In this document: piece by piece, positions 1-64,000 of the stretch
Numbering within the stretch: position 1 is the first letter of the stretch
Layout: each line of letters opens with the position of its first letter
Assembly (NCBI GenBank): GCA_964434285.1
Contig: CAYSUJ010000003.1
Span: 20,992 to 84,991, forward strand
DNA length: 64,000 nt
Source of the DNA: an uncultured Candidatus Saccharibacteria bacterium
GTDB lineage: Bacteria; Patescibacteriota; Minisyncoccia; Phycocordibacterales; UBA2100
Direction of reading: 5' to 3'
Notes under the pieces: model-generated
What the model saw: only the letters and a program-made list of their open reading frames with translations
The model's database searches: none
What the model was told of the DNA's origin: nothing
Made by a program: the position numbers and the translations under genes

Positions 1-271
1 GCGCCCCCACCCCAATGAAGACAAGGTCGGGGATACGGAATGCAGCATAGTACAGGTCGAGTTCGGGTCCCGCACCAAAAAGGTGCGCAAGAACGCGATC
101 ACGTACAAGAGCAAGAAGAGATGATGCGAGCGAAGAAAGTGCAAGAATATAGGCTGCAGCCTGCAACCCACGAACCTCAGTTGAAAGGTACGAAAGAGCA
201 CGCTCAGCGCCACTGTATGTCATCTCGAGCATTCGCCCGTTTCGAAAAAAACGTAACATACGCGCAGGATT

Positions 272-2677
272 CTACTGCGTTTCGTTAATACCATCAAACG
301 GATCTTTTCCCACCCTTACATTTTCAATGAGCCTAGAGAGCCACTGTTCCGATGGATTGAGCTGAGCAACGCGCTCGAAAGCCCGCGCCGCATCCTCGCT
401 CCGCCCAATCTGATTGTAGGAAAGTCCAAGGACAAACAGTGCATTCGCGTAATCCGGCGACAGTGAGACCGACTGCTCCAAAACACGAACTCCTTCTTGA
501 TATGCTCTTCCAGAATAGAGAATGTAACCTAAATTGAACCAACCTAGCGCGTCATTTGGAACAAGCCTCACCACCTCTGCAGCCGCTTCAACGGCGGGAT
601 CCCCGTTCCCAGACGCCGCTTCAACTTGTGAGAGAAGATAGTATGCAATTGCAAGGTCGGGCTTAAGTGCTATCGCCTCATGAAGATAGGTGCGAGCACT
701 GTCTGCTTCGTTGCGTGCAATTGCAATTTGAGCGAGTCGAACTTTCGGAATTGGATTTGTTGGCTGCGCCTCAAAGGCCCTCGCGTAAGCGTCACTCGCA
801 TTCTCATAGGCACCGTCAACGTTTGCACCGGCAAATTCGCCATATATTTGCGCGAGTGACAGCCAGTTTTGGTATGTATCACCCAGTCGCACCGCAGTGA
901 GACCATGCTCAATAGTGTGCTCTAGTGTTTCTTTGAGCGCGATACGAGCCGAGTCGTCATTAGCCCCACTTTGAATGAGCGTAGCAAGTTGGGCAACGCC
1001 AAGCTCTGCCGCCGCCCGGTGTGCACGATCATTTCTAGGCGAAATGACGAGCGCTTTCTCCATCATGCTTGTGGCGCCAGCGAGATCCCGTGAAGTGTTA
1101 AAAAAGTGCGCTGCGCGATTGACAAAAGTATTGGAGATAATCTCCCGGAGTGCCAAACCAGAAGAAAAAACGACCAAAAAACAAAGTAGGAGAGTTCCAA
1201 TTGCTGTCAACACGGACCGTACTGACTTGACCCCCACAGGAAGAGAGTGGGTCGGTCTATCGCCAACAGAGCAAACTGCTAAAAACGCAAGAAACAGGAA
1301 TGTCACCCCGCTCATCGCGACACTCGGTGTATATACCATATGATAAGCAACTAAATACGATGCAGCGACAAGCGTAATTCCGAATAGCGCATGCATGCGC
1401 ACGAGCGGCTGATTCTCACGCACTAAACGCAAGAAGTTAAATAGAATTAAAAAAATTATACTTGTCCACGCGAGTAACCCAATCGCGCCCACAGCAAATA
1501 TTGACGTCGGGATTACCCCGACACCAGAATTAAAGTCAGTATTCCAAAACGGCGTCAGATTCACTTCTTGCGGCTTGTGAAGACCCCATTCACGAATGAA
1601 TGAGTTTGGTCCGGCACCAAAGAGAAACTCTCGTGGAGCATCAATGGACTGACGTGCAACATCGAGCGTTCCCTGCCAGGAAGGACGAACTTCGATTTGA
1701 TCGATCTGTAACCATGATGGCAGTACGTTATTTACAGATGCATTATAAAAGCCGGCGACACAGAATAATACAGCGCCTATAAACCACGCAGAGGCTCTTC
1801 CAGAAGCAGCAAACCAAGAATCACTATGGATACTGCGCGAATATCTCAGAACGCTCAAACCACCCACAAGAAGGAGCACCGACGTGCCCCAAAATACGTC
1901 CCTGAAGTGGACGATTACGAGAATAAAAAGCGCTAGGACACTTAAAATAGCTAGAGCCCATCGACCCGCCCTTTGGCTTACAATTCCGACCCACAATGTA
2001 CCCGATAGAAAAAGACCTAGACCTGCAATGATGCCCAGGTCGCGCCACGAACCAAAAAGATTTGCCGTTTCTCCTTGAAGCACTCCGCCGAAAGAGAGCC
2101 ACGATGGAAAGATTGCATATGCGATTTGAAATGAAAAAAGTATAAATAGCCCTCCAGCGAACGCCAAGAGCGAGCGAACGATTACCACCCGATGATCGGT
2201 ACAAATCAGCGTTATGAGTAAGAAAATTGCATACCAAATTACTGTAGCAATCAATGTGTCTTGCTCAACACCACTCCCTACTATCGAGGAAACATTCCAC
2301 CCTGAGACACCGGCAGAAATGAAATATGCGAGTGGGAGAAGCCCCACTACCAGGATGAACGGAGTGCTTGGTATACGTATAACGCCCTCCGAAAAACGCG
2401 CGGTAGCCCAAAAAAAAGATGCGGAAATCAAAAATAAGCTTGCGAGAATAAGTTTACTCTGCGCCTGAGTCATCCACGGTACCGGAATTGTAAAAAAAGG
2501 CAGTAGGGCAGAAAAGCCGAGAAGAAGTAGACGTGATACGGTATCGCCCCAATGAGAAAAGCCTCCCACTTCACGGACAGGCGTCGCCTGCGATTGCGAA
2601 ACCGCACTTGGACGTACAGCCTCTTGTCCAGAAACATGCTCAACCATAGTGGTGATGTGCAGAGACCGATCTCCCAT
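272..2677 (-). CDS. O-antigen ligase (Wzy/WaaL)-like polytopic membrane protein with C-terminal TPR repeat domain
   Basis: 801-aa ORF. The N-terminal ~450 aa have 10+ predicted TM helices in a Wzy_C-like arrangement. The C-terminal ~300 aa are TPR-like repeats (A-rich helical repeats with recurring AxxYxxxG/LG patterns). The real start may be an internal Met (MVEHV...). Confidence 0.6.
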   Translation of the reverse strand: MGDRSLHITTMVEHVSGQEAVRPSAVSQSQATPVREVGGFSHWGDTVSRLLLLGFSALLPFFTIPVPWMTQAQSKLILASLFLISASFFWATARFSEGVIRIPSTPFILVVGLLPLAYFISAGVSGWNVSSIVGSGVEQDTLIATVIWYAIFLLITLICTDHRVVIVRSLLAFAGGLFILFSFQIAYAIFPSWLSFGGVLQGETANLFGSWRDLGIIAGLGLFLSGTLWVGIVSQRAGRWALAILSVLALFILVIVHFRDVFWGTSVLLLVGGLSVLRYSRSIHSDSWFAASGRASAWFIGAVLFCVAGFYNASVNNVLPSWLQIDQIEVRPSWQGTLDVARQSIDAPREFLFGAGPNSFIREWGLHKPQEVNLTPFWNTDFNSGVGVIPTSIFAVGAIGLLAWTSIIFLILFNFLRLVRENQPLVRMHALFGITLVAASYLVAYHMVYTPSVAMSGVTFLFLAFLAVCSVGDRPTHSLPVGVKSVRSVLTAIGTLLLCFLVVFSSGLALREIISNTFVNRAAHFFNTSRDLAGATSMMEKALVISPRNDRAHRAAAELGVAQLATLIQSGANDDSARIALKETLEHTIEHGLTAVRLGDTYQNWLSLAQIYGEFAGANVDGAYENASDAYARAFEAQPTNPIPKVRLAQIAIARNEADSARTYLHEAIALKPDLAIAYYLLSQVEAASGNGDPAVEAAAEVVRLVPNDALGWFNLGYILYSGRAYQEGVRVLEQSVSLSPDYANALFVLGLSYNQIGRSEDAARAFERVAQLNPSEQWLSRLIENVRVGKDPFDGINETQ

Positions 2678-2900
2678 GATCCAATGATACCTTATTCTCC
2701 ACCAATATCATCGAAGGCGTGGGGATTCTCACTTCAGCATGCAGAATATGACGATGGAAATATTCCTATTTTTTTCTTATGCTCTACGCCATATCCGCTC
2801 ACTAATCTGGTTTGTTATTTTGGAAGAAGAAAAGCGGCGCTTTTCAGCTTCGCTCGGCGCTGCACTACACTAACCCTGTTCGTTCGATTGGCTTCCTCGG

Positions 2901-2926
2901 AAATGGGAGTGCAAGCACTCCCATTT
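2901..2926 (-). terminator. Hairpin terminator immediately 3' of rnpB
   Basis: On the minus strand, AAAUGGGAGUGC-UUGC-GCACUCCCAUUU gives a perfect 12-bp stem followed by UUUCC. It sits directly after the P1 3' strand of RNase P RNA. Confidence 0.6.
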
Positions 2927-2933
2927 CTCTCTG

Positions 2934-3360
2934 AATCTGCACCGTAAGCCGGATTCTGTCGAGAGCAGCCATGTATCTGGGATGACCGTTACCGATCACC
3001 TCAAGCGGTTCCCCCTCGCGCGGAGCGCGAAAAATTTGCAATATACAATTTGATAAATAAGCTCCAAATGCCAATTTCGAAATTGAGATTTGAAATTTCT
3101 TTGCAAATTGATCTTTGGTACTTGCAAATTCTTTGTGCTCCGCACAAAGATACGACCTTGCACGCAGGTAGGAATTTTGCCGTTGCATCCATGCGTTTCC
3201 GCACAGTTCACCCCGAAGGGGTCGCAGGATCTCTCCTTTGACGTTTCTGTTCGCATCCCTTGGATTACCCAGGCGGGCGTTACCCACTACCGTTTGAACT
3301 GAATCACGCGTGTCCGGACTTTCCTCTAGTCTTTCGACCAGCGGCTGCCTAGTGCAGGAC
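2934..3360 (-). ncRNA. rnpB: RNase P RNA (bacterial type A) with a ~110-nt AT-rich inserted helix
   Basis: The reverse complement contains the universally conserved GAGGAAAGUCCGGAC (5' P4 strand), GGGUAACGCCCGCCUGGG and ACAGAAUCCGGCUUA (3' P4 strand). P1 pairing is CUGCAC/GUGCAG. An AT-rich block at + coordinates ~3025-3160 carries repeated AUUUGCAA motifs inserted into the core. This explains the poor-quality six-frame ORFs across 2865-3392. Confidence 0.85.
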
Positions 3361-3364
3361 TGCA

Positions 3365-3392
3365 GTATTGCATTTTTCCTAATCATTGACAA
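3365..3392 (-). promoter_or_regulatory. Putative sigma70-type promoter of rnpB
   Basis: On the minus strand, TTGTCA (-35), a 17-nt spacer and AATACT (-10) lie about 7 nt upstream of the predicted RNase P RNA 5' end. Found by inspection only. Confidence 0.4.
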
Positions 3393-3441
3393 GGGTATAA
3401 TTTATGATATTATATTTATGTTCAACCGATGGAGGACACAG

Positions 3442-3672
3442 ATGAATGACGCCCATGCTCTTGTCGAGTGGTATTGGGATCCCGCTTGGAAATGCCCAAC
3501 CTGGGACGACCCTGGCGATTCCGATCTCCACTATGCGAAAATCGGCAACAACATCTTCCTCGCGGTATCAGGAGTGAACGGCATGGTCTTTCTATCTCGC
3601 TCGTCTCTTCCTGAAGGCGCATGTCCTCTCAGTTCCTCGTATCTGGAACGGGACACATATCGGATTCGTTGA
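3442..3672 (+). CDS. Hypothetical small protein (76 aa)
   Basis: The ATG is preceded by GGAGGA with a 6-nt spacer. The upstream part of the longer ORF (3310..) overlaps rnpB and is rejected. No recognisable domain; the protein is Trp/Asp-rich. Confidence 0.35.
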   Translation: MNDAHALVEWYWDPAWKCPTWDDPGDSDLHYAKIGNNIFLAVSGVNGMVFLSRSSLPEGACPLSSSYLERDTYRIR

Positions 3673-3777
3673 TTCAATCCGATGTCGGTTATCTGGTCTT
3701 ACGTCGCCACGAACAATAGACGTACAGGGACGGTCGAAAGACGCGCAATCCCCGCCCAAGCAAGTGCTTGGGCATTT

Positions 3778-4068
3778 CTATTTTTCCTCCCCCGAATCCC
3801 CACCTACAACCTTCGCCTGGATCGGACTCACCATTGGCTCATTGGGAAGCCGACCATCAATCACGATATTATTCTTCTTTTCAATCTCCTCCACTTGCGC
3901 TGCAAGCCCGCGCGAGAGTTTCTTCGTGAGATCAAGTGGAAGCGTGAACGCATGTTTCTTTTCACCTGAGGTAAACACAATCTGCAAAAGTCCGTTCACA
4001 ATGCGGGCATGAAATCCCTCAATGAATATCTTATCTCCCCCTTTCGCAAAGTCGTACTGCTGTTCCAT
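3778..4068 (-). CDS. Hypothetical protein (96 aa)
   Basis: ORF trimmed to the Met at MEQQYDFAKGGDK. The longer N-terminal extension is translated through a perfect DNA palindrome and is probably not coding. No confident family assignment. Confidence 0.4.
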   Translation of the reverse strand: MEQQYDFAKGGDKIFIEGFHARIVNGLLQIVFTSGEKKHAFTLPLDLTKKLSRGLAAQVEEIEKKNNIVIDGRLPNEPMVSPIQAKVVGGDSGEEK

Positions 4069-4107
4069 GTAGGGCCATTTTACTCTTCGCCCACAGGATC
4101 GCCAACT

Positions 4108-4131
4108 GGCCAAAACGGCGCCGTTTTGGCC
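4108..4131. repeat. Perfect 24-bp palindrome GGCCAAAACGGC|GCCGUUUUGGCC
   Basis: Read directly from the sequence. Lies in the intergenic region downstream of nrdB (minus strand). Confidence 0.7.
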
Positions 4132-4152
4132 AGTCAAGCCTCAGCGAGCTGG

Positions 4153-4262
4153 CAGCGGGGAGGAAAATGCTTCACGAGGGACCCCGCAGCTGGCGAGGAT
4201 GAGCCTGTTTTTCCGGCAGGAAAAACAGGTCTGCCCGAGAGAAGCATTTTCCTCCCCGCTGC
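4153..4262. repeat. Nested inverted-repeat element: 21-bp perfect outer stem enclosing an 11-bp inner hairpin
   Basis: CAGCGGGGAGGAAAATGCTTC at 4153-4173 is the exact reverse complement of 4242-4262. Inside, CCTGTTTTTCC-GGC-AGGAAAAACAGG forms a second perfect hairpin. It causes the mirrored spurious ORFs 4009..4353(+) and 4172..4366(-). Confidence 0.7.
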
Positions 4263-4275
4263 CACGAGCGCCCCT

Positions 4276-5298
4276 CTAATGTTTGCCCGAATCCACTTCG
4301 TAATTCGTATTCTGCGCCTCGAAAAAGTTTACGAGCTCGAAGACGTCGGTTGAGGTTGTCATCCACTTCGCTGGATTCGTAACATTGTAATGCTTGGGAA
4401 GACCAAGCTCCTCCAAGCGGCGATCAGCGACGTATTGCACGTACTGATTCACATAATCAGCGTTGAGCCCAAGGATGCCGCGTGGAAAGAGGTCTTTGTT
4501 GTACGCATTCTCAAGGTTCACACCTTCAACGATGATGCCCGCGATTTCCTGTGCGAAGTCCGCGCTCACAAGCTCCGCATTTTCCTCAAGAATGTTGTGA
4601 ATGAGGTTGATGCCGAATTTGAGGTGGAGCGATTCATCGCGGAGCACCCAGTTGATCATGGAGCCCACATTGCGAAGCTGATTGCGCTGACGGAAGCTTA
4701 AGACGACCATGAACCCCGAGTAGAACCAAATGCCTTCCATTACGATGTTGTATGCGATGAGGTTGCGAATGAAGTCTTTTTTCCCTTCTGGCGTCTCTAC
4801 GTCAATCTCCTGCTCGGTCATCCGCTTTAAGTATTTGTTGATGTAATCCTCCTTTGCCTTCATTGAAGGAGTCTCTAAGTGGCGCTTGAATGCCTTGTCG
4901 CGATCAATCGGGAAAGTCTCAAGCAAATACTCGAACGCCACGCAGTGGTTTGCCTCTTCCCACATCTGCTTTGCGAGGTACAAGTGACACTCCGGCGATT
5001 TGAGGTAGCGATACACGCCAAGCGCCAAGACGCGGTTCACAATAAGCTCTGCCGGATTAAAGAAGGACATCAGAAATTCCACCGCGTGCCTTTCGTCATC
5101 CGTCATTTTTGACCAGTCGTCGAGATCTTCCTTCAAGGCTATTTCATGAGGAAACCACGTGTTTCGAACTGCTTGGTTATAGAGGTCATACGCCCACTGA
5201 TAGCGAATAGGGTGGATGTTGACATCATCTGGCGAAAATTTTCCGATTAACATACTACATTCTTTAGACTTATAACGTGATACTACTTTTATTGACAC
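4276..5298 (-). CDS. nrdB: Ribonucleoside-diphosphate reductase class I beta (R2) subunit
   Basis: Ferritin-like diiron R2 fold. Alignable to E. coli NrdB through the iron-ligand regions (EANH, ESLH-like motifs) and the C-terminal tail. The ORF-track start at 5298 is GTG and overlaps the nrdA stop. An ATG at 5253 (MLIGKF...) is an equally plausible start. Confidence 0.85.
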   Translation of the reverse strand: MSIKVVSRYKSKECSMLIGKFSPDDVNIHPIRYQWAYDLYNQAVRNTWFPHEIALKEDLDDWSKMTDDERHAVEFLMSFFNPAELIVNRVLALGVYRYLKSPECHLYLAKQMWEEANHCVAFEYLLETFPIDRDKAFKRHLETPSMKAKEDYINKYLKRMTEQEIDVETPEGKKDFIRNLIAYNIVMEGIWFYSGFMVVLSFRQRNQLRNVGSMINWVLRDESLHLKFGINLIHNILEENAELVSADFAQEIAGIIVEGVNLENAYNKDLFPRGILGLNADYVNQYVQYVADRRLEELGLPKHYNVTNPAKWMTTSTDVFELVNFFEAQNTNYEVDSGKH

Positions 5299-8051
5299 GA
5301 ATCACACTGAGCACGCTCGGCAGGGTCCACGGGGCACACAAACGGCTTGTTTGCCTGCACAGTGGGAGCGGCTGAAGCTTGCACTGGCGCAGCTGTTTCC
5401 GCAACTGTCGCGAATCCCATGCGAGGAGAATCGGCATTGACGGGAGACGCATGTGCCGTTACCGGAAGCGCCTGTTGCGCGATCGGCGTCATAGGAAGCG
5501 CCCCCTGGTCAGCAACAGCAGCAAAACCCTGTCTTCCAGTCGGCATAGTACGAGAAGCAGCAGGCTCCACAGGCGCCACTTCAGCGCGGACAGGCGCCAT
5601 TTCTGGAGCCTGCACAGGACTCATCGTAATCGGTGAAGCGACCGGCTCCTCTTTCGTAAACACGGGTTGCGCAACAACATTTGCAAACCCACGCTTTCCG
5701 GTTATTGCCATCTTGTTCACCGAAGTGGTTGACTGCTCTGCGGTGTGTCGCGGCTTCATGTGGAGGTAGTAGGTTGTCTTCAGACCCTGTTTCCACGCGG
5801 TCATATAGACGTTCTTCATCTCATCCATATCGCGATTCTCCAGATAAATATTGCGTGAGAGTGCTTGATCCACCCACTTCTGAGCACGTGCAGCAACCTC
5901 GATGAATGCGTAGGGCGACGTACTGAAAGAGGTCTTGTAGATCTGTTTCAGGTACGACGGTATTTCGGGGATGCCTGAAATGTCGCCCTGATGCTCGACG
6001 ATTTTTTCCTTTACCGAATCCCATAACCCCATGTTCTTGAGGTCTTTCACGAGATTGTGGTTGATGTCCATGTATTTACCGGAAATCTTGTTGCGAGAGA
6101 ATACCTGCGCAAAGCGCGGATCGATGCCGGGTGTTGTTCCCGCCACCAAACCAATGTTGGCATTCGGCGCGACAGCCATGAGTGTTGCATTGCGAATACC
6201 TCCCTTCACCTTCTCGCGAAGTGCATTCCAGTTGAGTTGCTTATTTTTACTCTCTCGTGTCATCCCGGTGGAGATACCGCGATCTTCTTCGAGCGCAGTG
6301 ATGGAGTCGATCGGCACCATGCCTTTCGACCATCGCGAACCTTCAAAGTGCTTGTAAACACCTCGCTCACGCGCAAGATTCGCGCTCTCGTCTATTGCCA
6401 TGTAGCTCACGAACTCGAACACGCGATCTGCGAAGTCAGCTGCATGACCGCTTTCATACGGCATACCAAGCTGCTCGAGAGCGTCCGCAAAACCCATCAC
6501 GCCGAGGCCAACAGCACGGTTCTCTTGATCACCTTTTACCGCCTCCGGGATTGGAAGCGTGTTGATATCGATGAGGTTATCGAGCTGACGGACGGCAAGC
6601 CGAACGCTCTCCTCAAGCTTATGCCAGTTGAGCTGACGGCCTTCAATATGACCCGCGAGGTTGAGTGACGCGAGATTGCACACCGCAACACTGTCTTTGC
6701 TCTGCGGGAGACAAATTTCCGTGCAGAGGTTCGACATATGAATCGTACCGGTATTGTTGTTGAGGGCACGAAGATTGATCGGATCCTTCCAGGTGAGCCA
6801 CGGGTGTGAGGTGGATTGGAGCGAGGTGAGAATGAGATGCCACTGCTCGGTTGCCGGCACCTTCTTCCACATGCGAAGTTCGCCACGCTTTGCCATTTCA
6901 ATGTATTCCGCATAGCGCTTCGCAAACTCTTTGCCGTACAACTCGTTCAAATCCGGCGTTTCTTTCGGGTCGAACATGTACCAATCCTCGCCTGCCTCAA
7001 CACGACGCATGAATTCATCGGAGAGATATACGGCTGTGTTTGCGGTGCGCATGCGCAAGTAGTCATCGCCTGCATTGTGTTTCCAGTCAATGTATTCCGG
7101 AAAATCGTAGTGCCAGTTCTCCATGTAGAAGCAGAGAGCACCCTTTTTCTTACCGCCACGCTGCACGGCGCGAATCGCAGTATCCATAATCTTCGCAAAT
7201 GGCGTCGGACCTGAAGAAACGGTGTTTGATGACTTCAAGGGCGATCCGGCAGCACGCAATTTGGTCACGGAAACGCCGATGCCGCCGGAAGCTTTCGAGA
7301 GCTTAAGGACGTCGGCCACTGATTTCGCGATATGGTCCATATCATCGTGCACTTCGAGAAGAAAGCAGTTTGAGAGTGCAGGACGAGGCGTACCCGCAGC
7401 GAGGTTGGTGGAGCCGCCCGCAACATAGAGATGCTGCGACATGCGGTCGTAGAATTTGAGCGCCATTTCGGTCGGATTCGCCTCGTTATAGGCAAGACCC
7501 ATCGCAATGCGCATGAAAAAGTACTGTGGTGTTTCAGCTGCTTTCTGCTTTGTGTTCTTGAGAGCGTAACGATCAAGGAGCGAGGAGAGGCCGGCGTAGG
7601 TGAAGATCTCGTCGCGTTCAATCTTCAGCGATGCCGCGAGTGTGTTCAGATCATACTTTTCGGCCATGCGAGCATCAAGGAGGCCGCTTGCAATACCCTC
7701 GCGCACATACTCGGGGAAACGTGCACGATACTGCGCCTCAAGCTCATTCGGGCTGTCATGGTATTCGCCAATGACGCGACGATATACGGTTTTCAAGAGC
7801 AATCGGACTGCGACTTTATCGTATTCGATGTCCTCTTTGATGTTTTGTACTGCGGCGTTGATCGTTGCGATATCCATCTCTTCCGTCGTGATGCCATCGT
7901 AAAGTGTGAGCTCGGTCTCACTTGCAATCTGCGTCACCATTGAGATGGGATCCGTAAGCCCTCGGCACGCACGCTCGATCGAGCGATTGATCTTATCCGC
8001 ATTAAACTGCTCCCTCGACCCGTCGTGTTTGGTAATGGTCAGGTTCACCAT
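5289..8051 (-). CDS. nrdA: Ribonucleoside-diphosphate reductase class I alpha (R1) subunit with N-terminal ATP-cone and a long Ala/Pro/Val-rich C-terminal linker ending in a CxxC tail
   Basis: N-terminal ATP-cone (VxKRDG-like KHDGSREQF). Central RNR large-subunit barrel (catalytic NLC/E motifs, CNL). About 170 aa of low-complexity A/P/V-rich sequence then ...CPVDPAERAQCDSCQ, which resembles the redox-shuttle C-terminal cysteine pair of class I R1. Confidence 0.9.
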   Translation of the reverse strand: MVNLTITKHDGSREQFNADKINRSIERACRGLTDPISMVTQIASETELTLYDGITTEEMDIATINAAVQNIKEDIEYDKVAVRLLLKTVYRRVIGEYHDSPNELEAQYRARFPEYVREGIASGLLDARMAEKYDLNTLAASLKIERDEIFTYAGLSSLLDRYALKNTKQKAAETPQYFFMRIAMGLAYNEANPTEMALKFYDRMSQHLYVAGGSTNLAAGTPRPALSNCFLLEVHDDMDHIAKSVADVLKLSKASGGIGVSVTKLRAAGSPLKSSNTVSSGPTPFAKIMDTAIRAVQRGGKKKGALCFYMENWHYDFPEYIDWKHNAGDDYLRMRTANTAVYLSDEFMRRVEAGEDWYMFDPKETPDLNELYGKEFAKRYAEYIEMAKRGELRMWKKVPATEQWHLILTSLQSTSHPWLTWKDPINLRALNNNTGTIHMSNLCTEICLPQSKDSVAVCNLASLNLAGHIEGRQLNWHKLEESVRLAVRQLDNLIDINTLPIPEAVKGDQENRAVGLGVMGFADALEQLGMPYESGHAADFADRVFEFVSYMAIDESANLARERGVYKHFEGSRWSKGMVPIDSITALEEDRGISTGMTRESKNKQLNWNALREKVKGGIRNATLMAVAPNANIGLVAGTTPGIDPRFAQVFSRNKISGKYMDINHNLVKDLKNMGLWDSVKEKIVEHQGDISGIPEIPSYLKQIYKTSFSTSPYAFIEVAARAQKWVDQALSRNIYLENRDMDEMKNVYMTAWKQGLKTTYYLHMKPRHTAEQSTTSVNKMAITGKRGFANVVAQPVFTKEEPVASPITMSPVQAPEMAPVRAEVAPVEPAASRTMPTGRQGFAAVADQGALPMTPIAQQALPVTAHASPVNADSPRMGFATVAETAAPVQASAAPTVQANKPFVCPVDPAERAQCDSCQ

Positions 8052-8265
8052 AATTTTTCTTATGAAAGTTAATAAGTTCCCCGATTACTAACCGCTACCA
8101 CTCTCCTCTTTACGGCGTACGTGAGGGGGCAGAAAACACGCCTGTCGCGCTAAAAGCGACAAGTTTTCTACATACCGGGCGTACGCACGCTCAGTTGACT
8201 CAAAATACCACAGACGTTCTTTCTCACGATTTTTTCCACAGCTGTGGATAACCCAATTCGTGGCT

Positions 8266-8727
8266 TTATTGAGGGAAATTTTCGGGCAGAGTTGCGTAAT
8301 CGCCAATTTTAATGCCGTGTGTTGTTGCGAATCCTGCAGGAACTTCAAGGACATACTGCGCAGGGACGTTCGAGGTAAAGGAGGTCGGATATGTGTCCGG
8401 ACTCACCCCTTTTTCGATGTGCACGACTTCTCCTCGCGCAGAAATCCACAGTATATCGATGGAGAAAAGCATGTCCTTCATCCAGAACGCGTACATGCCC
8501 TCCTCGGGAAAAACAAAAAGCATCCCCTCGTCACTCTTGAGCGAAGGGGTGCCACTCAATCCCTGTGCACGCGCTACAGGTGTCGCCATAATCATGACAC
8601 GAATTGTGCGTCCACCAATACCGACGACGCCGGAAAGGTCACTGGATGACCCTTCCGGCGCAAGACCCCATAGCGTAAGCGCTACAAGCGCAATACAACC
8701 ACCAACAATGCCGACACTCTTCATCAT
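8266..8727 (-). CDS. DUF192 (COG1430) domain protein with N-terminal signal/anchor
   Basis: Motifs GMLFVFPEE...FWMKDM..SIDILWI...YVLEVPAGF...GIKIGD match the DUF192 family. Start trimmed to the ATG (MMKSVG) that overlaps the stop of the upstream DUF1761 gene by 1 nt. The longer ORF to 8871 would overlap that gene by 145 nt. Confidence 0.75.
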   Translation of the reverse strand: MMKSVGIVGGCIALVALTLWGLAPEGSSSDLSGVVGIGGRTIRVMIMATPVARAQGLSGTPSLKSDEGMLFVFPEEGMYAFWMKDMLFSIDILWISARGEVVHIEKGVSPDTYPTSFTSNVPAQYVLEVPAGFATTHGIKIGDYATLPENFPQ

Positions 8728-9137
8728 TACGAGAAGAGTACCAGAATTAAAGCCATGACGATAAACGAAACGAGCCAGTAGCCCGCGGTGATGAAGTAAT
8801 ATTTCAGCGGCTTCATCTCCCACAAAACCGAGCCAAGGAGAACGGGCGCCGTAAAGCCCACCCACGACCAAATACCGAGCTCTATTGCTCCAATCCAGTC
8901 ATAGACGCCCCACGCGATGCCGAAATGATTCATAACCCAGGCAATAACGATCGCCGCAAGAAAACCAATAAATGCCATCGTGGGCATCTTTTTCTTCCCC
9001 TCTTCCATCTTGCTCATATCGAGCCCCGCAGCTTTGGCCCATGAATCCCCGAATACTTTCGGGTTAAACCACGTCATGCCAAGAATGAGATTCGCTACCG
9101 CGGCGAGAAGTATGGGAACAAGTGTAACTTCAAACAT
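8727..9137 (-). CDS. DUF1761 family membrane protein
   Basis: MFEVTLVPILLAAVANLILGMTWFNPKVFGDSW... matches the characteristic DUF1761 N-terminus. Four predicted TM helices. Confidence 0.65.
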   Translation of the reverse strand: MFEVTLVPILLAAVANLILGMTWFNPKVFGDSWAKAAGLDMSKMEEGKKKMPTMAFIGFLAAIVIAWVMNHFGIAWGVYDWIGAIELGIWSWVGFTAPVLLGSVLWEMKPLKYYFITAGYWLVSFIVMALILVLFS

Positions 9138-9252
9138 AGTAAAAAAGCTAGGTGTATAAAATTCCCCGTCTTTCTATGGTACCGAGCCCTCGCCCCTGCG
9201 CCAGAGGGGGCTGTGTGCAACTTCGCTGGAAGGATGGCGATTTGTCATCTCA

Positions 9253-9284
9253 GGCCGCCCTCGGCCTCGCGGCCGAGGGCGGCC
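9253..9284 (-). terminator. GC-rich hairpin downstream of the DUF305 gene
   Basis: GGCCGCCCUCGGCC-UCGC-GGCCGAGGGCGGCC gives a 14-bp perfect stem with a 4-nt loop. It starts 8 nt after the DUF305 stop codon. The U-tract is weak. Confidence 0.45.
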
Positions 9285-9291
9285 CAGCCTT

Positions 9292-9903
9292 CTAGTACCA
9301 ACTCGTGAGCCACCCACGCATCATCTCAATTTCGCGTGCCTGCGAGGAAATGATGTTTTCTGCGAGCTGACGCATCTCATTGCGCCCAGAGTCGCGTATC
9401 ATCTGCGCCATCATGATCGCCATTTCGTGATGTGGAATCATTTGCTGCAAGAATTCGCGGTCGAATGCCTCGCCCGAGAGTTTTTCAAGCGCCGCGGTAT
9501 CGCCCGTCATGCCGCGCATATGCATCCCCATACCCCCCTCAGGCGGCGAGCCGCCGTACCACGCCTTGTACCACGAGCGCATTTCGTCAATTTCTGTCTG
9601 CTGAGCTGCGATAATCGCCTCTGCGAGCGAAAGAATCTCAGGCTTCTTCGATCGATCGAGTGCGAGTTTGGCCATTTCAATCGCTCCTTCGTGATGCGGA
9701 ATCATCTGGATGATGAAGTGCTGATCGGAAGCACCACGCATTTCCCCATCTCGCATCATTCCACCACCCGACATCATGTGCATCCCGCTTCGGGGGGCAC
9801 CGAGGCGGCTTGCCCCCAATGAATATCCGGCAATACCACCAATAAGCACACCAACAAGACCTACCACTAACACATTTGAGAGAACTGAATTTATTTTTTC
9901 CAT
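9292..9903 (-). CDS. DUF305 domain protein (periplasmic metal/copper-associated four-helix protein)
   Basis: Two copies of the MIPHHEGAIEMA / MIPHHEMAIMMA signature (the DUF305 HH motif). N-terminal TM anchor. Gly/Met-rich linker. Confidence 0.8.
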   Translation of the reverse strand: MEKINSVLSNVLVVGLVGVLIGGIAGYSLGASRLGAPRSGMHMMSGGGMMRDGEMRGASDQHFIIQMIPHHEGAIEMAKLALDRSKKPEILSLAEAIIAAQQTEIDEMRSWYKAWYGGSPPEGGMGMHMRGMTGDTAALEKLSGEAFDREFLQQMIPHHEMAIMMAQMIRDSGRNEMRQLAENIISSQAREIEMMRGWLTSWY

Positions 9904-9929
9904 AGTGTTTTCGTTAACCTCAGTAATGG

Positions 9930-10364
9930 TTACGAAAACGCATATGGTTCTTTGCGATTAAGAATGCCGCGCGAGAACAATTCTTGAAAGAGCGTCGGGC
10001 GTGCTGGAATACGCCGCAAGCGCACGCGAGCCCGCTCGTGTGCGACAGGCAGAGGCCACGTGGTAAAAAACATCGCACACACCACCAAGAGCGAGAGGAA
10101 TGAGGCAAACATTGCCTGCCACATCGAAAAGTGCTCGACAATCGTGCTCTCGCAAATTACCGTTTGCGCACCCTGCAAGGGACACCCGACGTGATGTTCT
10201 GGGTGAGACAAAAGCATTGGCAAGCCAAATAACGCAACGAAGAGAAAGGCACCGAAAACCGCCGAAGCAATAATCGATTTCACCTTTACACTATACGCCC
10301 ACCACTCAAAAACGCCACTTGCCATCGTGGCAAGAGAGAGGGCATTGTTTCTTACCCAAGGCAA
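9930..10364 (-). CDS. Hypothetical small membrane protein
   Basis: Three predicted TM helices, HPEHHVGCP...C motif. Sits between the DUF305 gene and the NirK-like gene. No family recognised. Confidence 0.4.
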   Translation of the reverse strand: MPWVRNNALSLATMASGVFEWWAYSVKVKSIIASAVFGAFLFVALFGLPMLLSHPEHHVGCPLQGAQTVICESTIVEHFSMWQAMFASFLSLLVVCAMFFTTWPLPVAHERARVRLRRIPARPTLFQELFSRGILNRKEPYAFS

Positions 10365-10373
10365 TCGGCATGC

Positions 10374-11831
10374 CTAGTGCGTCATCTCATCCACGTACGG
10401 ATTTTCGGACGTTGCTCCGGTACTTGTCGCCGCCGATGTTGATGATGTCAGAGACATTATAAATTTGTCCGCCGGAGCGTAGATGTCCGGACGCGGGTCG
10501 CCTTCGACTTGAATGATGGCCCACGCGCCTTTGTTCATACGAGCGAGCGCATGATCGACAAGCACAAGATTGCCCGGTACTTCGGCTTTGAATTCGACAA
10601 TGGCTGCGCCGCCAGGAAGAACGGCCGTTGTCTGAATGTTTTTGAAGGTACCTCCGCCGATGCCGCCTTCCGGATAGACGGTATCGAATATTTCGCCAAT
10701 CGGATGGAACGAGGAAATGAGACCAACACCACCATTCCCCACGTAGATTCGCGCGGTCTCTCCTGCTTTCATTTTCATGCGCGGTGCACCATCACTCTCT
10801 ATTCGTCCGTTGAATGTGATGTAATTTGGCTCTTCATCCAGAAGCGCATCCCCATCAAAAATCGTGAGACCCTTCTTGCCGATAACACCTTTCGTGTAGA
10901 GCTCGCCTTGCACGACGTAAAATTCTTTATCAACCCGTGGCAGCCCTTCTTTCGGCTCCACGAGAATGAGGCCGTACTGCCCGTGCGAATTGTGCGTGCT
11001 CACATTCGGCGTCGCGCAGTGATAGATATAGAGGCCGGGGTTGAGTGCTTTCCAGGTAAAAACCTTTGTCTCGCCCGGATTTACTTTCGATAACGTAGCA
11101 CCGCCGCCCGGACCCGTGACCGCATGGAGATCAATATTGTGCGGATGCAAGCTCGACGGATGGTTTGTGAGCGATACCTCAACCGTGTCCCCTTCGCGCA
11201 CGCGGAGCATCGGCCCGGGCACTTGTTTATTGAAGGTCCAGTAGTTGAAGTAAATGCCAGGTGCAATTTCCGCTATCACCTCTTGCGCAACGAGTTCGAT
11301 TTTTACGTGTTCGCTCGTCGTGCGGGTAATCGGTGGCGGAACGTCATTCGGATCAGCGCCAATATCAGCGACATGCTCGAAATTTTTGAAGTTCTTGATA
11401 AAAAAGAGAACATTCTTGAACGGCAAATCTGGAAGAGCCCCGCCCGGGTGATACACATGCATGAAGGCAGGCATGGCAAAGTGTGGTGCATACGTCTTAT
11501 CCGCCCACATGTAGAGAATCCCGCCCGCTACGATAACGCCAAGCGTTACCGCGAGGGTTTTCGAGTGCATGCGATAGACGATGCGCAAGATGAAAAATGA
11601 AAAAGCAGCCACCGCAATCGTGATGCCAATCCCTTGCATCATCGAATAGTGGATGAATGGATAAAACGCGATCAGTGTGTCGAATCCAAAATACCAAACC
11701 GCAGCGAAAGCCACTACTGCGCCGAGCACGACAAGCGAAACAAGTGCCGTCAACCAATATACCATGCTACCCGTATCCCCATTTCCCATGTGCCATGTGC
11801 CATGTGCCATGTGCCATGTGCCATGTGCCAT
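10374..11831 (-). CDS. Copper-containing nitrite reductase (NirK)-like two-domain multicopper oxidase with ~120-aa N-terminal polytopic membrane domain
   Basis: HPHNIDLHAVTGPGGGA matches the NirK HNxDFHAATG motif (type-2 Cu His plus catalytic Asp). YIYHCATP matches the YHC type-1/type-2 Cu ligand pair. Two cupredoxin-like halves. The N-terminus has 3-4 TM helices. The first 15 codons are a translated 7-bp tandem repeat, and an alternative start (MVYWLT, ATG at 11765) lies just downstream of it. Confidence 0.7.
   Translation of the reverse strand: MAHGTWHMAHGTWHMGNGDTGSMVYWLTALVSLVVLGAVVAFAAVWYFGFDTLIAFYPFIHYSMMQGIGITIAVAAFSFFILRIVYRMHSKTLAVTLGVIVAGGILYMWADKTYAPHFAMPAFMHVYHPGGALPDLPFKNVLFFIKNFKNFEHVADIGADPNDVPPPITRTTSEHVKIELVAQEVIAEIAPGIYFNYWTFNKQVPGPMLRVREGDTVEVSLTNHPSSLHPHNIDLHAVTGPGGGATLSKVNPGETKVFTWKALNPGLYIYHCATPNVSTHNSHGQYGLILVEPKEGLPRVDKEFYVVQGELYTKGVIGKKGLTIFDGDALLDEEPNYITFNGRIESDGAPRMKMKAGETARIYVGNGGVGLISSFHPIGEIFDTVYPEGGIGGGTFKNIQTTAVLPGGAAIVEFKAEVPGNLVLVDHALARMNKGAWAIIQVEGDPRPDIYAPADKFIMSLTSSTSAATSTGATSENPYVDEMTH
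11786..11831. repeat. Tandem heptanucleotide repeat (CCATGTG)x6.5
   Basis: Six perfect units at 11786-11827 plus a partial unit, read directly from the sequence. It overlaps the annotated 5' end of the NirK-like ORF, where it encodes MAHGTWHMAHGTWHM. Confidence 0.9.
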
Positions 11832-12103
11832 TAATTATATACCCCGAAACATCAACCCACCTTGGACTCAGTGTCGTATAATGTCAAAATGAACCTCCGC
11901 GAATGGTTACTCTATATCACCAATAATGAATCCATTTCTCGTCACGAGACGGAATTCGATATTGCGTTTTTCATCATTAACACCCTCGCGGTATTTGGAG
12001 GAAGCATCTACATTGGATATATCGGCGAGTGGCAATGGATTCCATTCCTCATCATTGAGTACGTCTGGTCAGTTGATACGATTCGTCACAATCGACCGTA
12101 GAG

Positions 12104-12709
12104 TTACGACCACATCGAGAGCAGAGCGTGGATATCAGACGCAAAATACGCAAGCGCGGTATTGAACATCACTGTTCCGATGCCGAGTGGCACTATCACG
12201 CGCCAGAGCGGATAGCGTAAAAGCCCCATCGGAATGGTCACGAGATCGCTGGAGAATGGCACACATGCACCATACAAGAAAAAGACAGCCGGCAATAGCC
12301 TCGGATGGTGTTCCTGCAGAGCCGCCAACCGCGTAAGTGCACGTTCTATTCGTGAAGATACGAGTGCTCGACCGAAATAACCAACGAAATAAGATGTGCA
12401 GTCGCCGAGCGACACTGCAATTGCCGTCGTTAAGCCAAGCGCGAGCGGGTTCAGACCGCCCGCCGCGAGCGCCATAAGCATCATATGGTACGGAATGCCG
12501 CTGAAGGTCGTAATCCCTCCCAAAAAAGCGAGTATAAATATGAAAACGTATGCATTCTCGACACCAATCAAACTTACCACCCGTTCCGCCGAAGAAAAAT
12601 AAAAAAGTGCCGATATCACGACAAGTGTGATGAGTGGCAACACGCCAAGTATCCGAGCGGAATACTTCTGCATAGGTATTAACGCGCCCGAGGCATTCCA
12701 GAATTCCAA
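12104..12709 (-). CDS. Putative DedA/VTT-family membrane protein
   Basis: Five to six TM helices. The YGACVPFSSDLVTIPMGLLRYPLWRVIVPLG segment resembles the DedA/SNARE-associated core. The likely start is an internal Met (MQKYSAR). Weak assignment. Confidence 0.4.
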   Translation of the reverse strand: MEFWNASGALIPMQKYSARILGVLPLITLVVISALFYFSSAERVVSLIGVENAYVFIFILAFLGGITTFSGIPYHMMLMALAAGGLNPLALGLTTAIAVSLGDCTSYFVGYFGRALVSSRIERALTRLAALQEHHPRLLPAVFFLYGACVPFSSDLVTIPMGLLRYPLWRVIVPLGIGTVMFNTALAYFASDIHALLSMWS

Positions 12710-13020
12710 TCGCTGCCCCCGAGGACACGTATCAGTGTGGCCTGTACTGATCCATTACGCTCTCCCCCAAAAACCATGACTCTCTCGCCGACATGCAATT
12801 GCGTGATGTCTCGTTCTCGTGGTCGCACTTCAGTTGTTGACAGGATGTGCACCCGGTGCTCACCATCACGCACATCATGGATAGTGATCGTATCGTCGGC
12901 AACCTGAACAACCTCGCCAAAGTATTGATCACGTTGCCACCGCGCATACATGCTTGCAGACGCTCCAGTAGCAAGCAGAATCACTACAACCATTCCTGCG
13001 ACCCAGTAATAATGTCTCAT
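12679..13020 (-). CDS. Hypothetical membrane-anchored protein (113 aa)
   Basis: One N-terminal TM helix followed by a beta-rich domain. No family recognised. Confidence 0.35.
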   Translation of the reverse strand: MRHYYWVAGMVVVILLATGASASMYARWQRDQYFGEVVQVADDTITIHDVRDGEHRVHILSTTEVRPRERDITQLHVGERVMVFGGERNGSVQATLIRVLGGSDWNSGMPRAR

Positions 13021-13228
13021 GATGTTCTTTTAAAAATTCTATCAGCGGCTGTGCGCCAATACAATGAATACGACACAACCGTACACGCATACGACTTGAG
13101 CGAGTGAAATTGTGTGAGAATCCCCGCAATGCTACTGGGCGCAAAGGTTTGACCAACGCCTCGCTCAAGGAGTATCCAGCCCATGCGCCTTATAATCAGG
13201 CGAAAATCGGCCACCCATGCAATGATGG

Positions 13229-14002
13229 TCACCTCCCGCCCCAGCCACGGCCACCTCCCCAACCCTCTCCGGGACCGCCTCCTCCACCAGTCTCGCGCCC
13301 TGAATTTATGATTCCAGCATATTCTTCCGCAGATACAAACTCGGGTGTATACGTTACTCCGCGTGCAGAGAGTTGCTCGGTAAAAGAGCGAAGGTGGTTG
13401 CGCGATCCACGCGAGAGATTGTCATAGACGAACACGATGTCTTCGTTATCAGTTCTCTCACTGCGCACGTTCAAATCATACAGATCAAGGTCTTCAACTC
13501 GAGCGCCTACGCGCAGCGCACTCTCAATAGACGCTTGCCCCTCGGAAGTCAAATCAGTGAATAATTTTTGAAGAGTCGGATCGACGAAAACACCAATAGT
13601 GTCGTCAGAAACCGGATCCGCTATGTTGTATTTCACAAGGAGCGTACGCACTGCTTCGGTGTGCGTTTGCTCACTCTGTGCAATATTCGAGAAGATGGGC
13701 AGATTCCATTTTTCATAGAGCGTTATGTACACATCGCGCGCAAGCTTCTCCTCTTCACGCATGTAGAGAAGATCTGCCTTCTCTGTTGTATCGATCTCTT
13801 CCGCCGGAAGCGCTGCAATACCGGGACGCGCAGAAAGGTAATCTGAAGGTTCGGGAGTGCCCGTAGCCTCCCGCCATCCCTGCATCCCCGGCCTCTCTGA
13901 CGGAATGGGCATGTCTCCTCCCCGCCAAGAGACTCCCGCAATGCCTCCAGCGAGCGCTGCGATGAGTCCGATAAGTCCCGCCCCGAATAAGCCGATATTC
14001 AT
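13229..14002 (-). CDS. DUF2202 ferritin-like domain protein with Gly-rich C-terminal tail
   Basis: The YMREEEKLARDVY...NIAQSEQTHTEAV...LLVKYNI block matches the DUF2202 / ferritin-like signature. N-terminal TM anchor. C-terminal GGGGGPGEGWGGGRGWGGR. Confidence 0.6.
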   Translation of the reverse strand: MNIGLFGAGLIGLIAALAGGIAGVSWRGGDMPIPSERPGMQGWREATGTPEPSDYLSARPGIAALPAEEIDTTEKADLLYMREEEKLARDVYITLYEKWNLPIFSNIAQSEQTHTEAVRTLLVKYNIADPVSDDTIGVFVDPTLQKLFTDLTSEGQASIESALRVGARVEDLDLYDLNVRSERTDNEDIVFVYDNLSRGSRNHLRSFTEQLSARGVTYTPEFVSAEEYAGIINSGRETGGGGGPGEGWGGGRGWGGR

Positions 14003-14068
14003 ATGAATGGAGGTAATGTGATTAAAGTAGGTGTCGTATTACGTATCGACGAACAGGTTCGGAATCGC

Positions 14069-14413
14069 TTACATCGATGCGCCTTTTCTCTGTCGCCAGC
14101 CTGCAGCATAGAGAAGCCCGACGACACATGATGGTAACGAAATCGCCGCATACCAAGTCCACGGACGATCGAACCCTAGAAGCCACACGTACGCACCCGC
14201 GAATCCAATGAAGACGATCGCACCAATAAGAGGAAAGCGCCATGCGACCACTGTGAACACAAGCAGCGCGAACGAGGGCATAAGGTGGACGAGGAATCCA
14301 ATAATCATCATCCACTCAAGCGGGCCTTCGAAGACATCGAGTGCAAAGGTGGAAATGAATGCAACGAAGGCGAGCGAGAGGATACGTGGTGCCCAATGAA
14401 GAAAGTCGCCCAT
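14069..14413 (-). CDS. Hypothetical small membrane protein (114 aa, 4 TM)
   Basis: Hydrophobic ORF with coding-like composition. No family recognised. Confidence 0.45.
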   Translation of the reverse strand: MGDFLHWAPRILSLAFVAFISTFALDVFEGPLEWMMIIGFLVHLMPSFALLVFTVVAWRFPLIGAIVFIGFAGAYVWLLGFDRPWTWYAAISLPSCVVGLLYAAGWRQRKGASM

Positions 14414-14417
14414 AGCC

Positions 14418-14624
14418 TCACGAGCCCCATCTCACCAACTGTGCCTTTGTTATGTTTTTTCTCTGCGCACGACGCATAGCAGGCGTTGGTTTTGCCGCCT
14501 CGGGAACATTTTTGCGGGGGTGCGCTCGAAAAACATCACCTTTCATGTGATAAATATGACCCCTGATATTTTTGAGAACCGACCGAGCTTTCTTGTCCGT
14601 AATCATGAGATGCCCGTCTTTCAC
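14418..14624 (-). CDS. Small basic hypothetical protein
   Basis: Shares an RKN(I/V)xxAQ(x)RW motif with the adjacent upstream ORF. The two may be paralogues or two halves of a frameshifted gene. Confidence 0.3.
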   Translation of the reverse strand: MKDGHLMITDKKARSVLKNIRGHIYHMKGDVFRAHPRKNVPEAAKPTPAMRRAQRKNITKAQLVRWGS

Positions 14625-14663
14625 ATGTGCATCATCTTTGGAAACAAGCCACGAGACCGTGTC

Positions 14664-14936
14664 CTAGCTGCCGCTCGACCGCTTACCGGCAAGACGCTCT
14701 AAGCCACCTTTCTCTCCAACATCTTGAACCCGGAATGTCACAAAATCGCTTTTGGGACGAACCTCGATCCGATAGAATTTGCCCTTGCCGGTCGTGCCCG
14801 GCCTTTTTCTCCCTCGACCCTGCGGCTGGGCGAGTGCATGCTGTCGGTATGTCATGCTCTTCCATCTCGCCTGTGCTCTGCGGACATTCTTTCTCGCAGC
14901 CGCTCGCTGTTTCTCTGTTGTCATACGAGATCTCAT
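14664..14936 (-). CDS. Small basic hypothetical protein
   Basis: 90 aa, Lys/Arg-rich, AARKNVRRAQARW motif. No confident family. Confidence 0.35.
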   Translation of the reverse strand: MRSRMTTEKQRAAARKNVRRAQARWKSMTYRQHALAQPQGRGRKRPGTTGKGKFYRIEVRPKSDFVTFRVQDVGEKGGLERLAGKRSSGS

Positions 14937-15298
14937 AAATAGTTAATAATTATTTTTTCTGGATTTGCTGCCAAAGCCAGATACCTACAAGGACGAGATC
15001 AACCACGACGATGAGCCAGGTGATGAGTCCCACTCCTCCCCCCCCCATGCCATATCCGTACATCATATATATGTTTGAGAGTGAATAATGCCACGATACA
15101 TAACGATATCTCAGCCCTCCGAAGCAGGACGTGCTTGTGATTCGCGCCTCCTCGGCACCACCCGCACCTTCCGAGGCTTCTTTTTTGGCTTAATACCCCG
15201 ATTCTTAACGACACCCTCGAGCCGAGGTGGATAGGTCAATACCATCTCCTGCCGTACTTCGCGTTTATCTCCTTTTGTCGGACGCTGATTCTTCATAT

Positions 15299-15718
15299 CT
15301 ATTTCTTCGTAACCTCGACCTTAACTGCTTTCTTTTCCTGCCCCTTCACGATCGGCATCGCAACAGTGAGAAAACCGTCAGCATACTCGGCTCTCGCCTC
15401 ATCAGCATCAACAATCTTCGGGAGCGAAATGGTGCGCGAGAACGACCCGCGCCGGATCTCCTTTGAGTAATAGTCCTTTTTATCTGTCTCTGTTTCCTCG
15501 TTACGCTCTCCCGAGACGGTGAGCGTGTCTTTGTCAATGGAAATCTCAAGCTCTTCCGACTTCACTCCGGGAAGCGACATCTTTGCGATCACACTCTTCC
15601 CTTCCTCATACACATCGACCGCGAGATCCCAGCCCAATTTCGGAAACATGGATATATACGGACGATCCTCAAAAAATCGTTCCATATCACTAAAGGGTTC
15701 CCATTTAATAAGTGCCAT
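15299..15718 (-). CDS. Hsp20/alpha-crystallin family small heat-shock protein
   Basis: Alpha-crystallin domain in VDVYEEGKSVIAKMSLPGVKSEELEISIDKDTLTVSGER...YSKEIRRGSFSRTISLP. Start trimmed to MALIKWEPF (ATG at 15718). The upstream extension lacks coding character. Confidence 0.8.
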   Translation of the reverse strand: MALIKWEPFSDMERFFEDRPYISMFPKLGWDLAVDVYEEGKSVIAKMSLPGVKSEELEISIDKDTLTVSGERNEETETDKKDYYSKEIRRGSFSRTISLPKIVDADEARAEYADGFLTVAMPIVKGQEKKAVKVEVTKK

Positions 15719-15931
15719 AGACGACGGTACTAGTTCCTGTAACGTCCGCTCTTCACTTGTGATAACTGCGGCTCGACCTTTTGTGTTTATTGTGCACGAC
15801 ATGAAATAAAAACCTATACATTGCGCACTGCGTATCATGCGGCGTGAAATAATACTGCATTCGCTCGATATTTTAATGCTCACACGACGACAAAAAAGGT
15901 GTCGTTAATGCGCGAGCAGCTCACGAGCATG

Positions 15932-16645
15932 TTAGATGCGTATCCCAGAGCCCCTTTTCTCTCCTGAAATTTCTTCAAGAAGCTGTATGTAGAATAATGC
16001 ACCATTGTGCCGCAGTGGAAAGATTGTGGTGCGAAGTTTAAATACACTTCCGTCCTTACGTTTATCGATAATCTCGTCGGATTGGAACATGGTCCCAGCA
16101 CCGAGGGCTCCCCACATCTTCGTGTAGACTTCCAGCGGCGTCGCGCCACTCTTTATCGTCCACGGTGTCTTGCCGCGCACCTCATCGAGCATGTAGCCGA
16201 ATTGTTTCTCCCATGCCGCGTTTACGTATTCGATTTCGATTTTCTCGTTCGCAATGAGGACGGGTTGCTGGGAGCTGTCGGCAAGAACATAAAAGGGATG
16301 TTTACCCTCCTGGGGTTTCGCTCGCTTACCACGACTCCTTGCACGAATGGCTGAAAGCGCCGGCAAGACTTGTAGCATTGCCTCTTCACGCCTGCGGAAA
16401 TTCGCGAGCAAGCGTTCTGGATTCTCGGCAACCCAATATTTATACCGACGCTGCACATAGAAATTCACGACACCTTCCCGGTGGAGGGTCTCAAGAATTG
16501 ATTGCACGCTCGTGCGGGGCAATTTCGTTTTTGTGGCGATATCAGAGGCGTGGGCTTCTCCCATCGAAAGTGCCGCAAGATAGACTTTTGCTTCACTTGC
16601 ACTATATCCGAGTAGCTCTATCGCTTTCTGTACCTGGGCGATCAT
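15932..16645 (-). CDS. TrmB-type HTH transcriptional regulator fused to a PAS sensor domain
   Basis: The N-terminal LGYSASEAKVYLAALSMGEAHASDIATKTKLPRTSVQSILETLHREGVV matches the TrmB winged helix. The C-terminal ~120 aa are PAS-like. Divergent and adjacent to the Hsp20 gene. Confidence 0.65.
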   Translation of the reverse strand: MIAQVQKAIELLGYSASEAKVYLAALSMGEAHASDIATKTKLPRTSVQSILETLHREGVVNFYVQRRYKYWVAENPERLLANFRRREEAMLQVLPALSAIRARSRGKRAKPQEGKHPFYVLADSSQQPVLIANEKIEIEYVNAAWEKQFGYMLDEVRGKTPWTIKSGATPLEVYTKMWGALGAGTMFQSDEIIDKRKDGSVFKLRTTIFPLRHNGALFYIQLLEEISGEKRGSGIRI

Positions 16646-16690
16646 GAACCCAGTATACGAAGCTGCGCTTTTTCATGCTACTCTTCTTTC

Positions 16691-17167
16691 ATGGATGAAT
16701 ATCCTGCGCGGACTGATGCTCTTGCGTTCCTGAAGCGAAATAAAACCGGCGTTATTGCGACTGCGGGACATGACAACGTGCCACACGCGAGCGCGGTGCA
16801 CTATCACGCTGATGACGATTTTAATGTCTACTTTCTGACATTGCCATCGAGCCGCAAATACAACGCGCTTACCGCCCACCCGCAGGTCGCCTTCACGGTC
16901 ATTCGCGAAGACGTCCCGCAAACCATTCAAATTGAAGGTATGGCGCAGGACATTACGCTGAGTAAGGAAATGCGAGAAAAAAAGGAAAAAGTGATGGAAG
17001 TGCTCAATGCGAATCCGTTTTTCTTTCCACCCATCGCCGAGCTCGATCCTGAGGAAATGGCAGTTATCTGGATAAAGCCAACCTGGATCCGCTGGGCTGA
17101 TTACGCATTCGCCGAACACGGTACCGACCACGTTTTTAGAGAAATACCAGTCGCGGGGCAAGAATGA
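16691..17167 (+). CDS. Pyridoxamine 5'-phosphate oxidase-like FMN-binding split-barrel protein
   Basis: Typical PNPOx-family N-terminus (LAFLKRNKTGVIATAGHDNVPHASAVHYHADDD.NVYFLT). Preferred over the fully overlapping antisense ORF. Confidence 0.65.
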   Translation: MDEYPARTDALAFLKRNKTGVIATAGHDNVPHASAVHYHADDDFNVYFLTLPSSRKYNALTAHPQVAFTVIREDVPQTIQIEGMAQDITLSKEMREKKEKVMEVLNANPFFFPPIAELDPEEMAVIWIKPTWIRWADYAFAEHGTDHVFREIPVAGQE

Positions 17168-17326
17168 AAACGTTCAACTTTACAGAAAAGAGATTTCGCT
17201 TTGCGGGCCTTCAACAGTTAGAACCCCAAAGGCTAGTAAACATAAGGCTATTTTAGAGACTTTTTCGTTGAAGCTCCAACCCGTCCGCAGCAGGGGTGAT
17301 TTTTCTGAAAAGCGACAAATGCGACA

Positions 17327-17674
17327 CTACTCGGCCTTGCCGCCACGAGCCCAACTCTTGATTCGACCGGCCAACTCGTCTCCTCCTTCAGGATGATCAG
17401 CAACGAAATTCTCAGGCAGAACATGCGATTCATCGTCGATGACGATTCCAAAGGTCTGGTTGACGCCGTTGTAGTCAATCCCGAGAGGTGCCGCACCCTC
17501 TCCGTCGTCACAGGCCTCAGTGAACGTCTTGAGCAGGTGCGCGAAGAGATCTTCTTTATCCATGCTGCGAGAGAAGGAATCGAACCTTCGTCCCCCCATT
17601 TCAGGAAACTCTTTCGAGAAAAGTACCCTGAGAGTGGGGTGTCCTACCGTTAGACGATCCCGCAATACCGGCAT
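17327..17674 (-). CDS. Hypothetical acidic protein (115 aa)
   Basis: Longest ORF in the region with reasonable composition. No domain recognised. Confidence 0.3.
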   Translation of the reverse strand: MPVLRDRLTVGHPTLRVLFSKEFPEMGGRRFDSFSRSMDKEDLFAHLLKTFTEACDDGEGAAPLGIDYNGVNQTFGIVIDDESHVLPENFVADHPEGGDELAGRIKSWARGGKAE

Positions 17675-17732
17675 CTTACACTGACATGAGGCGCTCTACC
17701 AATGTCTCGCGCGGCACGGTTCAGCCGCTCGC

Positions 17733-18197
17733 TTGGTGCACCAAGGCATCAAGGATATACTGCCGGCCATGAAAGGGTATCTGAAGGAAGCGGCCTCGTT
17801 CATCTCGGTCTTCTACAGGACTACGGCACTGGGGCCGGTACTCATCGCTGATACGCTTCTCTTCCTCTTATTCGGCCTGTCACTCGTCCCCGGCGTCCCG
17901 CCGTTCATGCAGATCACTATCACCGTCCTCTTCGCGGCAGCCATCATGGTGACCCTCTACCAGATCCTCTTCTTCACGCATAAAGACCCGAACCGTCTCG
18001 CCCTCCAAGAGCAAGTGCATCAGCGCTACCTCGTCGACAAGATATACGGCGACGAAAGCCATGATATGGCGCGAGCAACCCTCGCGGCCGCGATCTTCAA
18101 TCCGAAGCTCTCAATGACCCAGAGCGATGTCATCCCATTGCCCGAAGGGACAGAAAAACAGCCCGATGCGCCAGATGAGCCACCTCAACTTGTATGA
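17733..18197 (+). CDS. Hypothetical membrane protein (154 aa)
   Basis: Two to three TM helices and an acidic C-terminus. It is the last high-GC gene before the GC drop at ~18.19 kb. Confidence 0.45.
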   Translation: MVHQGIKDILPAMKGYLKEAASFISVFYRTTALGPVLIADTLLFLLFGLSLVPGVPPFMQITITVLFAAAIMVTLYQILFFTHKDPNRLALQEQVHQRYLVDKIYGDESHDMARATLAAAIFNPKLSMTQSDVIPLPEGTEKQPDAPDEPPQLV

Positions 18198-18472
18198 AAA
18201 CGTACCTAATCGCAGCAAATACAAATAGTCCTTTTGATCCAGTAAAATTTCACAATTTTATTGTTGGTCTATATCCAAAGCATCTTTCTTCTTGGTGGCA
18301 CTATCTACCGGGTTCAATATTTTTAGTTCAAACAAATTTGCCACTAAATCAGTTAAACAGTTTAGTCTCACAACATATGGGTGGACTTCAATTTCTTATA
18401 ATTGAAGTTAATCCCGATCAGTCACAGGGTTGGCTACCAAAAGAGGCATGGAAATGGCTAGGAAGGGGTTAA
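18194..18472 (+). CDS. Hypothetical protein (92 aa), AT-rich
   Basis: First ORF inside the low-GC region. No family recognised. Confidence 0.4.
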   Translation: MKTYLIAANTNSPFDPVKFHNFIVGLYPKHLSSWWHYLPGSIFLVQTNLPLNQLNSLVSQHMGGLQFLIIEVNPDQSQGWLPKEAWKWLGRG

Positions 18473-18482
18473 AACTAACTTC

Positions 18483-19475
18483 TTAAAAGATTCTGTTTAT
18501 AAATCTTTTTCCGAACGCTTTTAGCTTTGCAAAAAGTGAAGTTTTTACGAACTCTTCTTCGGAAGAGCCAAAAGTCAGGTACGGATTTCGGATTGCATCT
18601 ATCATTTCAAGTCTTTCTTTTGGATTGTCTATTTCCTCATAATGAGCATCGATTTCATCTGCAATACCAGAAAAGTCGCCTACTCGCTTTCCGAGTAAGA
18701 AGTGGAAGTAATCTGAGTCTAGCGCGGGATCAAGAGACAACGGTTCCATGTCTCTTATAAAATCCATCAAAGAAGATTCTTTTGTTTTTAAGAGGAAGAT
18801 GAGAATCTCGATTGCGTTTCTTTCTTCGTCATCGAAAACAATTTCATCATTCCCCCAAAGGATTTTTGCGGCCTTTGAGGTGCTGCCTGAGATTTCATAG
18901 GTATACAGATTCTTTGCTCTCGCAGCATCTTCAATAATGGCGTGGAGTTGCGTGGTTATTTTCTTTACAGTGCGACCCATAAAGCGCTTAACTCTTAAAG
19001 AATTTTCTATCCCGAATATATTTTCCTTAGTATCAATTCCAAGATATTTACGCAGGAAGTGGTGCAGGGCTATCTTATCTTTTGATAGATCTTTAATCGA
19101 TTGCAGGTTAAATCTATCGTAACGATGAGTCTTGTAGAAAACAGAAAGAAGTCCTAGTAGAGCGATAGATGCACCGCCTGGATTAATGGGCACTCTTGCC
19201 TTTATCCTATTCAGAAGCTCTAAATGGTTATGCGTAAGAAGAGATTTTTCAAAGGCATTCACGTCAGTTTGTGCGTCGAACTCCAGAAGAATCACCGCTA
19301 CCTTAAGTAGCCTCTCAAGACCGATGGAAAGAGTGTAGAGGACTGGAAATACCTCTGTTTCCAGGCTTAAAGTCTTCATGTCATGAAGATTCTTCAAGCC
19401 GTCATATATGAAATTACAGGCAATTTCATGCTCGGTACCAAGCTGGAAATTCTGCCAGAATTGCTCGGGATTCAT
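18483..19475 (-). CDS. Hypothetical alpha-helical protein, possible Abi/HEPN-like abortive-infection protein
   Basis: 330-aa cytoplasmic helical protein in an AT-rich island context. It contains R-x(4-6)-H-like spacing (RYDRF...HH). The assignment is speculative. Confidence 0.35.
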   Translation of the reverse strand: MNPEQFWQNFQLGTEHEIACNFIYDGLKNLHDMKTLSLETEVFPVLYTLSIGLERLLKVAVILLEFDAQTDVNAFEKSLLTHNHLELLNRIKARVPINPGGASIALLGLLSVFYKTHRYDRFNLQSIKDLSKDKIALHHFLRKYLGIDTKENIFGIENSLRVKRFMGRTVKKITTQLHAIIEDAARAKNLYTYEISGSTSKAAKILWGNDEIVFDDEERNAIEILIFLLKTKESSLMDFIRDMEPLSLDPALDSDYFHFLLGKRVGDFSGIADEIDAHYEEIDNPKERLEMIDAIRNPYLTFGSSEEEFVKTSLFAKLKAFGKRFINRIF

Positions 19476-19542
19476 GGAAGATTAGTAAACACCTAAGGAC
19501 CTGGGGGTGCAATGATGTCCTTAGCAGCTATACAATACTTGA

Positions 19543-19728
19543 ATGACTGATGTGGAACTGATGACAATCAAGGAAGTTGCCGCGATGCTTAAGATATCTG
19601 AGCCCTCCGTTCGTCGCCTACAGCAGGAAAGACATGTCCCCTTCCTTAAGATTCGAGGAGCTATCCGCTTTGAGAAAACTGATATCTTGAATTATCTGAA
19701 AAAGGTTCGGATCGAATCTATCCGGTAA
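19543..19728 (+). CDS. Excisionase/MerR-type helix-turn-helix DNA-binding protein
   Basis: TIKEVAAMLKISEPSVRRLQQERHVPFLKIRGAIRFEKTDILNYL matches the HTH_17 excisionase-family DNA-binding domain. Confidence 0.7.
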   Translation: MTDVELMTIKEVAAMLKISEPSVRRLQQERHVPFLKIRGAIRFEKTDILNYLKKVRIESIR

Positions 19729-19821
19729 CCACTATTGGCCTTGTCGGTCTTTCCTGTACCGCTCTTCACTAGTAAAGCTCTGCTGTTGGCAGAGTTGCCC
19801 AAGAACGACAAAGCCCCAGGA

Positions 19822-20232
19822 TTATCTTAGACGATATCCATGGCTTTGGCGTATACCCGTTTTCGTCAAAATTACACGGACCGCTAGATAACAAAGCGGG
19901 TAGAGAATAATCGCACATGCGAGCTCAAAATATTTACTGAGAAATGCCTCTGGTCCGTTTATCAGTCCGACCAAAAATAAGATGCCGAAATAAAGATAGT
20001 GGTAGAGAAGACTGCCCAATGGTCCCCATCGACCAGTTAGAATGTATAACAAAATAACGAACAACAAGAGGCCGATTAGTATCCCTAGAATTTGGAATGG
20101 ATATGCGACAAGGATAGACATTCCGGCTTCCCACAGCTGGCGATATGCACCTTCAAGCGCCCTGTCGTACATGGCAGGAATTCCAGAAATCATTTCTGTA
20201 ACCATCTCGACTGGCGTAGAAGTAGAAGTCAT
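19822..20232 (-). CDS. Hypothetical membrane protein (136 aa, 4 TM)
   Basis: Hydrophobic ORF. The stop overlaps the start of the upstream gene, which is typical of operon organisation. Confidence 0.45.
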   Translation of the reverse strand: MTSTSTPVEMVTEMISGIPAMYDRALEGAYRQLWEAGMSILVAYPFQILGILIGLLLFVILLYILTGRWGPLGSLLYHYLYFGILFLVGLINGPEAFLSKYFELACAIILYPLCYLAVRVILTKTGIRQSHGYRLR

Positions 20233-21290
20233 TTTCCGAGAATTAATTTGACCAAATCTTCTTCTTTTTCATAAGCACGAAATCGTCCCTCAAGCATCCC
20301 GAGTCGATAGTGTACTCCCTCGCTCATAAGCCGCCAATTGGTGCCTATTAGCGTCTTATTTATGAGTCTTTTCAGATCATGACTACTTGCTCGCTCTTCC
20401 CTGTCTGAAGCGATGTCATGAACAGTAAACGGCACAACGACATCACGACCAATCTCGGGATCTTTGAACTGGAGCTTGATATATTTGGCAGCCTCCATAG
20501 CGGGAGCCAATAATTGTTCTAGCTCGATGATTTTCAGTCTTCGTATATTCGCCACCTGGTCGTACAGCTCTTTGTTATTATCTTTCTCCTTCTGTTTTTC
20601 GAGAACCTCATTGATACTCCGCAGCGTCTGCATCCATCCCACATACCTCTGCCCTTCCGCCTCATCGCAGAACCGCGCACGATCCTTCTCGAAATCAGGA
20701 TCTATTTTTGGCTTATCAGCAATCCGTTCGATTTCGCTCACTTCCCTGTTTCCGCACTTAGGACAGGTAGAAATTGTGACAAACTTTTTCTTGGTAGTCT
20801 TGTCTTCCTGCTTGAAAGACGTCCTGCACTTCGGACACTTGGAGCTGTTGTATTTCCATTCTTCGCTGTTGTCATAGAAGGCGCGGCGCGGGATGTGATT
20901 CAGTGTGCAGTCGTACATGAACATGACCCGATGCGGCTTATCTAAATTCGTCTCCATATGCTTATGTGTGACGAACATCTCTCTGCCACAGGTAAGGCAG
21001 TTGATGCCCTTAGGAGCCTTTGCCGATTCGAAGAACTGGTCTTTTTCTTCGTCATCACGCATCCATTGAGTAATGGTTTTTTCCTTCTTTGAATACAGCT
21101 CCCCTGCCAAGAACCATACATGGAGTCGGCTAAAGGCACCGACCATGCGTTCCTTATCTTTCTTCGTAAGCTTCTTTTTCTCGTGCTTCTGAATGTCTTC
21201 TCCCGAGATCGCTTTTTCCGCCCAGCGACACCGTTCGATCGTCATGCGATCATAGCGATCTACATATTCCTGACGGGGCTTAAGATGCAT
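20229..21290 (-). CDS. Hypothetical protein with multiple zinc-ribbon motifs
   Basis: CLTCGREM, KCPKCRTSF and CPKCGNREVSE CxxC pairs. Lys/Glu-rich. No enzymatic domain recognised. Confidence 0.45.
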   Translation of the reverse strand: MHLKPRQEYVDRYDRMTIERCRWAEKAISGEDIQKHEKKKLTKKDKERMVGAFSRLHVWFLAGELYSKKEKTITQWMRDDEEKDQFFESAKAPKGINCLTCGREMFVTHKHMETNLDKPHRVMFMYDCTLNHIPRRAFYDNSEEWKYNSSKCPKCRTSFKQEDKTTKKKFVTISTCPKCGNREVSEIERIADKPKIDPDFEKDRARFCDEAEGQRYVGWMQTLRSINEVLEKQKEKDNNKELYDQVANIRRLKIIELEQLLAPAMEAAKYIKLQFKDPEIGRDVVVPFTVHDIASDREERASSHDLKRLINKTLIGTNWRLMSEGVHYRLGMLEGRFRAYEKEEDLVKLILGK

Positions 21291-21300
21291 AGGACGCTAT

Positions 21301-22002
21301 TTATTCATCCATGAGCTTTTTAGCTTTTTTGCGTAGCGCCTCAAGCTCTGCAAACTCCTCTTTATGGTGTTTAAGCTGAGCATTCATTAACCACGGGAAG
21401 GTGGTCTTATGAAGATAATCATGCGAGATTTGAAACACACCCACAGCGGATTCCTTCTGTAGCTGTACGAATTTCTCTCCTTTTGAGTAATAGCCTGATT
21501 CTTTATCTAATTGATCAATAAAAATCACAAATTTCGTAACAAATTCCTCGTCAACCATTCGACTCTCAAGTCCCAATGGCGGTAGTTCATCATGACAATA
21601 GATATTCCTGAGACATTCTATAAAACCCACTAAAGGATCCTCAAGAAACTCATCCTTAATCTTCTTAGCATACTCGCCATTTAATGCAGCTTCGTCGGAC
21701 CCATATAATTTCCGAATCATTTTTCTACAATGATCTTTATATGCGACTGCACTGCAGAGAAAATTTACAAAACATCTGGAAGCTTCAATCATTACTTTCT
21801 CTTTCTCCGTTTCCTTACCTTTTGGGAAAAAAGGAATAGCTTTCGTTATCTTTTCAAGATAACCGTAATTTATCACCATTATTTTGAAACTATTCTCCAG
21901 CCTATACGCATGGAGATCGAGTTGATATCCACGAGAACTTTCAATTTCATCAATCACTTTTTTAAATTCCTCAAAATTCTTCATATTATGAATCACTCCC
22001 AT
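21301..22002 (-). CDS. Hypothetical protein (233 aa)
   Basis: AT-rich helical ORF. No family recognised. Confidence 0.4.
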   Translation of the reverse strand: MGVIHNMKNFEEFKKVIDEIESSRGYQLDLHAYRLENSFKIMVINYGYLEKITKAIPFFPKGKETEKEKVMIEASRCFVNFLCSAVAYKDHCRKMIRKLYGSDEAALNGEYAKKIKDEFLEDPLVGFIECLRNIYCHDELPPLGLESRMVDEEFVTKFVIFIDQLDKESGYYSKGEKFVQLQKESAVGVFQISHDYLHKTTFPWLMNAQLKHHKEEFAELEALRKKAKKLMDE

Positions 22003-22410
22003 ATTCGCACTACCTAAAATAAGTACAAGGAACCATTTGCACCTCTTGCACCTTTCTCACATCGTGGTGTTATACACACCCCCCTCTTGAAAAACGCTGT
22101 GCTTAAGCGAGGATAGAGAGGCACATTGAAAGACCATTAAGATCTTCCTCTGGTTCTTCTCGGGATACGTAGCCGAGGGCGAAAGCCGAAATACACAGAA
22201 TCGAAAGGGTGATCGAAATGGATTTACAGAGAAAACTGATGCGTTGAGCTCGAGGGCGAAAGCCATAGGAGCGATATCCATCCAAGGGCTGTAGATCTGA
22301 AGTTGTAATTCCCCACGGGGTTTAACAGCTTTGGATTTGCGGCTCTTTTTTATTGAGCCGCCAATCCCCTTGGTGTCTTTCTCGTTGCGATAGCAATTAG
22401 AACGAATGAT

Positions 22411-23730
22411 ATGGAAAAGCTCATTTGGCATACCCAACAGCGGAAAGTAAACGAATTACTCCCCTTCAAGCAGAATCCTCGCAAGATGTCAGAAAGACAG
22501 ATTGCCGACCTTACCAAGTCTCTCAAGAAATACGGCCTCGTGGAGATCCCTGCTATCGATACGGATAACCGAATCCTAGCGGGTCATCAGCGACTCGCTG
22601 TCATGCAGCTCCTTGGTCGCGGCGATGAGATGATCGACTGCCGCATTCCTAACCGAAAGCTGACAGAGGAGGAATTTAAACAGTACCTCATCATTTCCAA
22701 TAAGGTGCATGGCGACTGGGATGAGGACATTCTTGCTGAGTACTTCGATATGGACCTTCTTCTTGATTCCGGATTCGATACCGAAGAATTGAGTGATGTT
22801 TTCTCAGAAGCCCTCGAAACAGAAGATGACAAATTCGATATCGAAAAAGAGTTAAAGAAGATTGAAGGGCCGAAGTCCAATTCTGGAGAACTGTATCAGC
22901 TTGGTCAGCATCGCCTTTACTGCGGAGACTCAACCAATCCCGAATCAGTCCTGAAAGTGGTCGGGGACGCGAAGATCGACATGGTGTATTGCGATCCTGT
23001 GTACAACATTAATCTTAGCTACAAGACAGGGATCGGCGGCACAAAAAACTATGGCGGGTCTGCCAAAGATGTTCGCTCCCCCGAGGAATACGAAACATTC
23101 TTGCACAAGACTATTGAGAACGCACTCGCTGTAGCCAAGCAAGATGTGCATGTCTTCTACTACTGCGATCAGACGTATGTCCCACTCATCGCTAAGCTCT
23201 ATGCCACGTTGGGCATCCGATTCATGCGCACCTGTATCTGGCTCAAGGGAGTGGCCAATCCAGTGCCGCAGGTCGCCTTCTCAAAGGTATATGAGCCCTG
23301 CGTATACGGCGTGCGCGGAAAGCCCTACCTCTCCCCTCACCACACCAACTATGACGAGGTGCTGAACAAGGAGATAGGGACTGGTGGTCAGATGATCGAG
23401 AATTTCCTCGACATGATCGATGTCTGGGCAGTGCAACGGCTCTCAGGCAGCGAGTATGAACACCCTACCGAGAAGCCGGTGACCCTCCATGACAAGCCGA
23501 TACGCCGCTGCACGAAGATCGGAGACAACATCCTTTCTCTCTTCGGCGGAAGCGGTGGTGAGCTGTTAGCAGCCCATCAACTCAACCGGAAGTGCTTTAT
23601 GGTCGAAATGGACCCTGTCTTCGTGGATCTCATTATCAGGCGCTACGAGGCATTTACCGGTGAGAAAGCGAAGCGTATCAGTGTACGAAATACGGACCGG
23701 AAATCGTTGAAAAGATTTGTCAGGAGTTGA
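22411..23730 (+). CDS. ParB-like nuclease N-terminal domain fused to a beta-class N6-adenine/N4-cytosine DNA methyltransferase
   Basis: N-terminal ParB/Srx fold (PAIDTDNRILAGHQRLAV). MTase motif IV DPVY (VYCDPVYNI) precedes motif I FGGSGGE near the C-terminus, which is the N6_N4_Mtase arrangement. No cognate restriction endonuclease gene is nearby. Confidence 0.75.
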   Translation: MEKLIWHTQQRKVNELLPFKQNPRKMSERQIADLTKSLKKYGLVEIPAIDTDNRILAGHQRLAVMQLLGRGDEMIDCRIPNRKLTEEEFKQYLIISNKVHGDWDEDILAEYFDMDLLLDSGFDTEELSDVFSEALETEDDKFDIEKELKKIEGPKSNSGELYQLGQHRLYCGDSTNPESVLKVVGDAKIDMVYCDPVYNINLSYKTGIGGTKNYGGSAKDVRSPEEYETFLHKTIENALAVAKQDVHVFYYCDQTYVPLIAKLYATLGIRFMRTCIWLKGVANPVPQVAFSKVYEPCVYGVRGKPYLSPHHTNYDEVLNKEIGTGGQMIENFLDMIDVWAVQRLSGSEYEHPTEKPVTLHDKPIRRCTKIGDNILSLFGGSGGELLAAHQLNRKCFMVEMDPVFVDLIIRRYEAFTGEKAKRISVRNTDRKSLKRFVRS

Positions 23731-24272
23731 ACAAGAATCCGAATATTAGCTACGTCTGCCGGAAAGTCGGTATCGACAAGAGCACATTCTACCGATGGCA
23801 GTCCAAATACGATACGTTCTTTCGCCGCATCTTGAGCGCGGAGATGTGGGGTCGGGAAAACATCAACGACGTGGCGGAAAGCGTCATCCTAAAAGCGGTT
23901 CACGCGGGTGATATGAAAGGTTCACAATACTGGCTCAGCCATAATCATCCGCGATACGTCGCTCTTGAACGAATCCCGTACCTCGCAAGCCTTAATAAAA
24001 GCCTGATTGAAGAGTTAAGTGCTCCGATCTCCAAAACATCCAAGTTCGAGCCGCTCTTCGAGTATTATTTCATCTGCGAAGAAGTGCAGAGGGATAAAGA
24101 AGCACGAAAGATGGTGGAGCCGCTCGTTAAGGTTGCCTGCGACGGCGACGAGGAACTTTACGAACTATTTTTTGCCTCGTATGCTGAGTGGAAAGCAGAA
24201 AAGATACGGATAATTAAGGAATATATCGATGCGGGGATTAGGCCGCCTCGCCCCAAACGTCGTAGAAGGTAA
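23727..24272 (+). CDS. Hypothetical protein (181 aa)
   Basis: Translationally coupled (ATGA overlap) to the methyltransferase gene. The N-terminal segment has a possible HTH. No confident family. Confidence 0.4.
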   Translation: MNKNPNISYVCRKVGIDKSTFYRWQSKYDTFFRRILSAEMWGRENINDVAESVILKAVHAGDMKGSQYWLSHNHPRYVALERIPYLASLNKSLIEELSAPISKTSKFEPLFEYYFICEEVQRDKEARKMVEPLVKVACDGDEELYELFFASYAEWKAEKIRIIKEYIDAGIRPPRPKRRRR

Positions 24273-24284
24273 TCAAGAAACTCC

Positions 24285-24743
24285 TTAGTTTTGGAACGAG
24301 GTCAGAATACCATTCTCGAAGTAGAGGTAGTTCGAGTAACCGTATACCCATTGCTCACGCTTTCCGCGGGAGGTGACGGTGGTATTTATGTCGTCCGGCT
24401 TTCCCCACGAGGCTAGTGCCTGTGCCTGATCCATGCCCAGTTTAACTTTCTTCTCTGCGATTATCTCGCAGGTTTCCTTATCCCAGCCGGGATGAGCTGT
24501 ACAGATTTGTCCTGCCTTGGATGCTTCCCATTCTTTTTGTTCTTCAGCCAATCTGGCCTGCTTTCGTTCTTCTAGTCTCTTCTCCGCTGCGACCATTTCA
24601 GGCGTTAGCTCGGCGCGGTATTGAGCTTCTGTATTGGTGCTCACTGTATCCTCCGCGAGAGAACCGGCTACACCAAGACCTATGAACGTTAAGAGTGCGA
24701 GAACGATGATGGTAGAGGTTTTCCATCCTATCGGTTTGCTCAT
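24285..24743 (-). CDS. Hypothetical secreted/anchored protein (152 aa)
   Basis: N-terminal signal/anchor (TSTIIVLALLTFIGLGVAGSLA) followed by a coiled-coil-like region. Confidence 0.4.
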   Translation of the reverse strand: MSKPIGWKTSTIIVLALLTFIGLGVAGSLAEDTVSTNTEAQYRAELTPEMVAAEKRLEERKQARLAEEQKEWEASKAGQICTAHPGWDKETCEIIAEKKVKLGMDQAQALASWGKPDDINTTVTSRGKREQWVYGYSNYLYFENGILTSFQN

Positions 24744-25128
24744 ACGATTTTCTCCTTATTGGATAAATCGATGGCGGCTTTGAGACACACAAAGCCCGCC
24801 ACCAGGAGGGCCGAAGCCCCTACTAGGGTTTCCCCTAATAACGCGATGAACGCCCTGAATGACGGGTTGTCTATGTTCATCGCGATTCCTACGACCATGC
24901 CACCGTTGCCGATAGTTTAGGTCGTCGCCCTCTCGGGCCAATATTGGGTATGTAAAGAGCATAATAGCCCCGACTCGGCTATTGGCCAAGACCCTAGCAG
25001 ACCCCAGGTGTTTGCGAATAGGCTTCCACTACCACACGACGATTCAATGGCTTTGCGAAGTTAAACCACCCACCCGATGATTGGGGTAAGTATGATGGTC
25101 TTACAAATGGCTTTTTTCACAAACAGTC

Positions 25129-25731
25129 CTACTTACGCGCGTCAATTATCGTCCGCACGTACTCTTTTAGCTGTTCCTGAGAAACTTCTGGCCATTTTTT
25201 GAGCTTGTTTTCCGTAAGAGAGTTCACGCAAATGACCAAAGACGGCACATCAGGATTCGGCGTCTCGAAAATCATGGTTGCAGTATTCGGTTTGAGTGCA
25301 ATTGCGTCGTGGAATACTCCCGCTTTCATTTTGTATGCTGATCCGACTGAATGGGTTATATCTTCACGCGTTGTAAGTGAGCATCTCATTCTTGTCATCT
25401 CAAGCGTAGAACTGTCTCCATGATTTTTCACTTCCCAGATTTTATAGTCCCCGTCCGGATCCAACGTCACATCATAGCGGCGTTCAAAGCCCTCTCCACA
25501 TAGGATATGGCTGGTGAAGTCAAAAGAGTGGTTGTGAATTCTGTCGGGCGCACCAAGTTCATCGACATTCATTGCCTCGGGCCAAAAGCGCAAACGAATT
25601 TTTCGAGGCCCTCCCTGGTCAACCTTTGCATGGATGAATCCGAGAGGGTGCATGTGCCCCTCGATTGACAACTTACTCTCGTAAATATCAGAGAGAATCT
25701 GATCTAATTCACTGTCAGATAGATATTCCAT
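25129..25731 (-). CDS. Hypothetical cupin-like protein
   Basis: IHNHSFDFTSHILCGEG resembles a cupin metal-binding His cluster. It is the last gene of the co-directional operon. Confidence 0.35.
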   Translation of the reverse strand: MEYLSDSELDQILSDIYESKLSIEGHMHPLGFIHAKVDQGGPRKIRLRFWPEAMNVDELGAPDRIHNHSFDFTSHILCGEGFERRYDVTLDPDGDYKIWEVKNHGDSSTLEMTRMRCSLTTREDITHSVGSAYKMKAGVFHDAIALKPNTATMIFETPNPDVPSLVICVNSLTENKLKKWPEVSQEQLKEYVRTIIDARK

Positions 25732-25803
25732 AAAACATCGCTACGCTAATTGGCGGGATAATACAACTCTCATGCTAAATTTCCAAATTCGTTATCCAGT
25801 ACT

Positions 25804-26451
25804 TTATTTCACTTCCCCGAGATGTGCGTGGTCATTCCAACCGAGCACATACCATCCTGAATCGTGAAGTCCAAACGACAAATCATATTGAATAAGCGTA
25901 ATGCCAGTATTGTGAGGAACGAACGTCCGTCTTATGTGATCGTATGCTTCTGGGGTTATTTTGTCTCCAAAAATAACCAACGCGAGCACCATTTTCAGGA
26001 ATTCTCCGTGGGTTACCACTAGAATATTCTGCTCCTTTCGTCCCGAGAGAAAGGCCATTGCCTCTTCGGCTCTCTGTTTGAGTTGGAAGTAATCTTCTTC
26101 ATCGGAATGCCGCTTGTGTGGGTCTGCAAACGTATCTTTAACAATACGCATAATAGACTTAACCTCGGCATCTTCCCTGTTTCTGCCACGCACTACCGAC
26201 GGACGCTTAATTTCCTCAAACAAAGGATTTTCGGTAACTGTATGCCCAGTACGTTCGGCGATAATGCGTGCAGTTTGTGCGGCGCGCGTCATTGAACTTG
26301 CAAATACCACGTCAACCGGGATACTTTCGAAACGCTTGGCCATGAATTGAGCCTGTTTGACACCTTTTTCAGATAATTCGACTACTGGGAGCTGGTATTC
26401 ACCGGCCTCATTGCCGTTCGTGGAGCCATGGCGAACAAAATAGATATTCAT
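25804..26451 (-). CDS. Histidine phosphatase (phosphoglycerate-mutase-like) family protein
   Basis: N-terminal catalytic IYFVRHGSTNGN (RHG motif), with a TH/GE pattern in the C-terminal half. Confidence 0.7.
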   Translation of the reverse strand: MNIYFVRHGSTNGNEAGEYQLPVVELSEKGVKQAQFMAKRFESIPVDVVFASSMTRAAQTARIIAERTGHTVTENPLFEEIKRPSVVRGRNREDAEVKSIMRIVKDTFADPHKRHSDEEDYFQLKQRAEEAMAFLSGRKEQNILVVTHGEFLKMVLALVIFGDKITPEAYDHIRRTFVPHNTGITLIQYDLSFGLHDSGWYVLGWNDHAHLGEVK

Positions 26452-26461
26452 AGCGGTAATT

Positions 26462-27214
26462 TTAAGCTATATCCGGCAAATTGCCGACCTTTTTTATAAC
26501 AGTTTCTAAACTCGCGAGGAGCGATTCTTCCGAGGGATCAATCGTAAGATCGGGCTTCGATGGTACTTCATACGGCATATCCTCGCCGATTTTGCCACCT
26601 TTGATATAAATCCAAAATGGGTTAATGAGTTCTGTGATTTTATCCCGCGTCGATTGAAAAGGAGCTATAACTGATACAACGACGTTGAATCCTTGGGCAT
26701 TCAGCATTTTCGCCAACCGAGCGACGCGCATATTATGTTCGTCGCGATCTTCTTTGCTGAACCCTAGATCAGTTGAGATCGATGCTCGCAACTCGTCTCC
26801 ATCGAGTACTACAGCATTCATCCTTTCCTTCAAGAGGTATGCAATCGAAGTTTTGCCAGCCCCAACATTACCAGTGAGCCAAATGATTCCCTTTTTGCTG
26901 TTTCTGATTTTCGTTGCCGAGATTTCTTCAACCTGTTTCTCCAGACGGATGCGTCTGATACCCCATCCAACATCACGCCCATAGCACACCTCTTTGATAT
27001 CTGGTATTGCGATGATCTCGACGTTCTCGTTATCCTCGTACACTTTTCTTATTCGTGCCATTCGTTCTTCGACCGTGTACGGATTACCCTCCGAAAAAGG
27101 AGTATCCCTCACTGCAATGACAACTTTCCCGCCCTCGTCGAGTACGACCTGTATGAGGGCTTTATGTCCGTCGTGAAATGGTTGCCACCTGCCGATGAAT
27201 AGTGATTTGCTCAT
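26462..27214 (-). CDS. Bifunctional TagD-like HxGH cytidylyltransferase / APS-kinase-like P-loop kinase fusion
   Basis: The N-terminal domain has FIGRWQPFHDGH (HxGH) and ISATKIR (ISxTxIR), the nucleotidyltransferase signature of the glycerol-3-P cytidylyltransferase/NMNAT family. The C-terminal domain has GNVGAGKTS (P-loop) and LDGDxLR...DLGFSKEDRDEHNMR, the adenylylsulfate-kinase family signature. Start trimmed to MSKSLFIG (ATG at 27214) to remove the overlap with the MAT gene. Confidence 0.65.
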   Translation of the reverse strand: MSKSLFIGRWQPFHDGHKALIQVVLDEGGKVVIAVRDTPFSEGNPYTVEERMARIRKVYEDNENVEIIAIPDIKEVCYGRDVGWGIRRIRLEKQVEEISATKIRNSKKGIIWLTGNVGAGKTSIAYLLKERMNAVVLDGDELRASISTDLGFSKEDRDEHNMRVARLAKMLNAQGFNVVVSVIAPFQSTRDKITELINPFWIYIKGGKIGEDMPYEVPSKPDLTIDPSEESLLASLETVIKKVGNLPDIA

Positions 27215-27218
27215 AGAT

Positions 27219-28454
27219 TTACGCCAAATCGTATTTGCCCAATAGTATCTGGTCGGTTGTTCCTGATACATTGCTCACAATCTTAGATACGATGTCGTTT
27301 GTAAGCTGCGGATCTAGCGGCTTACTCGAATTTACAATCACAGACCACGGAGTATCTATCGGCTTATCGGACTGGCTAACTATAAAGACTTCACACGGTA
27401 TTCCCATTTCTTTCCATATCTGCTGGGCGATGTCCCATGCCATTGCTGAATACAGTTTTCCTGCATGATACTGCGGATTCTTTCCGCTTAAGCCCTCGAT
27501 ACTAAAGGGTCTTCGAGACGAAATAACGCCGCCTAAGCGATTTCCACGCGCCACCTGTCCTTCGTCGCCGGATTCAATACAAGACCCCGTGTACAGAAGA
27601 TAGAAAAGATCGTCCCGCTGACCATCTGCCGTATTCAGGGTGAAGTTGATATTAAGGGGTTCGTATTTGTCGCAAATCTTGCGAATGAACGATCTTATTT
27701 CTTCTAGGTTCACTTTATATTCTTTCGGCGAAGCAACTTCGGTCGATATCTGTGGCACACAAAGCGTCAAATCAACATCCTGTCCCCGCCTGACGGCCAT
27801 AATTTTTATGTCATAACCAAGCCATGAATAGGTTTTCCTGGTCTCATCAGCATTCAATGTCTGCTCAACTTCAAGCACTAATCGCTCAAGAGGCGTGTAA
27901 GGTGCCCAACCACAACCAACAGCGGTGTCGTTCGCGACAGGGCGCGTATATTCGGGTAAATCGGTCAACTTGCCAGGACGAAAGCGTGAGTATGCGGAAG
28001 AACGAGCGGTATTACTGTCCGCCGGTTGTAGCCCTCGGGTTGTATTTGAGGTAATTTCGACCATCAGCCGACAGTTGGTAAGAAAGTCAAAATTTCTTAA
28101 TTCCCTTTCCAAAAAGTCAGATGCGGCACCCACAAGCGCGTCGCGATAGAGTATCTTTTCCTCCCCAACTTGAGGCGTAACTCGCCCATTGATAAGTAAC
28201 CGCACTGGGGATACGAAATTACCGCCACCAAAGCGGACATCGCATTTCCCGCCCATCAACGAGAGCTTGTCGAACTGATGTCTCAAAATTGTTCCAAACT
28301 TATCCCTACAAATCTGGGCATAGGTACGAGACAAGAGTTCCGCCAGCCGATCCGCCAGAGTGTCAGGGTGTCCACGCCCTTTGCGTTCAACAATCTCAAA
28401 ATCAGACATCGAGAGATCCTCTAAATTGGTTACGAGATTCAGGTTAAGGGACAT
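27219..28454 (-). CDS. Archaeal-type methionine adenosyltransferase (SAM synthetase, PF01941 family)
   Basis: Alignable throughout to M. jannaschii MAT: [18 protein letters not shown] vs [50 protein letters not shown] vs [57 protein letters not shown] vs [41 protein letters not shown]...[20 protein letters not shown] vs GDDGSVGRGNRVNGLI...MSMEAASGKNPVNHVGKIYN. Confidence 0.85.
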   Translation of the reverse strand: [411 protein letters not shown]

Positions 28455-28466
28455 AGAAATTTGTTA

Positions 28467-28976
28467 TTAGCTAAATACATCCTTTGCAATGAGTTTTTGC
28501 CATTTCTCCTCATTCCAGTCACGCCAGCCCTGTATAACCTCATCTTTGAGCACATCCGGCACGATTTCAGGCGGACTTCCGAACGAGTTAGGAAATGTAT
28601 CATTGATGTGTTGATCCTGTAAAACAGGCCACTTTGTGAAGCCGCCCATGACGGGAGAACGTAGGCCAAATACAACCCTTTTGATACGTAACTCCTGAGT
28701 GGCAAAGGCACACATGGGGCAAGGCTCAACCGAGGAATAGAGAGTCGATTCCGCCAGCTCATCCGGAGTAAGAGCCTTTTGTGCATCCAAAAGGGCTAGC
28801 ATTTCTGCATGACGGTATACCTCGCTCTTATCAAGAGCTTCGTTGTGTCGCTCGCTAATGACTTTGCCCTTAAAAACCACCAGGGCACCAAAGGGGAAAT
28901 CCTTACTTCGAGAACCGAGGGCGGCAACTCGGATACATTGGCGCATATACATGGCATCGTCGTTCCTGTCCTGCAT
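28467..28976 (-). CDS. CMP/dCMP-type (cytidine deaminase fold) zinc deaminase
   Basis: The HAEMLAL (H-A-E) and PCPMCA (PCxxC) zinc-binding motifs of the CDA superfamily. The size and architecture resemble TadA/guanine-deaminase-like nucleoside/base deaminases. Confidence 0.7.
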   Translation of the reverse strand: MQDRNDDAMYMRQCIRVAALGSRSKDFPFGALVVFKGKVISERHNEALDKSEVYRHAEMLALLDAQKALTPDELAESTLYSSVEPCPMCAFATQELRIKRVVFGLRSPVMGGFTKWPVLQDQHINDTFPNSFGSPPEIVPDVLKDEVIQGWRDWNEEKWQKLIAKDVFS

Positions 28977-28996
28977 AGCCCCCTTTTAGCAGAAGT

Positions 28997-30049
28997 TCAG
29001 CCTTTTATCAAAGTCCGCCTTAGCTTTCCCCTTTCAGATTCAACAAATTTCTCTGCATATGCATGATTTTCTTCACTAATCTGCCTGCGTTTTTTCTCGC
29101 TGTCAGGCTCGAAGCTTCGGTTTTTTTGCGGATCTTTTGAGTATGTCTTTGTACGCTCCAACATTCCTTGGACTTCAGGGTTGGTCAGAGATAAGTTCCA
29201 CGCTGAATCGAGTATTGCGGGAAGTTCACTGGTAATCTGCAAGTAGTCCACAAAAAGCGCGTTCTGGTCATCATGTGCGAGTGCCTTTTTACAAAAAGTA
29301 CCGAGGAGACGGCATGCATACTCGCCATCGGTCAGAGATTCGGTTTCCGATTCACTCAGCCCAAGTATCGGAGCAAAGAACGACACATGAGTATGGCGGC
29401 TACGCATCCAGCCCGGTGGATCCCGCAAGACGGATTCGAGTACTTCTGCTCCATTACGATGAGTGAACATCCATCGAACACTTGGATACAAACTCAATAT
29501 CTCATCAATGAATAGAATATTCCAACTACGAAACTTTACGAATACACGCTCGCAGTGATCGGGCTTGCAGGCATAAATCGCACTGAGAGCCGCCTTAAGG
29601 AGTTGTTGCTTCGTTAAACCGCCAGGCAATTTCAGCGCAGGGTTCAATATCGCAAGTGCAATAGTTGGTTCTGACACAACATAAAATCGATCCACCGTTG
29701 CCAGCATCTGCATTGCAAGTGTGGATCCACAACGAGACATGTGGAAAATAAAGTGTGTCCCTTGTTCGTTAATATTCCTATCTTGAAAGTCGCGCGCAAA
29801 CACGTCAACTGGGACAAGTTCAATTCGCGGATCGTTCATATCGTAATGTAGCGGACGAACCAATACATTTTGCTCCTCTCCGATGAGCTTATTTACATCC
29901 GCCACACGAAACTGACCAGCAAGAGAATCGAGAAAGAACGGGTCTGTCAGGTTGATCTTCGGTACTTTTGCAAGAACAACATGACATTCCCCATTGGCGA
30001 TGTGTAAATCGATAGGGAGTGATACGGTCTTGTTTGACTTTTCGTCCAT
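28997..30049 (-). CDS. Sulfotransferase family protein (PAPS-dependent)
   Basis: FIFHMSRCGSTLAMQML matches the 5'-PSB loop of Sulfotransfer_3-type enzymes. A downstream 3'-PB-like region is present. It is co-operonic with the APS-kinase-like domain. Confidence 0.55.
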   Translation of the reverse strand: MDEKSNKTVSLPIDLHIANGECHVVLAKVPKINLTDPFFLDSLAGQFRVADVNKLIGEEQNVLVRPLHYDMNDPRIELVPVDVFARDFQDRNINEQGTHFIFHMSRCGSTLAMQMLATVDRFYVVSEPTIALAILNPALKLPGGLTKQQLLKAALSAIYACKPDHCERVFVKFRSWNILFIDEILSLYPSVRWMFTHRNGAEVLESVLRDPPGWMRSRHTHVSFFAPILGLSESETESLTDGEYACRLLGTFCKKALAHDDQNALFVDYLQITSELPAILDSAWNLSLTNPEVQGMLERTKTYSKDPQKNRSFEPDSEKKRRQISEENHAYAEKFVESERGKLRRTLIKG

Positions 30050-30055
30050 ATAGCA

Positions 30056-31078
30056 TCACGTTTGGTGCCCCAAAAGTTGTTTGAGGATATGGTCTGATAT
30101 ATTCGGCAAGGTAATGCGGTCGGAGATTCCGAGCGCCGCGGCAACACCATTGATCGCACGTACGAAGTTTATGCTTCGTATCAAATCCCCGCGTTGACGC
30201 TTGTCGAATACGCCACGCGGTTGGCGCACAAGATATTCTTGTGCCTCTTTGTAGATTGGCTGAGTAGGCACCGGCATCGCATCAATGAGTTTGTAACTCC
30301 ACGAACCATTTTCCTTAAAGAAAATCACATTATCCTCCCCAGCAAGCGCGAGAATCTGCCCCTCATTCTTGGCGTACGATATTGCCTTTTGAACGAAATC
30401 TATAAGGGCATCTTTGAGACCAGAATCAGTGTGCGCACGCTCAGTAAGGTGCGTGAGGAACCTCCCAGACGAAAGGTCTTGGAATTCCAAAAACTCCTTC
30501 TCGTCCACCTGCCGCCCCTCAAGTAAGTCATGCGTCATTTTGAGATAAACCGCTTCGTCTTGCGAAGAGTTTTCAGGATAATTACCGAAAGAAAAAGCCA
30601 GACGTCCTGGATATTCGGCTTCTTCACTAAACTTTTGGACAGCGACGTGCGTCCATACACTTCGGACTTTTCGTGCCTCTTCGGGCAACTTTCTACCAAT
30701 GTAATCGTCGCGGAATAATTCCTCCAATATCTCGGCCGAGATGGGAACCTGCATCAAATAACGCCTTTCTTGCAAAGCATGATCCGATCCGAAATGCCTC
30801 CAAAGATTTCGCGCTTCTGCGTTTTTGCGCCACACATCCCCGGCCGAATACACTTCGGCGTACGCCCGCATACTGTCTTCATCCGTAATACCCTTTGTGT
30901 AGCATTCATACAAAATGTCTTTGATTTTTCTCCAAGAGGCCTTAACGACCAATTCGGGATGCTTAGGAACGCGATACACTAAGTGATCTCCACCTCGCTT
31001 ATAGAACTCGGGCTTGAAGCGCGAAATAATATCGGCATCCTCCGGCAATTTATCAAATACTCCCTTGTCCAAATTCAT
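30056..31078 (-). CDS. Hypothetical protein, possible atypical kinase-like fold
   Basis: No clear motifs except a Gly-rich GGDHLVYRV near the N-terminus and scattered conserved Asp. The kinase assignment is speculative. Confidence 0.35.
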   Translation of the reverse strand: MNLDKGVFDKLPEDADIISRFKPEFYKRGGDHLVYRVPKHPELVVKASWRKIKDILYECYTKGITDEDSMRAYAEVYSAGDVWRKNAEARNLWRHFGSDHALQERRYLMQVPISAEILEELFRDDYIGRKLPEEARKVRSVWTHVAVQKFSEEAEYPGRLAFSFGNYPENSSQDEAVYLKMTHDLLEGRQVDEKEFLEFQDLSSGRFLTHLTERAHTDSGLKDALIDFVQKAISYAKNEGQILALAGEDNVIFFKENGSWSYKLIDAMPVPTQPIYKEAQEYLVRQPRGVFDKRQRGDLIRSINFVRAINGVAAALGISDRITLPNISDHILKQLLGHQT

Positions 31079-32067
31079 ACTTTTTGAAAGTAACTTTTAA
31101 CGACTTTATCTCCGGCGTGCAAAAGCTCTTCTCGGGAAACGATGTCCAAAACCGTAAATTTATCGTCACGCGGACGAACCCGTCCAAGTACAGAAACTAT
31201 TTGATCGGCCGTTGTATTTTCCTGAATGTACTCGTGCATATCCACGTCTTTTTTAAGATACTCAACAATAGTATCAGTTATTGCATTCCCGTATCCCGCC
31301 TGCACCTGCAGTTGCTGTGTTACGAGAATCCCAAATAACAAGCCCATGCCATGCGGACACGCCTTTTCGCTCTCAATGTAGGAAGAAATGATGTGTTCTG
31401 ACCCACTAACCAATCTTCCGCTTCCCTGCAGTCTTGTAAGACTACCGGATTCAAGCAAACAATCGAGTAATTCCTTGAGTGCTTCTCGGGTGAACGGCTG
31501 GGAGAGTAAATCCAGAGATCTTTGAGCCAGCTTTTGTGCGCGACCACGCAAGGCAGAATCAAATACCTCACGGTGACGCTCGACAGCAATATCACAGTCT
31601 ACTTGAGCCGTGGCAGTTGCCGCCACCTCAACGATACCGAATTTATTTAGAATGTACGCCTGTTCCAACAAGTCAAAGTCAACAACGATTTCACTGGCAA
31701 CAACAGAATTGGAACTGAGCTTGCCGTGTTCAGAATCGAAAAAACTATTCCGGTGAGTTGCAAAAGAATTTGTAGACAGCGCGGACGGAATAAAACAAAA
31801 CGTACTATTCGTTTTGTGGCAGATATATTTAACAACATCAACAACTGTTCCAGCACCTATGGCGACTATCCGTGCATTTTTCTGCTTAAAATCACGAAGA
31901 AAAGTATCAAGGTCATGACGGTCGGCCCTCGCAACTTCTAAAACATTAAAGCGGGTTTTAGCTAGATGCTTTGTGTAATCGTTGACGATATAGAGATCGA
32001 AGTCCTGTTGCGAGAGATAATCTGCCACCCCACGAAAGGTCACTTTTGGGTCTGGTAGGGATAGCAT
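31075..32067 (-). CDS. DHQ-synthase-like / Fe-ADH superfamily enzyme (sugar-phosphate cyclase or glycerol-1-phosphate dehydrogenase-like)
   Basis: RIVAIGAGTVVDVVKYI is the Gly-rich NAD-binding turn. The domain order and the SGSEHIISSYIE metal-site-like region are typical of the DHQS/G1PDH/glycerol dehydrogenase superfamily. Start trimmed to MLSLPDP (ATG at 32067). Confidence 0.55.
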   Translation of the reverse strand: MLSLPDPKVTFRGVADYLSQQDFDLYIVNDYTKHLAKTRFNVLEVARADRHDLDTFLRDFKQKNARIVAIGAGTVVDVVKYICHKTNSTFCFIPSALSTNSFATHRNSFFDSEHGKLSSNSVVASEIVVDFDLLEQAYILNKFGIVEVAATATAQVDCDIAVERHREVFDSALRGRAQKLAQRSLDLLSQPFTREALKELLDCLLESGSLTRLQGSGRLVSGSEHIISSYIESEKACPHGMGLLFGILVTQQLQVQAGYGNAITDTIVEYLKKDVDMHEYIQENTTADQIVSVLGRVRPRDDKFTVLDIVSREELLHAGDKVVKSYFQKV

Positions 32068-32210
32068 ATTGTCTCCTATTTTCCGCTGTCTTCGGTGGCA
32101 TACTAACAAAAATGATGAGGAAATAAAGGCTTTTAGGCTACTAAGTTACCAACACCTAAGGTTTCCGAGGCGTCCTTGACTCCCTAAGGGGTCAGCGTCA
32201 TTCATGGGAT

Positions 32211-33536
32211 ATGGAAACTACAACAAGAGCCACAGGGATTATCGGCAAGCAGGTCGTCCAAGAAGCGGTCAAAGTAAGGTACTGCTTGTATGCGAGAAAG
32301 AGCACCGAGTCGGAGGAGCGGCAAGTGCTCTCGATAGATTCGCAAATCAAAGAGATGCTTCAACTGGCGGAGCGAGAAGGCCTTGAGATCGTTGCCATGA
32401 AGCGTGAATCGCACTCCGCAAAAGAGACGGGTCAGCGGCCAGTCTTCAATGAGATTGTTAATGAAATAAAGGCTGGCAAATACAACGGCATTCTCACATG
32501 GGCGCCGGATCGTATCAGCAGAAATGCGGGCGATCTTGGTAAGGTTGTGGACTTGATGGATTCCGGTGGTTTACAGGAAATTCGGACATACAGTCAAAGT
32601 TTTCGGAATAATCCGAACGAAAAGTTTCTGCTGATGATTCTCGGGTCGCAGGCGAAGCTCGAAAATGATAACCGAGGCATGAACGTGAAGCGCGGTCTGC
32701 GAACGCGCGTTGAAATGGGTCTATGGCCGACAACTCCGCCGACCGGATATTTGACACAGAAAATGATGGACAAGAAATGTCAGGTCGTTATCGATCCTGA
32801 GCGTGCGCCCATCGTCAAAAAGATGTTCGAGAAAGTGGCGTACGAAAAGTGGTCGGGTCGGCGTGTGTACCACTGGCTCCGATTCGAGCTGAACTTCCAT
32901 ACGACGGGCAACAAGCCGCTCGCCTGCGGCAACGTGTACCGTACGTTGACTAACCATTTCTATTACGGTGTCTTCGAGTTCCCGAAGAAGAGCGGAAACT
33001 GGTACAACGGCAAGCACGAGCCGATCATCAGCAAGGAATTGTTCGACGAAGTGCAGAAACAGTTGAAGCGTGACAGCATTGTGCGTCAAAGTCGTGAATT
33101 CGCGTTCACGAAGCTCATAACGTGCGGCCTGTGCGGATCAACCTTCAGCGCGGAGGAGAAGTACAAACAGCTCAAAGACGGCACGGTCGCAAAGTATATC
33201 TACTACGGCTGTGGTCGTGCCAAGGATTTACACTGCAAGAATACGTACCTACGCGAGGAAGAGTTGATCGAGCAGATCATAAAAGCATTTGATCAGGTAG
33301 ATTTTAACGAACTAGGGATTCAGCATAAGTTCGAGGAAGAGCTGCGCCGATTCAACAAGTTCCAACGCGGTGTACTTGGCTTCTCTGGCTCAAAAACGAC
33401 ACACGAGGAGGTAGATTTACGTACTTACGCGAAATACACCTTGAAGGAAGGTACAGGTGCCGAAAAGCGCGAGTTAATGGGATGCTTCAAATCGAGGATC
33501 AAGATTACTAAAGGAATAGTGACTATCGAGCAATAG
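32211..33536 (+). CDS. Large serine recombinase (resolvase/invertase N-terminal catalytic domain plus recombinase domain plus zinc ribbon)
   Basis: YCLYARKSTESEERQVLSIDSQ carries the catalytic Ser in an RxS(T) context. Resolvase fold, then a Recombinase domain and a C-terminal Cys cluster CGLCGSTF...YYGCGRAKDLHCKN. Confidence 0.85.
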   Translation: METTTRATGIIGKQVVQEAVKVRYCLYARKSTESEERQVLSIDSQIKEMLQLAEREGLEIVAMKRESHSAKETGQRPVFNEIVNEIKAGKYNGILTWAPDRISRNAGDLGKVVDLMDSGGLQEIRTYSQSFRNNPNEKFLLMILGSQAKLENDNRGMNVKRGLRTRVEMGLWPTTPPTGYLTQKMMDKKCQVVIDPERAPIVKKMFEKVAYEKWSGRRVYHWLRFELNFHTTGNKPLACGNVYRTLTNHFYYGVFEFPKKSGNWYNGKHEPIISKELFDEVQKQLKRDSIVRQSREFAFTKLITCGLCGSTFSAEEKYKQLKDGTVAKYIYYGCGRAKDLHCKNTYLREEELIEQIIKAFDQVDFNELGIQHKFEEELRRFNKFQRGVLGFSGSKTTHEEVDLRTYAKYTLKEGTGAEKRELMGCFKSRIKITKGIVTIEQ

Positions 33537-33555
33537 TAATCGTGCTCGTATTTCT

Positions 33556-36500
33556 TCACCCCTCTTCCTGTAGTGGCAGATCTGAAACAAAAAGTTTAAT
33601 TGCTGCCGCTTTGTTCTTGAATACAAATTGTACTTTCTCGTAGATGTTTATGAGCACTCTACGACGCAGATATCCCTCCTTGTCTGCATACTCCCTCAAC
33701 CAAGCTGGATCTTGAGAGATGAGCTTGGCTCGGGCGGCATCGTCTTTATTCAGATCAGTAACTTTCAATTCAAATATTTCCTCCCTGTGAGTCTTATCCT
33801 GTGTGTCATTGGTTGGTGCGTACTGTACTAGCTCGCCCAGCTCCTTGAGCGAGGTAACCACGAGAAAGTTTTTGACATCTGCGTCATTAGTAAATACGCG
33901 GAAAATCGGTACGTATTTTTCTCCTATTTTGAAATAACCATCGCACCAGCGGTCCTCGTCAAACGAGGACTTTGGACGATTTCGATGATCCCATCGAGGA
34001 ATAAACGCCTCCGACCTTCGTATCCCTCCGTCATACTCGAACATGTGGTCGAGCGACTCGATGACGATGAGATTTTCGTCATCCAACGTCAAAATTGCTC
34101 TTTCAACTGCGGGGACGATATCATTCTTTGGAATAGTCTCTTTGGTTTCTAGGCCCTCAAGGATGTCACGGAAAATAATCTGACTCTCCGAGCTTGCCAT
34201 GCCATTGCCATAATTTTCGCCCCATCCGGCGTAGTGGACATGCCAATTTTTTATAAATGCGGCCTTCTCATCCAACTGGTTGTAGCCATACGCTTTAACC
34301 TCTGCATTAGCGGTGTCAGTGCGATCAACATACGTACCCGCTCTCGTGATGATGCTTCGGATTACGCTTCCATCATGAAAAGCATCGAGAAAAGATTTTT
34401 TGAATTCAGCCAGCTTCTCGGGGTCTATGTCCGTCCGTTTGACACGCTCCTCCTCGTCTTTTTCCTGTGCGTCTTTTGCTTTGGTCAGTAATGTTTTTAG
34501 TATGCCTGTCTTGGAAAGTGCAACTGTATCCAAAATAAATTCCCAATTTGTTGGCGAAGTTTCGATATCGGTAAGTAGTTTCCACAAAGCGCCATCGCGC
34601 TGCTCTGCAAGGAACGCCAAATCACGATTGTGAGGCAGCTCAATCGTATCCACATTGTCTGATGTGACCCCTCTTAAGAGAGTGAGGGCATTCACTGCGT
34701 AGAGCCGGTCGAGCTTACTATTGAAATCTATAGTATGAACTTCACCGTCCGGTATGAGTTCCCAATTATCCCAATTCCAAAATCGCTCAACATCGAAATC
34801 TCGAGCCGAAGAATAAAGAGTGGTGAGCTCTTTTATTTCATGCGGCAGATAATTTTTAATATCATTGTAATAAGCTCTAAGCTCCGTATCGTTCTGATGG
34901 AGGCGCACCATCTCAAAAATCCAAGTCGCCATGCCAAACACTAACTGCTGCTTGCGGCGCTGAATTTTCTCGGTGGCGTCCTGTCGAGCCTTCTGCAGAT
35001 CTAGCTTTTCTTGCAATATCTTTTTCTCCTCATCAGTCCGCGCAGACTCAAGGTCGTATTCGCTATAACGCGAGAATTCTTGGTCGCGTATCAAGTGACG
35101 GTAGAGAGTATTTAATTGGGACAAAAATTCTTTAAAACTATCCCTATCGCGCTTGTCGAAGGCGGTTTTGATGAGGTCCTGAAAAGTCTGGAAAACGGGT
35201 ATCGAGAAGTCAGCATACTCCGTCAATTTCTTTGCGTCGCCAATCTTGCGAGTCAACTGATTTTCTATGTAGTAGTCAGTAATTTCCTTCAGATGCCTCC
35301 ACGACCTGTCGATCATGAACTCTCGTAATGAAGGTGCGAGGCCTTCTGTTGTAGTTGCGAGCCAATACACTCGTGACGGAAACCGCACAAACACTTGATA
35401 CAGGTACTGATCCCCATACTTGATAGCGCGGGTAGCAATGGCCATCGGCAGATAAATGACGGTCGAGATAATTTCTCGATCGCGACTTTCTACAGCCTTC
35501 TCGACAATGTCTTGGATACTGTCTTCAAGCCACCCTATATTGAGCTGGCCACCAAAAAGATTCCCGCGTTCCTGCTTGGCCTGATCGTAACTGAAACCGC
35601 CGCCACAACGCGTGATCATCTCAAGGAAGGACTCGGAAAGACTTAGGTACGTTTTTCTGAGATCATCGATCTTGCCGAGCTTTTTCTCTACGATAGCGGT
35701 AATGAATTGATCCTTGAGTCCCGCCAACTCCAGATTGACCTCCTCTGAAAAATTATCCTCTTTGCCAATGATGAAAGCCTCTTGTGCCAGTTTTTGCAAT
35801 TTCTTAAGCACACCTTTGTCGGTGACACTGCGTTTCTCCACGGCGAGCAATATCATGTTGCCCGATTCGTCCCTATCTTTGAATTCAACGCGATCGGCAT
35901 ACTTTTTGACGAGGAATTGCCGGACCGTAGTGTAATTTCTGGTCGCCGACGAGGATGGAGTTGAGGCTGGGTCACCCGCTGAGAGCGTTGGCGGGCGCGG
36001 CTTGTCTTTATAAAAACTGAAGCCATTTTTATTCGCCTCACTCTCAGCGAGCTTGGCAAACTCGTCCAGTTTGTCGAGTCGTATATCCTTGACGACACCC
36101 GCTGTATCCGCAGAAAACGCATGGTGAGTCTCTTCCTCGTCACTCATCAAAAACGGATTATACGTAAGCTCGATTTTGTTCTCGCCCAACCTCTGTATAA
36201 GAAGATTGTCGGCGTAGCGTTCATTCATTCCCAAGTCGATGCTTTGCTCAATACGATCTTTGAGGAGACGCATCCGCTTTTCATAAAACAGTACCTTGCT
36301 GAGCAAGATGTTCACGAGTCGCCATAGAGAAATTATTGTAAAAATTCCCACCAAAAAAACCAGCACTGCACTCCATGCATTTACATCGAACCAAATGAAA
36401 TTCAGAAATACGAGGATTTCTCCTACAGTGAGCGGAAATAGCATGCTCTCGCGTAAGTACACCCGTGCGCGATCTTTCGTCTCGTCGTCTCTAACGCTTT

Positions 36501-36972
36501 CGGCGACAAAAATAATCAGTGCAAAAATTATCGCTCCCACACCGGCTAAGACGGCAATGAGATTCTGGTAATGATTGCTTTCTTTGAAATCAAGAGCGCC
36601 GAGCGACAGCCCGAAATGAGGCCACCACGAGTCCGGAGTGTGAGAAAGGCCGGAGAGTACAAGTATTGGTACAAGCACAGTAATCAAAGACTTCCACGAT
36701 GGGGTGTAGATTTGTTCAATCCAGCGCGTGAAAAAAGATTTGGGCGAGGTCTTACACGAGCGCTCTATTTCTTGCCTGACCAGGACGGATAGGAGATTTG
36801 TATTACTGCCTCTCTGCGTGTGCCAAAATGACCAGACGGCAAGAGCGGCTACTGTAAGCGCCAAGACAAGCCAAAGATGGTTAGGACTGCTTAGGAAAAC
36901 GCAAAAGCTGGCGGCGGCCGCAATAATCAAGAAGGGCGTGAGCCAGATTTTGTTACAGAAATAACATTTCAT
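33556..36972 (-). CDS. Large hypothetical membrane-anchored protein (1138 aa)
   Basis: The N-terminal ~230 aa have 5-6 TM helices. They are followed by ~900 aa of soluble, partly coiled-coil sequence with no recognisable Walker, nuclease or other catalytic motif. Confidence 0.6.
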   Translation of the reverse strand: MKCYFCNKIWLTPFLIIAAAASFCVFLSSPNHLWLVLALTVAALAVWSFWHTQRGSNTNLLSVLVRQEIERSCKTSPKSFFTRWIEQIYTPSWKSLITVLVPILVLSGLSHTPDSWWPHFGLSLGALDFKESNHYQNLIAVLAGVGAIIFALIIFVAESVRDDETKDRARVYLRESMLFPLTVGEILVFLNFIWFDVNAWSAVLVFLVGIFTIISLWRLVNILLSKVLFYEKRMRLLKDRIEQSIDLGMNERYADNLLIQRLGENKIELTYNPFLMSDEEETHHAFSADTAGVVKDIRLDKLDEFAKLAESEANKNGFSFYKDKPRPPTLSAGDPASTPSSSATRNYTTVRQFLVKKYADRVEFKDRDESGNMILLAVEKRSVTDKGVLKKLQKLAQEAFIIGKEDNFSEEVNLELAGLKDQFITAIVEKKLGKIDDLRKTYLSLSESFLEMITRCGGGFSYDQAKQERGNLFGGQLNIGWLEDSIQDIVEKAVESRDREIISTVIYLPMAIATRAIKYGDQYLYQVFVRFPSRVYWLATTTEGLAPSLREFMIDRSWRHLKEITDYYIENQLTRKIGDAKKLTEYADFSIPVFQTFQDLIKTAFDKRDRDSFKEFLSQLNTLYRHLIRDQEFSRYSEYDLESARTDEEKKILQEKLDLQKARQDATEKIQRRKQQLVFGMATWIFEMVRLHQNDTELRAYYNDIKNYLPHEIKELTTLYSSARDFDVERFWNWDNWELIPDGEVHTIDFNSKLDRLYAVNALTLLRGVTSDNVDTIELPHNRDLAFLAEQRDGALWKLLTDIETSPTNWEFILDTVALSKTGILKTLLTKAKDAQEKDEEERVKRTDIDPEKLAEFKKSFLDAFHDGSVIRSIITRAGTYVDRTDTANAEVKAYGYNQLDEKAAFIKNWHVHYAGWGENYGNGMASSESQIIFRDILEGLETKETIPKNDIVPAVERAILTLDDENLIVIESLDHMFEYDGGIRRSEAFIPRWDHRNRPKSSFDEDRWCDGYFKIGEKYVPIFRVFTNDADVKNFLVVTSLKELGELVQYAPTNDTQDKTHREEIFELKVTDLNKDDAARAKLISQDPAWLREYADKEGYLRRRVLINIYEKVQFVFKNKAAAIKLFVSDLPLQEEG

Positions 36973-37134
36973 GGGCTCAGATATTACTCCTCAGATCGTC
37001 CATAATTACTTCATATTACGCTTTTCCTATCGAGGAGCCAGTTTCCCAAAAACACCTAATTTACCCTCGCTGCAGGGCATCAACAGCGCATCGGAAGGGT
37101 ATGCGTCGGCATACCTCCGATAAAAAATACTTCG

Positions 37135-37221
37135 GGCGGAGGGTGAGAGATTCGAACTCTCGGTGGGTTACCCCACGCTCGCTTTCCAAGCGAGTGCACT
37201 AGACCACTATGCGAACCCTCC
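37135..37221 (-). tRNA. tRNA-Ser(GGA)
   Basis: Manual fold of the reverse complement. Acceptor GGAGGGU/ACCCUCC, U8, 3-bp D-stem with a GG-containing D-loop, anticodon stem CUCGC/GCGAG with loop UUGGAAA (anticodon GGA). Long variable arm GUGGGGUAACCCAC, T-arm GAGAG-UUCGAAU-CUCUC, discriminator G. CCA is not fully encoded (CCC). Confidence 0.85.
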
Positions 37222-37283
37222 CGACAAATTGCCTGGATAGTATAGGCTGAATGAGGCGCATTTTCCAATGGTGTGTTTCAACG

Positions 37284-37832
37284 TCATTCGTTTTCCGTAG
37301 GTTTATCTGCTCGTCGCATGCGCCTCTCGTTCTGGCGTTCGTGCCAGCGACGTCGCCGACTTTGAAGTGACTCCCTGAGGGCACTTTTACGCGCGCGCAT
37401 TTTCTGTTGTTCTTTGATAAACTCAGCCCGAAATCTTGCCTCCAATACCGCCGCCTTCTTGGACGCCTTCCAACCAAAATAACTTAACACCCCATCTACA
37501 GCGACGACCACGACGCACGCATAAACGAGCACACCCATTTCGAAGCGTGGAGCGAGCAAAAACGTTGGTATAAAACTTATCATCCCCACGACTACATCAA
37601 GTGTACGGTTCCAACGCGTTTCTTCGATTTCTGCAATGACCTCGAACATTTCGTACGCAACAAAGAGCAAAAACGCGATGATACATGCGGCAGCAGGTTC
37701 GAACCGAAATAAATAGAGTGCGAAACCCACGCTCATGCCCGAAAGAAAATGAGGAACGCTCCAGAGGTCGAGATACTTCCCTTCTCGCCAGATATCGGTT
37801 CGAACGAATCGGCCATCCCGGGTGAAATACAT
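37284..37832 (-). CDS. Hypothetical membrane protein with basic C-terminal tail
   Basis: Four TM helices followed by an Arg/Lys/Glu-rich tail. No family recognised. Confidence 0.45.
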   Translation of the reverse strand: MYFTRDGRFVRTDIWREGKYLDLWSVPHFLSGMSVGFALYLFRFEPAAACIIAFLLFVAYEMFEVIAEIEETRWNRTLDVVVGMISFIPTFLLAPRFEMGVLVYACVVVVAVDGVLSYFGWKASKKAAVLEARFRAEFIKEQQKMRARKSALRESLQSRRRRWHERQNERRMRRADKPTENE

Positions 37833-37834
37833 AA

Positions 37835-38728
37835 TTACACCCTCATTTGTGAAAGTGCGCTAATGCGTTCCTCGACGGGTGGGTGTGTCGCGAAAAGCTT
37901 TGCGACGAAGCGTCCCATGTCGTGTGCACCAAAGGGGTTTGAAATGAAGAGGTGCGCAGTTGCGTGGTTCGCACGCTGCATAGGTGCCTCGTATGAAGAG
38001 ATCTTCGCGAGTGCGGAGGCGAGTGCGTCCGGATAGCGAGTGAGAAGCGCACCCGAGGCGTCTGCTAGGAATTCCCGCCTACGAGAAATGGCGAGCTGAA
38101 TGAGCTGTGCGGCTATAGGCGCGAGGAGAATCCCCACGAATCCGACGACCATCACGATGGCGTTCGCACGACCGTCCCTGTTCCCTCCTCCATAAAACGA
38201 AACACGGAGGAAGAGATCTGCTAACATCGCGATAAAACCGGCAAGCACGACCGCAACCGTCATCACGAGGATGTCCCTGTTCCCGATATGCGCGAGCTCG
38301 TGCGCGATGACGCCCTCGAGTTCACTTCTGTCGAGTCTCTCGAGAAGGCCGGTTGTTACCGCGACGACGGAGTGCTTCGGATTCCTCCCTGTAGCAAAGG
38401 CGTTTGGCGCTGGGTCATTCACGATATAGACGCGAGGCTTCGGAAGGCCTGCGGTGATTGCGAGATTCTCCACAATACGATGTAATTCACGATATGTATT
38501 TACATCAGCCTCCACCGCACCTGTCGAGGAAAGGGCTACTTTGTCGGAAAACCAATAGGCGGACACATTCATAAAGAGCGAGAACGCGACAGCGACCCAG
38601 AGGATGCCGGGCTCACGCAGATACCACGCGGTCACATAGCCGATAGCTATGACGAGCACGAAAAAGCCCGTCATGAGGAGCCACGTGCGGCGTATATTAG
38701 CGGCCTGGTGAGTATACAGACTAGCCAT
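37835..38728 (-). CDS. htpX: Zinc metalloprotease HtpX (peptidase M48)
   Basis: HELAHIGNRD is the HExxH zinc site. The M48/HtpX TM topology is present, with a distal Glu in the EFxAD-like region. Confidence 0.8.
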   Translation of the reverse strand: MASLYTHQAANIRRTWLLMTGFFVLVIAIGYVTAWYLREPGILWVAVAFSLFMNVSAYWFSDKVALSSTGAVEADVNTYRELHRIVENLAITAGLPKPRVYIVNDPAPNAFATGRNPKHSVVAVTTGLLERLDRSELEGVIAHELAHIGNRDILVMTVAVVLAGFIAMLADLFLRVSFYGGGNRDGRANAIVMVVGFVGILLAPIAAQLIQLAISRRREFLADASGALLTRYPDALASALAKISSYEAPMQRANHATAHLFISNPFGAHDMGRFVAKLFATHPPVEERISALSQMRV

Positions 38729-38775
38729 AAGTAGGGTATGGGGTTCAGGGTATAGCGTGTAGGAGTAAATGCAAG

Positions 38776-39087
38776 CTAGCGCTTGATGTCGAGAGAAGCG
38801 ATAAGCTTATTGAGAACACGCATGACCTCAGAGAGTTTTTCTTCACTCGCCGAGATGTGAGCGGTATCCACATACGATAAATCCCTCAGAAGTACGAAAT
38901 ACGTCTCTAGTTCCGCCCCGGAACCATAAGCAATGCGAAGAAATTGGACGTATTCAGCCCGATGTCCGCGAGAATATCCTTCCGCAATATTCGCTGGTAT
39001 GGAAACTGATGCGCGACGCATCTGACTCGTGAGCCCGAACATTTCTGCCTTCGGGAATTTCTCCGTGAGGTGATAGACATCTTTCAC
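38776..39087 (-). CDS. Four-helix-bundle protein (family commonly encoded in 23S rRNA intervening sequences)
   Basis: The MRRASVSIPANIAEGYSRGHRAEYVQFLRIAYGSGAELETY block matches the TIGR02436 four-helix-bundle family. Confidence 0.75.
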   Translation of the reverse strand: MKDVYHLTEKFPKAEMFGLTSQMRRASVSIPANIAEGYSRGHRAEYVQFLRIAYGSGAELETYFVLLRDLSYVDTAHISASEEKLSEVMRVLNKLIASLDIKR

Positions 39088-39170
39088 TAATCTAATACCC
39101 TTCTGCCATACAATGAGGTCCCGATACGATTACATGGTATTCCTATACCCTAAACCTTATTGACTACACC

Positions 39171-39731
39171 CTAAAAGGACACCTTGACCGGTTCTTTCGC
39201 AGCCTGTTCGTTCTCGGCGAGCGTGAAGAAATCGCTCGGCTTGAAGCCGAATGCGGAGCCGATGACGTTCGAAGGAAACTGCTCGAGAGCGTTTTTCAAC
39301 TCCTGCACGACAGAGTTATAGAAACGGCGCGCTGCTTGTAGTTTGTTTTCAGTATCAGAAAGCTCGCGCTGAAGCTCGAGGAAGTTGGTGTTTGCCTTGA
39401 GATCTGGATAGCTTTCGGAAACGGCAAAAAGCGATTTGAGCGCGCCAGAGAGCATGTTCTCTGCCGCTGAATGTTCTTCGACGGTTCCCGCATTCATCGC
39501 ACGCGTGCGCATCTCCGTCACCTTCGCGAGCGTGTCTTTCTCGTGCGTCGCATAGCCCTTCACTGTTTCCACGATATTTGGAATGAGGTCGTAGCGACGT
39601 TTGAGCTGGACATCAATGTCCGCCCAGGCTTCCTGCACACGATTAGTAAGCGCAACCAGACGGTTGTAGCCGAGGATCGCCCAAACGATGGCCGCGGCAA
39701 CGACGCCCAAAATGATGTAAAGAGTAGTCAT
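39171..39731 (-). CDS. LemA family protein
   Basis: N-terminal TM helix and the characteristic YNRLVALTNRVQEAWADIDVQLKRRYDLIPNIVETVKGYATHEKDTL. Confidence 0.8.
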   Translation of the reverse strand: MTTLYIILGVVAAAIVWAILGYNRLVALTNRVQEAWADIDVQLKRRYDLIPNIVETVKGYATHEKDTLAKVTEMRTRAMNAGTVEEHSAAENMLSGALKSLFAVSESYPDLKANTNFLELQRELSDTENKLQAARRFYNSVVQELKNALEQFPSNVIGSAFGFKPSDFFTLAENEQAAKEPVKVSF

Positions 39732-39759
39732 GCGATCATGCTAGCACACCCGCCCCTTG

Positions 39760-42657
39760 TTACAACCCGCCCGGCGGGGTGGTACAGCCTGCCGGATTCG
39801 GTTCCGCTTCACAGAGACACTGTATAAACGAGTTCATAGATTGATGCGGATCACAGGTTCGGATGTCGACGGGTTTTATGCCCGAATCACCACCATTCGC
39901 TACTTCATTGCCAGTCGCTCTCATTGCTGTTGATGCACGTCCCGAATTTGAAAAGAGTGGAGGAGTGGTTGAGGCACTTCCCTCGACAAGCACCTCAGCC
40001 TCATTCAAAAATTTGTCTGCCCCTCCCTGAATATTACAAATGACCCCAAAACGGGTAGTCTCGAAAAGTGCCGCAGATGTAATTTCACCGCTCACGCCAC
40101 GTGAAATCACGTTCAGAGTAGAATCAACGATCGCACATGATTCAGCTCCGATACTTGACCATGCAATCTTCGTTACTCCTCCCGAGCTGAGCAGAGAAGG
40201 ATTTGCCGTGACGGTAGCCGTTGCGACCACTGCTCCCGAACTCTGTAGCGCCGAGGATGCTGGGTTATTGGAGTTCTCTGACATGAACAGCGTCGACAGG
40301 CTCTGAATGAGCGTGCGTATAAAGCCAATACCCATCTGTGCAAAGCCTTGATTGCCGGAAGAAAGAATAGTACCTGGTGAGCCGTCCGAGGAGCGACTCG
40401 GCAGAGGAGAACCGTTGCCACTGGCCGGCACCATTGATGTTGTTTGGGGCGGTGGCGTTGGGGAAACTGGAGGAGTCGTTATCTCCGGCGACATGGGGGC
40501 GCGCGGACGTTCAAGTGTTAGCTCTGTCTGTACGGTTGGAATTTGCGTTTCCGGTGGAACACCAGACCCAAACGTATACCAGAGTACACTGCGAACAACC
40601 TCGACCGCTTCAGCAAATACGCCTGGGGTACTGCTTGTCACGGTCACACCCGACGGCGAGATAACCGCCGGCGGATTCGGGGACGTTTCAAATACGGTAT
40701 CACTACCGTTTCGTTTAAGCACATTGTCGCCGAGCCGGTTTGCAACTTCTCGAACTCGTTCTACGACCGATGAAGCCACTGAGCTCAAGCCAGAGAGCAA
40801 GTTGCTCGACGGCAGCGGCTGCCGAATCGTTGCTCCACCGTGTATCCACGTGCTTGGCGCAAGTACATCAATAATGTGCCCGGGTCCGAAAGTAAACGGT
40901 GTGTCGACGACGCGCACCAGCGGTTGATTTTGTGACGAAATATCGGGAGGTACCATGGTCCCGGCAAACATACCAATTCTTGCACGCGCTTCTAACTCCC
41001 CGAGAGCTGCGAGGCGGGCCTCGGCCACATCGACGGCCCGCTGCTCAGGAGAAAAGCTTATTAATCGATCCACCATCTCCATTAAGCCGAGTGACGAAGT
41101 TAAATAGGCACGCTCCCGTTCTTGCCGCGCAATCGCGAGATCCTCTTGTAATAACACACGCACCACCTGAACCTCTTCAGATCCGGGGGCGAGACGCCCA
41201 CCCTCAAGCCCAGCAAACGCTGCTTCAATCGCAAGTGTGCGCGCACGGGCATATGCGTTCAATGGCGTATACCCCGCTTGAAGCGAATCATTATATGTCG
41301 AAACGATTCCCGGACTCCATGAATCGGGTATGTGCAGAGGTACGGCATTTCCCGCATTGAGTGCGCTCGAAAACCGGTACACATCAGAGAGAGGTTCGGC
41401 TGGAAGCCGCCAGTACGGATCAAGTTGATCAAGAATACCACCCTCCGACCCAACTGGTTCGCCGCGACGATCTTCAACATTAGTCGAACTTCGATTTGTA
41501 TTATCTTGCAGGGTAAATGAGGGTATTCCACCATTTCCTATCTCGCCTCGATACAGCTGAGATAATTCATCAAGTTCACCCTGAATGGGTTCTCGCTGAA
41601 TGCTGCTATAAACTTCGCGAATTTTCTCTGGATCGGCTGGTTCCAGCGAACCGTCCGGTTGTTGAACGTAGAAGCGCCACTCCCCATTTTCATTGCGCAC
41701 TACAATTGGTTTTCCATCTATCAGCGCCGTACGCGGTGCAGAGAGCCGAGGCGCTTCACGCACACGCCTCTCGCCGGGTTGCAATGATGCAGAAACCGCT
41801 GTGGGGGTCGGATTGCCTACAGAAGAAGCTGCACCATCGTTGGACCCCACAAGTAGGTTGCCAACAAGCCCGGAAAGCATATTCGAAAGCAGGGATGTGA
41901 ACAGATTCTGCGAAAATGAACCAGGCGTACTGCCCCTATTGGTGAGCGGCGATTGGAACGTTGAACCTGGGTACGCCCACAAGCCGTGACCCACTGTGGA
42001 GTTCGTCGGGGCGCCCGGTGTTGATCCCGTGCCAGGCGACACACTACCGACCGACGTTGGTGTAAACGTTGTTCCACCACCTGCACCTGGTATCGCGTGA
42101 GGTACAGGTGTTATCGTTTGGTTTTGTTCAACAACGACTGGCGGCAGCATGCTCGGAGCTGCGGGATCAGTAGCTCCTCCGGAACTTGCAGCGGGTGTCG
42201 ACACTGGCACACTCGGTGAAATGAGAGGATTGCCGCCAGAAGGCAATGGACCACTCGTACCTTCTCCACCACTAGCTGAGCTACCAGTGCCACTCGTCGC
42301 ATCAACCGATGTTCCTACATTAGGAATTGCTGAGACCCCAGATTGCGTAGGTTGATCTGGCAGCCCTTCAAGGGACTTACCATCACAACCCGTTTTGGCA
42401 ACACAAATACCCTTTTGACAGTAAGAAATGGCGACGCCATTTTCTACCCCCTCACATCCCTCGGTAGTTCGCAAACACTCGCCCCCTTCCGGTATCGGAT
42501 TATACAAATTATTTATCCCTATGCCTGCCTGGCAACGCCTATTCGCAACTTGCTGCGGACTGAAATTGTTAAGCGGCTCAGCAAATACGGCACCTGGCAA
42601 AAGTGCCAACATGGAGAATAAAACGAATCGAGCCATTCCAATAATTATACGAGACAC
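39760..42657 (-). CDS. Large secreted low-complexity (Gly/Ser/Thr/Pro-rich) cell-surface protein
   Basis: Signal peptide. N-terminal Cys-rich module (eight Cys in ~70 aa). About 250 aa of S/G/T/P low complexity, a structured middle region, and a Cys-containing C-terminus (CDPHQSMNSFIQCLCEAEPNPAGC). Confidence 0.6.
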   Translation of the reverse strand: MSRIIIGMARFVLFSMLALLPGAVFAEPLNNFSPQQVANRRCQAGIGINNLYNPIPEGGECLRTTEGCEGVENGVAISYCQKGICVAKTGCDGKSLEGLPDQPTQSGVSAIPNVGTSVDATSGTGSSASGGEGTSGPLPSGGNPLISPSVPVSTPAASSGGATDPAAPSMLPPVVVEQNQTITPVPHAIPGAGGGTTFTPTSVGSVSPGTGSTPGAPTNSTVGHGLWAYPGSTFQSPLTNRGSTPGSFSQNLFTSLLSNMLSGLVGNLLVGSNDGAASSVGNPTPTAVSASLQPGERRVREAPRLSAPRTALIDGKPIVVRNENGEWRFYVQQPDGSLEPADPEKIREVYSSIQREPIQGELDELSQLYRGEIGNGGIPSFTLQDNTNRSSTNVEDRRGEPVGSEGGILDQLDPYWRLPAEPLSDVYRFSSALNAGNAVPLHIPDSWSPGIVSTYNDSLQAGYTPLNAYARARTLAIEAAFAGLEGGRLAPGSEEVQVVRVLLQEDLAIARQERERAYLTSSLGLMEMVDRLISFSPEQRAVDVAEARLAALGELEARARIGMFAGTMVPPDISSQNQPLVRVVDTPFTFGPGHIIDVLAPSTWIHGGATIRQPLPSSNLLSGLSSVASSVVERVREVANRLGDNVLKRNGSDTVFETSPNPPAVISPSGVTVTSSTPGVFAEAVEVVRSVLWYTFGSGVPPETQIPTVQTELTLERPRAPMSPEITTPPVSPTPPPQTTSMVPASGNGSPLPSRSSDGSPGTILSSGNQGFAQMGIGFIRTLIQSLSTLFMSENSNNPASSALQSSGAVVATATVTANPSLLSSGGVTKIAWSSIGAESCAIVDSTLNVISRGVSGEITSAALFETTRFGVICNIQGGADKFLNEAEVLVEGSASTTPPLFSNSGRASTAMRATGNEVANGGDSGIKPVDIRTCDPHQSMNSFIQCLCEAEPNPAGCTTPPGGL

Positions 42658-42716
42658 AGCCGCCCTCTCGGCGGCTGTGTCGATGATTGTGTTGAGAACG
42701 CGAATCTCCGTGACCT

Positions 42717-44369
42717 TTACATGTCATCCATGCCCATCCCACCTCCGCCCATGGCGGGTGCTTCCTTCTTTTCCTCAGGCTCATCTGCAACTGCGGCTTC
42801 TGTTGTAAGAAGCACGGCTGCAGCAGACGCTGCGTTTGCAACGCCAGAGCGCGTGACCTTCACAGGATCAATAATGCCCGCCTCGAAGAGGTCAATAATT
42901 GCAGCCTCTTCATTCTCACTCGCAGCGTCGAATCCAAACGCTCCGCCTTTCTTTACGATCTCTTGCAATAGGACCGGGCCATCCTCCCTGCCGCAGTTTT
43001 TTGCGATTTGGAGAAACGGTGCTGAGAGCGCGGCGACGAGGATGCGATACCCTATCGTGTATTCATCGTGTGTTTTTGGATCAACCTTCTTGCCAAGCTT
43101 TTCACCCACCTTAGCGAGCGCGGCACCACCACCGGGAACCACCCCTTCTGCGATGGCGGCCTTCGTGGCGTTCACGGCATCCTCAATCTTATCCTTCAGA
43201 TATTTCATTTCAGTTTCCGTCGCGGCACCAACCCTGATAACCGCAACGCCGCCGGAGAGCTTTGCCACACGCTCATCGAGTTTCTCGCGGTCAAATTTTG
43301 AATCGGTGTTTTCAGCTTGCTTGCGGAGTTGAGAGACGCGCGCCTCAATGTCGGCCTTCTTACCCTTGCCGCCAACAATGACTGTTGAATCCTTCGTGGC
43401 AACAATGCGCTGCGCCTTCCCTAACATGCTCACGTCTGCGTTTTCGAGCTTAATGCCCAAATCTTCGGAAACAACCTGCGCGCCGACCGTAATTGCGATA
43501 TCCTGAAGCATCTCTTTCTTACGATCGCCATAACCAGGAGCCTTCACGGCAAGGACGTTAAATGCTCCGCGAAGCTTGTTCACCACGAATGTTGCGAGCG
43601 CTTCGCCGTCAACATCATCGGCAACAATGACAAGGTCTTTCTTGCCACTCTGTGCGAGCTTCTCCAAGAGCGGAAGAATTTCCTTGATGGTTGAGATCTT
43701 TTTGTCTGTCAATAACACGGGCACGTCTTTTGCAACCGCCTCCATGCGCTCTGCGTTCGAAATCATGTACGGCGATACGTACCCTTTATCAAACTCGAGT
43801 CCCTCCACGTAGTCGGTCTCAATACCAATCGACTGCGATTCTTCGACTGTCACGACACCGTCCTTGCCAACCTTTTCGACAACGTCAGCGATCTTTTCGC
43901 CGAGTTCTGTATTTTCTGCAGAAATGGATGCGACATACTGGATGTCTTTCTTCCCCTTCACCTCTCGCGCCATTTTCTTGAGTTCTGCAACAGCGTCATT
44001 CGCCGCAGCTTCAATACCGCGACGGATCATCATCGCATTCGCACCCATCGCCGTCCGCTTCAATCCCTCGTGAACTAAGGCCTGGGTGAGAACGACCGCC
44101 GTCGTGGTTCCATCACCCGCCTTGTCATTGGTTTTCGTCGCCACCTCCTTCACGATGCCTGCGCCCATGTTTTCAAACTTATCCTTCAATGTGATTTCTT
44201 TTGCGATAGAAACGCCATCGTTCGTGATGGTTGGACCTCCCCAGGATCGATCGATGGCCACATTTCTACCACGCGGCCCAAGCGTGACGCGAACGGCCCC
44301 AGCAACAACATCAACGCCACGCTTCAGGGCGTTGCGGACATCAGAATCGAAAATAACCATTTTTGCCAT
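42717..44369 (-). CDS. groL: Chaperonin GroEL
   Basis: Full-length Cpn60. Motifs AAVEEGIVPGGG-like (VVPGGGAAL) and the C-terminal GGM repeat tail (GGGGMGMDDM). Confidence 0.95.
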   Translation of the reverse strand: MAKMVIFDSDVRNALKRGVDVVAGAVRVTLGPRGRNVAIDRSWGGPTITNDGVSIAKEITLKDKFENMGAGIVKEVATKTNDKAGDGTTTAVVLTQALVHEGLKRTAMGANAMMIRRGIEAAANDAVAELKKMAREVKGKKDIQYVASISAENTELGEKIADVVEKVGKDGVVTVEESQSIGIETDYVEGLEFDKGYVSPYMISNAERMEAVAKDVPVLLTDKKISTIKEILPLLEKLAQSGKKDLVIVADDVDGEALATFVVNKLRGAFNVLAVKAPGYGDRKKEMLQDIAITVGAQVVSEDLGIKLENADVSMLGKAQRIVATKDSTVIVGGKGKKADIEARVSQLRKQAENTDSKFDREKLDERVAKLSGGVAVIRVGAATETEMKYLKDKIEDAVNATKAAIAEGVVPGGGAALAKVGEKLGKKVDPKTHDEYTIGYRILVAALSAPFLQIAKNCGREDGPVLLQEIVKKGGAFGFDAASENEEAAIIDLFEAGIIDPVKVTRSGVANAASAAAVLLTTEAAVADEPEEKKEAPAMGGGGMGMDDM

Positions 44370-44433
44370 AGATTTGACTTTCTTAGTTGATATTTTTTAC
44401 TTTTTCAAGTCTGACTTGTACAAGTACAACACA

Positions 44434-44754
44434 TTAATTGATGACAGCAAGGATGTCTGACTCATGGATGAGGAAGTATTCAGCATCATCGCCTTCGAAT
44501 TTCACCTCATTGTCCCATCCGGCATTGAAGTAGACTTTCATGTTCTTTTTGACCGCCATGGGGATCACTTCGTTGTCGTCACCCACCTTCCCCGGACCGA
44601 CGGCGATAATCACGCCGCGCTTTGATTTTTCTTTCTGCGCCGTTTCAGGAATGTAGATTCCGCCCGGAGACTTAGTTGCCTCCTTATCTGCCCGCTTCAC
44701 CAAGACACGATCATGAAGCGGCTGAACCGATTGTACACCTGCATCTTTACTCAT
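44434..44754 (-). CDS. groS: Co-chaperonin GroES
   Basis: Cpn10 with the mobile loop (SPGGIYIPETAQEK) and a roof hairpin. It lies immediately upstream of groL. Confidence 0.9.
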   Translation of the reverse strand: MSKDAGVQSVQPLHDRVLVKRADKEATKSPGGIYIPETAQKEKSKRGVIIAVGPGKVGDDNEVIPMAVKKNMKVYFNAGWDNEVKFEGDDAEYFLIHESDILAVIN

Positions 44755-44776
44755 AGGAAAGAGTTATTAGTACTAA

Positions 44777-44806
44777 AAGCGGTCGCATTATACGTGATGA
44801 CGAAAC
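44777..44806 (-). promoter_or_regulatory. Putative sigma70 promoter of groES-groEL
   Basis: On the minus strand, TTGACG (-35), an 18-nt spacer and TATAAT (-10) lie about 25-55 nt upstream of the groES start. No CIRCE inverted repeat is evident. Confidence 0.45.
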
Positions 44807-44882
44807 CACACGTCAACGCCATTCTTGACACGGATTTTCTCCGTGGTATTATGTCTTCACGATTCTCTTTCCCTCTGATAGT

Positions 44883-45122
44883 ATGTCCCCCATGGAACTT
44901 TCGGCCCTCCTGCCGTACGTGCAGATAGCCCTCTCAGTCCTCCTCATGGTTGCAATACTCTTGCAGCGCACGGGAGCGTCACTTGGAGGAGCATTTGGAG
45001 CTGACAACTTCAGCACCGGTTTTCATACGCGCAGGGGTTTTGAGAAAGTCCTCTTCAACACCACGATCGTACTTGGTATACTGTTTGCACTCTCAGCGCT
45101 CGCGCACCTCTTTATCGGTTAA
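44883..45122 (+). CDS. secG: Preprotein translocase subunit SecG
   Basis: 79 aa with two TM helices and the LLQxxGxxLGGAFG motif between them. Confidence 0.55.
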   Translation: MSPMELSALLPYVQIALSVLLMVAILLQRTGASLGGAFGADNFSTGFHTRRGFEKVLFNTTIVLGILFALSALAHLFIG

Positions 45123-45172
45123 ACAGGCTGTAAGGCCTTTCGCGCGAGGCGGGTTATCTCGTCTCATACTCC

Positions 45173-46876
45173 ATGCTTGGCTCGCTTTCACTCTTTCGAC
45201 GCATCAACGATGTGCTTCGCACATTCTCACCCTTTGAGCGCCTGATGCTATACATACTATCGGTTGCACTTGCTGTTTCAGTAGGCTGGATTTTCGTTGC
45301 GCTCAGTGCGGCATTTGGCTCAGACGTACCTGCACGCGGCGGCGCATTTGTCGAGGGCGCGGTGGGTACTGCACGCTTCGTGAACCCACTTCTTGCAACC
45401 TCTCAATCAGATCAAGACCTTACAGCGCTCGTTTATTCAGGACTTGTGCGGTACATCGACGGATCCTTTCAACCAGATATTGCGGAGAGTTTCAGCATTT
45501 CAGAAGACGGTACGGAATATACGTTTCGTCTCAGAGAAGGGGCAACGTTCCACGATGGCGAACCTGTAACCGCAGAAGATGTGGTCTTCACAGTCTCTCG
45601 TGCAAAAGATCCTGCAGTGAAGAGTTCACGACGCGCTAATTGGGAAGGGGTGGAAGTACATGCCGATGACAATCGAACGGTGCGATTTACACTGCCAAAT
45701 GCGTACGCCCCGTTTATTGGAAATACTACGCTCGGCATTCTGCCCCAGCATTTGTGGGAAAATGTTCCATCGGATGAGTTCTCATTCGCCTCTCTCAACA
45801 CAAAGCCAATCGGAAGCGGCCCATACTATGTCGAAGATGTTTCGCTCGATCAGACTGGCGCTCCGACAGAGTATGTCCTTGAATCATTCGACGACTTTGC
45901 CCTTGGCAAAGCGCATGTGCGCGGCATCACGTATAGACTCTATGCTGATGATAAAGCTCTTCACGAGGCATTTACCACTGGTGAAATAGATAGTTTCCTA
46001 TCGCTCGCCCCTAAGGCGCTCCCCAGCGAAATAACAGATGAGGCACGCCTAGTGGAACTTTCTCTTGCGCGCGTTTTCGCAATATTTTTCAATCAGAACC
46101 ACGCTCCCGTTCTCGTAAATACCGCTGCACGACAAGCACTTGCTTCGAGTATCGATCGAGAAGCACTCGTTCAGCGCGTTCTCGGAGGATATGGACAAGT
46201 ACTCTCATCCCCAATTCCACCTGACACACTATCCATCGACAACAGTTCATCTTCTTCGATCTCGGGTGCGTCAATCTTGGAGAGCGACGGCTGGAAACAA
46301 GGGACTTCAAGCACATCACCCGATACTACTGCCTGGCAGCGCGGAAATTTAACACTCGCTTTCTCCCTCGCGACGGCAGATACGCCTGAACTCGTTGAGA
46401 CTGCTCAAATCATCGTCGATGCATGGCGCACGCTCGGGGTCGATGTCAAGCTCGAAACGTATCCTCTTTCCGAATTTAATCAGACAGTCTTGCGACCACG
46501 AGCATACGATGCGATTCTTTTTGGTGAAGTACTCACACGCCCCCTCGACCTCTTTGCATTCTGGCACTCATCGCAACGCAATGATCCCGGTCTGAACCTT
46601 GCACTCTACGCGAATGCATCCGCTGACAAAATCTTGACGGACGCTCGCGCAGAAGCCGATCAGGAGGCGCGCCGTGCACTCTATCAGTCATTTGTCGCGA
46701 CAGTGGAAGAAGACGTACCTGCCGTATTTCTATACGCACCAAACGCCGCATATATAGCACCCGCACACATAAACGGTCCCAGGCGCATGAGCGTGACAGT
46801 CCCCGCCGAACGCTTCCTATCCGTACACACTTGGTATCGCGATACGGAACATGTCTGGGATTTTTTCACGCAGTAA
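45173..46876 (+). CDS. ABC transporter substrate-binding protein, family 5 (peptide/nickel/oligosaccharide)
   Basis: SBP_bac_5 core (LVRYIDGSFQPDIAESFSISEDGTEYTFRLREGATFHDGEPVTAEDVVFT). N-terminal TM anchor instead of a lipobox. Confidence 0.8.
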   Translation: MLGSLSLFRRINDVLRTFSPFERLMLYILSVALAVSVGWIFVALSAAFGSDVPARGGAFVEGAVGTARFVNPLLATSQSDQDLTALVYSGLVRYIDGSFQPDIAESFSISEDGTEYTFRLREGATFHDGEPVTAEDVVFTVSRAKDPAVKSSRRANWEGVEVHADDNRTVRFTLPNAYAPFIGNTTLGILPQHLWENVPSDEFSFASLNTKPIGSGPYYVEDVSLDQTGAPTEYVLESFDDFALGKAHVRGITYRLYADDKALHEAFTTGEIDSFLSLAPKALPSEITDEARLVELSLARVFAIFFNQNHAPVLVNTAARQALASSIDREALVQRVLGGYGQVLSSPIPPDTLSIDNSSSSSISGASILESDGWKQGTSSTSPDTTAWQRGNLTLAFSLATADTPELVETAQIIVDAWRTLGVDVKLETYPLSEFNQTVLRPRAYDAILFGEVLTRPLDLFAFWHSSQRNDPGLNLALYANASADKILTDARAEADQEARRALYQSFVATVEEDVPAVFLYAPNAAYIAPAHINGPRRMSVTVPAERFLSVHTWYRDTEHVWDFFTQ

Positions 46877-46914
46877 TTAATTACTAATTTAGTAACTAAC
46901 AATCAGAAAGATTT

Positions 46915-48774
46915 ATGTTCAGTACAGGAAATTCCGGCCCTCGAGGCGGAGCACCTCGTAGGGGGCCTCATCCACACGGCGCACGCCGCCCTCGCCCACA
47001 TGGTCCTCACCATGCGCGCCCACGTGGTCCACGCCGCGGCAGTGTTCGCGTCGAGCACTCGTCTGCCCCACCCCGTCGCGATACCGCGCAGGTGCCACCC
47101 ATCAGCGAGAACACCGTGCGCATCGTTCCTCTAGGAGGTGTAGAAGAAATCGGCCGCAACATGACGGCAGTGGAAGTCGGCGATGACATTTACGTCCTCG
47201 ACGCAGGCTTCCAATTCAAGGAGGATGACACGCCGGGCATTGACTACATATTGCCAAACACGGGCTACTTGGAGCAGAACCGACACAAAGTGCGCGGTCT
47301 CCTTATCTCGCACGGCCACTTGGATCACATCGGCGGCATTCCCTACATCCTCGACCGCATCGGCAACCCCATGATCTACACACGCCGCCTAACGGGCATG
47401 ATGATCAAGAAGCGCCAGGAAGAGTTTGTAGGAAGCTCACCAATCCAAATTCGAGAAGTTGAAAAAGGCGAAACACTTAAATTAGGAAGCCACACGATAC
47501 GCTTCTTCGGTGTCACCCACACCGTGCCTGATTCCATGGGAATTATCATTGAGACCGCGTGGGGTGATGTTGTCTTCACGGGCGACATTAAGCTCAATCA
47601 CAAAGACGGCACACCTTCGGAGGAAGAGCAGCGCGAGTTCGGCATCTTCACAGAACGAAAAGTGCTCGCCCTTCTTATGGACTCAACAAACGTATGGCAG
47701 CCAGGGTTCTCGATTCCCGAATCAAACGTGTACGCAACCCTAGAGCGCATCATCACAGAAACGAATGGTCGCCTCATCATCGCCATGTTTGCTTCTCACC
47801 TCGAGCGCCTCATTCGCGTCATGCAGTTCGCTGAAGAAAACGCCAAAAAGGTGGTTATAGACGGTCGCTCCATGCGCACCAACATCGAAATCGCGCGCGA
47901 GCTTGGTCTCATCAAATACAAAGATGATACCGTCATCCAGGTGGAAGATATTGATCGCTTCCCTCCGGAGAAAGTGGTCATTCTCGCAACCGGCGCTCAG
48001 GGCGATGAATTTGCCTCGCTCGCACGCATTGGTAACAAATCACACAAGTATCTTCGCTTAAAGCCTACTGACACCATCGTGCTCTCGTCGTCGGTTATTC
48101 CCGGCAACGAACGCGCCGTGCAGAAACTCAAAGACAATCTTTCTCGTCAGGGGGCTCGCATTATTACGTACCACGCATCCGACGTGCACGCCTCAGGCCA
48201 TGGCAACCGTGAAGAAGCCGTGTGGATACACAAGCAGGTCCGCCCGAAGTTCTTCGTGCCCGTGCACGGCTACCACTATATGCTCCGCGTCCATGGAGAC
48301 GTCGCAGAGGAGTTGGGCATGCCCCGCTCGAACATCGTCATCCCTGACAACAGCGCCGTCATTGAGATAACGAACGGAGAGAAAATTGGTGTCCTTCCTG
48401 TAAGGGCGCCCCATGAACTTCGGGTTGTGGAGGGACACACCGTCTCCGAACTTTCCGATGTCTTGATGCGAGATCGCAAGGCACTCGGACAAGAAGGTTT
48501 CTGTGTCGTCGTCGCGACCGTGGATCGTCGCACGGGAAAACTGCACAAATCTCCTGACATCATCTCGCGAGGGTTCGTCTATCTTCGTGACAACAAAGAC
48601 CTCATGGATCAGACGCGACTTATCGTGCGCAAGAGCGTTGAAACAGCGATGCGCAATCCTCGTGCTGCCGATCTCGACCAGGCACGCGACGATCTCGCTG
48701 AAGACGTCGCACGCTTCCTGCTCTTGAAGACACAAAAGCGCCCGATCGTGATACCGGTGATTGTGAGTATATAG
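46915..48774 (+). CDS. rnj: Ribonuclease J with Arg/Pro/His-rich N-terminal extension
   Basis: Metallo-beta-lactamase HxHxDH (ISHGHLDHIGG), beta-CASP and the C-terminal RNase J domain. The first ~75 aa are low complexity (PRGGAPRRGPHPHGARRPRPHGPHHARPRGPRRG). Confidence 0.85.
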   Translation: MFSTGNSGPRGGAPRRGPHPHGARRPRPHGPHHARPRGPRRGSVRVEHSSAPPRRDTAQVPPISENTVRIVPLGGVEEIGRNMTAVEVGDDIYVLDAGFQFKEDDTPGIDYILPNTGYLEQNRHKVRGLLISHGHLDHIGGIPYILDRIGNPMIYTRRLTGMMIKKRQEEFVGSSPIQIREVEKGETLKLGSHTIRFFGVTHTVPDSMGIIIETAWGDVVFTGDIKLNHKDGTPSEEEQREFGIFTERKVLALLMDSTNVWQPGFSIPESNVYATLERIITETNGRLIIAMFASHLERLIRVMQFAEENAKKVVIDGRSMRTNIEIARELGLIKYKDDTVIQVEDIDRFPPEKVVILATGAQGDEFASLARIGNKSHKYLRLKPTDTIVLSSSVIPGNERAVQKLKDNLSRQGARIITYHASDVHASGHGNREEAVWIHKQVRPKFFVPVHGYHYMLRVHGDVAEELGMPRSNIVIPDNSAVIEITNGEKIGVLPVRAPHELRVVEGHTVSELSDVLMRDRKALGQEGFCVVVATVDRRTGKLHKSPDIISRGFVYLRDNKDLMDQTRLIVRKSVETAMRNPRAADLDQARDDLAEDVARFLLLKTQKRPIVIPVIVSI

Positions 48775-48977
48775 AGAAAGGCCTGGATTGCTCCAGGCCT
48801 TTTGCATTCTCCTCATGCGACCATGACGACAAAGAATAGTAGCGCAAGCCAAAGCGTTGCAAGCAAGAAGCCAACATGTGCAGCTTCTTGTCGGATATCC
48901 GGGTCATCGTCGCTGCGAGTGAGCAGGAAGAATAGTCGCTGAAAATAGCGCATGTCATTCTCCTTTCCTCTCTGAGA

Positions 48978-49850
48978 CTAGCGAGAATCGCCCGATCCTG
49001 CAAGCTCCCACCGCGAGCCCTTTCGTACGATCATACCCTCACGCTTGAGTGCTGCAAGCACACTGATGCCCGTAGATGCATGAACACCCTTTAAGAGGAT
49101 CGACGTCCGTAATGATCCCGTAAGAAGCGCACGCACAATCTTTCCGCGAATTTGACGCGAGGAACCTTCAAAGCGCGATTGGCGCACGTGATGCGCACTG
49201 CGCCGAGACGGATTAGAGGTCTGTTTTTTCAGATATGACCCGTAGTCCATGAGAGCTGCATACCATTCGCGGGGACTCTCTGCGCGCGCAATAGCCTTTT
49301 GTAACATTGGCATCAATGTCGTATCTGATACATTCGTCGATCGTGGTAAAAAATGATAGATAAGTGCCGCACGAATATTGGTCTCGACGATGATGTCTGG
49401 TCTGTTAAATGCAAAAACCCTGACTGCGCCCGCTGTGTACGCACCAACACCGGGAAGTGCACGAAGAGCGATCGCGTCCTTCGGGACTCTGCCGCCGTGC
49501 TTCTGCATGATCACCTTCGCGCACTCGCGAAGCATCTTAGCGCGGCGATTGTACCCAAGTCCGCTCCACTCTTGTAAAACTTCAGCAAGTGAAGATTCTG
49601 TGAGCCTCCTCACCGTCGGGAATCTTTTCATCCAACGCTTGAAATACGGTATAACTCTGTCTACCTGAGTTTGCTGTAGCATAATCTCAGAAACGAGAAT
49701 CGCGTACGGATCGTGCGTGCGCCGCCACGGAAGATCATGGCGGCCGTTTTCTTTCCAGTATTCCCAGACTTCTTTTTGAAAGTTTTGGATTTTGAATTGC
49801 ACTTTAGCTTTTTGACTTTTACCTTTTGATTTAGAGCTCATATATAACAT
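48978..49850 (-). CDS. MutY-like HhH-GPD DNA glycosylase lacking the 4Fe-4S cysteine cluster, with C-terminal winged-helix-like extension
   Basis: The MutY N-terminal signature ([45 protein letters not shown]...[13 protein letters not shown]...[12 protein letters not shown]) is present. There are no Cys in the region where the FCL motif should be. Confidence 0.7.
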   Translation of the reverse strand: [290 protein letters not shown]

Positions 49851-50523
49851 CCTTTCTCTCCACCACCACCTTCCAGTTTTCTCGCTTCGCGTGTCGATAG
49901 AGCTTCATGTTTGGGTTAAAACAGATTGGTTCTTCCACTAGTTCTAGAAATGGAATGTCGCTCTCTGTATCCCCCACGCCAATTGACCCCATAAGCGTCA
50001 AAAGCTCTTTTTCAACAGCACGGTGGACGATTGCCGCTTTATTAAAAATGAGATGTTCGTCAACAATGTTCCCCGTAAACGCGTCCTCTGCTCCCGTCTC
50101 ATAGATGGTTCCGTACACTTTATCGAAGCCGAGACCGGGACAAAACTTATCTAAAATGGTCTTCGGCGAGTGTGATATCGCAAGCAGAAAGAAACCTTCG
50201 CCCTTTAATTTTTTTAGCAAATCGCGTGTGTACCGATAGACTCTTTTGGAATGCTCGTCAACGACATGTCCGGCAGCATCGGCAAGTATGTGATATTTCA
50301 TTCCTTTGAGATGTTTCAAAAACGCATGTACCACCGCCTGAATGTACTCTTCATACCCCCCTTCCCGATTGAGCCAGCGCTCATGTTCGATCTCAAACTC
50401 ATCGCGCACGTCTTCCGAAAAGGCTCCCACAAAAATGAGTCGATCAACGATCTCGATCAGGAGTGAGGAACGAAAGATGGTTCCGTCCACGTCAAAAATA
50501 GCAACGCGCCCCCTGTCTTGCAT
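49831..50523 (-). CDS. HAD-superfamily hydrolase
   Basis: Motif I AIFDVDGTI at the N-terminus plus downstream S/T and K, D-D motifs of the HAD phosphatase fold. Confidence 0.7.
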   Translation of the reverse strand: MQDRGRVAIFDVDGTIFRSSLLIEIVDRLIFVGAFSEDVRDEFEIEHERWLNREGGYEEYIQAVVHAFLKHLKGMKYHILADAAGHVVDEHSKRVYRYTRDLLKKLKGEGFFLLAISHSPKTILDKFCPGLGFDKVYGTIYETGAEDAFTGNIVDEHLIFNKAAIVHRAVEKELLTLMGSIGVGDTESDIPFLELVEEPICFNPNMKLYRHAKRENWKVVVERKDVIYEL

Positions 50524-50946
50524 GCCCCTATACTACACATTTGTTCTGTTATTGCGAAGTTAATGAAAATCATGCAGTATGGGTCAGGAACAACCATATC
50601 GATGGAGTGTCAAATGAGGGATCTTTGCATCTACCTGCCAAACGGGAAAGAAATCACTCCCCGGATTCTCTTGGAAGAGTACCCGAAATGGTTCGATCCC
50701 GAGATGGTCCAGGCCATGGCCTCTTCGTTGCCAGAAGAATGGGCCACGTGGGGTCTAACTAGTGGGGACTGGCGCGCATACGATCAGTGGGCGAGTCGGT
50801 ACGCAACACTACTCGGCGAATCGAAGGAGTGGTGCTACATGTTGGGACTCGTTGGCACTGCCAGAAAGCAAAATCTCGTAATGGAGGCTTTGCTCGCCCG
50901 GTTCATAAATATGCCAGGAGCGGCACAAGCAATATTCGAAGCATGA
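50518..50946 (+). CDS. Hypothetical protein (142 aa)
   Basis: Trp-rich ORF. The start is uncertain because several in-frame Met are available. No family recognised. Confidence 0.35.
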   Translation: MHAPILHICSVIAKLMKIMQYGSGTTISMECQMRDLCIYLPNGKEITPRILLEEYPKWFDPEMVQAMASSLPEEWATWGLTSGDWRAYDQWASRYATLLGESKEWCYMLGLVGTARKQNLVMEALLARFINMPGAAQAIFEA

Positions 50947-50954
50947 ACGCGGTC

Positions 50955-51602
50955 TCATGCCCGTGGCCAGCGGCTCCCAGCCGCTGGCCACAATTTTGTA
51001 AGTGGGTGCGCATCGCACGCATGCTTCCGCGCCGTGCATACATACCGGCCATACAGTACGAGCCCATTATTGACGTATTTCCAATCTTTTTGGGGAATCA
51101 GTGCCTCAAGATCGTGAGAAATTTTTTTGAGATCACTATGTTTCGAAAGGTCAAACTTGCGCGCGAATCGTTTTACATGAGTATCCGTAGGTATCCCCTC
51201 CCAAATGTCGTAGAGTTCGCCCAAAATGACGTGTGCGGTTTTGTAGCCGACTCCTGGTAGTTTCTGGAGCTCCGCCGCAACGCGCGGCACTGTGCCGCCA
51301 AAATCGTCTGCAACGATTTTGGCGGTCATACGAATGTGACGCGCTTTGTTCCTGAAGAAAGGAATTGCAGCAAGCTCGCGCTCAAAAGTCGCGGGATGCG
51401 CCTGTGCAAAGTCCGCAGCATTTTTGTACTTCTTAAAGAGTGTTGCGGTGAGTTTGTTTACCGCCTTATCCGTGCATTGCGCCGACAACACCACCGCAAC
51501 AAGAAATTGAAACGGGGTGTGATAAACCAACTCACTCTTGGGTAAGGGGTACAAGCGCTTTAATCGCGCAACGATAGTTCTCGCTCGCTGCCGCTTGTCC
51601 AT
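50955..51602 (-). CDS. nth: Endonuclease III (Nth) family DNA glycosylase/AP lyase
   Basis: HhH-GPD core with LPGVGYKTAHV and catalytic Lys/Asp positions. The C-terminal Fe-S motif is degenerate (only CTARKHAC). Confidence 0.8.
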   Translation of the reverse strand: MDKRQRARTIVARLKRLYPLPKSELVYHTPFQFLVAVVLSAQCTDKAVNKLTATLFKKYKNAADFAQAHPATFERELAAIPFFRNKARHIRMTAKIVADDFGGTVPRVAAELQKLPGVGYKTAHVILGELYDIWEGIPTDTHVKRFARKFDLSKHSDLKKISHDLEALIPQKDWKYVNNGLVLYGRYVCTARKHACDAHPLTKLWPAAGSRWPRA

Positions 51603-51607
51603 GACAC

Positions 51608-52081
51608 TTACTGAATCACTATCGGTAGCGATACCGACGCCGCATTCTCAGGAAGACCCGAAGGATTGTCATTGCGCAAGATGAGCGTTGCAAAACCAGA
51701 ATAGTTTGGAACAGTAACGACGAACGCAAAGGGAACAAATTCAGGTGTCATCCACTCACCACTCGCAGTGACAGGACCCTGTGCAAGTATCTTCCCTGCA
51801 CTATCGACGACTTCGTATGGAAAATTTGCCTCAAAATACCAGCCGCCTCGTGCCGCTCCCCGGACATTGAATGTCGAAGAAACCTCTGCCCCCGGAAGAG
51901 GTGTGTCCACACGAATCGTATCGGCAGTAGCATTTTCGTACGTCGCGCGCACCTCAGGTTCGGGCTCCGGTATAGAATCGCGAGGTATTGGTGTCGGCTC
52001 AGGCATCACGAATCCACCCATATACCACACCCCAAGACCAAATGAGAGAATTGCGACTACAAGGACAACGAGATATCTCAT
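51608..52081 (-). CDS. Gmad2/GerMN-like immunoglobulin-fold secreted protein
   Basis: TM anchor then a beta-rich domain resembling the Gmad2 Ig-like domain. Start trimmed to MRYLVVL (ATG at 52081), which overlaps the upstream gene stop by 4 nt. Confidence 0.45.
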   Translation of the reverse strand: MRYLVVLVVAILSFGLGVWYMGGFVMPEPTPIPRDSIPEPEPEVRATYENATADTIRVDTPLPGAEVSSTFNVRGAARGGWYFEANFPYEVVDSAGKILAQGPVTASGEWMTPEFVPFAFVVTVPNYSGFATLILRNDNPSGLPENAASVSLPIVIQ

Positions 52082-52509
52082 TGCTGCAGTGTACCCCGAA
52101 GGCGCCTCTCCACAAGCGATGCAATAAAGACACTGAGCGGAAGAAGGACCGCCATCTGTACAAGGGGTGAAAGCCCTAATGGACCAATCATCGGCATAGC
52201 TTCGGTGTACGCCCACCTTCCGAGAGCCATGGCTTTGTATTCGACGAAAAGAGCAATTGCGAGACCCATGAAGGCGAGACCGACATATGCCTGAGCGCGT
52301 GGACGAATGAACCACGTGAGGCAACCAGTAAAGAATGATACGAAAAGTACTGCGCCGAGAGTGTAGGCGACATCCCCAAGTGTCGCGAAAAGATACACAG
52401 GAAATATTCCCTCCATCGCCTCATACCCCGTGTAAAGGACGATGTGAGAGCGTTCCCACAGAAAATGGAGGAGAAACGCAATAAACGAAAGTGTCGCGTA
52501 AACACGCAT
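52078..52509 (-). CDS. Hypothetical membrane protein (143 aa, 4 TM)
   Basis: Hydrophobic ORF, operonic with flanking genes. No family recognised. Confidence 0.45.
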   Translation of the reverse strand: MRVYATLSFIAFLLHFLWERSHIVLYTGYEAMEGIFPVYLFATLGDVAYTLGAVLFVSFFTGCLTWFIRPRAQAYVGLAFMGLAIALFVEYKAMALGRWAYTEAMPMIGPLGLSPLVQMAVLLPLSVFIASLVERRLRGTLQQ

Positions 52510-52512
52510 ACA

Positions 52513-53484
52513 CTAGAGTGACGCGAGCACTTTCGCGAGTTTCTCCGGGCTATGTCTGATGAGCGAGCGCTGCAACGCGTCTCCCTTGGTTTTTTCTGAT
52601 ACGCCATCGGCAAGCACATCGGCGCCAATGAACACTCGCGGACTTGAAAATGCCGCCTCATCAAAGCTCAGTGGCTCACCTTCATCGGCATATTTCTTGA
52701 CGAGCGCCGCAGGAGGAGCCTTAGTATTATAGACAACAGTGTCGAAAATCCCTTCTTTGCCAATGATGTCTTCGAGCACGCGAACATAGTCAGCGACAGT
52801 GAAGTCGTCAGCGTGACCATGGCGATTCATCAAATTTGCAATGTACACCTTGCGCGCCTTGGATTTTATAAATGCCTCAGAAAATCCTTCAACCAAAAAG
52901 TTAGGAACAAGTGACGTGTAAATGTCGCCGGGCCCGACTATGATCAGATCTGCTTCTTTCAAAGCCTTGAGGGCCTTTGGGTGCATGGTCGCCTTCGGTT
53001 TAAGGAACATCTTTTTTATCCCGAATTTCGAAACAAGCTGGTATTCACCGAGCGCATCTTCACCTTCAATAATTTTCCCGTTATTGAGCTCGGTCATGAG
53101 CTTTGCATGATCCAGGGTCACAGGAATGACCTTGCCCTTTATGTTAAGAATGGTGCCGGTGACATCGAGTGCCTTGTCAATTGAGCCAGTGATTTTTTCG
53201 AGTGTGGAAATAAAAAGATTACCGAAACTATGTCCGTCGAGCCCCCCGTTTTCATACCGATGACTAAAGAGTTCACGCATCAAGGTCCCACTCTCGCCGA
53301 GCGCGATGAGCGATTGGCGCAAATCCCCCGGTGGAAGTACCCCCATTTCATCGCGAAGGCGGCCTGTCGAGCCACCATCGTCGAACATGGTGACAATTGC
53401 GGAGAGCTCGACCGGGTAGCGCTTGAGTCCGAGTAGCACTCCAAATCGCCCCGTCCCGCCCCCGATCGTGACTATTTTCTTCAT
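52513..53484 (-). CDS. yvcK: YvcK/CofD-family (UPF0052) gluconeogenesis factor
   Basis: N-terminal IVTIGGGTG nucleotide-binding signature and the overall UPF0052 fold. Confidence 0.8.
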   Translation of the reverse strand: MKKIVTIGGGTGRFGVLLGLKRYPVELSAIVTMFDDGGSTGRLRDEMGVLPPGDLRQSLIALGESGTLMRELFSHRYENGGLDGHSFGNLFISTLEKITGSIDKALDVTGTILNIKGKVIPVTLDHAKLMTELNNGKIIEGEDALGEYQLVSKFGIKKMFLKPKATMHPKALKALKEADLIIVGPGDIYTSLVPNFLVEGFSEAFIKSKARKVYIANLMNRHGHADDFTVADYVRVLEDIIGKEGIFDTVVYNTKAPPAALVKKYADEGEPLSFDEAAFSSPRVFIGADVLADGVSEKTKGDALQRSLIRHSPEKLAKVLASL

Positions 53485-53559
53485 CTAGTCACTATACCTG
53501 TGCATAACCCCTCGCGCCACCCTTGCGCCTTTCCCACCCCTTGCTATGCTCTTCGGTAC

Positions 53560-53665
53560 ACCCCCAATACATCAAGAGCGCGATTAGAGTTCTGGCTCAG
53601 AGTCGCCCCCAACCCCGAAACTCGGAAGGTGGGAAACCAGTCCTTCGGGAAGATGCACTATTTAG
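53560..53665 (+). promoter_or_regulatory. Structured metK leader, possibly a SAM-I-like riboswitch with SD-sequestering hairpin
   Basis: AUCAAGAG (SAM-I J1/2-like) at 53571-53578, a CCAACC/GGUG segment, and AAGAUG ~75 nt downstream that could close P1. Immediately before the start codon, UCUCCC-GUAU-GGGGGA pairs the GGGGGA Shine-Dalgarno. I could not verify the full consensus by eye. Confidence 0.35.
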
Positions 53666-53697
53666 ATGTCTCCCGTATGGGGGATAATTTTTTTATC

Positions 53698-54750
53698 ATG
53701 CTGCACTTATTGAAAACTTACACGACAGAAAGCGTCACGAGCGGTCACCCCGATAAGGTGTGCGACCAAATATCAGATGCGATTCTCGATGCCTGCCTTG
53801 AACAAGACCCACGCTCGCGCGTCGCGGTGGAAACGTTTGGTTCGCACGGCACACTCATGATCGGCGGCGAAGTGACGACGAACGCAAAAGTGGACATGGC
53901 AAAGATTGCCGAGAATGTCTACAAATCAATTGGCTACACACAAAAATTGAAGATCTTGAATACGGTCGCGAAACAATCAAACGACATTGCACAAGGTGTC
54001 GACACCGGTGGCGCTGGCGATCAAGGCATCATGTATGGCTATGCGACAAACGAGACGAAGGAGATGCTTCCACTCGGCGTCGTGCTATCGCACGCACTCG
54101 CCCGTCGCCTTGAAAAGCTTCGCCGTGACAAGACCTGCCCTTGGATAAAGCCTGACGGCAAGACACAGGTAACGATTAAAGATGGCAAGGTTGTGACCGC
54201 GCTTTGCTCAACACAGCACGCAAAGAACATCTCCCAAGCTGATATTCGCAAAGATCTAACCAAACACCTCTTTAAGCCAGTGCTTGGTGATTTGAAAGGA
54301 ATCGAAATCCTCGTAAACCCAACGGGCAAGTTCGAAATCGGTGGATTCGAAGCAGACGCGGGGCTCACCGGCCGCAAGATCATGGTTGATACGTATGGCG
54401 GTCTTATGCCGCACGGTGGTGGTGCGTTTTCAGGCAAAGACGCGACGAAGGTTGATCGTTCTGCAGCCTACATGTGCCGCTTTGTCGCCAAAAATCTCGT
54501 CGCAAATGGCTGTGGTAAAAAGGTGCTCGTAACGGTCGCGTATGCCATTGGTCGTGTCGAGCCCGTTATGGTTGAGGCATTCAACGAAAAAGGAAAAGAC
54601 CTCTCAAAAATCGTGCACAAGCACTTCGACTTTCGCCCGAAAGCGATCATCGAGCGACTCGAACTGCGCACGCCTATCTTCCGCGAAACTGCCGCGTACG
54701 GCCACTTCGGAGTCGAGGGGCGACCATGGGAAAAGGTGGAGAAATTGTAA
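53698..54750 (+). CDS. metK: Methionine adenosyltransferase, bacterial type
   Basis: The ESVTSGHPDKVCDQISDAILD N-terminal signature. GAGDQG, central and C-terminal MetK domains are present. Start set at the ATG preceded by GGGGGA. Confidence 0.9.
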   Translation: MLHLLKTYTTESVTSGHPDKVCDQISDAILDACLEQDPRSRVAVETFGSHGTLMIGGEVTTNAKVDMAKIAENVYKSIGYTQKLKILNTVAKQSNDIAQGVDTGGAGDQGIMYGYATNETKEMLPLGVVLSHALARRLEKLRRDKTCPWIKPDGKTQVTIKDGKVVTALCSTQHAKNISQADIRKDLTKHLFKPVLGDLKGIEILVNPTGKFEIGGFEADAGLTGRKIMVDTYGGLMPHGGGAFSGKDATKVDRSAAYMCRFVAKNLVANGCGKKVLVTVAYAIGRVEPVMVEAFNEKGKDLSKIVHKHFDFRPKAIIERLELRTPIFRETAAYGHFGVEGRPWEKVEKL

Positions 54751-54819
54751 GGAATCTATCGCACAGCTTTCGCGTATTTAAAAATTGCCCCGCGCTTCCC
54801 AGCGCGGGGCATCAAGTCG

Positions 54820-55617
54820 TCAGAGCCATGTCTCATATCGGCCAACGTGCTCAAGAAGTTCGTCATCCGAGAACGTACGAGCTCGCATCTCAATCCATCC
54901 ACACGCATCGTTTGCGGGGCATGTTGGATCAACAATTCGTTTGCGAACATATGCGTCATGCACTCGACCATTTTGGTCTAGACGAGAGTACTGAATCGCC
55001 GCACCGTTCCTGATACCACTTCCTTCCATATGCGATCCCATCGCATCGTTCAGATCTTCCGGCCCCCATTCTTCGTGAAGATACCGGATAGCGTGCATCA
55101 ATTCACCATGCGTCACGCACACAACATCATCATCTTGATGATCCCTCCGAAGAGTGGCAAGAAAATCATGCCCACGAATAAGGGTATCTTGCATTGATTC
55201 GCCGCCGACCGGTCGCCACAAAAGGGCATCGATATGGCGGCGCTCAAACGCGTCAGCGTATTTCTGCACCTGTTCGTCGCGGCTGAGATGCGATAGCTCA
55301 CCCCAGCTACGCTCTCCAAGACGCATATCCCGTTTCCAACGGATCCCGAGACTCATATGTCCCGCCGTCTCCATCGAGCGTGCATACGGAGACACATAAC
55401 CGAACAACGGCCGACGGGCACACTCATTCTTGCGCCATTCCGTATACCAGCTTCCTGTCGTGCGAGCTTGATCTTTTCCACGAGGCGTGAGACGGCGCTT
55501 CCATGTCGCAACTTTCAACATTTCCGCACCCCCGGGCTCATGACCATTATTCATGGCATTGAAAAGAACATTTTCTTCGGACTCACCGTGGCGAATCCAC
55601 GTTGATGTGATAGGCAT
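54820..55617 (-). CDS. Histidine phosphatase (phosphoglycerate-mutase-like) family protein
   Basis: N-terminal WIRHGESEEN (RHGE catalytic motif). Start trimmed to MPITST (ATG at 55617). Confidence 0.65.
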   Translation of the reverse strand: MPITSTWIRHGESEENVLFNAMNNGHEPGGAEMLKVATWKRRLTPRGKDQARTTGSWYTEWRKNECARRPLFGYVSPYARSMETAGHMSLGIRWKRDMRLGERSWGELSHLSRDEQVQKYADAFERRHIDALLWRPVGGESMQDTLIRGHDFLATLRRDHQDDDVVCVTHGELMHAIRYLHEEWGPEDLNDAMGSHMEGSGIRNGAAIQYSRLDQNGRVHDAYVRKRIVDPTCPANDACGWIEMRARTFSDDELLEHVGRYETWL

Positions 55618-55672
55618 CGAACATTCTCCTTCTCTATACACCGAACACACTCTACCTTTTCAAGTACGGGAG

Positions 55673-56038
55673 TCAAACAAACTGCGGACGACTCGACGCC
55701 AGAAGTGCAAGGGCGAAAGTTGCCATCGTGAGCCCAAAATCACGGACGCCGATTGCGGTTGCGCCGATTTCTATCGTGATCACAAGGAGGTGAAGCGCGA
55801 GGGCGAGAGCAACCCAGCGTGTCCAGATGTTGAGCGCAAGCAAGGCACCTGCAACAACTTCAAAGAGGCCGTTTGCGAGCACGATCATCGCGGGTGGCAG
55901 ATGGAGAGTGTTCACCGCCCATTCGGGAACCCATGCAACCCAATTGATGCCGTCGAGGAGCTGCGAAAAACCGAACCAAAGAAACATTACCGCAAGACCG
56001 AGACGAAGAATTGTTATGCCCAATTGTTCACTCTGCAT
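55673..56038 (-). CDS. DoxX family membrane protein
   Basis: Four TM helices with the DoxX N-terminal signature (ILRLGLAVMFLWFGFSQL). Confidence 0.6.
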   Translation of the reverse strand: MQSEQLGITILRLGLAVMFLWFGFSQLLDGINWVAWVPEWAVNTLHLPPAMIVLANGLFEVVAGALLALNIWTRWVALALALHLLVITIEIGATAIGVRDFGLTMATFALALLASSRPQFV

Positions 56039-56040
56039 AG

Positions 56041-56553
56041 CTATTGCGCAAGAACCCCTATCTTGAATCCAAAGAGAATTTTCTCTTTGGATGCATCACC
56101 GCCGTGCTTGCGATTGAATTTTGCCGAGCCATCCGCGCCACAGAGACCAAGTATCGCCTGCTCACCGCCAGGATGTTTCGGGATCCATGACGTGAGATCG
56201 TACACGCTCCCATTGATGCTGGACCAGCAGCTTGCGCGATTGTTGTGACTCGCTACGGTTGCCGATGCGATACCACTCGATGCGGCGGGTGCCCCGGCGG
56301 CGCCGCTCGCTCCTGCGGGAGTCGGGACCGGCGCGTCATCATCTTCATCTTCAAATTCTTCCTTGTCATCATCATTCGTCGTGGGAGCATTTGAGTTTTG
56401 CGATGGCGCCGACATATCGATCACCTCGGTATTTATTCCTGTATCTAAGTTTATAGACCGCGGTGATTCGGTCGCGTTTTTCTGCAACAAAACGAACCCG
56501 CCTACACCGAGCACTAACACCACACCCACAAGTATTGAAATAATACTATTCAT
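56041..56553 (-). CDS. Membrane-anchored cytochrome b5-like heme-binding domain protein
   Basis: The C-terminal domain carries the cyt-b5 signature (CWSSINGSVYDLTSWIPKHPGG...H). N-terminal TM anchor and an acidic linker. Confidence 0.65.
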   Translation of the reverse strand: MNSIISILVGVVLVLGVGGFVLLQKNATESPRSINLDTGINTEVIDMSAPSQNSNAPTTNDDDKEEFEDEDDDAPVPTPAGASGAAGAPAASSGIASATVASHNNRASCWSSINGSVYDLTSWIPKHPGGEQAILGLCGADGSAKFNRKHGGDASKEKILFGFKIGVLAQ

Positions 56554-56572
56554 ATTCTTTGACTATACCACA

Positions 56573-57148
56573 TCAGTACACCGAGCGACCAAGAAGTGCA
56601 AGCCCAACAATTCCGATGAAGTTCATACAAAAAGAGATACCGATAAATACACGCATATTTATTCGTGAGAGACCCATGAGTGCGAGGCCAAATTCATCCG
56701 GAAGGGGTGAGGCAATGAGGAGGGCACCAACGAGCGGAAGAAGCCAGTGAAGAAACGGGTGTCGGAAGAATTTTCTCAACCGCCGGCGCTGCGACTCCCT
56801 CAAAAAAAGAGTTTTTTGTTCATTCACTGCTTCCCGTACGAATAAAAATAAAAAAAGATCCCCTATAACGGCACCGGCCGCGCCAAAGAGCGCAATGAGA
56901 TACACGTTAAATGTCTGAGTGATCTCAAGAAATACGACTGTTGCGGGCACCACCGAGAGCAGTGACGTAAAAAACACACCCGCGATAAAACTTGCTGGTA
57001 GCGCATGCAGCAGAGAATCTGAGACCCAGGAATGTATCGCACCAGTGATCAGAAGTTCATACGCAACATAAAAAGAGATGGCGACAAGGAATGTCGTACG
57101 TGCACGTCGCAAACGGGCTCGATGTTCCTCTGCTGTGACACGACTCAT
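56573..57148 (-). CDS. Hypothetical membrane protein (6 TM)
   Basis: Start trimmed to MSRVTAEE (ATG at 57148), overlapping the uppP stop by 4 nt. No family recognised. Confidence 0.45.
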   Translation of the reverse strand: MSRVTAEEHRARLRRARTTFLVAISFYVAYELLITGAIHSWVSDSLLHALPASFIAGVFFTSLLSVVPATVVFLEITQTFNVYLIALFGAAGAVIGDLFLFLFVREAVNEQKTLFLRESQRRRLRKFFRHPFLHWLLPLVGALLIASPLPDEFGLALMGLSRINMRVFIGISFCMNFIGIVGLALLGRSVY

Positions 57149-57921
57149 AGCGTAAAGAAGAATATAAGAGCAGCGAGAACAATGCGATACCACCCGAACC
57201 ACTCAAATGAGTGAGTGCTCACAAAGTGAATGAGGGCTCTCGCACTCACGTATGCGGCGCAAAATGCTGCAGCGAATCCGAGGAGAAGAAGGTGCCACTC
57301 TGAAAACGCAAAAGAAGAACCGGTGCGAAGAAGATCATATCCGGTGGCGGCAAGCATAGTGGGTATCGCAAGCAAAAAAGAAAAACGCGCTATCTCAACG
57401 CGTGAAAGCCCGAGCGCGAGTCCGCCGAGAATGGTCGCGCCGGCACGCGAGACACCTGGCACGACCGCAAGCGATTGCGCACAGCCTATAAGCACCGCCC
57501 TCCCAAGAGACATATTTGACGCCTCAATCCCCCGCTCTAAAATTAATCCTCTCTTCCGCGCTTGCTCGAAGACAATGAGAACAACCCCTCCTAGAAGAAG
57601 CGCCCACGCGATGATGGTGAGACTCTCAAGAAACACCTCCTTGATGAGTGAGTAGAGCGAAAAACCGACGATTGCCGCGGGAACGAACGCGAGGAGGACG
57701 CGAAGCATCAAGGCATGGTCGGTGACGAGGGTCTTTCGATAGAGCACGAGCAGGCTCGCAATTGCGCCGAGCTGTATCGCAATAATAAAGCTCGTCAAGA
57801 AAGTGTTCGTGGGCACCTCAAGCAAACGCGCGCCGATTACCAAGTGCGCAGTGGATGAGATCGGCAAAAATTCAGTAAAACCTTCAAGTAAGCCGAGGAT
57901 GAGTGCGTGGAAGGGACTCAT
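57145..57921 (-). CDS. uppP: Undecaprenyl-diphosphate phosphatase
   Basis: BacA/UppP signature (GLLEGFTEFLPISSTAHL, then GxSRSG: VSRAGAT). Eight TM helices. Confidence 0.85.
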   Translation of the reverse strand: MSPFHALILGLLEGFTEFLPISSTAHLVIGARLLEVPTNTFLTSFIIAIQLGAIASLLVLYRKTLVTDHALMLRVLLAFVPAAIVGFSLYSLIKEVFLESLTIIAWALLLGGVVLIVFEQARKRGLILERGIEASNMSLGRAVLIGCAQSLAVVPGVSRAGATILGGLALGLSRVEIARFSFLLAIPTMLAATGYDLLRTGSSFAFSEWHLLLLGFAAAFCAAYVSARALIHFVSTHSFEWFGWYRIVLAALIFFFTL

Positions 57922-58007
57922 GGTGGGTATTGTACCTTTTTAATTATACCCATACACCCTCGAGACGCGAGACAAAAACGTGCCAACTACGAGGCATGGG
58001 ATTTCAG

Positions 58008-58138
58008 AGAAAACGGCAAAAAGGTGTTAGGTGCAAGGCGCGAGGAAAGGGACCAGCGAGCCGTACTTGCAGTACGGTGAGCGGGGCCCTGGGGCCCCGC
58101 AACGCAGCAGATGACACCTTTTTGCCGTTTTCTCACCA
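58008..58138. repeat. Structured intergenic element: 21-bp perfect inverted repeats enclosing two GC-rich hairpins
   Basis: GAGAAAACGGCAAAAAGGTGT at 58008-58028 is the exact reverse complement of 58117-58138. Inside are CCGUAC(U)-UGC-AGUACGG and CGGGGCC-CUG-GGCCCCG hairpins. It produces the mirrored spurious ORFs on both strands. Confidence 0.7.
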
Positions 58139-58522
58139 GAAGCCGAAGCCTTTGCCGGCAAGGTATGCCCCCATAACAACCGCAAGCATACCGCCCGACG
58201 TGTACCACGCAGGGGTATTAAACTGTCTGACGAGTTTCGTGATTCTTGTGTAAGGAGCCGTGAGGTAAAAGACTGCCTCTACTACAATCCATGCGCCAAT
58301 GAGCGTAATCACACCACGCCAGTCAGGAGTCCAAATCCAGTGCGTAAGAACGAGAGAAAGACCCGCGATGAGCTGACAGACTCCCACAATCATGAGGAGC
58401 GCTCTATCCTTTAACACATCCATAATGATGTGCATGTACGACTTCTGGCGCATCATGATGATGCCGCCTGCGATCAAGAAGTACAAACCGAATAATTTTG
58501 CCAAAAATATGGAGAGTTCCAT
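58133..58522 (-). CDS. Hypothetical membrane protein (129 aa, 4 TM)
   Basis: Hydrophobic ORF. No family recognised. Confidence 0.45.
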   Translation of the reverse strand: MELSIFLAKLFGLYFLIAGGIIMMRQKSYMHIIMDVLKDRALLMIVGVCQLIAGLSLVLTHWIWTPDWRGVITLIGAWIVVEAVFYLTAPYTRITKLVRQFNTPAWYTSGGMLAVVMGAYLAGKGFGFW

Positions 58523-58607
58523 GGTGCGTGGTGTTCCCTAAATAATGAGCACATTGTAGCGCTCTTTCAGACGGAACAAGCACGAAATCTGTTGTTGCGT
58601 GGATAAC

Positions 58608-59165
58608 CTACCTCCCCGCCTGCCACGCTCCAATCGCGTCTATAGGATACAAAAGCTGAATAATATTGAGCGCAAGCGCATCACGAATGAAATAAAGCGC
58701 GACAAGCTCAAGAGCGATCACGAGAATGAGCGAAAGCCACGTTGGCCATTTCCAGGCACAGAAAAACCCCGCAATCATCGCGATTACGTCCCCCACCGAA
58801 TTCACGACGCTGTCACCGACGTACCCCTGCGCAAGCGCTTGCTCCCTGTAGCGGTTGATGATCATGTCGGTATTTTCAAACAGCTCCCATCCGATCTCAA
58901 TTCCGATTGCAAGAAAGAGTCGAACCGGCACCGAAAGGCGTGGGAATACAATGCGGAGAAGCGCATAAAAGATCACGCCATGGATCACGTGCGAGAGCGT
59001 GTACCAGTCGGTGAGATGCTGCGAATTCCCATCGGAGAGCACGACACCGTGCCAGAGCTTTACGTAGCCCCCCTCATACATTAACGGCTGGCCCATGAAC
59101 GAGAGGATTGCGGCGTGTGCCATCAAGAAACCGAGAACGACCGCAATAATCGAGAGGAGTCGCAT
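58608..59165 (-). CDS. Membrane protein, possibly DUF2585 family
   Basis: The HLTDWYTLSHVIHGVIFY motif and 5-6 TM helices resemble DUF2585 (recalled from memory). Start trimmed to MRLLSII (ATG at 59165). Confidence 0.35.
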   Translation of the reverse strand: MRLLSIIAVVLGFLMAHAAILSFMGQPLMYEGGYVKLWHGVVLSDGNSQHLTDWYTLSHVIHGVIFYALLRIVFPRLSVPVRLFLAIGIEIGWELFENTDMIINRYREQALAQGYVGDSVVNSVGDVIAMIAGFFCAWKWPTWLSLILVIALELVALYFIRDALALNIIQLLYPIDAIGAWQAGR

Positions 59166-59166
59166 A

Positions 59167-60231
59167 TTAACCAAAAGTGAACGTGAATGCTTGTAACCCC
59201 GAACCACGAACGCGGAGTTCGAGTGTATGTTCTTCCCCCTTCGGATTCCTCACGAGGTGATAGAGGTCTTCGCTCCGAATCCGGACGATGCCGTCAGCGC
59301 TTACGTCGGCACCACGCATGGAGCCTATACGGACACCATCATGCCACACTTCGACCTCAGTATCGCTTTCTGCGCTCGCCACCATGAAGACATCTTTCGC
59401 GTGATAGCGGAAGATGATGCGCGCACCGTCCGAGATGGATTCGGCATATTCAGGCTGAATGTTCCAAGAGCCAGCGAGATACAGAGCGTTCGCAAAAGGA
59501 GTTTGCGGAGCCTCCAATGTTTGTACTCCGGACACCAGCCGCTTTCCTTCTGCAAAGCGTTCGTTGCGATCAGATCCGAAGTAGATCTCCGGACTCTGCG
59601 CGAAGCGCTCCGCCTCGGGCATAGACTCTGCCGCGAGCGCACCGCCCTCCGGCGCTTGTAACCCTAGTTTTTCTGCGCGCTCCACGAGCGCCTCGCGAAT
59701 CTTTTTTTCCGTCTCATCATAGGCACCCTCGCCGATGTGGTCGTAGATGATGTTGCCGTCAATGTCGATGAGATATTTACGCGGCCAATAGTTGTTGCCG
59801 TAGGCGCGCCACGTCGCATAGTCATTGTCGAGAACGACCGGAAATTCAATGCCGTGCTTTTTGAGTGCCTCGCGCACGTTGTCGATATCTTTCTCAAAAG
59901 CAAATTCCGGCGTGTGGATGCCGACAATCTCAAGACCATCGTTGCGGTATTTCTCATACCACGCATTCAGATAGGGGAACGTGCGAATGCAGTTGATACA
60001 GGAGTAAGTGACAAAGTCTATAAGAATGACTTTTTTTCCTATCAATTCCCCAAGCGTGAATGGTTCAGCATTCAGAAAACCAGCCGGCCGCGCAATCTCC
60101 GCGTAACGCTTCTCAGAAAAACCAAATGTGGGTTCCGCACTTGGCACCGTGTCATTCTGAAAAATCACCGCAGACGAGGCGAGAATGCCGACCCCGATAA
60201 TGCCGCCGACGAGAACGATGGGATTTTTCAT
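59167..60231 (-). CDS. TlpA/ResA-like thiol-disulfide oxidoreductase (redoxin) with C-terminal extra domain
   Basis: Thioredoxin fold with CINC active site (FVTYSCINCIRTFPYL). N-terminal anchor. A C-terminal ~150-aa domain of unknown function. Confidence 0.75.
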   Translation of the reverse strand: MKNPIVLVGGIIGVGILASSAVIFQNDTVPSAEPTFGFSEKRYAEIARPAGFLNAEPFTLGELIGKKVILIDFVTYSCINCIRTFPYLNAWYEKYRNDGLEIVGIHTPEFAFEKDIDNVREALKKHGIEFPVVLDNDYATWRAYGNNYWPRKYLIDIDGNIIYDHIGEGAYDETEKKIREALVERAEKLGLQAPEGGALAAESMPEAERFAQSPEIYFGSDRNERFAEGKRLVSGVQTLEAPQTPFANALYLAGSWNIQPEYAESISDGARIIFRYHAKDVFMVASAESDTEVEVWHDGVRIGSMRGADVSADGIVRIRSEDLYHLVRNPKGEEHTLELRVRGSGLQAFTFTFG

Positions 60232-60953
60232 ATAACTCTTTCGAGGATGCCCTGTTCAAATTTCACGACATCGACGAAGCCGCTCTCGAGGAGCCAGACT
60301 TCAAACTGCTTCTCATAACCGGTCACAATGAGAAGCCCGAGCACGATGAAGAGTACCCCGATACTTCGTTTGAGCCATCCCCGCGAATCCGCAATGCCCG
60401 TCAGGCGATCAGCGAATCGCTGCCCGAAAAGCGCGATGAGGAGCAGTATCAATGAGAGTCCCGCAGCGTAGGCGACGAGATACAGCGTGCCGAGCGCAAA
60501 ACTCGCGGGTAAGACCGATGCGAGAATGACGAAGTAGGTCGGCGAACACGACGAAAACACAGGACCAAGCGCTGCACCGATGAGAACATCTCCCCAGAAA
60601 CTCTTCTTCTGGTAGCCGGCCCCGACGAGTTTGTTGGAATCACGAGAAAAACGATTCACTCCCGGGATGCTCTCCCAAAGCCCTGTAAACATCAGTACTA
60701 ATCCGAAGAGTATGAGGATGCCACCAGAGAGTCCTGTCCAGAACGATTGCGGCACCATGATGAACGCGGTCGAGAACTTGAGGAGGAACGTGAAGAGGAT
60801 GATCGAGAGCGCGAGCGAGCCGACCACGATGTAGGGCGTTGCACGGCTCCTTCCTGTCGCTGAGGAACCGAGCACGACAGGAAGCAGTGGGAGGATGCAC
60901 GGCGCGAGCACCGTGAGCATTCCCGCAATGAACGAGACGGCAAGGAGCGTCAT
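60228..60953 (-). CDS. ccdA: Cytochrome c-type biogenesis / disulfide-relay membrane protein CcdA (DsbD transmembrane domain family)
   Basis: Six TM helices with conserved Cys in TM1 (LAPCILPLLP) and TM4 (FSSCSP). Translationally coupled with the redoxin gene. Confidence 0.8.
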   Translation of the reverse strand: MTLLAVSFIAGMLTVLAPCILPLLPVVLGSSATGRSRATPYIVVGSLALSIILFTFLLKFSTAFIMVPQSFWTGLSGGILILFGLVLMFTGLWESIPGVNRFSRDSNKLVGAGYQKKSFWGDVLIGAALGPVFSSCSPTYFVILASVLPASFALGTLYLVAYAAGLSLILLLIALFGQRFADRLTGIADSRGWLKRSIGVLFIVLGLLIVTGYEKQFEVWLLESGFVDVVKFEQGILERVI

Positions 60954-61072
60954 CCCGTTAGAAATAGGACGCGGACACCAAACGGCGACCGTACCCTAAG
61001 ACGTTATTGTGAGTAAGTACGACCATGGCTTGTGAAGAGTCTGCGTCCGCGATTTCTAACGGGATCATGTGC

Positions 61073-61672
61073 TTATTGTACCTTGCTCACAAGATCACTG
61101 AGCGCAAGTCCCCCGCTCCACTTGGTGATCAAATTACCTTGTGCATCCACCTGCACAAGCGTGTGCTGGTAAGTGACGCCGTATTTCTGCTTGAGCGCGG
61201 TTTCAGTGTCATAATTCACGTCAAGAATCGTAAGTCCTGCGGGAATCTTCGACATGTTTGCCTTAATATCGCTATCGAGTGCCTTACACGTTGGGCACCA
61301 TGAGGCGCGGAAGAAGAGAACTACGTCTCCTTCATTTGCTTTTGCGAGCTTCGATGCGGCATATGATTCGTATGAACCTTTCTGCATCATTGCGCCCTCG
61401 TCTTTCATCATGACGTCGTCTTTCTTTTCCATCATCGCGCCCTCGTCCTTCATCATTGCGTCCTTTTCCATCATTGCATCGTCTTTTTGCATTGCATCTT
61501 TTTCCATCATGGCGTCACTCTTCTCCGTCATTGCACTATCCTTTTCCATCATAGCTTCGTCCTTCATCATCGAATCGCCGCTTTGATTTGTAACGAACAC
61601 GCCACCCACAATGAGCGCAAGCACGACTACTCCTCCGATAATCCAATTCATCATATGGTTAGTGATATACAC
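61073..61672 (-). CDS. Thioredoxin-family protein with N-terminal Met-rich (AMMEKD) repeat region
   Basis: C-terminal thioredoxin fold with WCPTC. N-terminal TM anchor. Then about 8 imperfect repeats of (D/E)AMMEKD encoded by imperfect ~18-21-nt DNA tandem repeats. Confidence 0.75.
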   Translation of the reverse strand: MYITNHMMNWIIGGVVVLALIVGGVFVTNQSGDSMMKDEAMMEKDSAMTEKSDAMMEKDAMQKDDAMMEKDAMMKDEGAMMEKKDDVMMKDEGAMMQKGSYESYAASKLAKANEGDVVLFFRASWCPTCKALDSDIKANMSKIPAGLTILDVNYDTETALKQKYGVTYQHTLVQVDAQGNLITKWSGGLALSDLVSKVQ

Positions 61673-61738
61673 TCGTAATAGACGCAGTGTACATACCCTG
61701 TTTAAGATGTAAAGTAGACTTTACATCCGAACTGTGGA

Positions 61739-62098
61739 TTAAAAATGTGAGTCGCCGTAGAAGCGTGCCGCGAGTTTTGCGCCGATCATAACGATAAGCG
61801 TGAGTGGGACCCAGGGATCTATAGCGTGGCCCATGCCCTGCGCGAGAAGTGCGAGAGTAAGAATCCCAACACCTGAGAGATACGCAGCACGCCCGGCGTG
61901 CGCGCGTAACTGTACTTCTCGCTCATCCCCTGTGCCCTCCCGAATAATGAACGCGACCCATGCGATAAGAAGCACTGCGGCAATCGTAAGCGCCGCCATC
62001 TGTACCACGCTCGGCATCCAATACATGAAGGGATCTACGAGCGTGAAGAGCACGAGCGCGAGTAAGGCCAGAATGACGAATGAAAGCATGTTGTTCAT
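61739..62098 (-). CDS. Membrane protein (DUF2178-like partner of XRE regulators)
   Basis: Four TM helices. Translationally coupled immediately downstream of an XRE-family HTH gene, a conserved two-gene arrangement. Confidence 0.45.
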   Translation of the reverse strand: MNNMLSFVILALLALVLFTLVDPFMYWMPSVVQMAALTIAAVLLIAWVAFIIREGTGDEREVQLRAHAGRAAYLSGVGILTLALLAQGMGHAIDPWVPLTLIVMIGAKLAARFYGDSHF

Positions 62099-62292
62099 AG
62101 TGAAAAAATATCTTCAACCGGCACCTTAAAGATGCGTGCTAATTTCAAAGCAAGCAAGACCGAGGGTGTGTAATTCCCCTTTTCGATCGCGATGACGGTC
62201 TGTCGCGAGACGCCCGCTTTCTCCGCAAGCTCCTCTTGAGTGAGCGCGCGATTCGTGCGGAGTTTCTGGACAGTGTTAGTGACGGCCTCCAT
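62095..62292 (-). CDS. XRE-family helix-turn-helix transcriptional regulator
   Basis: LRTNRALTQEELAEKAGVSRQTVIAIEKGNYTPSVLLALKLARIFKVPVEDIF is a canonical Cro/C1-type HTH. Confidence 0.85.
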   Translation of the reverse strand: MEAVTNTVQKLRTNRALTQEELAEKAGVSRQTVIAIEKGNYTPSVLLALKLARIFKVPVEDIFSL

Positions 62293-62330
62293 GTACGCGC
62301 ACTTTACGCTCTATCAGAGCGATGTCAACT

Positions 62331-63587
62331 CTACTTTACCTCACCAAGAGCCCTGAGAGCGACGACATATGCCGCGTCCCTGAGTGTCGTTTGAAGACTC
62401 ACCGATTTTTCCCACACCTTCTCCGCAGCAGCTTCCATCTTCTCCTTCAACTTCGCGAGAACCTCATCTTTCCCCCACTTCTCTCCCCGAAGGTTCTGCT
62501 CCCATTCGAAATATGAAACCGCAACACCGCCTGCATTTGCGAGAATGTCGGGGATCACCACCACATTTTTTTCTTTTAGAATCTCGTCGGCCTCGAGAGT
62601 CGTCGGACCATTCGCAAGCTCGAGCACTACCTTCGCCTGCACTGTATGCGCATTTTCCTTTGTGATCGCATTTTCAAGTGCAGCGGGGACGAGGATATCG
62701 ACCGGTAGCGCGAGAATTTCATCGTTGGAAATATCTTTTCCAGCAAACCCGGAAAGCGTTCCTTTTTCTTTTTTATATTTCTCCGCTGCAGCCACGTCGA
62801 CACCTTCGGGTGCATACATGCCGCCTTTTGAATCAGAAAGTGCGACAATCTTGAAACCACGAGCTACGGCATAGTGCGCGAAATAGACGCCAACATTCCC
62901 AAAACCCTGAATTGAAACCGTTACCTCACTTTCCTTTTCCGCAAGGCGACGCCTTGTTCCAGAATATGGCTCTGAATCAAGCTTTTTAAGAACGGCCTCG
63001 AGCGCGTAGCCACCGCCGTATCCCGTCGCTTCGGTTCGACCCTCTGACCCCCCATGCTCTATCGGTTTTCCCGTGACGACTGCAGGTGAATGTTCGCCAA
63101 CATGCTTCGAATACTCATCCGCGATCCAATGCATCATTTGTGCAGTGGAGCCGACATCAGGCGCGGGCACGTCTTTCTCGGGGCCAATCACGTGCGCGAG
63201 TTCTCGCGCGAAGTTGCGCGTGAGGCGCTCAAGTTCGCCAGGCGAAAGTTCTTTTGGATTCACTTCGATACCTCCTTTTCCCCCGCCAAAAGGCACGCCG
63301 ATAACCGCATTTTTTATCGTCATCCAGAACGCGAGCGCTTTCGCTTCGTCGAGATCCACCTGCGGATGGAATCGTAAGCCCCCTTTGTAGGGACCGCGGA
63401 TGTTGTTGTGCTGAACCCGATAGCCGCGAAAAGTCTTCGTCTCCCCCGAATCCATGACAACGGGAACATTCACTTCAACCACGTTATCAGGTTGTTTGAG
63501 TCGATGATGAAGGTCGGGATGTGTGTCGGTTAATTCGAGTGTCTTTTGTAATTGAGCCAAGGCACGTTGCCAGGGGTTGTTTTGCAT
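62331..63587 (-). CDS. gdhA: Glutamate dehydrogenase (Glu/Leu/Phe/Val dehydrogenase family)
   Basis: Catalytic Lys in the GGGKGG signature (GVPFGGGKGGIEVNP) and a C-terminal NAD(P)-binding Rossmann domain. Confidence 0.9.
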   Translation of the reverse strand: MQNNPWQRALAQLQKTLELTDTHPDLHHRLKQPDNVVEVNVPVVMDSGETKTFRGYRVQHNNIRGPYKGGLRFHPQVDLDEAKALAFWMTIKNAVIGVPFGGGKGGIEVNPKELSPGELERLTRNFARELAHVIGPEKDVPAPDVGSTAQMMHWIADEYSKHVGEHSPAVVTGKPIEHGGSEGRTEATGYGGGYALEAVLKKLDSEPYSGTRRRLAEKESEVTVSIQGFGNVGVYFAHYAVARGFKIVALSDSKGGMYAPEGVDVAAAEKYKKEKGTLSGFAGKDISNDEILALPVDILVPAALENAITKENAHTVQAKVVLELANGPTTLEADEILKEKNVVVIPDILANAGGVAVSYFEWEQNLRGEKWGKDEVLAKLKEKMEAAAEKVWEKSVSLQTTLRDAAYVVALRALGEVK

Positions 63588-63596
63588 CTGAAAATT

Positions 63597-64000
63597 CTAC
63601 TCTTCTTTGGGAATTATGCGAAACACCCGATCATCATTCGCTGCAGGAGAACCGCGGCCGTCGCGGTTTGAGGTGGTGAAGTAGATGAGGCCGTCGGGAC
63701 CTTCCGTGACTTCACGAATGCGGCCGTACTCACCGTCGTAGAGTTTTTCCCGCCCTAAGACAACGTCTGGATTGTCTGGATCAATCTGCACGCGCCATAA
63801 GCCTTCGCCGCGCAGCGCGCCGAAGAATATGTTGCCCTTAAATTGCGGGAAGACAGTGCCCGAATACACGAGTGCCGAGCCGGGGGCCTCTGCGGGAGTG
63901 TAGAGCGCTATCGGTGCAATGGTGCCCTCTGCGGTTTTCTCATGCGAGACGAGCGGCCAGCCATAGTTCCCACTCTTCACGATGCGGTTAATTTCATCGC
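63597..64000 (-). CDS. PQQ-dependent soluble aldose sugar dehydrogenase (SGDH beta-propeller), C-terminal fragment
   Basis: YGWPLVSHEK...GTVFPQFKGNIFFGALRGEGLWRV...GRIREVTEGPDGLIYFTTSNRDGRG matches the C-terminal blades of the soluble glucose/sorbosone dehydrogenase family. The 5' part lies beyond the window end. Confidence 0.6.
   Translation of the reverse strand, partial: DEINRIVKSGNYGWPLVSHEKTAEGTIAPIALYTPAEAPGSALVYSGTVFPQFKGNIFFGALRGEGLWRVQIDPDNPDVVLGREKLYDGEYGRIREVTEGPDGLIYFTTSNRDGRGSPAANDDRVFRIIPKEE

Follow-up and report, generated by a model that had tools for sequence, protein, structure and literature searches.

A bacterial PF01941 subfamily with a remodelled methionine pocket is linked to a sulfotransferase gene on horizontally acquired DNA, mostly in Patescibacteria

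Methionine adenosyltransferases (MATs) are viewed as single-purpose housekeeping enzymes, and their PF01941 class as essentially archaeal. Besides the housekeeping enzyme, pathway-dedicated metK copies occur in natural-product clusters; these are ordinary bacterial MetK proteins, which feed SAM to the methyltransferases or radical-SAM enzymes of the cluster. Among the sulfotransferases, retinol dehydratase and CurM ST are PAPS-dependent enzymes that turn a hydroxyl into a leaving group. To our knowledge, coupling to a MAT has not been described for any member of the family that contains retinol dehydratase, CurM ST and the tyrosylprotein sulfotransferases.

The roles of the MAT residues considered here were assigned from two previous studies (PMC3853416, PMC9298006). 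With the numbering of the protein described below, the GHPD histidine (H29) is catalytic, Y285 stacks on the adenine, D215 and D297 form the ribose Asp pair, D297 also contacts the alpha-amino group, and a set of Lys, Arg and His residues binds the triphosphate (PMC3853416, PMC9298006). The carboxylate of methionine is held by a His and an Asn of the HHNxD motif, H62 and N64 in the Tk enzyme and H58 and N60 in the Mj enzyme (PMC3853416, PMC9298006).

The window (the whole 64,000-nucleotide stretch that was analysed) encodes a 411-aa protein of the same PF01941 fold family as the archaeal MATs (MJ1208/MjMAT, PfMAT, TkMAT and SsMAT), with which it aligns over its full length at 35-42% identity. 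It shares with them the GHPD His, the ribose Asps, the adenine-stacking Tyr, the GKNP..H..GK motif and the gating-loop Asp-Leu, but the His/Asn ligands are replaced by Arg/Gln, hence the name RHQFD type used here, and the gating loop has about 20 additional residues. Unlike the archaeal enzymes it is bacterial, accessory and paired with a sulfotransferase, and it scores under the NCBIfam MAT cut-offs. A second type, HHNFD (for instance P0114 of Bacillus sp. A116_S68, and many Patescibacteria), has in common with the RHQFD type a long gating loop, a GDEG motif and a bacterial, cassette-encoded setting; however, its methionine ligands are still the canonical His and Asn, and it has no sulfotransferase neighbour. 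Its cassette contains a Peptidase_S51-glycosyltransferase fusion, an inositol-1-phosphate synthase and paralogues of aminoacyl-tRNA synthetases. As with the pathway-dedicated metK copies, the gene studied here is an extra MAT-family gene in an accessory operon whose host keeps its housekeeping MetK, but it belongs to another MAT class, its pocket is altered and no conserved SAM consumer lies nearby. In the literature that we searched on PF01941, on bacterial archaeal-type MATs and on MAT, sulfotransferase and defence, this cassette is not described.

The operon and the active site of its PF01941 protein

The operon consists of eight genes on the minus strand, running from 32109 to 25129, and a terminator-like hairpin is present at 25092..25067. 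Its genes are, in order:

31075..32109, minus strand, Fe-ADH_2 / glycerol-1-phosphate-dehydrogenase-like dehydrogenase of 344 aa (PF13685, 4e-13)
30056..31078, minus strand, conserved 340-aa protein (family F15) without family match
28997..30049, minus strand, PAPS-type sulfotransferase of 350 aa, predicted from a weak PF13469 match, fold and motifs
28467..28976, minus strand, CDA-fold (TadA / guanosine / dCMP deaminase-like) deaminase of 169 aa (PF00383, 3.5e-20)
27219..28454, minus strand, RHQFD-type PF01941 (archaeal-type MAT family) adenosyltransferase of 411 aa
26462..27214, minus strand, fusion of an NMNAT-like nucleotidyltransferase and an APS kinase, 250 aa (PF01467 and PF01583)
25804..26451, minus strand, histidine phosphatase (branch 1) of 215 aa (PF00300, 3.8e-30)
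25129..25731, minus strand, 200-aa protein without family match, last gene of the operon

A sequence-only reading of this DNA had noted that the 411-aa protein resembles archaeal MATs over its whole length, and this was confirmed. The protein matches the Pfam family AdoMet_Synthase (PF01941) with an E-value of 6.9e-90 (302 bits, for a cut-off of 27), and the archaeal MATs of the PDB were found with E-values from 2e-71 to 2e-59 spanning residues 5-407, among them the enzymes of P. furiosus (6s81, 2e-71), M. jannaschii (7p82, 2e-68, residues 11-404) and S. solfataricus (4hpv, 3e-60, residues 5-407). All the motifs quoted in that reading are present, namely a stretch of 12 residues at 20-31, FGGGNFVSP at 75-83, 22 residues at 174-195, and 11 residues each at 296-306 and 323-333.

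We then compared the members of the RHQFD clade, which in the searched set form 112 clusters (90% identity). The catalytic H29 as well as D31, K25, D176, D215, K217, Y285, D297, R303, N305, K325, H330 and K333 are invariant or nearly so in the 112 sequences, and so is the gating-loop pair D165-L166, the counterpart of D146/L147 of the Mj enzyme. Conservation of the catalytic and ATP-contacting residues over sequences that are 40-100% identical indicates selection for catalysis, and from these residues the protein is predicted to be a catalytically intact adenosyltransferase. The same invariance of the catalytic His, of the triphosphate Lys/Arg/His set and of the ribose and adenine residues makes it highly improbable that the protein has lost catalysis and serves the sulfotransferase as a MAT-fold scaffold or regulator, an idea to which the tight translational coupling of the two genes and the altered substrate pocket would lend some appeal.

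The active site is thus intact in its catalytic and ATP-contacting part and changed at the methionine carboxylate. R58 and Q60 stand in place of H58 and N60 of the Mj enzyme in all 112 members of the clade (40-100% identity) and in 0 of the 92 HHN-type relatives, a comparison set that has H and N at these positions by definition. The clade also has other residues of its own (R140, R157, E133, D363, G308 and S336), and its gating loop carries an insertion of about 20 residues with conserved Thr and Arg residues; the changes at E133 and R58 might be a compensating structural pair and not substrate contacts. The hydrophobic contacts with the side chain of methionine are mostly retained (L166 and, in 90/112 sequences, I or M at 362), and so is D297. 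Retention of the hydrophobic contacts and of D297 suggests that the substrate would be methionine or a very close analogue and not a radically new nucleophile. Since Arg and Gln would still be able to bind a carboxylate, ordinary SAM may be the product.

When we scored the 411-aa protein with the NCBIfam MAT models (equivalog and subfamily cut-offs), it remained under all five cut-offs (435-577); its best score was 312.8 bits, for a cut-off of 481. These scores and the clade-wide replacement of the methionine-carboxylate ligands make the role of SAM source, which had been proposed for this gene from the sequence, doubtful.

Horizontal origin of the gene and the native MetK

The neighbourhood of the operon contains four further features of interest:

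22411..23730, N6/N4 DNA methylase (a SAM user) on the same island
32211..33536, plus strand, large serine recombinase with Resolvase, Recombinase and Zn_ribbon_recom domains, divergent from the operon
37135..37221, minus strand, tRNA-Ser(GGA) found with ARAGORN, at the right-hand edge of the low-GC stretch
53698..54750, plus strand, canonical bacterial MetK of 350 aa (PF00438, PF02772, PF02773; TIGR01034)

The stretch from about 18 to 37 kb has a GC content of 0.42-0.48, compared with 0.50-0.54 in its flanks, and the genes of the cassette have 0.445-0.49 compared with 0.50-0.56 for the flanking genes. Independent Logan contigs from the same run break within the tRNA-Ser gene, at 37136 and 37165, and there is a Logan contig break at about 24.6 kb. 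Direct repeats of the att type flanking the island, including around the tRNA-Ser gene and the 24.6-kb break, were searched for and none was found of at least 14 nt or beyond chance, so that the boundaries of the island are approximate. A search for an empty-site allele with the exact HtpX protein returned contigs of the same population only.

Relatives of the RHQFD gene were found in Zambryskiibacteriota (89% identity), Paceibacterota (87%), Saccharibacteria (78%), Allosphingosinicella (63%) and Ferruginibacter (52%), and the alphaproteobacterial copy outranks many copies from Patescibacteria. The distribution is patchy and crosses phyla, and the neighbourhood differs in each relative. From this distribution, and from its setting, low in GC and next to a recombinase and a tRNA gene, we conclude that the PF01941 gene was horizontally acquired, as had been suggested. 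In a neighbour-joining (NJ) tree built with the motif columns excluded, the RHQFD clade is monophyletic, its sister group is the bacterial HHNFD type and its nearest relatives are also bacterial, not archaeal; because the sister groups are bacterial, we reject a recent acquisition from an archaeon. Viral contigs were scanned for relatives of the gene and contained none, so a phage origin is unsupported. With regard to the island and the modification operon that had been envisaged there, the low GC, the recombinase and the tRNA gene would fit an island, while a role of the operon in DNA or RNA modification is unsupported.

The protein encoded at 53698..54750 has the three MetK Pfam domains and reaches 440 bits with TIGR01034 (cut-off 309), in agreement with its first identification. 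Its relatives number more than 120 clusters (79-96% identity), each 350 aa long and named Minisyncoccia, Kaiserbacteria or Patescibacteria, and the GC content of its gene resembles that of the flanks. This dense series of relatives identifies MetK as the native SAM synthetase of the lineage, which would provide the SAM supply of the cell. It also leaves next to no probability for the reverse scenario, in which the PF01941 gene would be the ancestral, vertically inherited MAT and MetK the acquired copy: some Patescibacteria do carry PF01941 genes, but no support for such a history was found, and the PF01941 gene is the one with lower GC, a recombinase and a tRNA gene nearby, shifting neighbourhoods and cross-phylum relatives. 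The PF01941 gene is therefore not a housekeeping gene, and its dedication to a pathway, also anticipated in the first reading, is supported.

Linkage with a sulfotransferase and the accessory genes

The product of 28997..30049 is, by its fold and motifs, predicted to be a real PAPS sulfotransferase. Its AF2 model has a pLDDT of 94.6, and the 35 PDB fold matches at E<=1e-3 are all sulfotransferases, with PAPS sulfotransferases at the top. The 5'-phosphosulfate-binding loop (5'-PSB) HMSRCGST (103-110), E127, K172 and the residues R198/S206 of the 3'-phosphate-binding motif (3'-PB) are invariant in 44 homologues. The best structural matches are retinol dehydratase, CurM ST and tyrosylprotein sulfotransferases, whose PAPS-binding motifs are conserved here; however, the TM-scores are only 0.4-0.5, and about 95 residues at the N-terminus form an additional domain.

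The sulfotransferase gene adjoins the MAT-family gene, often overlapping it, in 31/32 informative non-redundant RHQFD loci, compared with 0/20 HHNFD loci (Fisher 1.7e-13, kinship of the loci being ignored). The linkage extends to Alphaproteobacteria and down to 45% identity, and apart from the sulfotransferase no partner of the RHQFD gene is strictly conserved. This adjacency is correlative, and the acceptor of the sulfotransferase could have no tie to the product of the MAT-family enzyme.

Around this pair the accessory genes vary. The deaminase was found in 16/93 loci, each time directly upstream of the MAT-family gene; it reaches 70 bits with the TadA equivalog (cut-off 150) and also gave PDB matches. 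The dehydrogenase, whose family is present in 14 loci, has glycerol dehydrogenase and G1PDH as PDB matches and scores 59 bits with the G1PDH equivalog (cut-off 413). For the fusion protein, whose family is present in 18 loci and whose start was placed by the gene caller at the ATG at 27214, after the MAT stop, PDB matches were APS kinases (1e-19) and NMNATs (2e-5); it is probably the PAPS supply. The histidine phosphatase family occurs in 20 loci. F15, whose family is present in 10 loci and which has a homologue beside the sulfotransferase in Allosphingosinicella, had no match in Pfam (even at E<=1), NCBIfam, PADLOC or, by profile search, the PDB; its single-sequence AF2 model (pLDDT 46) is unusable, and a kinase-like fold is possible from inspection of its motifs. 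The last protein of the operon had no match in Pfam or NCBIfam and, among the related loci, was found only in a contig of the same genome (L013). In other genomes a 165-aa family, F4, had no Pfam or PDB match and looks HAD-like from its D..T..K..DD pattern; a natural fusion of F4 with the sulfotransferase exists (P0317).

The recurrent accessory families (sulfotransferase, histidine phosphatase, F4, G1PDH-like dehydrogenase, deaminase, nucleotidyltransferase-APS kinase and F15) have no known SAM-using fold, and across the 93 loci neither methyltransferases nor radical-SAM enzymes nor any other SAM-using folds were conserved with the RHQFD gene. This bears on the explanation of the first reading, in which the operon would have brought along an ordinary SAM synthetase that raises the supply of SAM for a modification pathway consuming it. 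Biosynthetic clusters are well known to carry additional metK copies, the homology to characterised archaeal MATs is full-length, the catalytic residues and the methionine side-chain contacts are present, carboxylate binding is still possible with Arg and Gln, and a DNA methylase lies within the island (22411..23730). However, the sole constant partner is a sulfotransferase, the replacements H58R and N60Q are fixed over the clade and track this partner (31/32 versus 0/20), the score is under all the MAT equivalog cut-offs and the host already has a conserved MetK; we regard this explanation as rather unlikely. The absence of a conserved SAM user also weakens the role of SAM source put forward in the sequence-only reading.

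Several homologous loci adjoin Wadjet, type I R-M, C5 DNA methylases with Vsr, or SMODS genes. With such neighbours, the enzyme might be a SAM synthetase held in reserve on mobile or defence islands, which would sustain SAM-dependent R-M when phages deplete SAM or inhibit MetK. As the MAT fold is unrelated to MetK in sequence, phage inhibitors of MetK might not act on the PF01941 enzyme. Such a function would leave the obligate sulfotransferase, the APS kinase and phosphatase accessories and the remodelled pocket unexplained; moreover, many of the Patescibacteria loci lie in ordinary neighbourhoods, the core genes have no PADLOC match and no relatives were found in viral contigs, and we consider it improbable. 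When the operon and the large proteins next to it were compared with PADLOC-DB 2.0, nothing matched the MAT-family protein, the sulfotransferase or F15, and the matches to the deaminase and kinase domains were marginal. With no model for the core genes, a defence role is suggested by the neighbourhoods alone.

A proposed sulfated SAM-like metabolite

The reading that we favour, to which we give somewhat better than an even chance, is that the RHQFD enzyme is a specialised adenosyltransferase and an obligate partner to the sulfotransferase, that both belong to a mobile cassette for making a sulfated SAM-like metabolite, and that the enzyme probably supplies the starting scaffold of this metabolite. 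We infer the following order of steps. The sulfur of methionine, or of a methionine-like thioether amino acid seated in the remodelled and more basic carboxylate pocket, would attack C5' of ATP on the RHQFD enzyme and yield a sulfonium nucleoside of the SAM type. The sulfotransferase would act on this nucleoside or on the thioether that precedes it, so that the end product would be a sulfated adenosyl-sulfonium metabolite and not the methyl donor SAM. The NMNAT-like/APS-kinase fusion would provide PAPS, the histidine phosphatase (elsewhere the 165-aa protein with HAD-like motifs) would remove PAP or a phosphate protecting group, and the deaminase, the dehydrogenase and the kinase-like proteins would tailor the product.

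A bolder proposal, which we put forward tentatively and rate well below an even chance, is that the RHQFD MAT and the sulfotransferase make a new sulfated adenosyl-sulfonium nucleoside (a sulfo-SAM or sulfated-thioether SAM analogue), spread by cassettes among Patescibacteria and other phyla, and acting as an antimetabolite, an anti-phage or an inter-bacterial effector. If true, MAT enzymology would gain a new branch, and the metabolites derived from SAM a new class. A new SAM analogue would be relevant to SAM enzymology, to natural-product discovery, possibly to phage defence, and to biocatalysis, which seeks MAT variants taking unusual substrates.

For annotation, the labels 'methionine adenosyltransferase' and 'S-adenosylmethionine synthetase' on RHQFD genes are unsupported. 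What is new here is a bacterial PF01941 subfamily of 112 clusters with a pocket remodelled over the whole clade and an obligate sulfotransferase partner. In Patescibacteria, whose metabolism is poorly understood and which carry most of it, this subfamily points to an uncharacterised pathway of adenosyl transfer and sulfation on mobile DNA.

Native and acquired MAT-family genes

The 411-residue protein encoded at 27219..28454 (-) matches PF01941 (AdoMet_Synthase) in Pfam with E 6.9e-90. In PDB alignments it aligns nearly end to end with the methionine adenosyltransferases (MATs) of P. furiosus (6s81, 2e-71) and S. solfataricus (4hpv, 3e-60), and over residues 11-404 with that of M. jannaschii (7p82, 2e-68). 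This agrees with the whole-length resemblance to archaeal MATs proposed in an earlier sequence-only reading, whose quoted motifs were all found. The bacterial-type MetK that it placed at 53698..54750 (+) is indeed canonical, with all three MetK Pfam domains and 440 bits against TIGR01034 (cut-off 309). Homology of this MetK starts at ATG 53698 and not at GTG 53500; the mechanical start (53500-53697) is probably too long.

The relatives of MetK make up over 120 clusters (79-96% identity), each of 350 residues and named Minisyncoccia, Kaiserbacteria or Patescibacteria, which indicates vertical inheritance of this enzyme in a Kaiserbacteria-like host. The same dense set of relatives contradicts the scenario in which the PF01941 gene would be the vertically inherited MAT and MetK the acquired copy, and that scenario is rejected. 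Close relatives of the PF01941 protein are far fewer and taxonomically scattered: Zambryskiibacteriota (89% identity), Paceibacterota (87%), Saccharibacteria (78%), an unclassified Patescibacteria genome (75%), Allosphingosinicella (Alphaproteobacteria, 63%) and Ferruginibacter (Bacteroidota, 52%). The flanking genes were different at every locus compared. Horizontal acquisition, as suggested from the sequence alone, is thus supported. A neighbour-joining tree of 257 family members shows that the donors are not archaea: the query falls in a monophyletic clade, and the sister groups of this clade are again bacterial members of PF01941.

Eight closely packed minus-strand genes (gaps of -4 to 72 nt) form the operon, in which the MAT-family gene comes fifth; a terminator-like hairpin lies 3' of the last gene.

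Operon genes 1 to 8 and neighbouring features
31075..32109 (-), gene 1, Fe-ADH_2/G1PDH-like dehydrogenase
30056..31078 (-), gene 2, uncharacterised 340-aa protein
28997..30049 (-), gene 3, Sulfotransfer_3-like protein
28467..28976 (-), gene 4, CDA-fold deaminase
27219..28454 (-), gene 5, MAT-family gene (PF01941)
26462..27214 (-), gene 6, NMNAT-like nucleotidyltransferase fused to APS kinase (NT-APS kinase)
25804..26451 (-), gene 7, histidine phosphatase
25129..25731 (-), gene 8, uncharacterised 200-aa protein
32211..33536, divergent from the operon, large serine recombinase
37135..37221, tRNA-Ser(GGA)

The NT-APS kinase gene is called here from ATG 27214, so that it no longer seems to overlap the MAT-family gene by 53 nt; the longer mechanical start (27215-27271) is probably too long.

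GC content is 0.42-0.48 from about 18 to 37 kb versus 0.50-0.54 in the flanks, and 0.445-0.49 in cassette genes versus 0.50-0.56 in flanking genes. In an independent Logan assembly of the same run (SRR14932609), two contigs end inside tRNA-Ser, at 37136 and 37165 (30-nt overlap), and another break lies at about 24604. Direct-repeat searches, including around both places, found neither an att repeat for the island nor a repeat accounting for the breaks. Contig ends inside the tRNA gene fit a junction that is variable between members of the population, and the 12.5-kb segment between the breaks, which holds the cassette, the recombinase and a 1138-aa gene, may be a population-variable unit. The 1138-aa protein (33556-36972, -), between recombinase and tRNA-Ser, has N-terminal membrane segments, matched nothing in Pfam, NCBIfam or PADLOC and is not kept beside the cassette in other loci. 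The low-GC stretch also contains an N6/N4 DNA methylase (22411-23730, +) with a long N-terminal extension that we read, by sequence inspection, as ParB-like, an overlapping HTH protein (23727-24272, +) resembling a transposase or small terminase subunit, and three uncharacterised genes (18483-22002, GC 0.37-0.47); all look like mobile-element remnants.

Active site of the RHQFD subfamily

We aligned 260 family members, including the P. furiosus and M. jannaschii (Mj) sequences from the PDB alignments, and took residue roles from archaeal MATs (PMC3853416, PMC9298006). The catalytic core is intact: H29, D31, K25, D176, D215, K217, Y285, D297, R303, N305, K325, H330 and K333 are conserved, as is D165-L166 of the gating loop. 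From these catalytic and nucleotide-binding residues we predict, with near certainty, an active adenosyltransferase; they contradict a dead enzyme.

The methionine-carboxylate ligands, however, are not kept. In archaeal MATs this carboxylate is bound by Mj H58/N60, equivalent to H62/N64 of the Tk enzyme, in the HHNxD motif (PMC3853416, PMC9298006). At these positions R58 and Q60 (RHQFD) are present in 112/112 clade members, at 40-100% identity, and R or Q in 0/92 HHN-type proteins, a set defined by H and N there. E133, T139, R140, G308 and S336 are fixed in the clade as well, as are R157, where the bacterial sister group has Trp, and D363, where Gly is found elsewhere; the gating loop carries an insertion of about 20 residues. 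Contacts to the methionine side chain are hydrophobic in most members (L166; I or M at 362 in 90 of the 112); residue 362 of the query is Ser. Taken together, these features suggest a methionine-like thioether amino acid as substrate, in a remodelled, more basic pocket. The query also scores at most 313 bits against five NCBIfam MAT models, below all their cut-offs (435-577). Since both the equivalog thresholds and the carboxylate ligands that define characterised MATs fail, we file this PF01941 member as the RHQFD subfamily and not as a methionine adenosyltransferase.

Other PF01941 subgroups have an altered carboxylate-site motif (NHWVD, 10 sequences; HHWFD, 10; NHAVD, 3; P0121-P0270 of the alignment) and may be further specialised lineages.

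Sulfotransferase partner and possible role of the cassette

We collected 93 loci and searched them with family HMMs. After dereplication at 95%, counting informative loci only, a Sulfotransfer_3-like gene adjoins the MAT-family gene in 31/32 RHQFD loci versus 0/20 loci of the HHNFD sister group (Fisher 1.7e-13, uncorrected for phylogeny). The two genes frequently overlap by 4 nt, and this strict pairing is kept in Alphaproteobacteria and in the most divergent subclade (45% identity). The partner's AF2 model (pLDDT 94.6) has significant PDB fold matches to PAPS-dependent sulfotransferases only, among them retinol dehydratase, TPST1/2, Stf9 and CurM-ST; across 44 homologues there is no variation in the 5'-phosphosulfate loop HMSRCGST, E127, K172 or the 3'-phosphate motif R198...S206. 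No description of such a cassette was found in the searchable literature.

The accessory set differs from locus to locus: histidine phosphatase (20 loci), NT-APS kinase or APS kinase alone (18), deaminase (16), the 165-aa protein F4, whose D..T..K..DD pattern is HAD-like (16), G1PDH-like dehydrogenase (14) and the 340-aa protein (10). PAPS-supply and phosphatase functions are thus often co-carried, and no known SAM-consuming fold occurs among these families. F4 has no Pfam or PDB match; a natural F4-sulfotransferase fusion, seen once (P0317, 521 aa, metagenome), ties it functionally to sulfation. Within RHQFD, the most divergent subclade (L012 10257-11321; L039, L042, L049, L063) has, next after the sulfotransferase-MAT pair, an HPr-kinase-like P-loop protein of some 350 residues, which replaces the window-type accessory genes and likewise has no known SAM-consuming fold. 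At seven loci (L001, L014, L019-L021, L034, L036) a 600-aa UvrD-like SF1 helicase is encoded close to the MAT-family gene, convergent with it in L020 (8233-10032); this helicase is absent from the window.

HHNFD-type genes, which keep the canonical methionine ligands, lie in a separate conserved cassette, in Bacillus sp. A116_S68 (CP058292.1; L006 1783-15586) and about 30 metagenome loci (e.g. L052, L060). It comprises a Peptidase_S51-glycosyltransferase fusion (32 loci), an uncharacterised zinc-ribbon protein of roughly 406 residues (26), inositol-1-phosphate synthase (10), ProRS or SerRS paralogues and, in Bacillus, an ABC transporter; this cassette appears to encode another uncharacterised pathway that has a MAT dedicated to it.

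An ordinary dedicated SAM supply is an unlikely role for the RHQFD enzyme: Arg and Gln are capable of carboxylate binding, but the sulfotransferase correlation would be left unexplained and the cassette has no conserved SAM consumer. Both objections also apply to a phage-resistant back-up SAM synthetase, which we consider very improbable. Defence or mobile neighbourhoods (Wadjet, type I R-M, C5 methylases with Vsr, SMODS, TnsA) surround several of the loci but not others; PADLOC has no model for the cassette core genes, and no relatives of the query were found in viral contigs.

We rather propose that the RHQFD enzyme would join ATP with methionine, or with a closely similar thioether, to give a SAM-type sulfonium nucleoside, and that its partner would sulfate this product, or the thioether ahead of adenosylation. 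The extra Arg residues may make room for the added anionic group, PAPS would come from the APS kinase fusion, and phosphatases could strip PAP or a protecting phosphate.

The observation made in the sequence-only reading is therefore confirmed, and its interpretation as a pathway-dedicated SAM source partly supported: the gene is acquired, in a genome that has a native MetK, but a conserved SAM consumer is missing and the carboxylate ligands are replaced. The RHQFD finding is more unusual than that proposal, with a product and function that we infer.

Follow-up and report, generated by a model that had tools for sequence, protein, structure and literature searches.

A probable new anti-phage device: a family of membrane-anchored proteins with a predicted capsid-like domain, often encoded by the last gene of restriction-modification operons

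The stretch of DNA analyzed here (the window, 64,000 nucleotides from an uncultured Candidatus Saccharibacteria bacterium) holds a complete gene for a 1138-aa membrane-anchored protein that belongs to a large, unannotated and undescribed family matching no known family. Genes of this family usually end restriction-modification (R-M) operons on mobile islands, so that their product probably represents a previously unknown type of anti-phage device. A role of the family in conflicts that involve phages or mobile elements, with a functional tie to R-M, is likely, and its link to defense is well supported. The best reading, which we hold tentatively and with somewhat less than even confidence, is that of a defense-linked capsid mimic at the inner membrane, which engages phage head components and acts through a conserved transmembrane (TM) module. 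The features on which this reading draws are collected in Table 1.

Table 1. Features of the window, with the parts of the 1138-aa protein given in residues.
Feature	Coordinates	Strand	Basis
Gene for 1138-aa membrane-anchored protein, complete	33556..36972	-	ORF list and translation; stop codon 33556-33558
Membrane module, residues 1-224, six hydrophobic helices; TM1-2 variable/optional, TM3-6 conserved	36301..36972	-	Hydropathy, AF2, occupancy
Most conserved element of the family, residues 130-180: TM4 and cytoplasmic loop	36433..36585	-	79 % mean pairwise identity
Long stalk helix (226-260) and small alpha/beta domain with disordered insert (330-343), residues 225-405	35758..36300	-	DSSP, pLDDT of m8728986dee27
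All-alpha solenoid or bundle, ~25 helices, residues 406-878 (~470 aa)	34339..35757	-	AF2 model
Alpha/beta domain, predicted HK97 (tailed-phage major capsid protein) fold, residues 879-1138 (~260 aa)	33559..34338	-	Domain model and Foldseek
Large serine recombinase, 441 aa, island integrase	32211..33536	+	Pfam Resolvase, Recombinase, Zn_ribbon_recom
tRNA-Ser(GGA), right-hand island edge	37135..37221	-	ARAGORN, Rfam
N6/N4 DNA methyltransferase (439 aa; ParB_N-MTase in relatives) and HTH protein (181 aa)	22411..24272	+	Pfam, tblastn
Overlapping ORF pair (353 aa, 136 aa)	19822..21290	-	tblastn

The reading frame comprises 1138 codons from ATG to stop, and public data hold an identical protein (P0001). 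Compared with its 88 %-identical homologue at locus L002, the gene has a dN/dS of 0.043 at a dS of 1.56; purifying selection on it is strong, and the gene is functional. The original prediction had described an open reading frame with five to six N-terminal TM helices and no recognizable motif such as Walker A, and this was borne out. A 19-residue hydropathy scan yields six hydrophobic segments (about 9-27, 32-50, 92-112, 138-156, 177-195 and 202-220), and helices of the full-length AlphaFold (AF2) model (m8728986dee27, pLDDT 83.1) cover the same stretches (helices 6-224). Pfam, NCBIfam, PHROGs and PADLOC gave no significant match to the protein, no family of PADLOC-DB 2.0 (including Zorya, Kiwa, Tmn, Druantia and PDC candidates) matched it at E<=1, and a comparison with PDB sequences left it unrecognized. 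A motif scan of the protein found no Walker A, HExxH or RxxxxH motif, nor does it carry a recognizable pore, enzyme or nuclease motif or family. The soluble part had been taken for partly coiled-coil, which it does not noticeably appear to be: the AF2 model consists of about 25 short-to-medium helices in a solenoid or bundle, the longest of 45 residues, together with two alpha/beta domains. Foldseek matches of the solenoid are generic only (designed helical toroids, importin-beta and CRM1).

The lack of any recognizable motif, as first claimed, holds at the level of sequence but overlooked the protein's most informative feature, the C-terminus, where Foldseek comparison of the AF2 models points to an HK97 capsid fold. 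Modeled alone and with no templates used, this domain reaches a pLDDT of 90.7 and a pTM of 0.87 (model m5a6b63955d0a). Against the PDB it gives 104 matches at E<=1e-3, and every one of the best 50 of these 104 is an HK97-fold capsid protein, with TMq 0.35-0.53 in alignments of 250-340 columns; the PDB matches, with an RMSD of 5-12 A and 7-12 % identity, include HK97 gp5, lambda gpE and the capsid structures of P2/P4, SaPI1, N4, P1 and HFTV1. These matches span essentially the whole domain and come from unrelated phage lineages. The full-length model retrieves the same class from the PDB, and every named match among its top 50 in BFVD is a capsid or head protein (TMt up to 0.59). By its predicted structure the domain has the HK97 fold, which is defined by an A-domain, a P-domain with its spine helix, and an E-loop. 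By sequence it belongs to none of the capsid or encapsulin families (Phage_capsid and relatives, Linocin_M18): when the C-terminal domains of 29 members were scanned against Pfam at E<=10, no consistent capsid match emerged, with one member hitting Phage_capsid_4 at E 0.24, and a profile search of PDB sequences found no capsid.

At the other end of the protein, four of the hydrophobic segments are conserved across the family alignment, whereas the first two are missing in about 40 % of homologues (alignment occupancy 0.59 over residues 1-55). The remaining ~910 residues are predicted to be cytoplasmic from the positive-inside rule applied to the flanking charges. The fourth TM helix is Gly/Ala-rich (QNLIAVLAGVGAIIFALIIFV) and is followed by a charged cytoplasmic loop (AESVRDDETKDRARVYLRES); for the two together the pairwise identity averages 79 %, at 3.7-3.8 bits per column, as opposed to 34-45 % identity elsewhere. 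N137, G144, I149, L152, I154, F155 and A157 are invariant in the TM4 region, while the cytoplasmic domains have 34-45 % mean identity and the HK97-like domain 34 %. The TM4-loop module is a candidate effector or oligomerization core, and the pattern fits a constrained effector combined with a faster-evolving sensor in the HK97-like domain. To this extent the TM effector plus sensor layout that had been guessed at agrees with the conservation. The very strong conservation of a TM helix could instead reflect the binding of a conserved host membrane partner.

One search returned 73 full-length homologues of constant size, and an exhaustive search returned 907 clusters at 50 % identity, 351 of them at E<=1e-30. 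The family is nevertheless present in just 25 of 185,579 species genomes; the carriers belong to Patescibacteria, Atribacterota, a delta-proteobacterial MAG, Gammaproteobacteria, Planctomycetota, Fusobacteriales, Bdellovibrionales and Caldisericaceae, and further members were found in an Ignavibacteria MAG and on a cyanobacterial plasmid. Spread thinly across more than 10 bacterial phyla, the distribution is patchy and resembles that produced by horizontal gene transfer, and the architecture stays the same on elements that differ greatly. Conservation outside mobile contexts as a housekeeping protein, which would have spoken against a defense role, is not what was found. Since neither 2.9 million viral contigs nor 50,697 phage genomes (IMG/VR, INPHARED) contain a single member, the family is not a virion gene.

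In the window, the gene and the large serine recombinase are convergent and 19 bp apart, and 162 bp separate the gene from the tRNA-Ser(GGA), beyond which lie ordinary host genes for an HtpX-type M48 peptidase and LemA. A tRNA-Ser(GGA) also borders a homologous block of R-M genes and the family gene at L016. From ~18 to 37 kb the G+C content is 0.40-0.50, mostly 0.44-0.48, against mostly 0.50-0.54 in the flanks, with an exception at 23-24 kb where it reaches 0.52. Recombinase homologues with 56-81 % identity adjoin the gene in L002, L007, L026, L032, L056 and L057, and the methyltransferase and HTH protein form an island core common to the islands of relatives (L011, L026, L032, L002, L056 and L057; tblastn). 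The two overlapping ORFs show 54 % (353 aa) and 37 % (136 aa) identity to L011:3427-4485 and L011:8036-8425, respectively, which flank the family gene in that relative; they have no Pfam match and no informative PDB match, and are candidates for a restriction or defense partner of the island methyltransferase. The window copy stands ~10-14 kb from this methyltransferase and has no adjoining R-M system, and no portal, protease or scaffold, terminase or encapsulin cargo gene lies beside it. Its neighborhood consists of the recombinase, the tRNA and a biosynthetic-type cluster. Because the gene co-travels with the recombinase, the ParB-type methyltransferase and the HTH protein of one island family, it might serve the element and not defense.

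At 18 of about 35 loci in relatives the gene lies directly downstream of type I, II, IIG/ISP, IIS or III R-M genes, and the R-M-linked copies are often 2-8 bp from the preceding gene or overlap it. On the same strand, it is the last gene of operons of type I (L007, with a 3-nt gap; L032, with an 8-nt overlap), type II (L006, L010, L018), type IIS (L050), type IIG or ISP (L046, L057) and type III (L020, L034, L016, L031), of operons that combine a methyltransferase with DUF262-HNH (L017, L049), and after Abi_alpha at L041. The gene further shares an island with CBASS at L002, occurs as a lone opposite-strand copy within a prophage at L033, sits in an ICE with TraG and an integrase at L022, and in other copies occupies large-serine-recombinase islands, among them that of L056, whose phage-derived core genes include a terminase. 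Approximately one third of the loci have no recognizable defense neighbor (for example L014, L015 and L027). The island of the window has only the gene (81 % nucleotide identity) and the recombinase (65 %) in common with L002, and the cargo differs. The original prediction had seen a single gene with an anti-phage or abortive-infection role, possibly a conjugation or entry-exclusion protein. The gene does stand alone between recombinase and tRNA in the window but is co-operonic with R-M in about half of the relatives; the anti-phage guess is supported in part, gaining strong guilt by association from the ends of R-M operons, Abi_alpha, CBASS and mobile elements, although PADLOC offers no match; and conjugation or entry exclusion finds little support, since prediction puts the large domain in the cytoplasm and conjugation genes occur only at L022.

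In the best reading, four to six TM helices would hold an arm of ~910 residues at the inner face of the membrane; stalk helix, small alpha/beta domain, alpha-solenoid and C-terminal predicted HK97-fold domain follow one another along this arm. We speculate that, when a tailed phage gets past restriction, the HK97-like domain would engage its head-assembly machinery, the partner being either capsomers of the major capsid protein, bound through homotypic contacts of the capsid type, or one of the usual binders of the capsid fold, namely scaffold, protease or portal proteins. Several copies could then cluster on the growing lattice and signal via solenoid and stalk to the TM4-loop module, which may oligomerize and depolarize or permeabilize the membrane, so that the infection would be aborted or head assembly derailed. 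Given this combination of head sensing and membrane action, the gene would provide a late second layer behind early R-M, its usual co-transcription partner. This specific mechanism of capsid bait and membrane effector is conceivable, and we put it forward guardedly. More doubtful is the broader proposal that the family is the first case in which the fold of a viral capsid was exapted for an immune receptor in prokaryotes, whose tethered domain recognizes incoming or assembling heads homotypically, or soaks up capsid-binding anti-restriction proteins, and then fires a membrane effector, as a generic mobile layer repeatedly added to all types of R-M.

The same fold and context evidence would also suit an assembly poison that does not kill, an improbable alternative in which the tethered HK97-like domain co-assembles with or caps capsomers at the membrane. 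Procapsids would be aberrant or never packaged, the TM module would serve only as an anchor or oligomerization device, and the cell need not die. Interference of this kind is established for tails (Tai, PMC11364771), satellites remodel HK97-fold capsids, and the structures of P4 Sid and PLE TcaP (Sid- and TcaP-bound capsids) occur among the Foldseek matches; the phage-derived core genes of the island family, including the L056 terminase, point the same way. A plain anchor, however, would not need such high identity of the TM4-loop module across phyla, and, since the target is produced in thousands of copies, poisoning it stoichiometrically would require very high expression of a 1138-aa membrane protein. 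Co-operonic arrangement with types I, II, IIS, IIG and III, whose enzymologies are unrelated, suggests a function generic to restriction and not to one enzyme, and thus allows the speculation, which we judge quite improbable, that the protein is an R-M accessory. Its capsid-fold domain could act at the inner membrane face as a decoy that re-binds ejected Dar-type anti-restriction proteins, or otherwise aid the neighboring R-M enzyme at the site of entry. The DarA-Hdf anti-restriction proteins of P1 do bind the inner surface of an HK97-fold capsid and exit with the DNA (PMC12810830), and the membrane location matches the site of genome entry, as in SNIPE. Against this, several copies lack an adjoining R-M system (the window, L002, the L033 prophage, L014, L015 and L027), few phages are known to have capsid-borne anti-restriction proteins, and the conserved TM4-loop module would be left without a role.

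A core function for the mobile element itself, such as membrane tethering or transfer of its DNA or the exclusion of related elements at superinfection or entry, or else an origin as a domesticated leftover of a head gene that the element once had, likewise has a rather small chance of being correct. That the window, L002, L011, L026, L032, L056 and L057 combine the gene with the same recombinase, ParB-type methyltransferase and HTH protein argues for it, as do the exclusive sharing of gene and recombinase between the window and L002 and the ICE copy at L022. Many copies in R-M operons nevertheless have no recombinase within 7-10 kb (e.g., L010, L016, L018 and L020), the viral and phage collections hold no member, the predicted cytoplasmic location of the large domain argues against surface exclusion, and the architecture does not vary with the element. 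Very improbable, finally, is a capsid resemblance that is not homology but an unrelated alpha/beta fold or a prediction artefact, with the protein being a transporter or some other everyday membrane protein carried along by islands. TM-scores of about 0.35-0.53, the high RMSD and low identity of the matches and the lack of any signal, at the level of sequence, to capsid families in Pfam or to capsids in the PDB are in its favor; moreover, one homologue is labeled 'MFS transporter' at its source and one has a precomputed MFS_1 (PF07690) match. Yet distant HK97-fold proteins typically share a TM-score of ~0.5, the match lists are uniform in both PDB and BFVD, and the domain model is very confident and template-free. 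The query matches no transporter family, with TauE appearing at E 0.87 only, and a housekeeping gene would not be distributed so sparsely or be so mobile. An MFS transporter was rejected on account of six hydrophobic segments in place of 12 TM helices and the absence of an MFS match in the query.

If the reading as a defense-linked capsid mimic is correct, it would establish a new principle of immunity, in which a structural fold of viruses serves as bait for the structural proteins of viruses, analogous to homotypic death-fold/CARD recognition in eukaryotes. The HK97 fold would gain a new cellular use beside capsids, GTAs and encapsulins, and the recurrent unannotated 'extra gene' that ends type I, II and III R-M operons would be accounted for, many such operons being found in Patescibacteria (CPR), where few defense mechanisms are understood. 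Defense would then be layered, with restriction acting early and capsid sensing as a late backstop. Even with a wrong mechanism, an unannotated family of ~900 clusters is now defined, for which the domains are clearly mapped, a membrane motif is strikingly conserved and the genomic association is strong and quantifiable.

Compared with HK97 capsids and encapsulins, the C-terminal domain is predicted to have the familiar beta-hairpin, Gly-rich loop, 24-residue spine-like helix, mixed alpha/beta core and two long C-terminal strands. It differs in lacking sequence similarity and in following, within one fused chain, ~880 residues with 4-6 TM helices among them; capsid-associated genes (portal, protease, terminase or cargo) are not found next to the gene in the window, and the family is absent from phage genome collections. 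Assembly of a closed shell by a membrane-tethered protein seems sterically unlikely. Major capsid proteins of phages often trigger defense, as shown by CapRel-SJ46, by the Lit protease with the Gol peptide, and by F-plasmid PifA with T7 gp10; PifA is membrane-associated and causes membrane leakage. The trigger proposed here is likewise the major capsid protein late in infection, whereas each of these systems lacks a capsid-fold domain and none is homologous to the 1138-aa protein. To our knowledge, fold-on-fold (homotypic) capsid recognition is unprecedented in defense, and for this family it is a proposal.

Two anticodon nucleases with an ABC-ATPase, PrrC (from the type I locus EcoprrI) and RloC, are soluble proteins. 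The family resembles them as an extra gene co-transcribed with restriction genes and as a plausible back-up if restriction fails, embedded in or appended to R-M operons at the 18 loci described above, while the window copy stands alone. Unlike them, the 1138-aa protein is membrane-bound, contains no P-loop or nuclease motif and shows no homology (Pfam, PADLOC, NCBIfam). Tai demonstrates that interference with virion assembly is a real defense strategy, acting on tails (PMC11364771), and together with Sid, CpmB and TcaP it provides a parallel in acting on morphogenesis and not on nucleic acid, and in being carried on mobile elements (PMC11364771); these are small soluble proteins with other folds, however, unlike the 1138-aa membrane protein. 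SNIPE is a single large defense protein that is constitutively localized to the membrane with a cytoplasmic working part, and its nuclease domain acts on injected DNA via contacts with the tape measure and ManYZ (bioRxiv 10.1101/2025.11.03.685801). The structural neighbors of the 1138-aa protein are capsids and helical repeats only (Foldseek, PDB and BFVD), so that a capsid-fold domain takes the place of a detectable nuclease domain in what is, as in SNIPE, a single large membrane-anchored protein with a predicted cytoplasmic working part.

The ORF between the serine recombinase and tRNA-Ser(GGA) lies where originally predicted and encodes an 1138-aa protein on the minus strand from an ATG start. 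By hydropathy, six hydrophobic segments (residues 9-220) are present where five to six N-terminal transmembrane (TM) helices had been proposed, and a scan for Walker A, HExxH and HEPN-type motifs gave no match. The recombinase is convergent and the tRNA lies 162 bp off; location, TM segments, motif absence and neighbours therefore all uphold the earlier description, with the exception of its 'partly coiled-coil' soluble part. A full-length AlphaFold2 model from a 44-sequence alignment (mean pLDDT 83.1, pTM 0.68) shows a helical solenoid or bundle there instead, and for this reason an extended coiled coil was rejected. The charges flanking the hydrophobic segments fit an N-in topology, which would place all of the ~910 C-terminal residues in the cytoplasm.

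When the full model was compared with the PDB by Foldseek, the best and most numerous matches were HK97-fold major capsid proteins and encapsulins; the solenoid returned generic helical repeats only. In BFVD all named matches in the top 50 were major capsid proteins (TMt up to 0.59). Residues 866-1138 modelled alone from a 29-sequence alignment (pLDDT 90.7, pTM 0.87) gave 104 PDB matches at E<=1e-3, and the best 50 of these 104 are all HK97-fold capsid proteins from unrelated lineages, including HK97, lambda, P2/P4, SaPI1, N4, P1, Bxb1 and the archaeal virus HFTV1. Virtually the entire domain is spanned by the alignments (TMq 0.35-0.53, identity 7-12 %). Its elements run from a short helix, a beta-hairpin and a Gly-rich loop through a 24-residue helix and a mixed alpha/beta core to two long terminal strands, which, as mapped on the model, is the order that the HK97 fold requires. 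The remote-homology search that the original prediction had proposed thus points to an HK97 capsid fold at the C-terminus by structure and yields no relevant PDB sequence match by profile, since neither the whole-family nor the C-terminal-domain profile found anything relevant among PDB sequences. Scanning 29 C-terminal domains with Pfam at E<=10 likewise gave no weak capsid signal. We rejected a virion capsid gene, since the protein has a TM anchor, the family is absent from phages and no morphogenesis module accompanies the gene.

Conservation is distributed unevenly along the protein. TM4 and the next charged loop (QNLIAVLAGVGAIIFALIIFV-AESVRDDETKDRARVYLRES) show a mean pairwise identity of 79 % across phyla, against 53 % for TM5-6 and the stalk, 37-45 % for the solenoid and 34 % for both alpha/beta domains; TM1-2 are absent from about 40 % of family members. 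TM4 itself is a Gly/Ala-rich helix, and TM helices rich in small residues are typical of tightly packed pore-lining helices. Relative to the 88 %-identical relative (L002) dN/dS is 0.043, with dS saturated at 1.56, and lies below 0.08 in each domain: the gene is under strong purifying selection.

The whole protein matched nothing significant in Pfam, NCBIfam, PHROGs or PADLOC 2.0, the last of which had been named as a check in the original prediction; matches to P2 (E 0.02) and TauE (E 0.87) were dismissed as noise. One database search retrieved 73 full-length homologues (28-88 % identity), none of which carries a Pfam domain or an informative name, and when 1.84 billion cluster representatives were scanned exhaustively with HMMER, 907 clusters matched at E<=1e-3 and 351 at E<=1e-30. 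Of the best 150 clusters listed, most have a length of 1000-1200 aa, and the shorter entries have the look of fragments or split copies. Two homologues are divided into pairs of ORFs, which may reflect frameshifts, pseudogenes or sequencing errors. A large protein database, searched for other architectures with both the C-terminal profile and the TM module, gave no sign of domain shuffling and returned only a fragment, P0217, and P0218, the 202-aa N-terminal piece of the split 202 + 855-aa copy.

Among 185,579 species-representative genomes, only 25 carry a copy, scattered over many Patescibacteria classes, Atribacterota, a delta-proteobacterial MAG, Gammaproteobacteria, Scalindua, Fusobacteriales, Bdellovibrionales and Caldisericaceae; an Ignavibacteria MAG and a Pseudanabaena plasmid hold further members. 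The plasmid copy, the one distant member found in the plasmid search, matches the family HMM by its C-terminal ~310 residues alone, and is a distant branch that has kept the capsid-fold end with a different membrane module. No copy was found in complete E. coli genomes (megablast), and no family member in 50,697 phage genomes (tblastn) or 2.9 million IMG/VR contigs. Such a distribution is that of an accessory gene which moves horizontally, and a housekeeping membrane protein was rejected because the distribution is both sparse and mobile.

Restriction-modification (R-M) genes lie directly upstream on the same strand in 18 of about 35 non-redundant loci, where the gene is typically the last of the R-M cluster and often overlaps the gene before it or follows it by 2-8 nt. 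Roughly one in a hundred prokaryotic genes belongs to an R-M system, so that, judged against this general rate, adjacency in half of the loci is far beyond chance. The R-M systems concerned have unrelated enzymology (see the table). Elsewhere, a homologue is a lone opposite-strand gene in a prophage (L033), belongs to an ICE that carries TraG and a tyrosine integrase (L022), or shares an island with CBASS (patatin, SMODS, AGS_C), HEPN and a ParB-methylase (L002). In roughly one locus out of three (L014, L015, L027, L008 and others) nothing recognisable stands nearby.

Positions of features in the window, regions of the 1138-aa protein, and loci of its homologues in relatives (L numbers)
Feature	Position or locus	Strand	Details
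Gene of the 1138-aa protein	33556..36972	-	ATG start, 1138 codons
Large serine recombinase, 441 aa	32211-33536		Convergent with the gene; Resolvase, Recombinase, Zn_ribbon_recom
tRNA-Ser(GGA)	37135-37221		162 bp from the gene
Methyltransferase, 439 aa	22411-23730		Window island
Two island ORFs	20229-21290; 19822-20232		Homologues flank the gene in L011; no family match
Integrative-element core	cf. 19822-24272; L011, L026, L032, L056, L057		~440-aa serine recombinase, ~439-aa ParB_N-N6/N4 methyltransferase, ~180-aa HTH protein
Eight-gene cluster, first four	25129-32109	-	200-aa unknown; histidine phosphatase; cytidylyltransferase-like + APS-kinase fusion; archaeal-type AdoMet synthetase (PF01941)
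Eight-gene cluster, last four	25129-32109	-	dCMP/cytidine deaminase; sulfotransferase-like; 340-aa unknown; Fe-ADH_2/DHQS-like
LOOT RNA motif (RF03000)	24807-24923	-	61.5 bits, gathering score 46.4
tRNA, 100 nt	17565-17664	-	Called by Rfam, missed by ARAGORN
103-aa ORF	38776-39087	-	Host feature; 53 % identical to L002 23S_rRNA_IVP-family gene
RNase P RNA, bacterial class A	2933-3357	-	Host feature
TM helices	residues up to ~224		AlphaFold2 model
Long stalk helix	residues 226-260		AlphaFold2 model
Small alpha/beta domain with disordered insert	residues ~261-405		AlphaFold2 model
All-alpha region (solenoid)	residues ~406-878		AlphaFold2 model; about 25 helices, none >45 residues
C-terminal alpha/beta domain	residues ~879-1133		AlphaFold2 model
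Type I R-M	L007		HsdR-HsdM-HsdS then gene, 3-nt gap
Type I R-M	L032		HsdM-HsdR then gene, 8-nt overlap
Type III R-M	L020, L034		Mod-Res then gene
Type III R-M	L016, L031		Upstream
Type II R-M	L006		MTase-DpnII upstream
Type II R-M	L010, L018		Upstream
EcoRI-type MTase	L019		Upstream
Type IIS R-M	L050		AlwI with two methylases
Type IIG / ISP	L046, L057		Upstream
MTase + DUF262-HNH	L017, L049		Upstream
ResIII helicase + Fic	L013		Upstream
N6_N4 MTases or candidate R-M	L026, L037, L011		Nearby
Abi_alpha	L041		Immediately upstream
Distant member, 1021 aa	L035 5823-8888		Pseudanabaena galeata plasmid pPg_05; family HMM E 2.7e-54 over C-terminal ~310 residues; N-terminal TM helices; PIN-domain gene and 802-aa unknown upstream
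Split homologue	L054 8001-11170		202 + 855 aa ORFs, 7-nt overlap
Split homologue	L022 9932-13048		760 + 266 aa ORFs

The window copy stands alone, without adjoining R-M genes, in an island (~18-37 kb) whose G+C is below that of both flanks; past tRNA-Ser(GGA) follow ordinary host genes (an HtpX-type peptidase and LemA). In six relatives (L002, L011, L026, L032, L056, L057) the gene recurs with the recombinase (56-81 % identical to the window copy), a 181-aa HTH protein and the 439-aa methyltransferase, which has a ParB_N-N6_N4 architecture in relatives. The corresponding integrative-element core is found mostly in CPR genomes, with a varying defence cargo of type I or ISP R-M, Mrr or CBASS. 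In one island (L056) a large terminase is also present and suggests that the element derives from a phage, and the recurrent islands may form a phage-derived or satellite-like family. Window and L002 share the gene (81 % nt) and the recombinase (65 % nt) alone, and their cargo differs. The two island ORFs and the methyltransferase may constitute the island's own R-M-like module, a cautious reading because the ORFs match no family. We dropped the idea that two ORFs to the right of the tRNA (182 and 297 aa) correspond to the pair that follows the gene in L007 (181 and 295 aa), since BLAST gave no match and the 297-aa protein is the HtpX-type peptidase. Between the island ends only short chance matches were found as att-like direct repeats, as expected for a serine recombinase. 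Around the gene, promoter-like sites are at chance level (4, 5.2 expected) and terminator-like stems number 10 (3.7 expected from shuffles), all but one within coding sequence; the scan is uninformative.

Further features of the island deserve mention. Its eight same-strand genes have no homologue in any other relative locus compared and look like a pathway for a modified nucleotide or nucleoside or a SAM-related metabolite; we speculate that the additional, divergent SAM synthetase of such a defence island could be linked to counter-defence by phage SAM depletion. The LOOT motif lies between the HTH gene and this cluster. The 100-nt tRNA, whose first 30 nt are 97 % identical to the L002 tRNA-Gln(CTG), contains an insert of ~30 nt that follows the anticodon region; it is probably a tRNA-Gln with an intron at the left edge of the island. 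Outside the island, the 103-aa ORF and the RNase P RNA are both consistent with a Patescibacteria-like genome.

The defence role originally proposed is partly supported and gains from the R-M linkage and the mobility, and as a function it is read from context and predicted structure. A role in conflict or defence tied to R-M seems probable to us. Capsid proteins are common triggers of defence, as for CapRel, Lit/Gol and PifA with T7 gp10. We favour a late-acting second layer of defence, in which the HK97-like domain would serve as bait for the phage head-assembly machinery, its engagement or clustering would be relayed via solenoid and stalk, and the TM4-loop module would then oligomerise and compromise the membrane, resulting in abortive infection. 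This is the simplest model to use the TM4-loop conservation, the variable capsid-ended domains, selection, mobility and R-M linkage together; the specific mechanism of capsid bait and membrane effector is nonetheless offered tentatively, with somewhat less than even confidence. Both assembly interference, in Tai (PMC11364771), and membrane-resident single-protein defence, in SNIPE (bioRxiv 10.1101/2025.11.03.685801), are established.

Alternatively, the protein might act as a non-lethal poison of capsid assembly, which we regard as unlikely. Slightly less probable still is a helper of R-M that sequesters capsid-bound, co-injected anti-restriction proteins, for which P1 DarA-Hdf, binding the inner capsid surface, offers an analogue (PMC12810830); a core function of the mobile element, with which the gene recurs in several relatives, is given the same low weight. 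Least probable of all is that the protein is an ordinary membrane protein whose resemblance to the capsid fold is spurious. The bait-and-effector model remains our preferred reading.

Altogether, the capsid-fold domain and the linkage to R-M of all types go beyond the original prediction. In the membership tests the protein passes at the fold level and fails on the other traits that gave a clear outcome; a place in an R-M operon, as PrrC and RloC have, is seen in 18 of about 35 loci and not for the window copy. Full-text searches of open-access papers and preprints gave nothing comparable, whether the HK97-fold domain was sought in the context of defence, of R-M or of membranes. On these grounds both the family and its architecture appear new, its function being proposed from context and predicted structure. 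Among known defence systems, no PADLOC model includes the protein, and PrrC, RloC and SNIPE possess a P-loop or a nuclease, whereas it has neither. It stands outside the capsid and encapsulin families because sequence, context and solubility all fail to fit, and its likeness to them is one of predicted fold.
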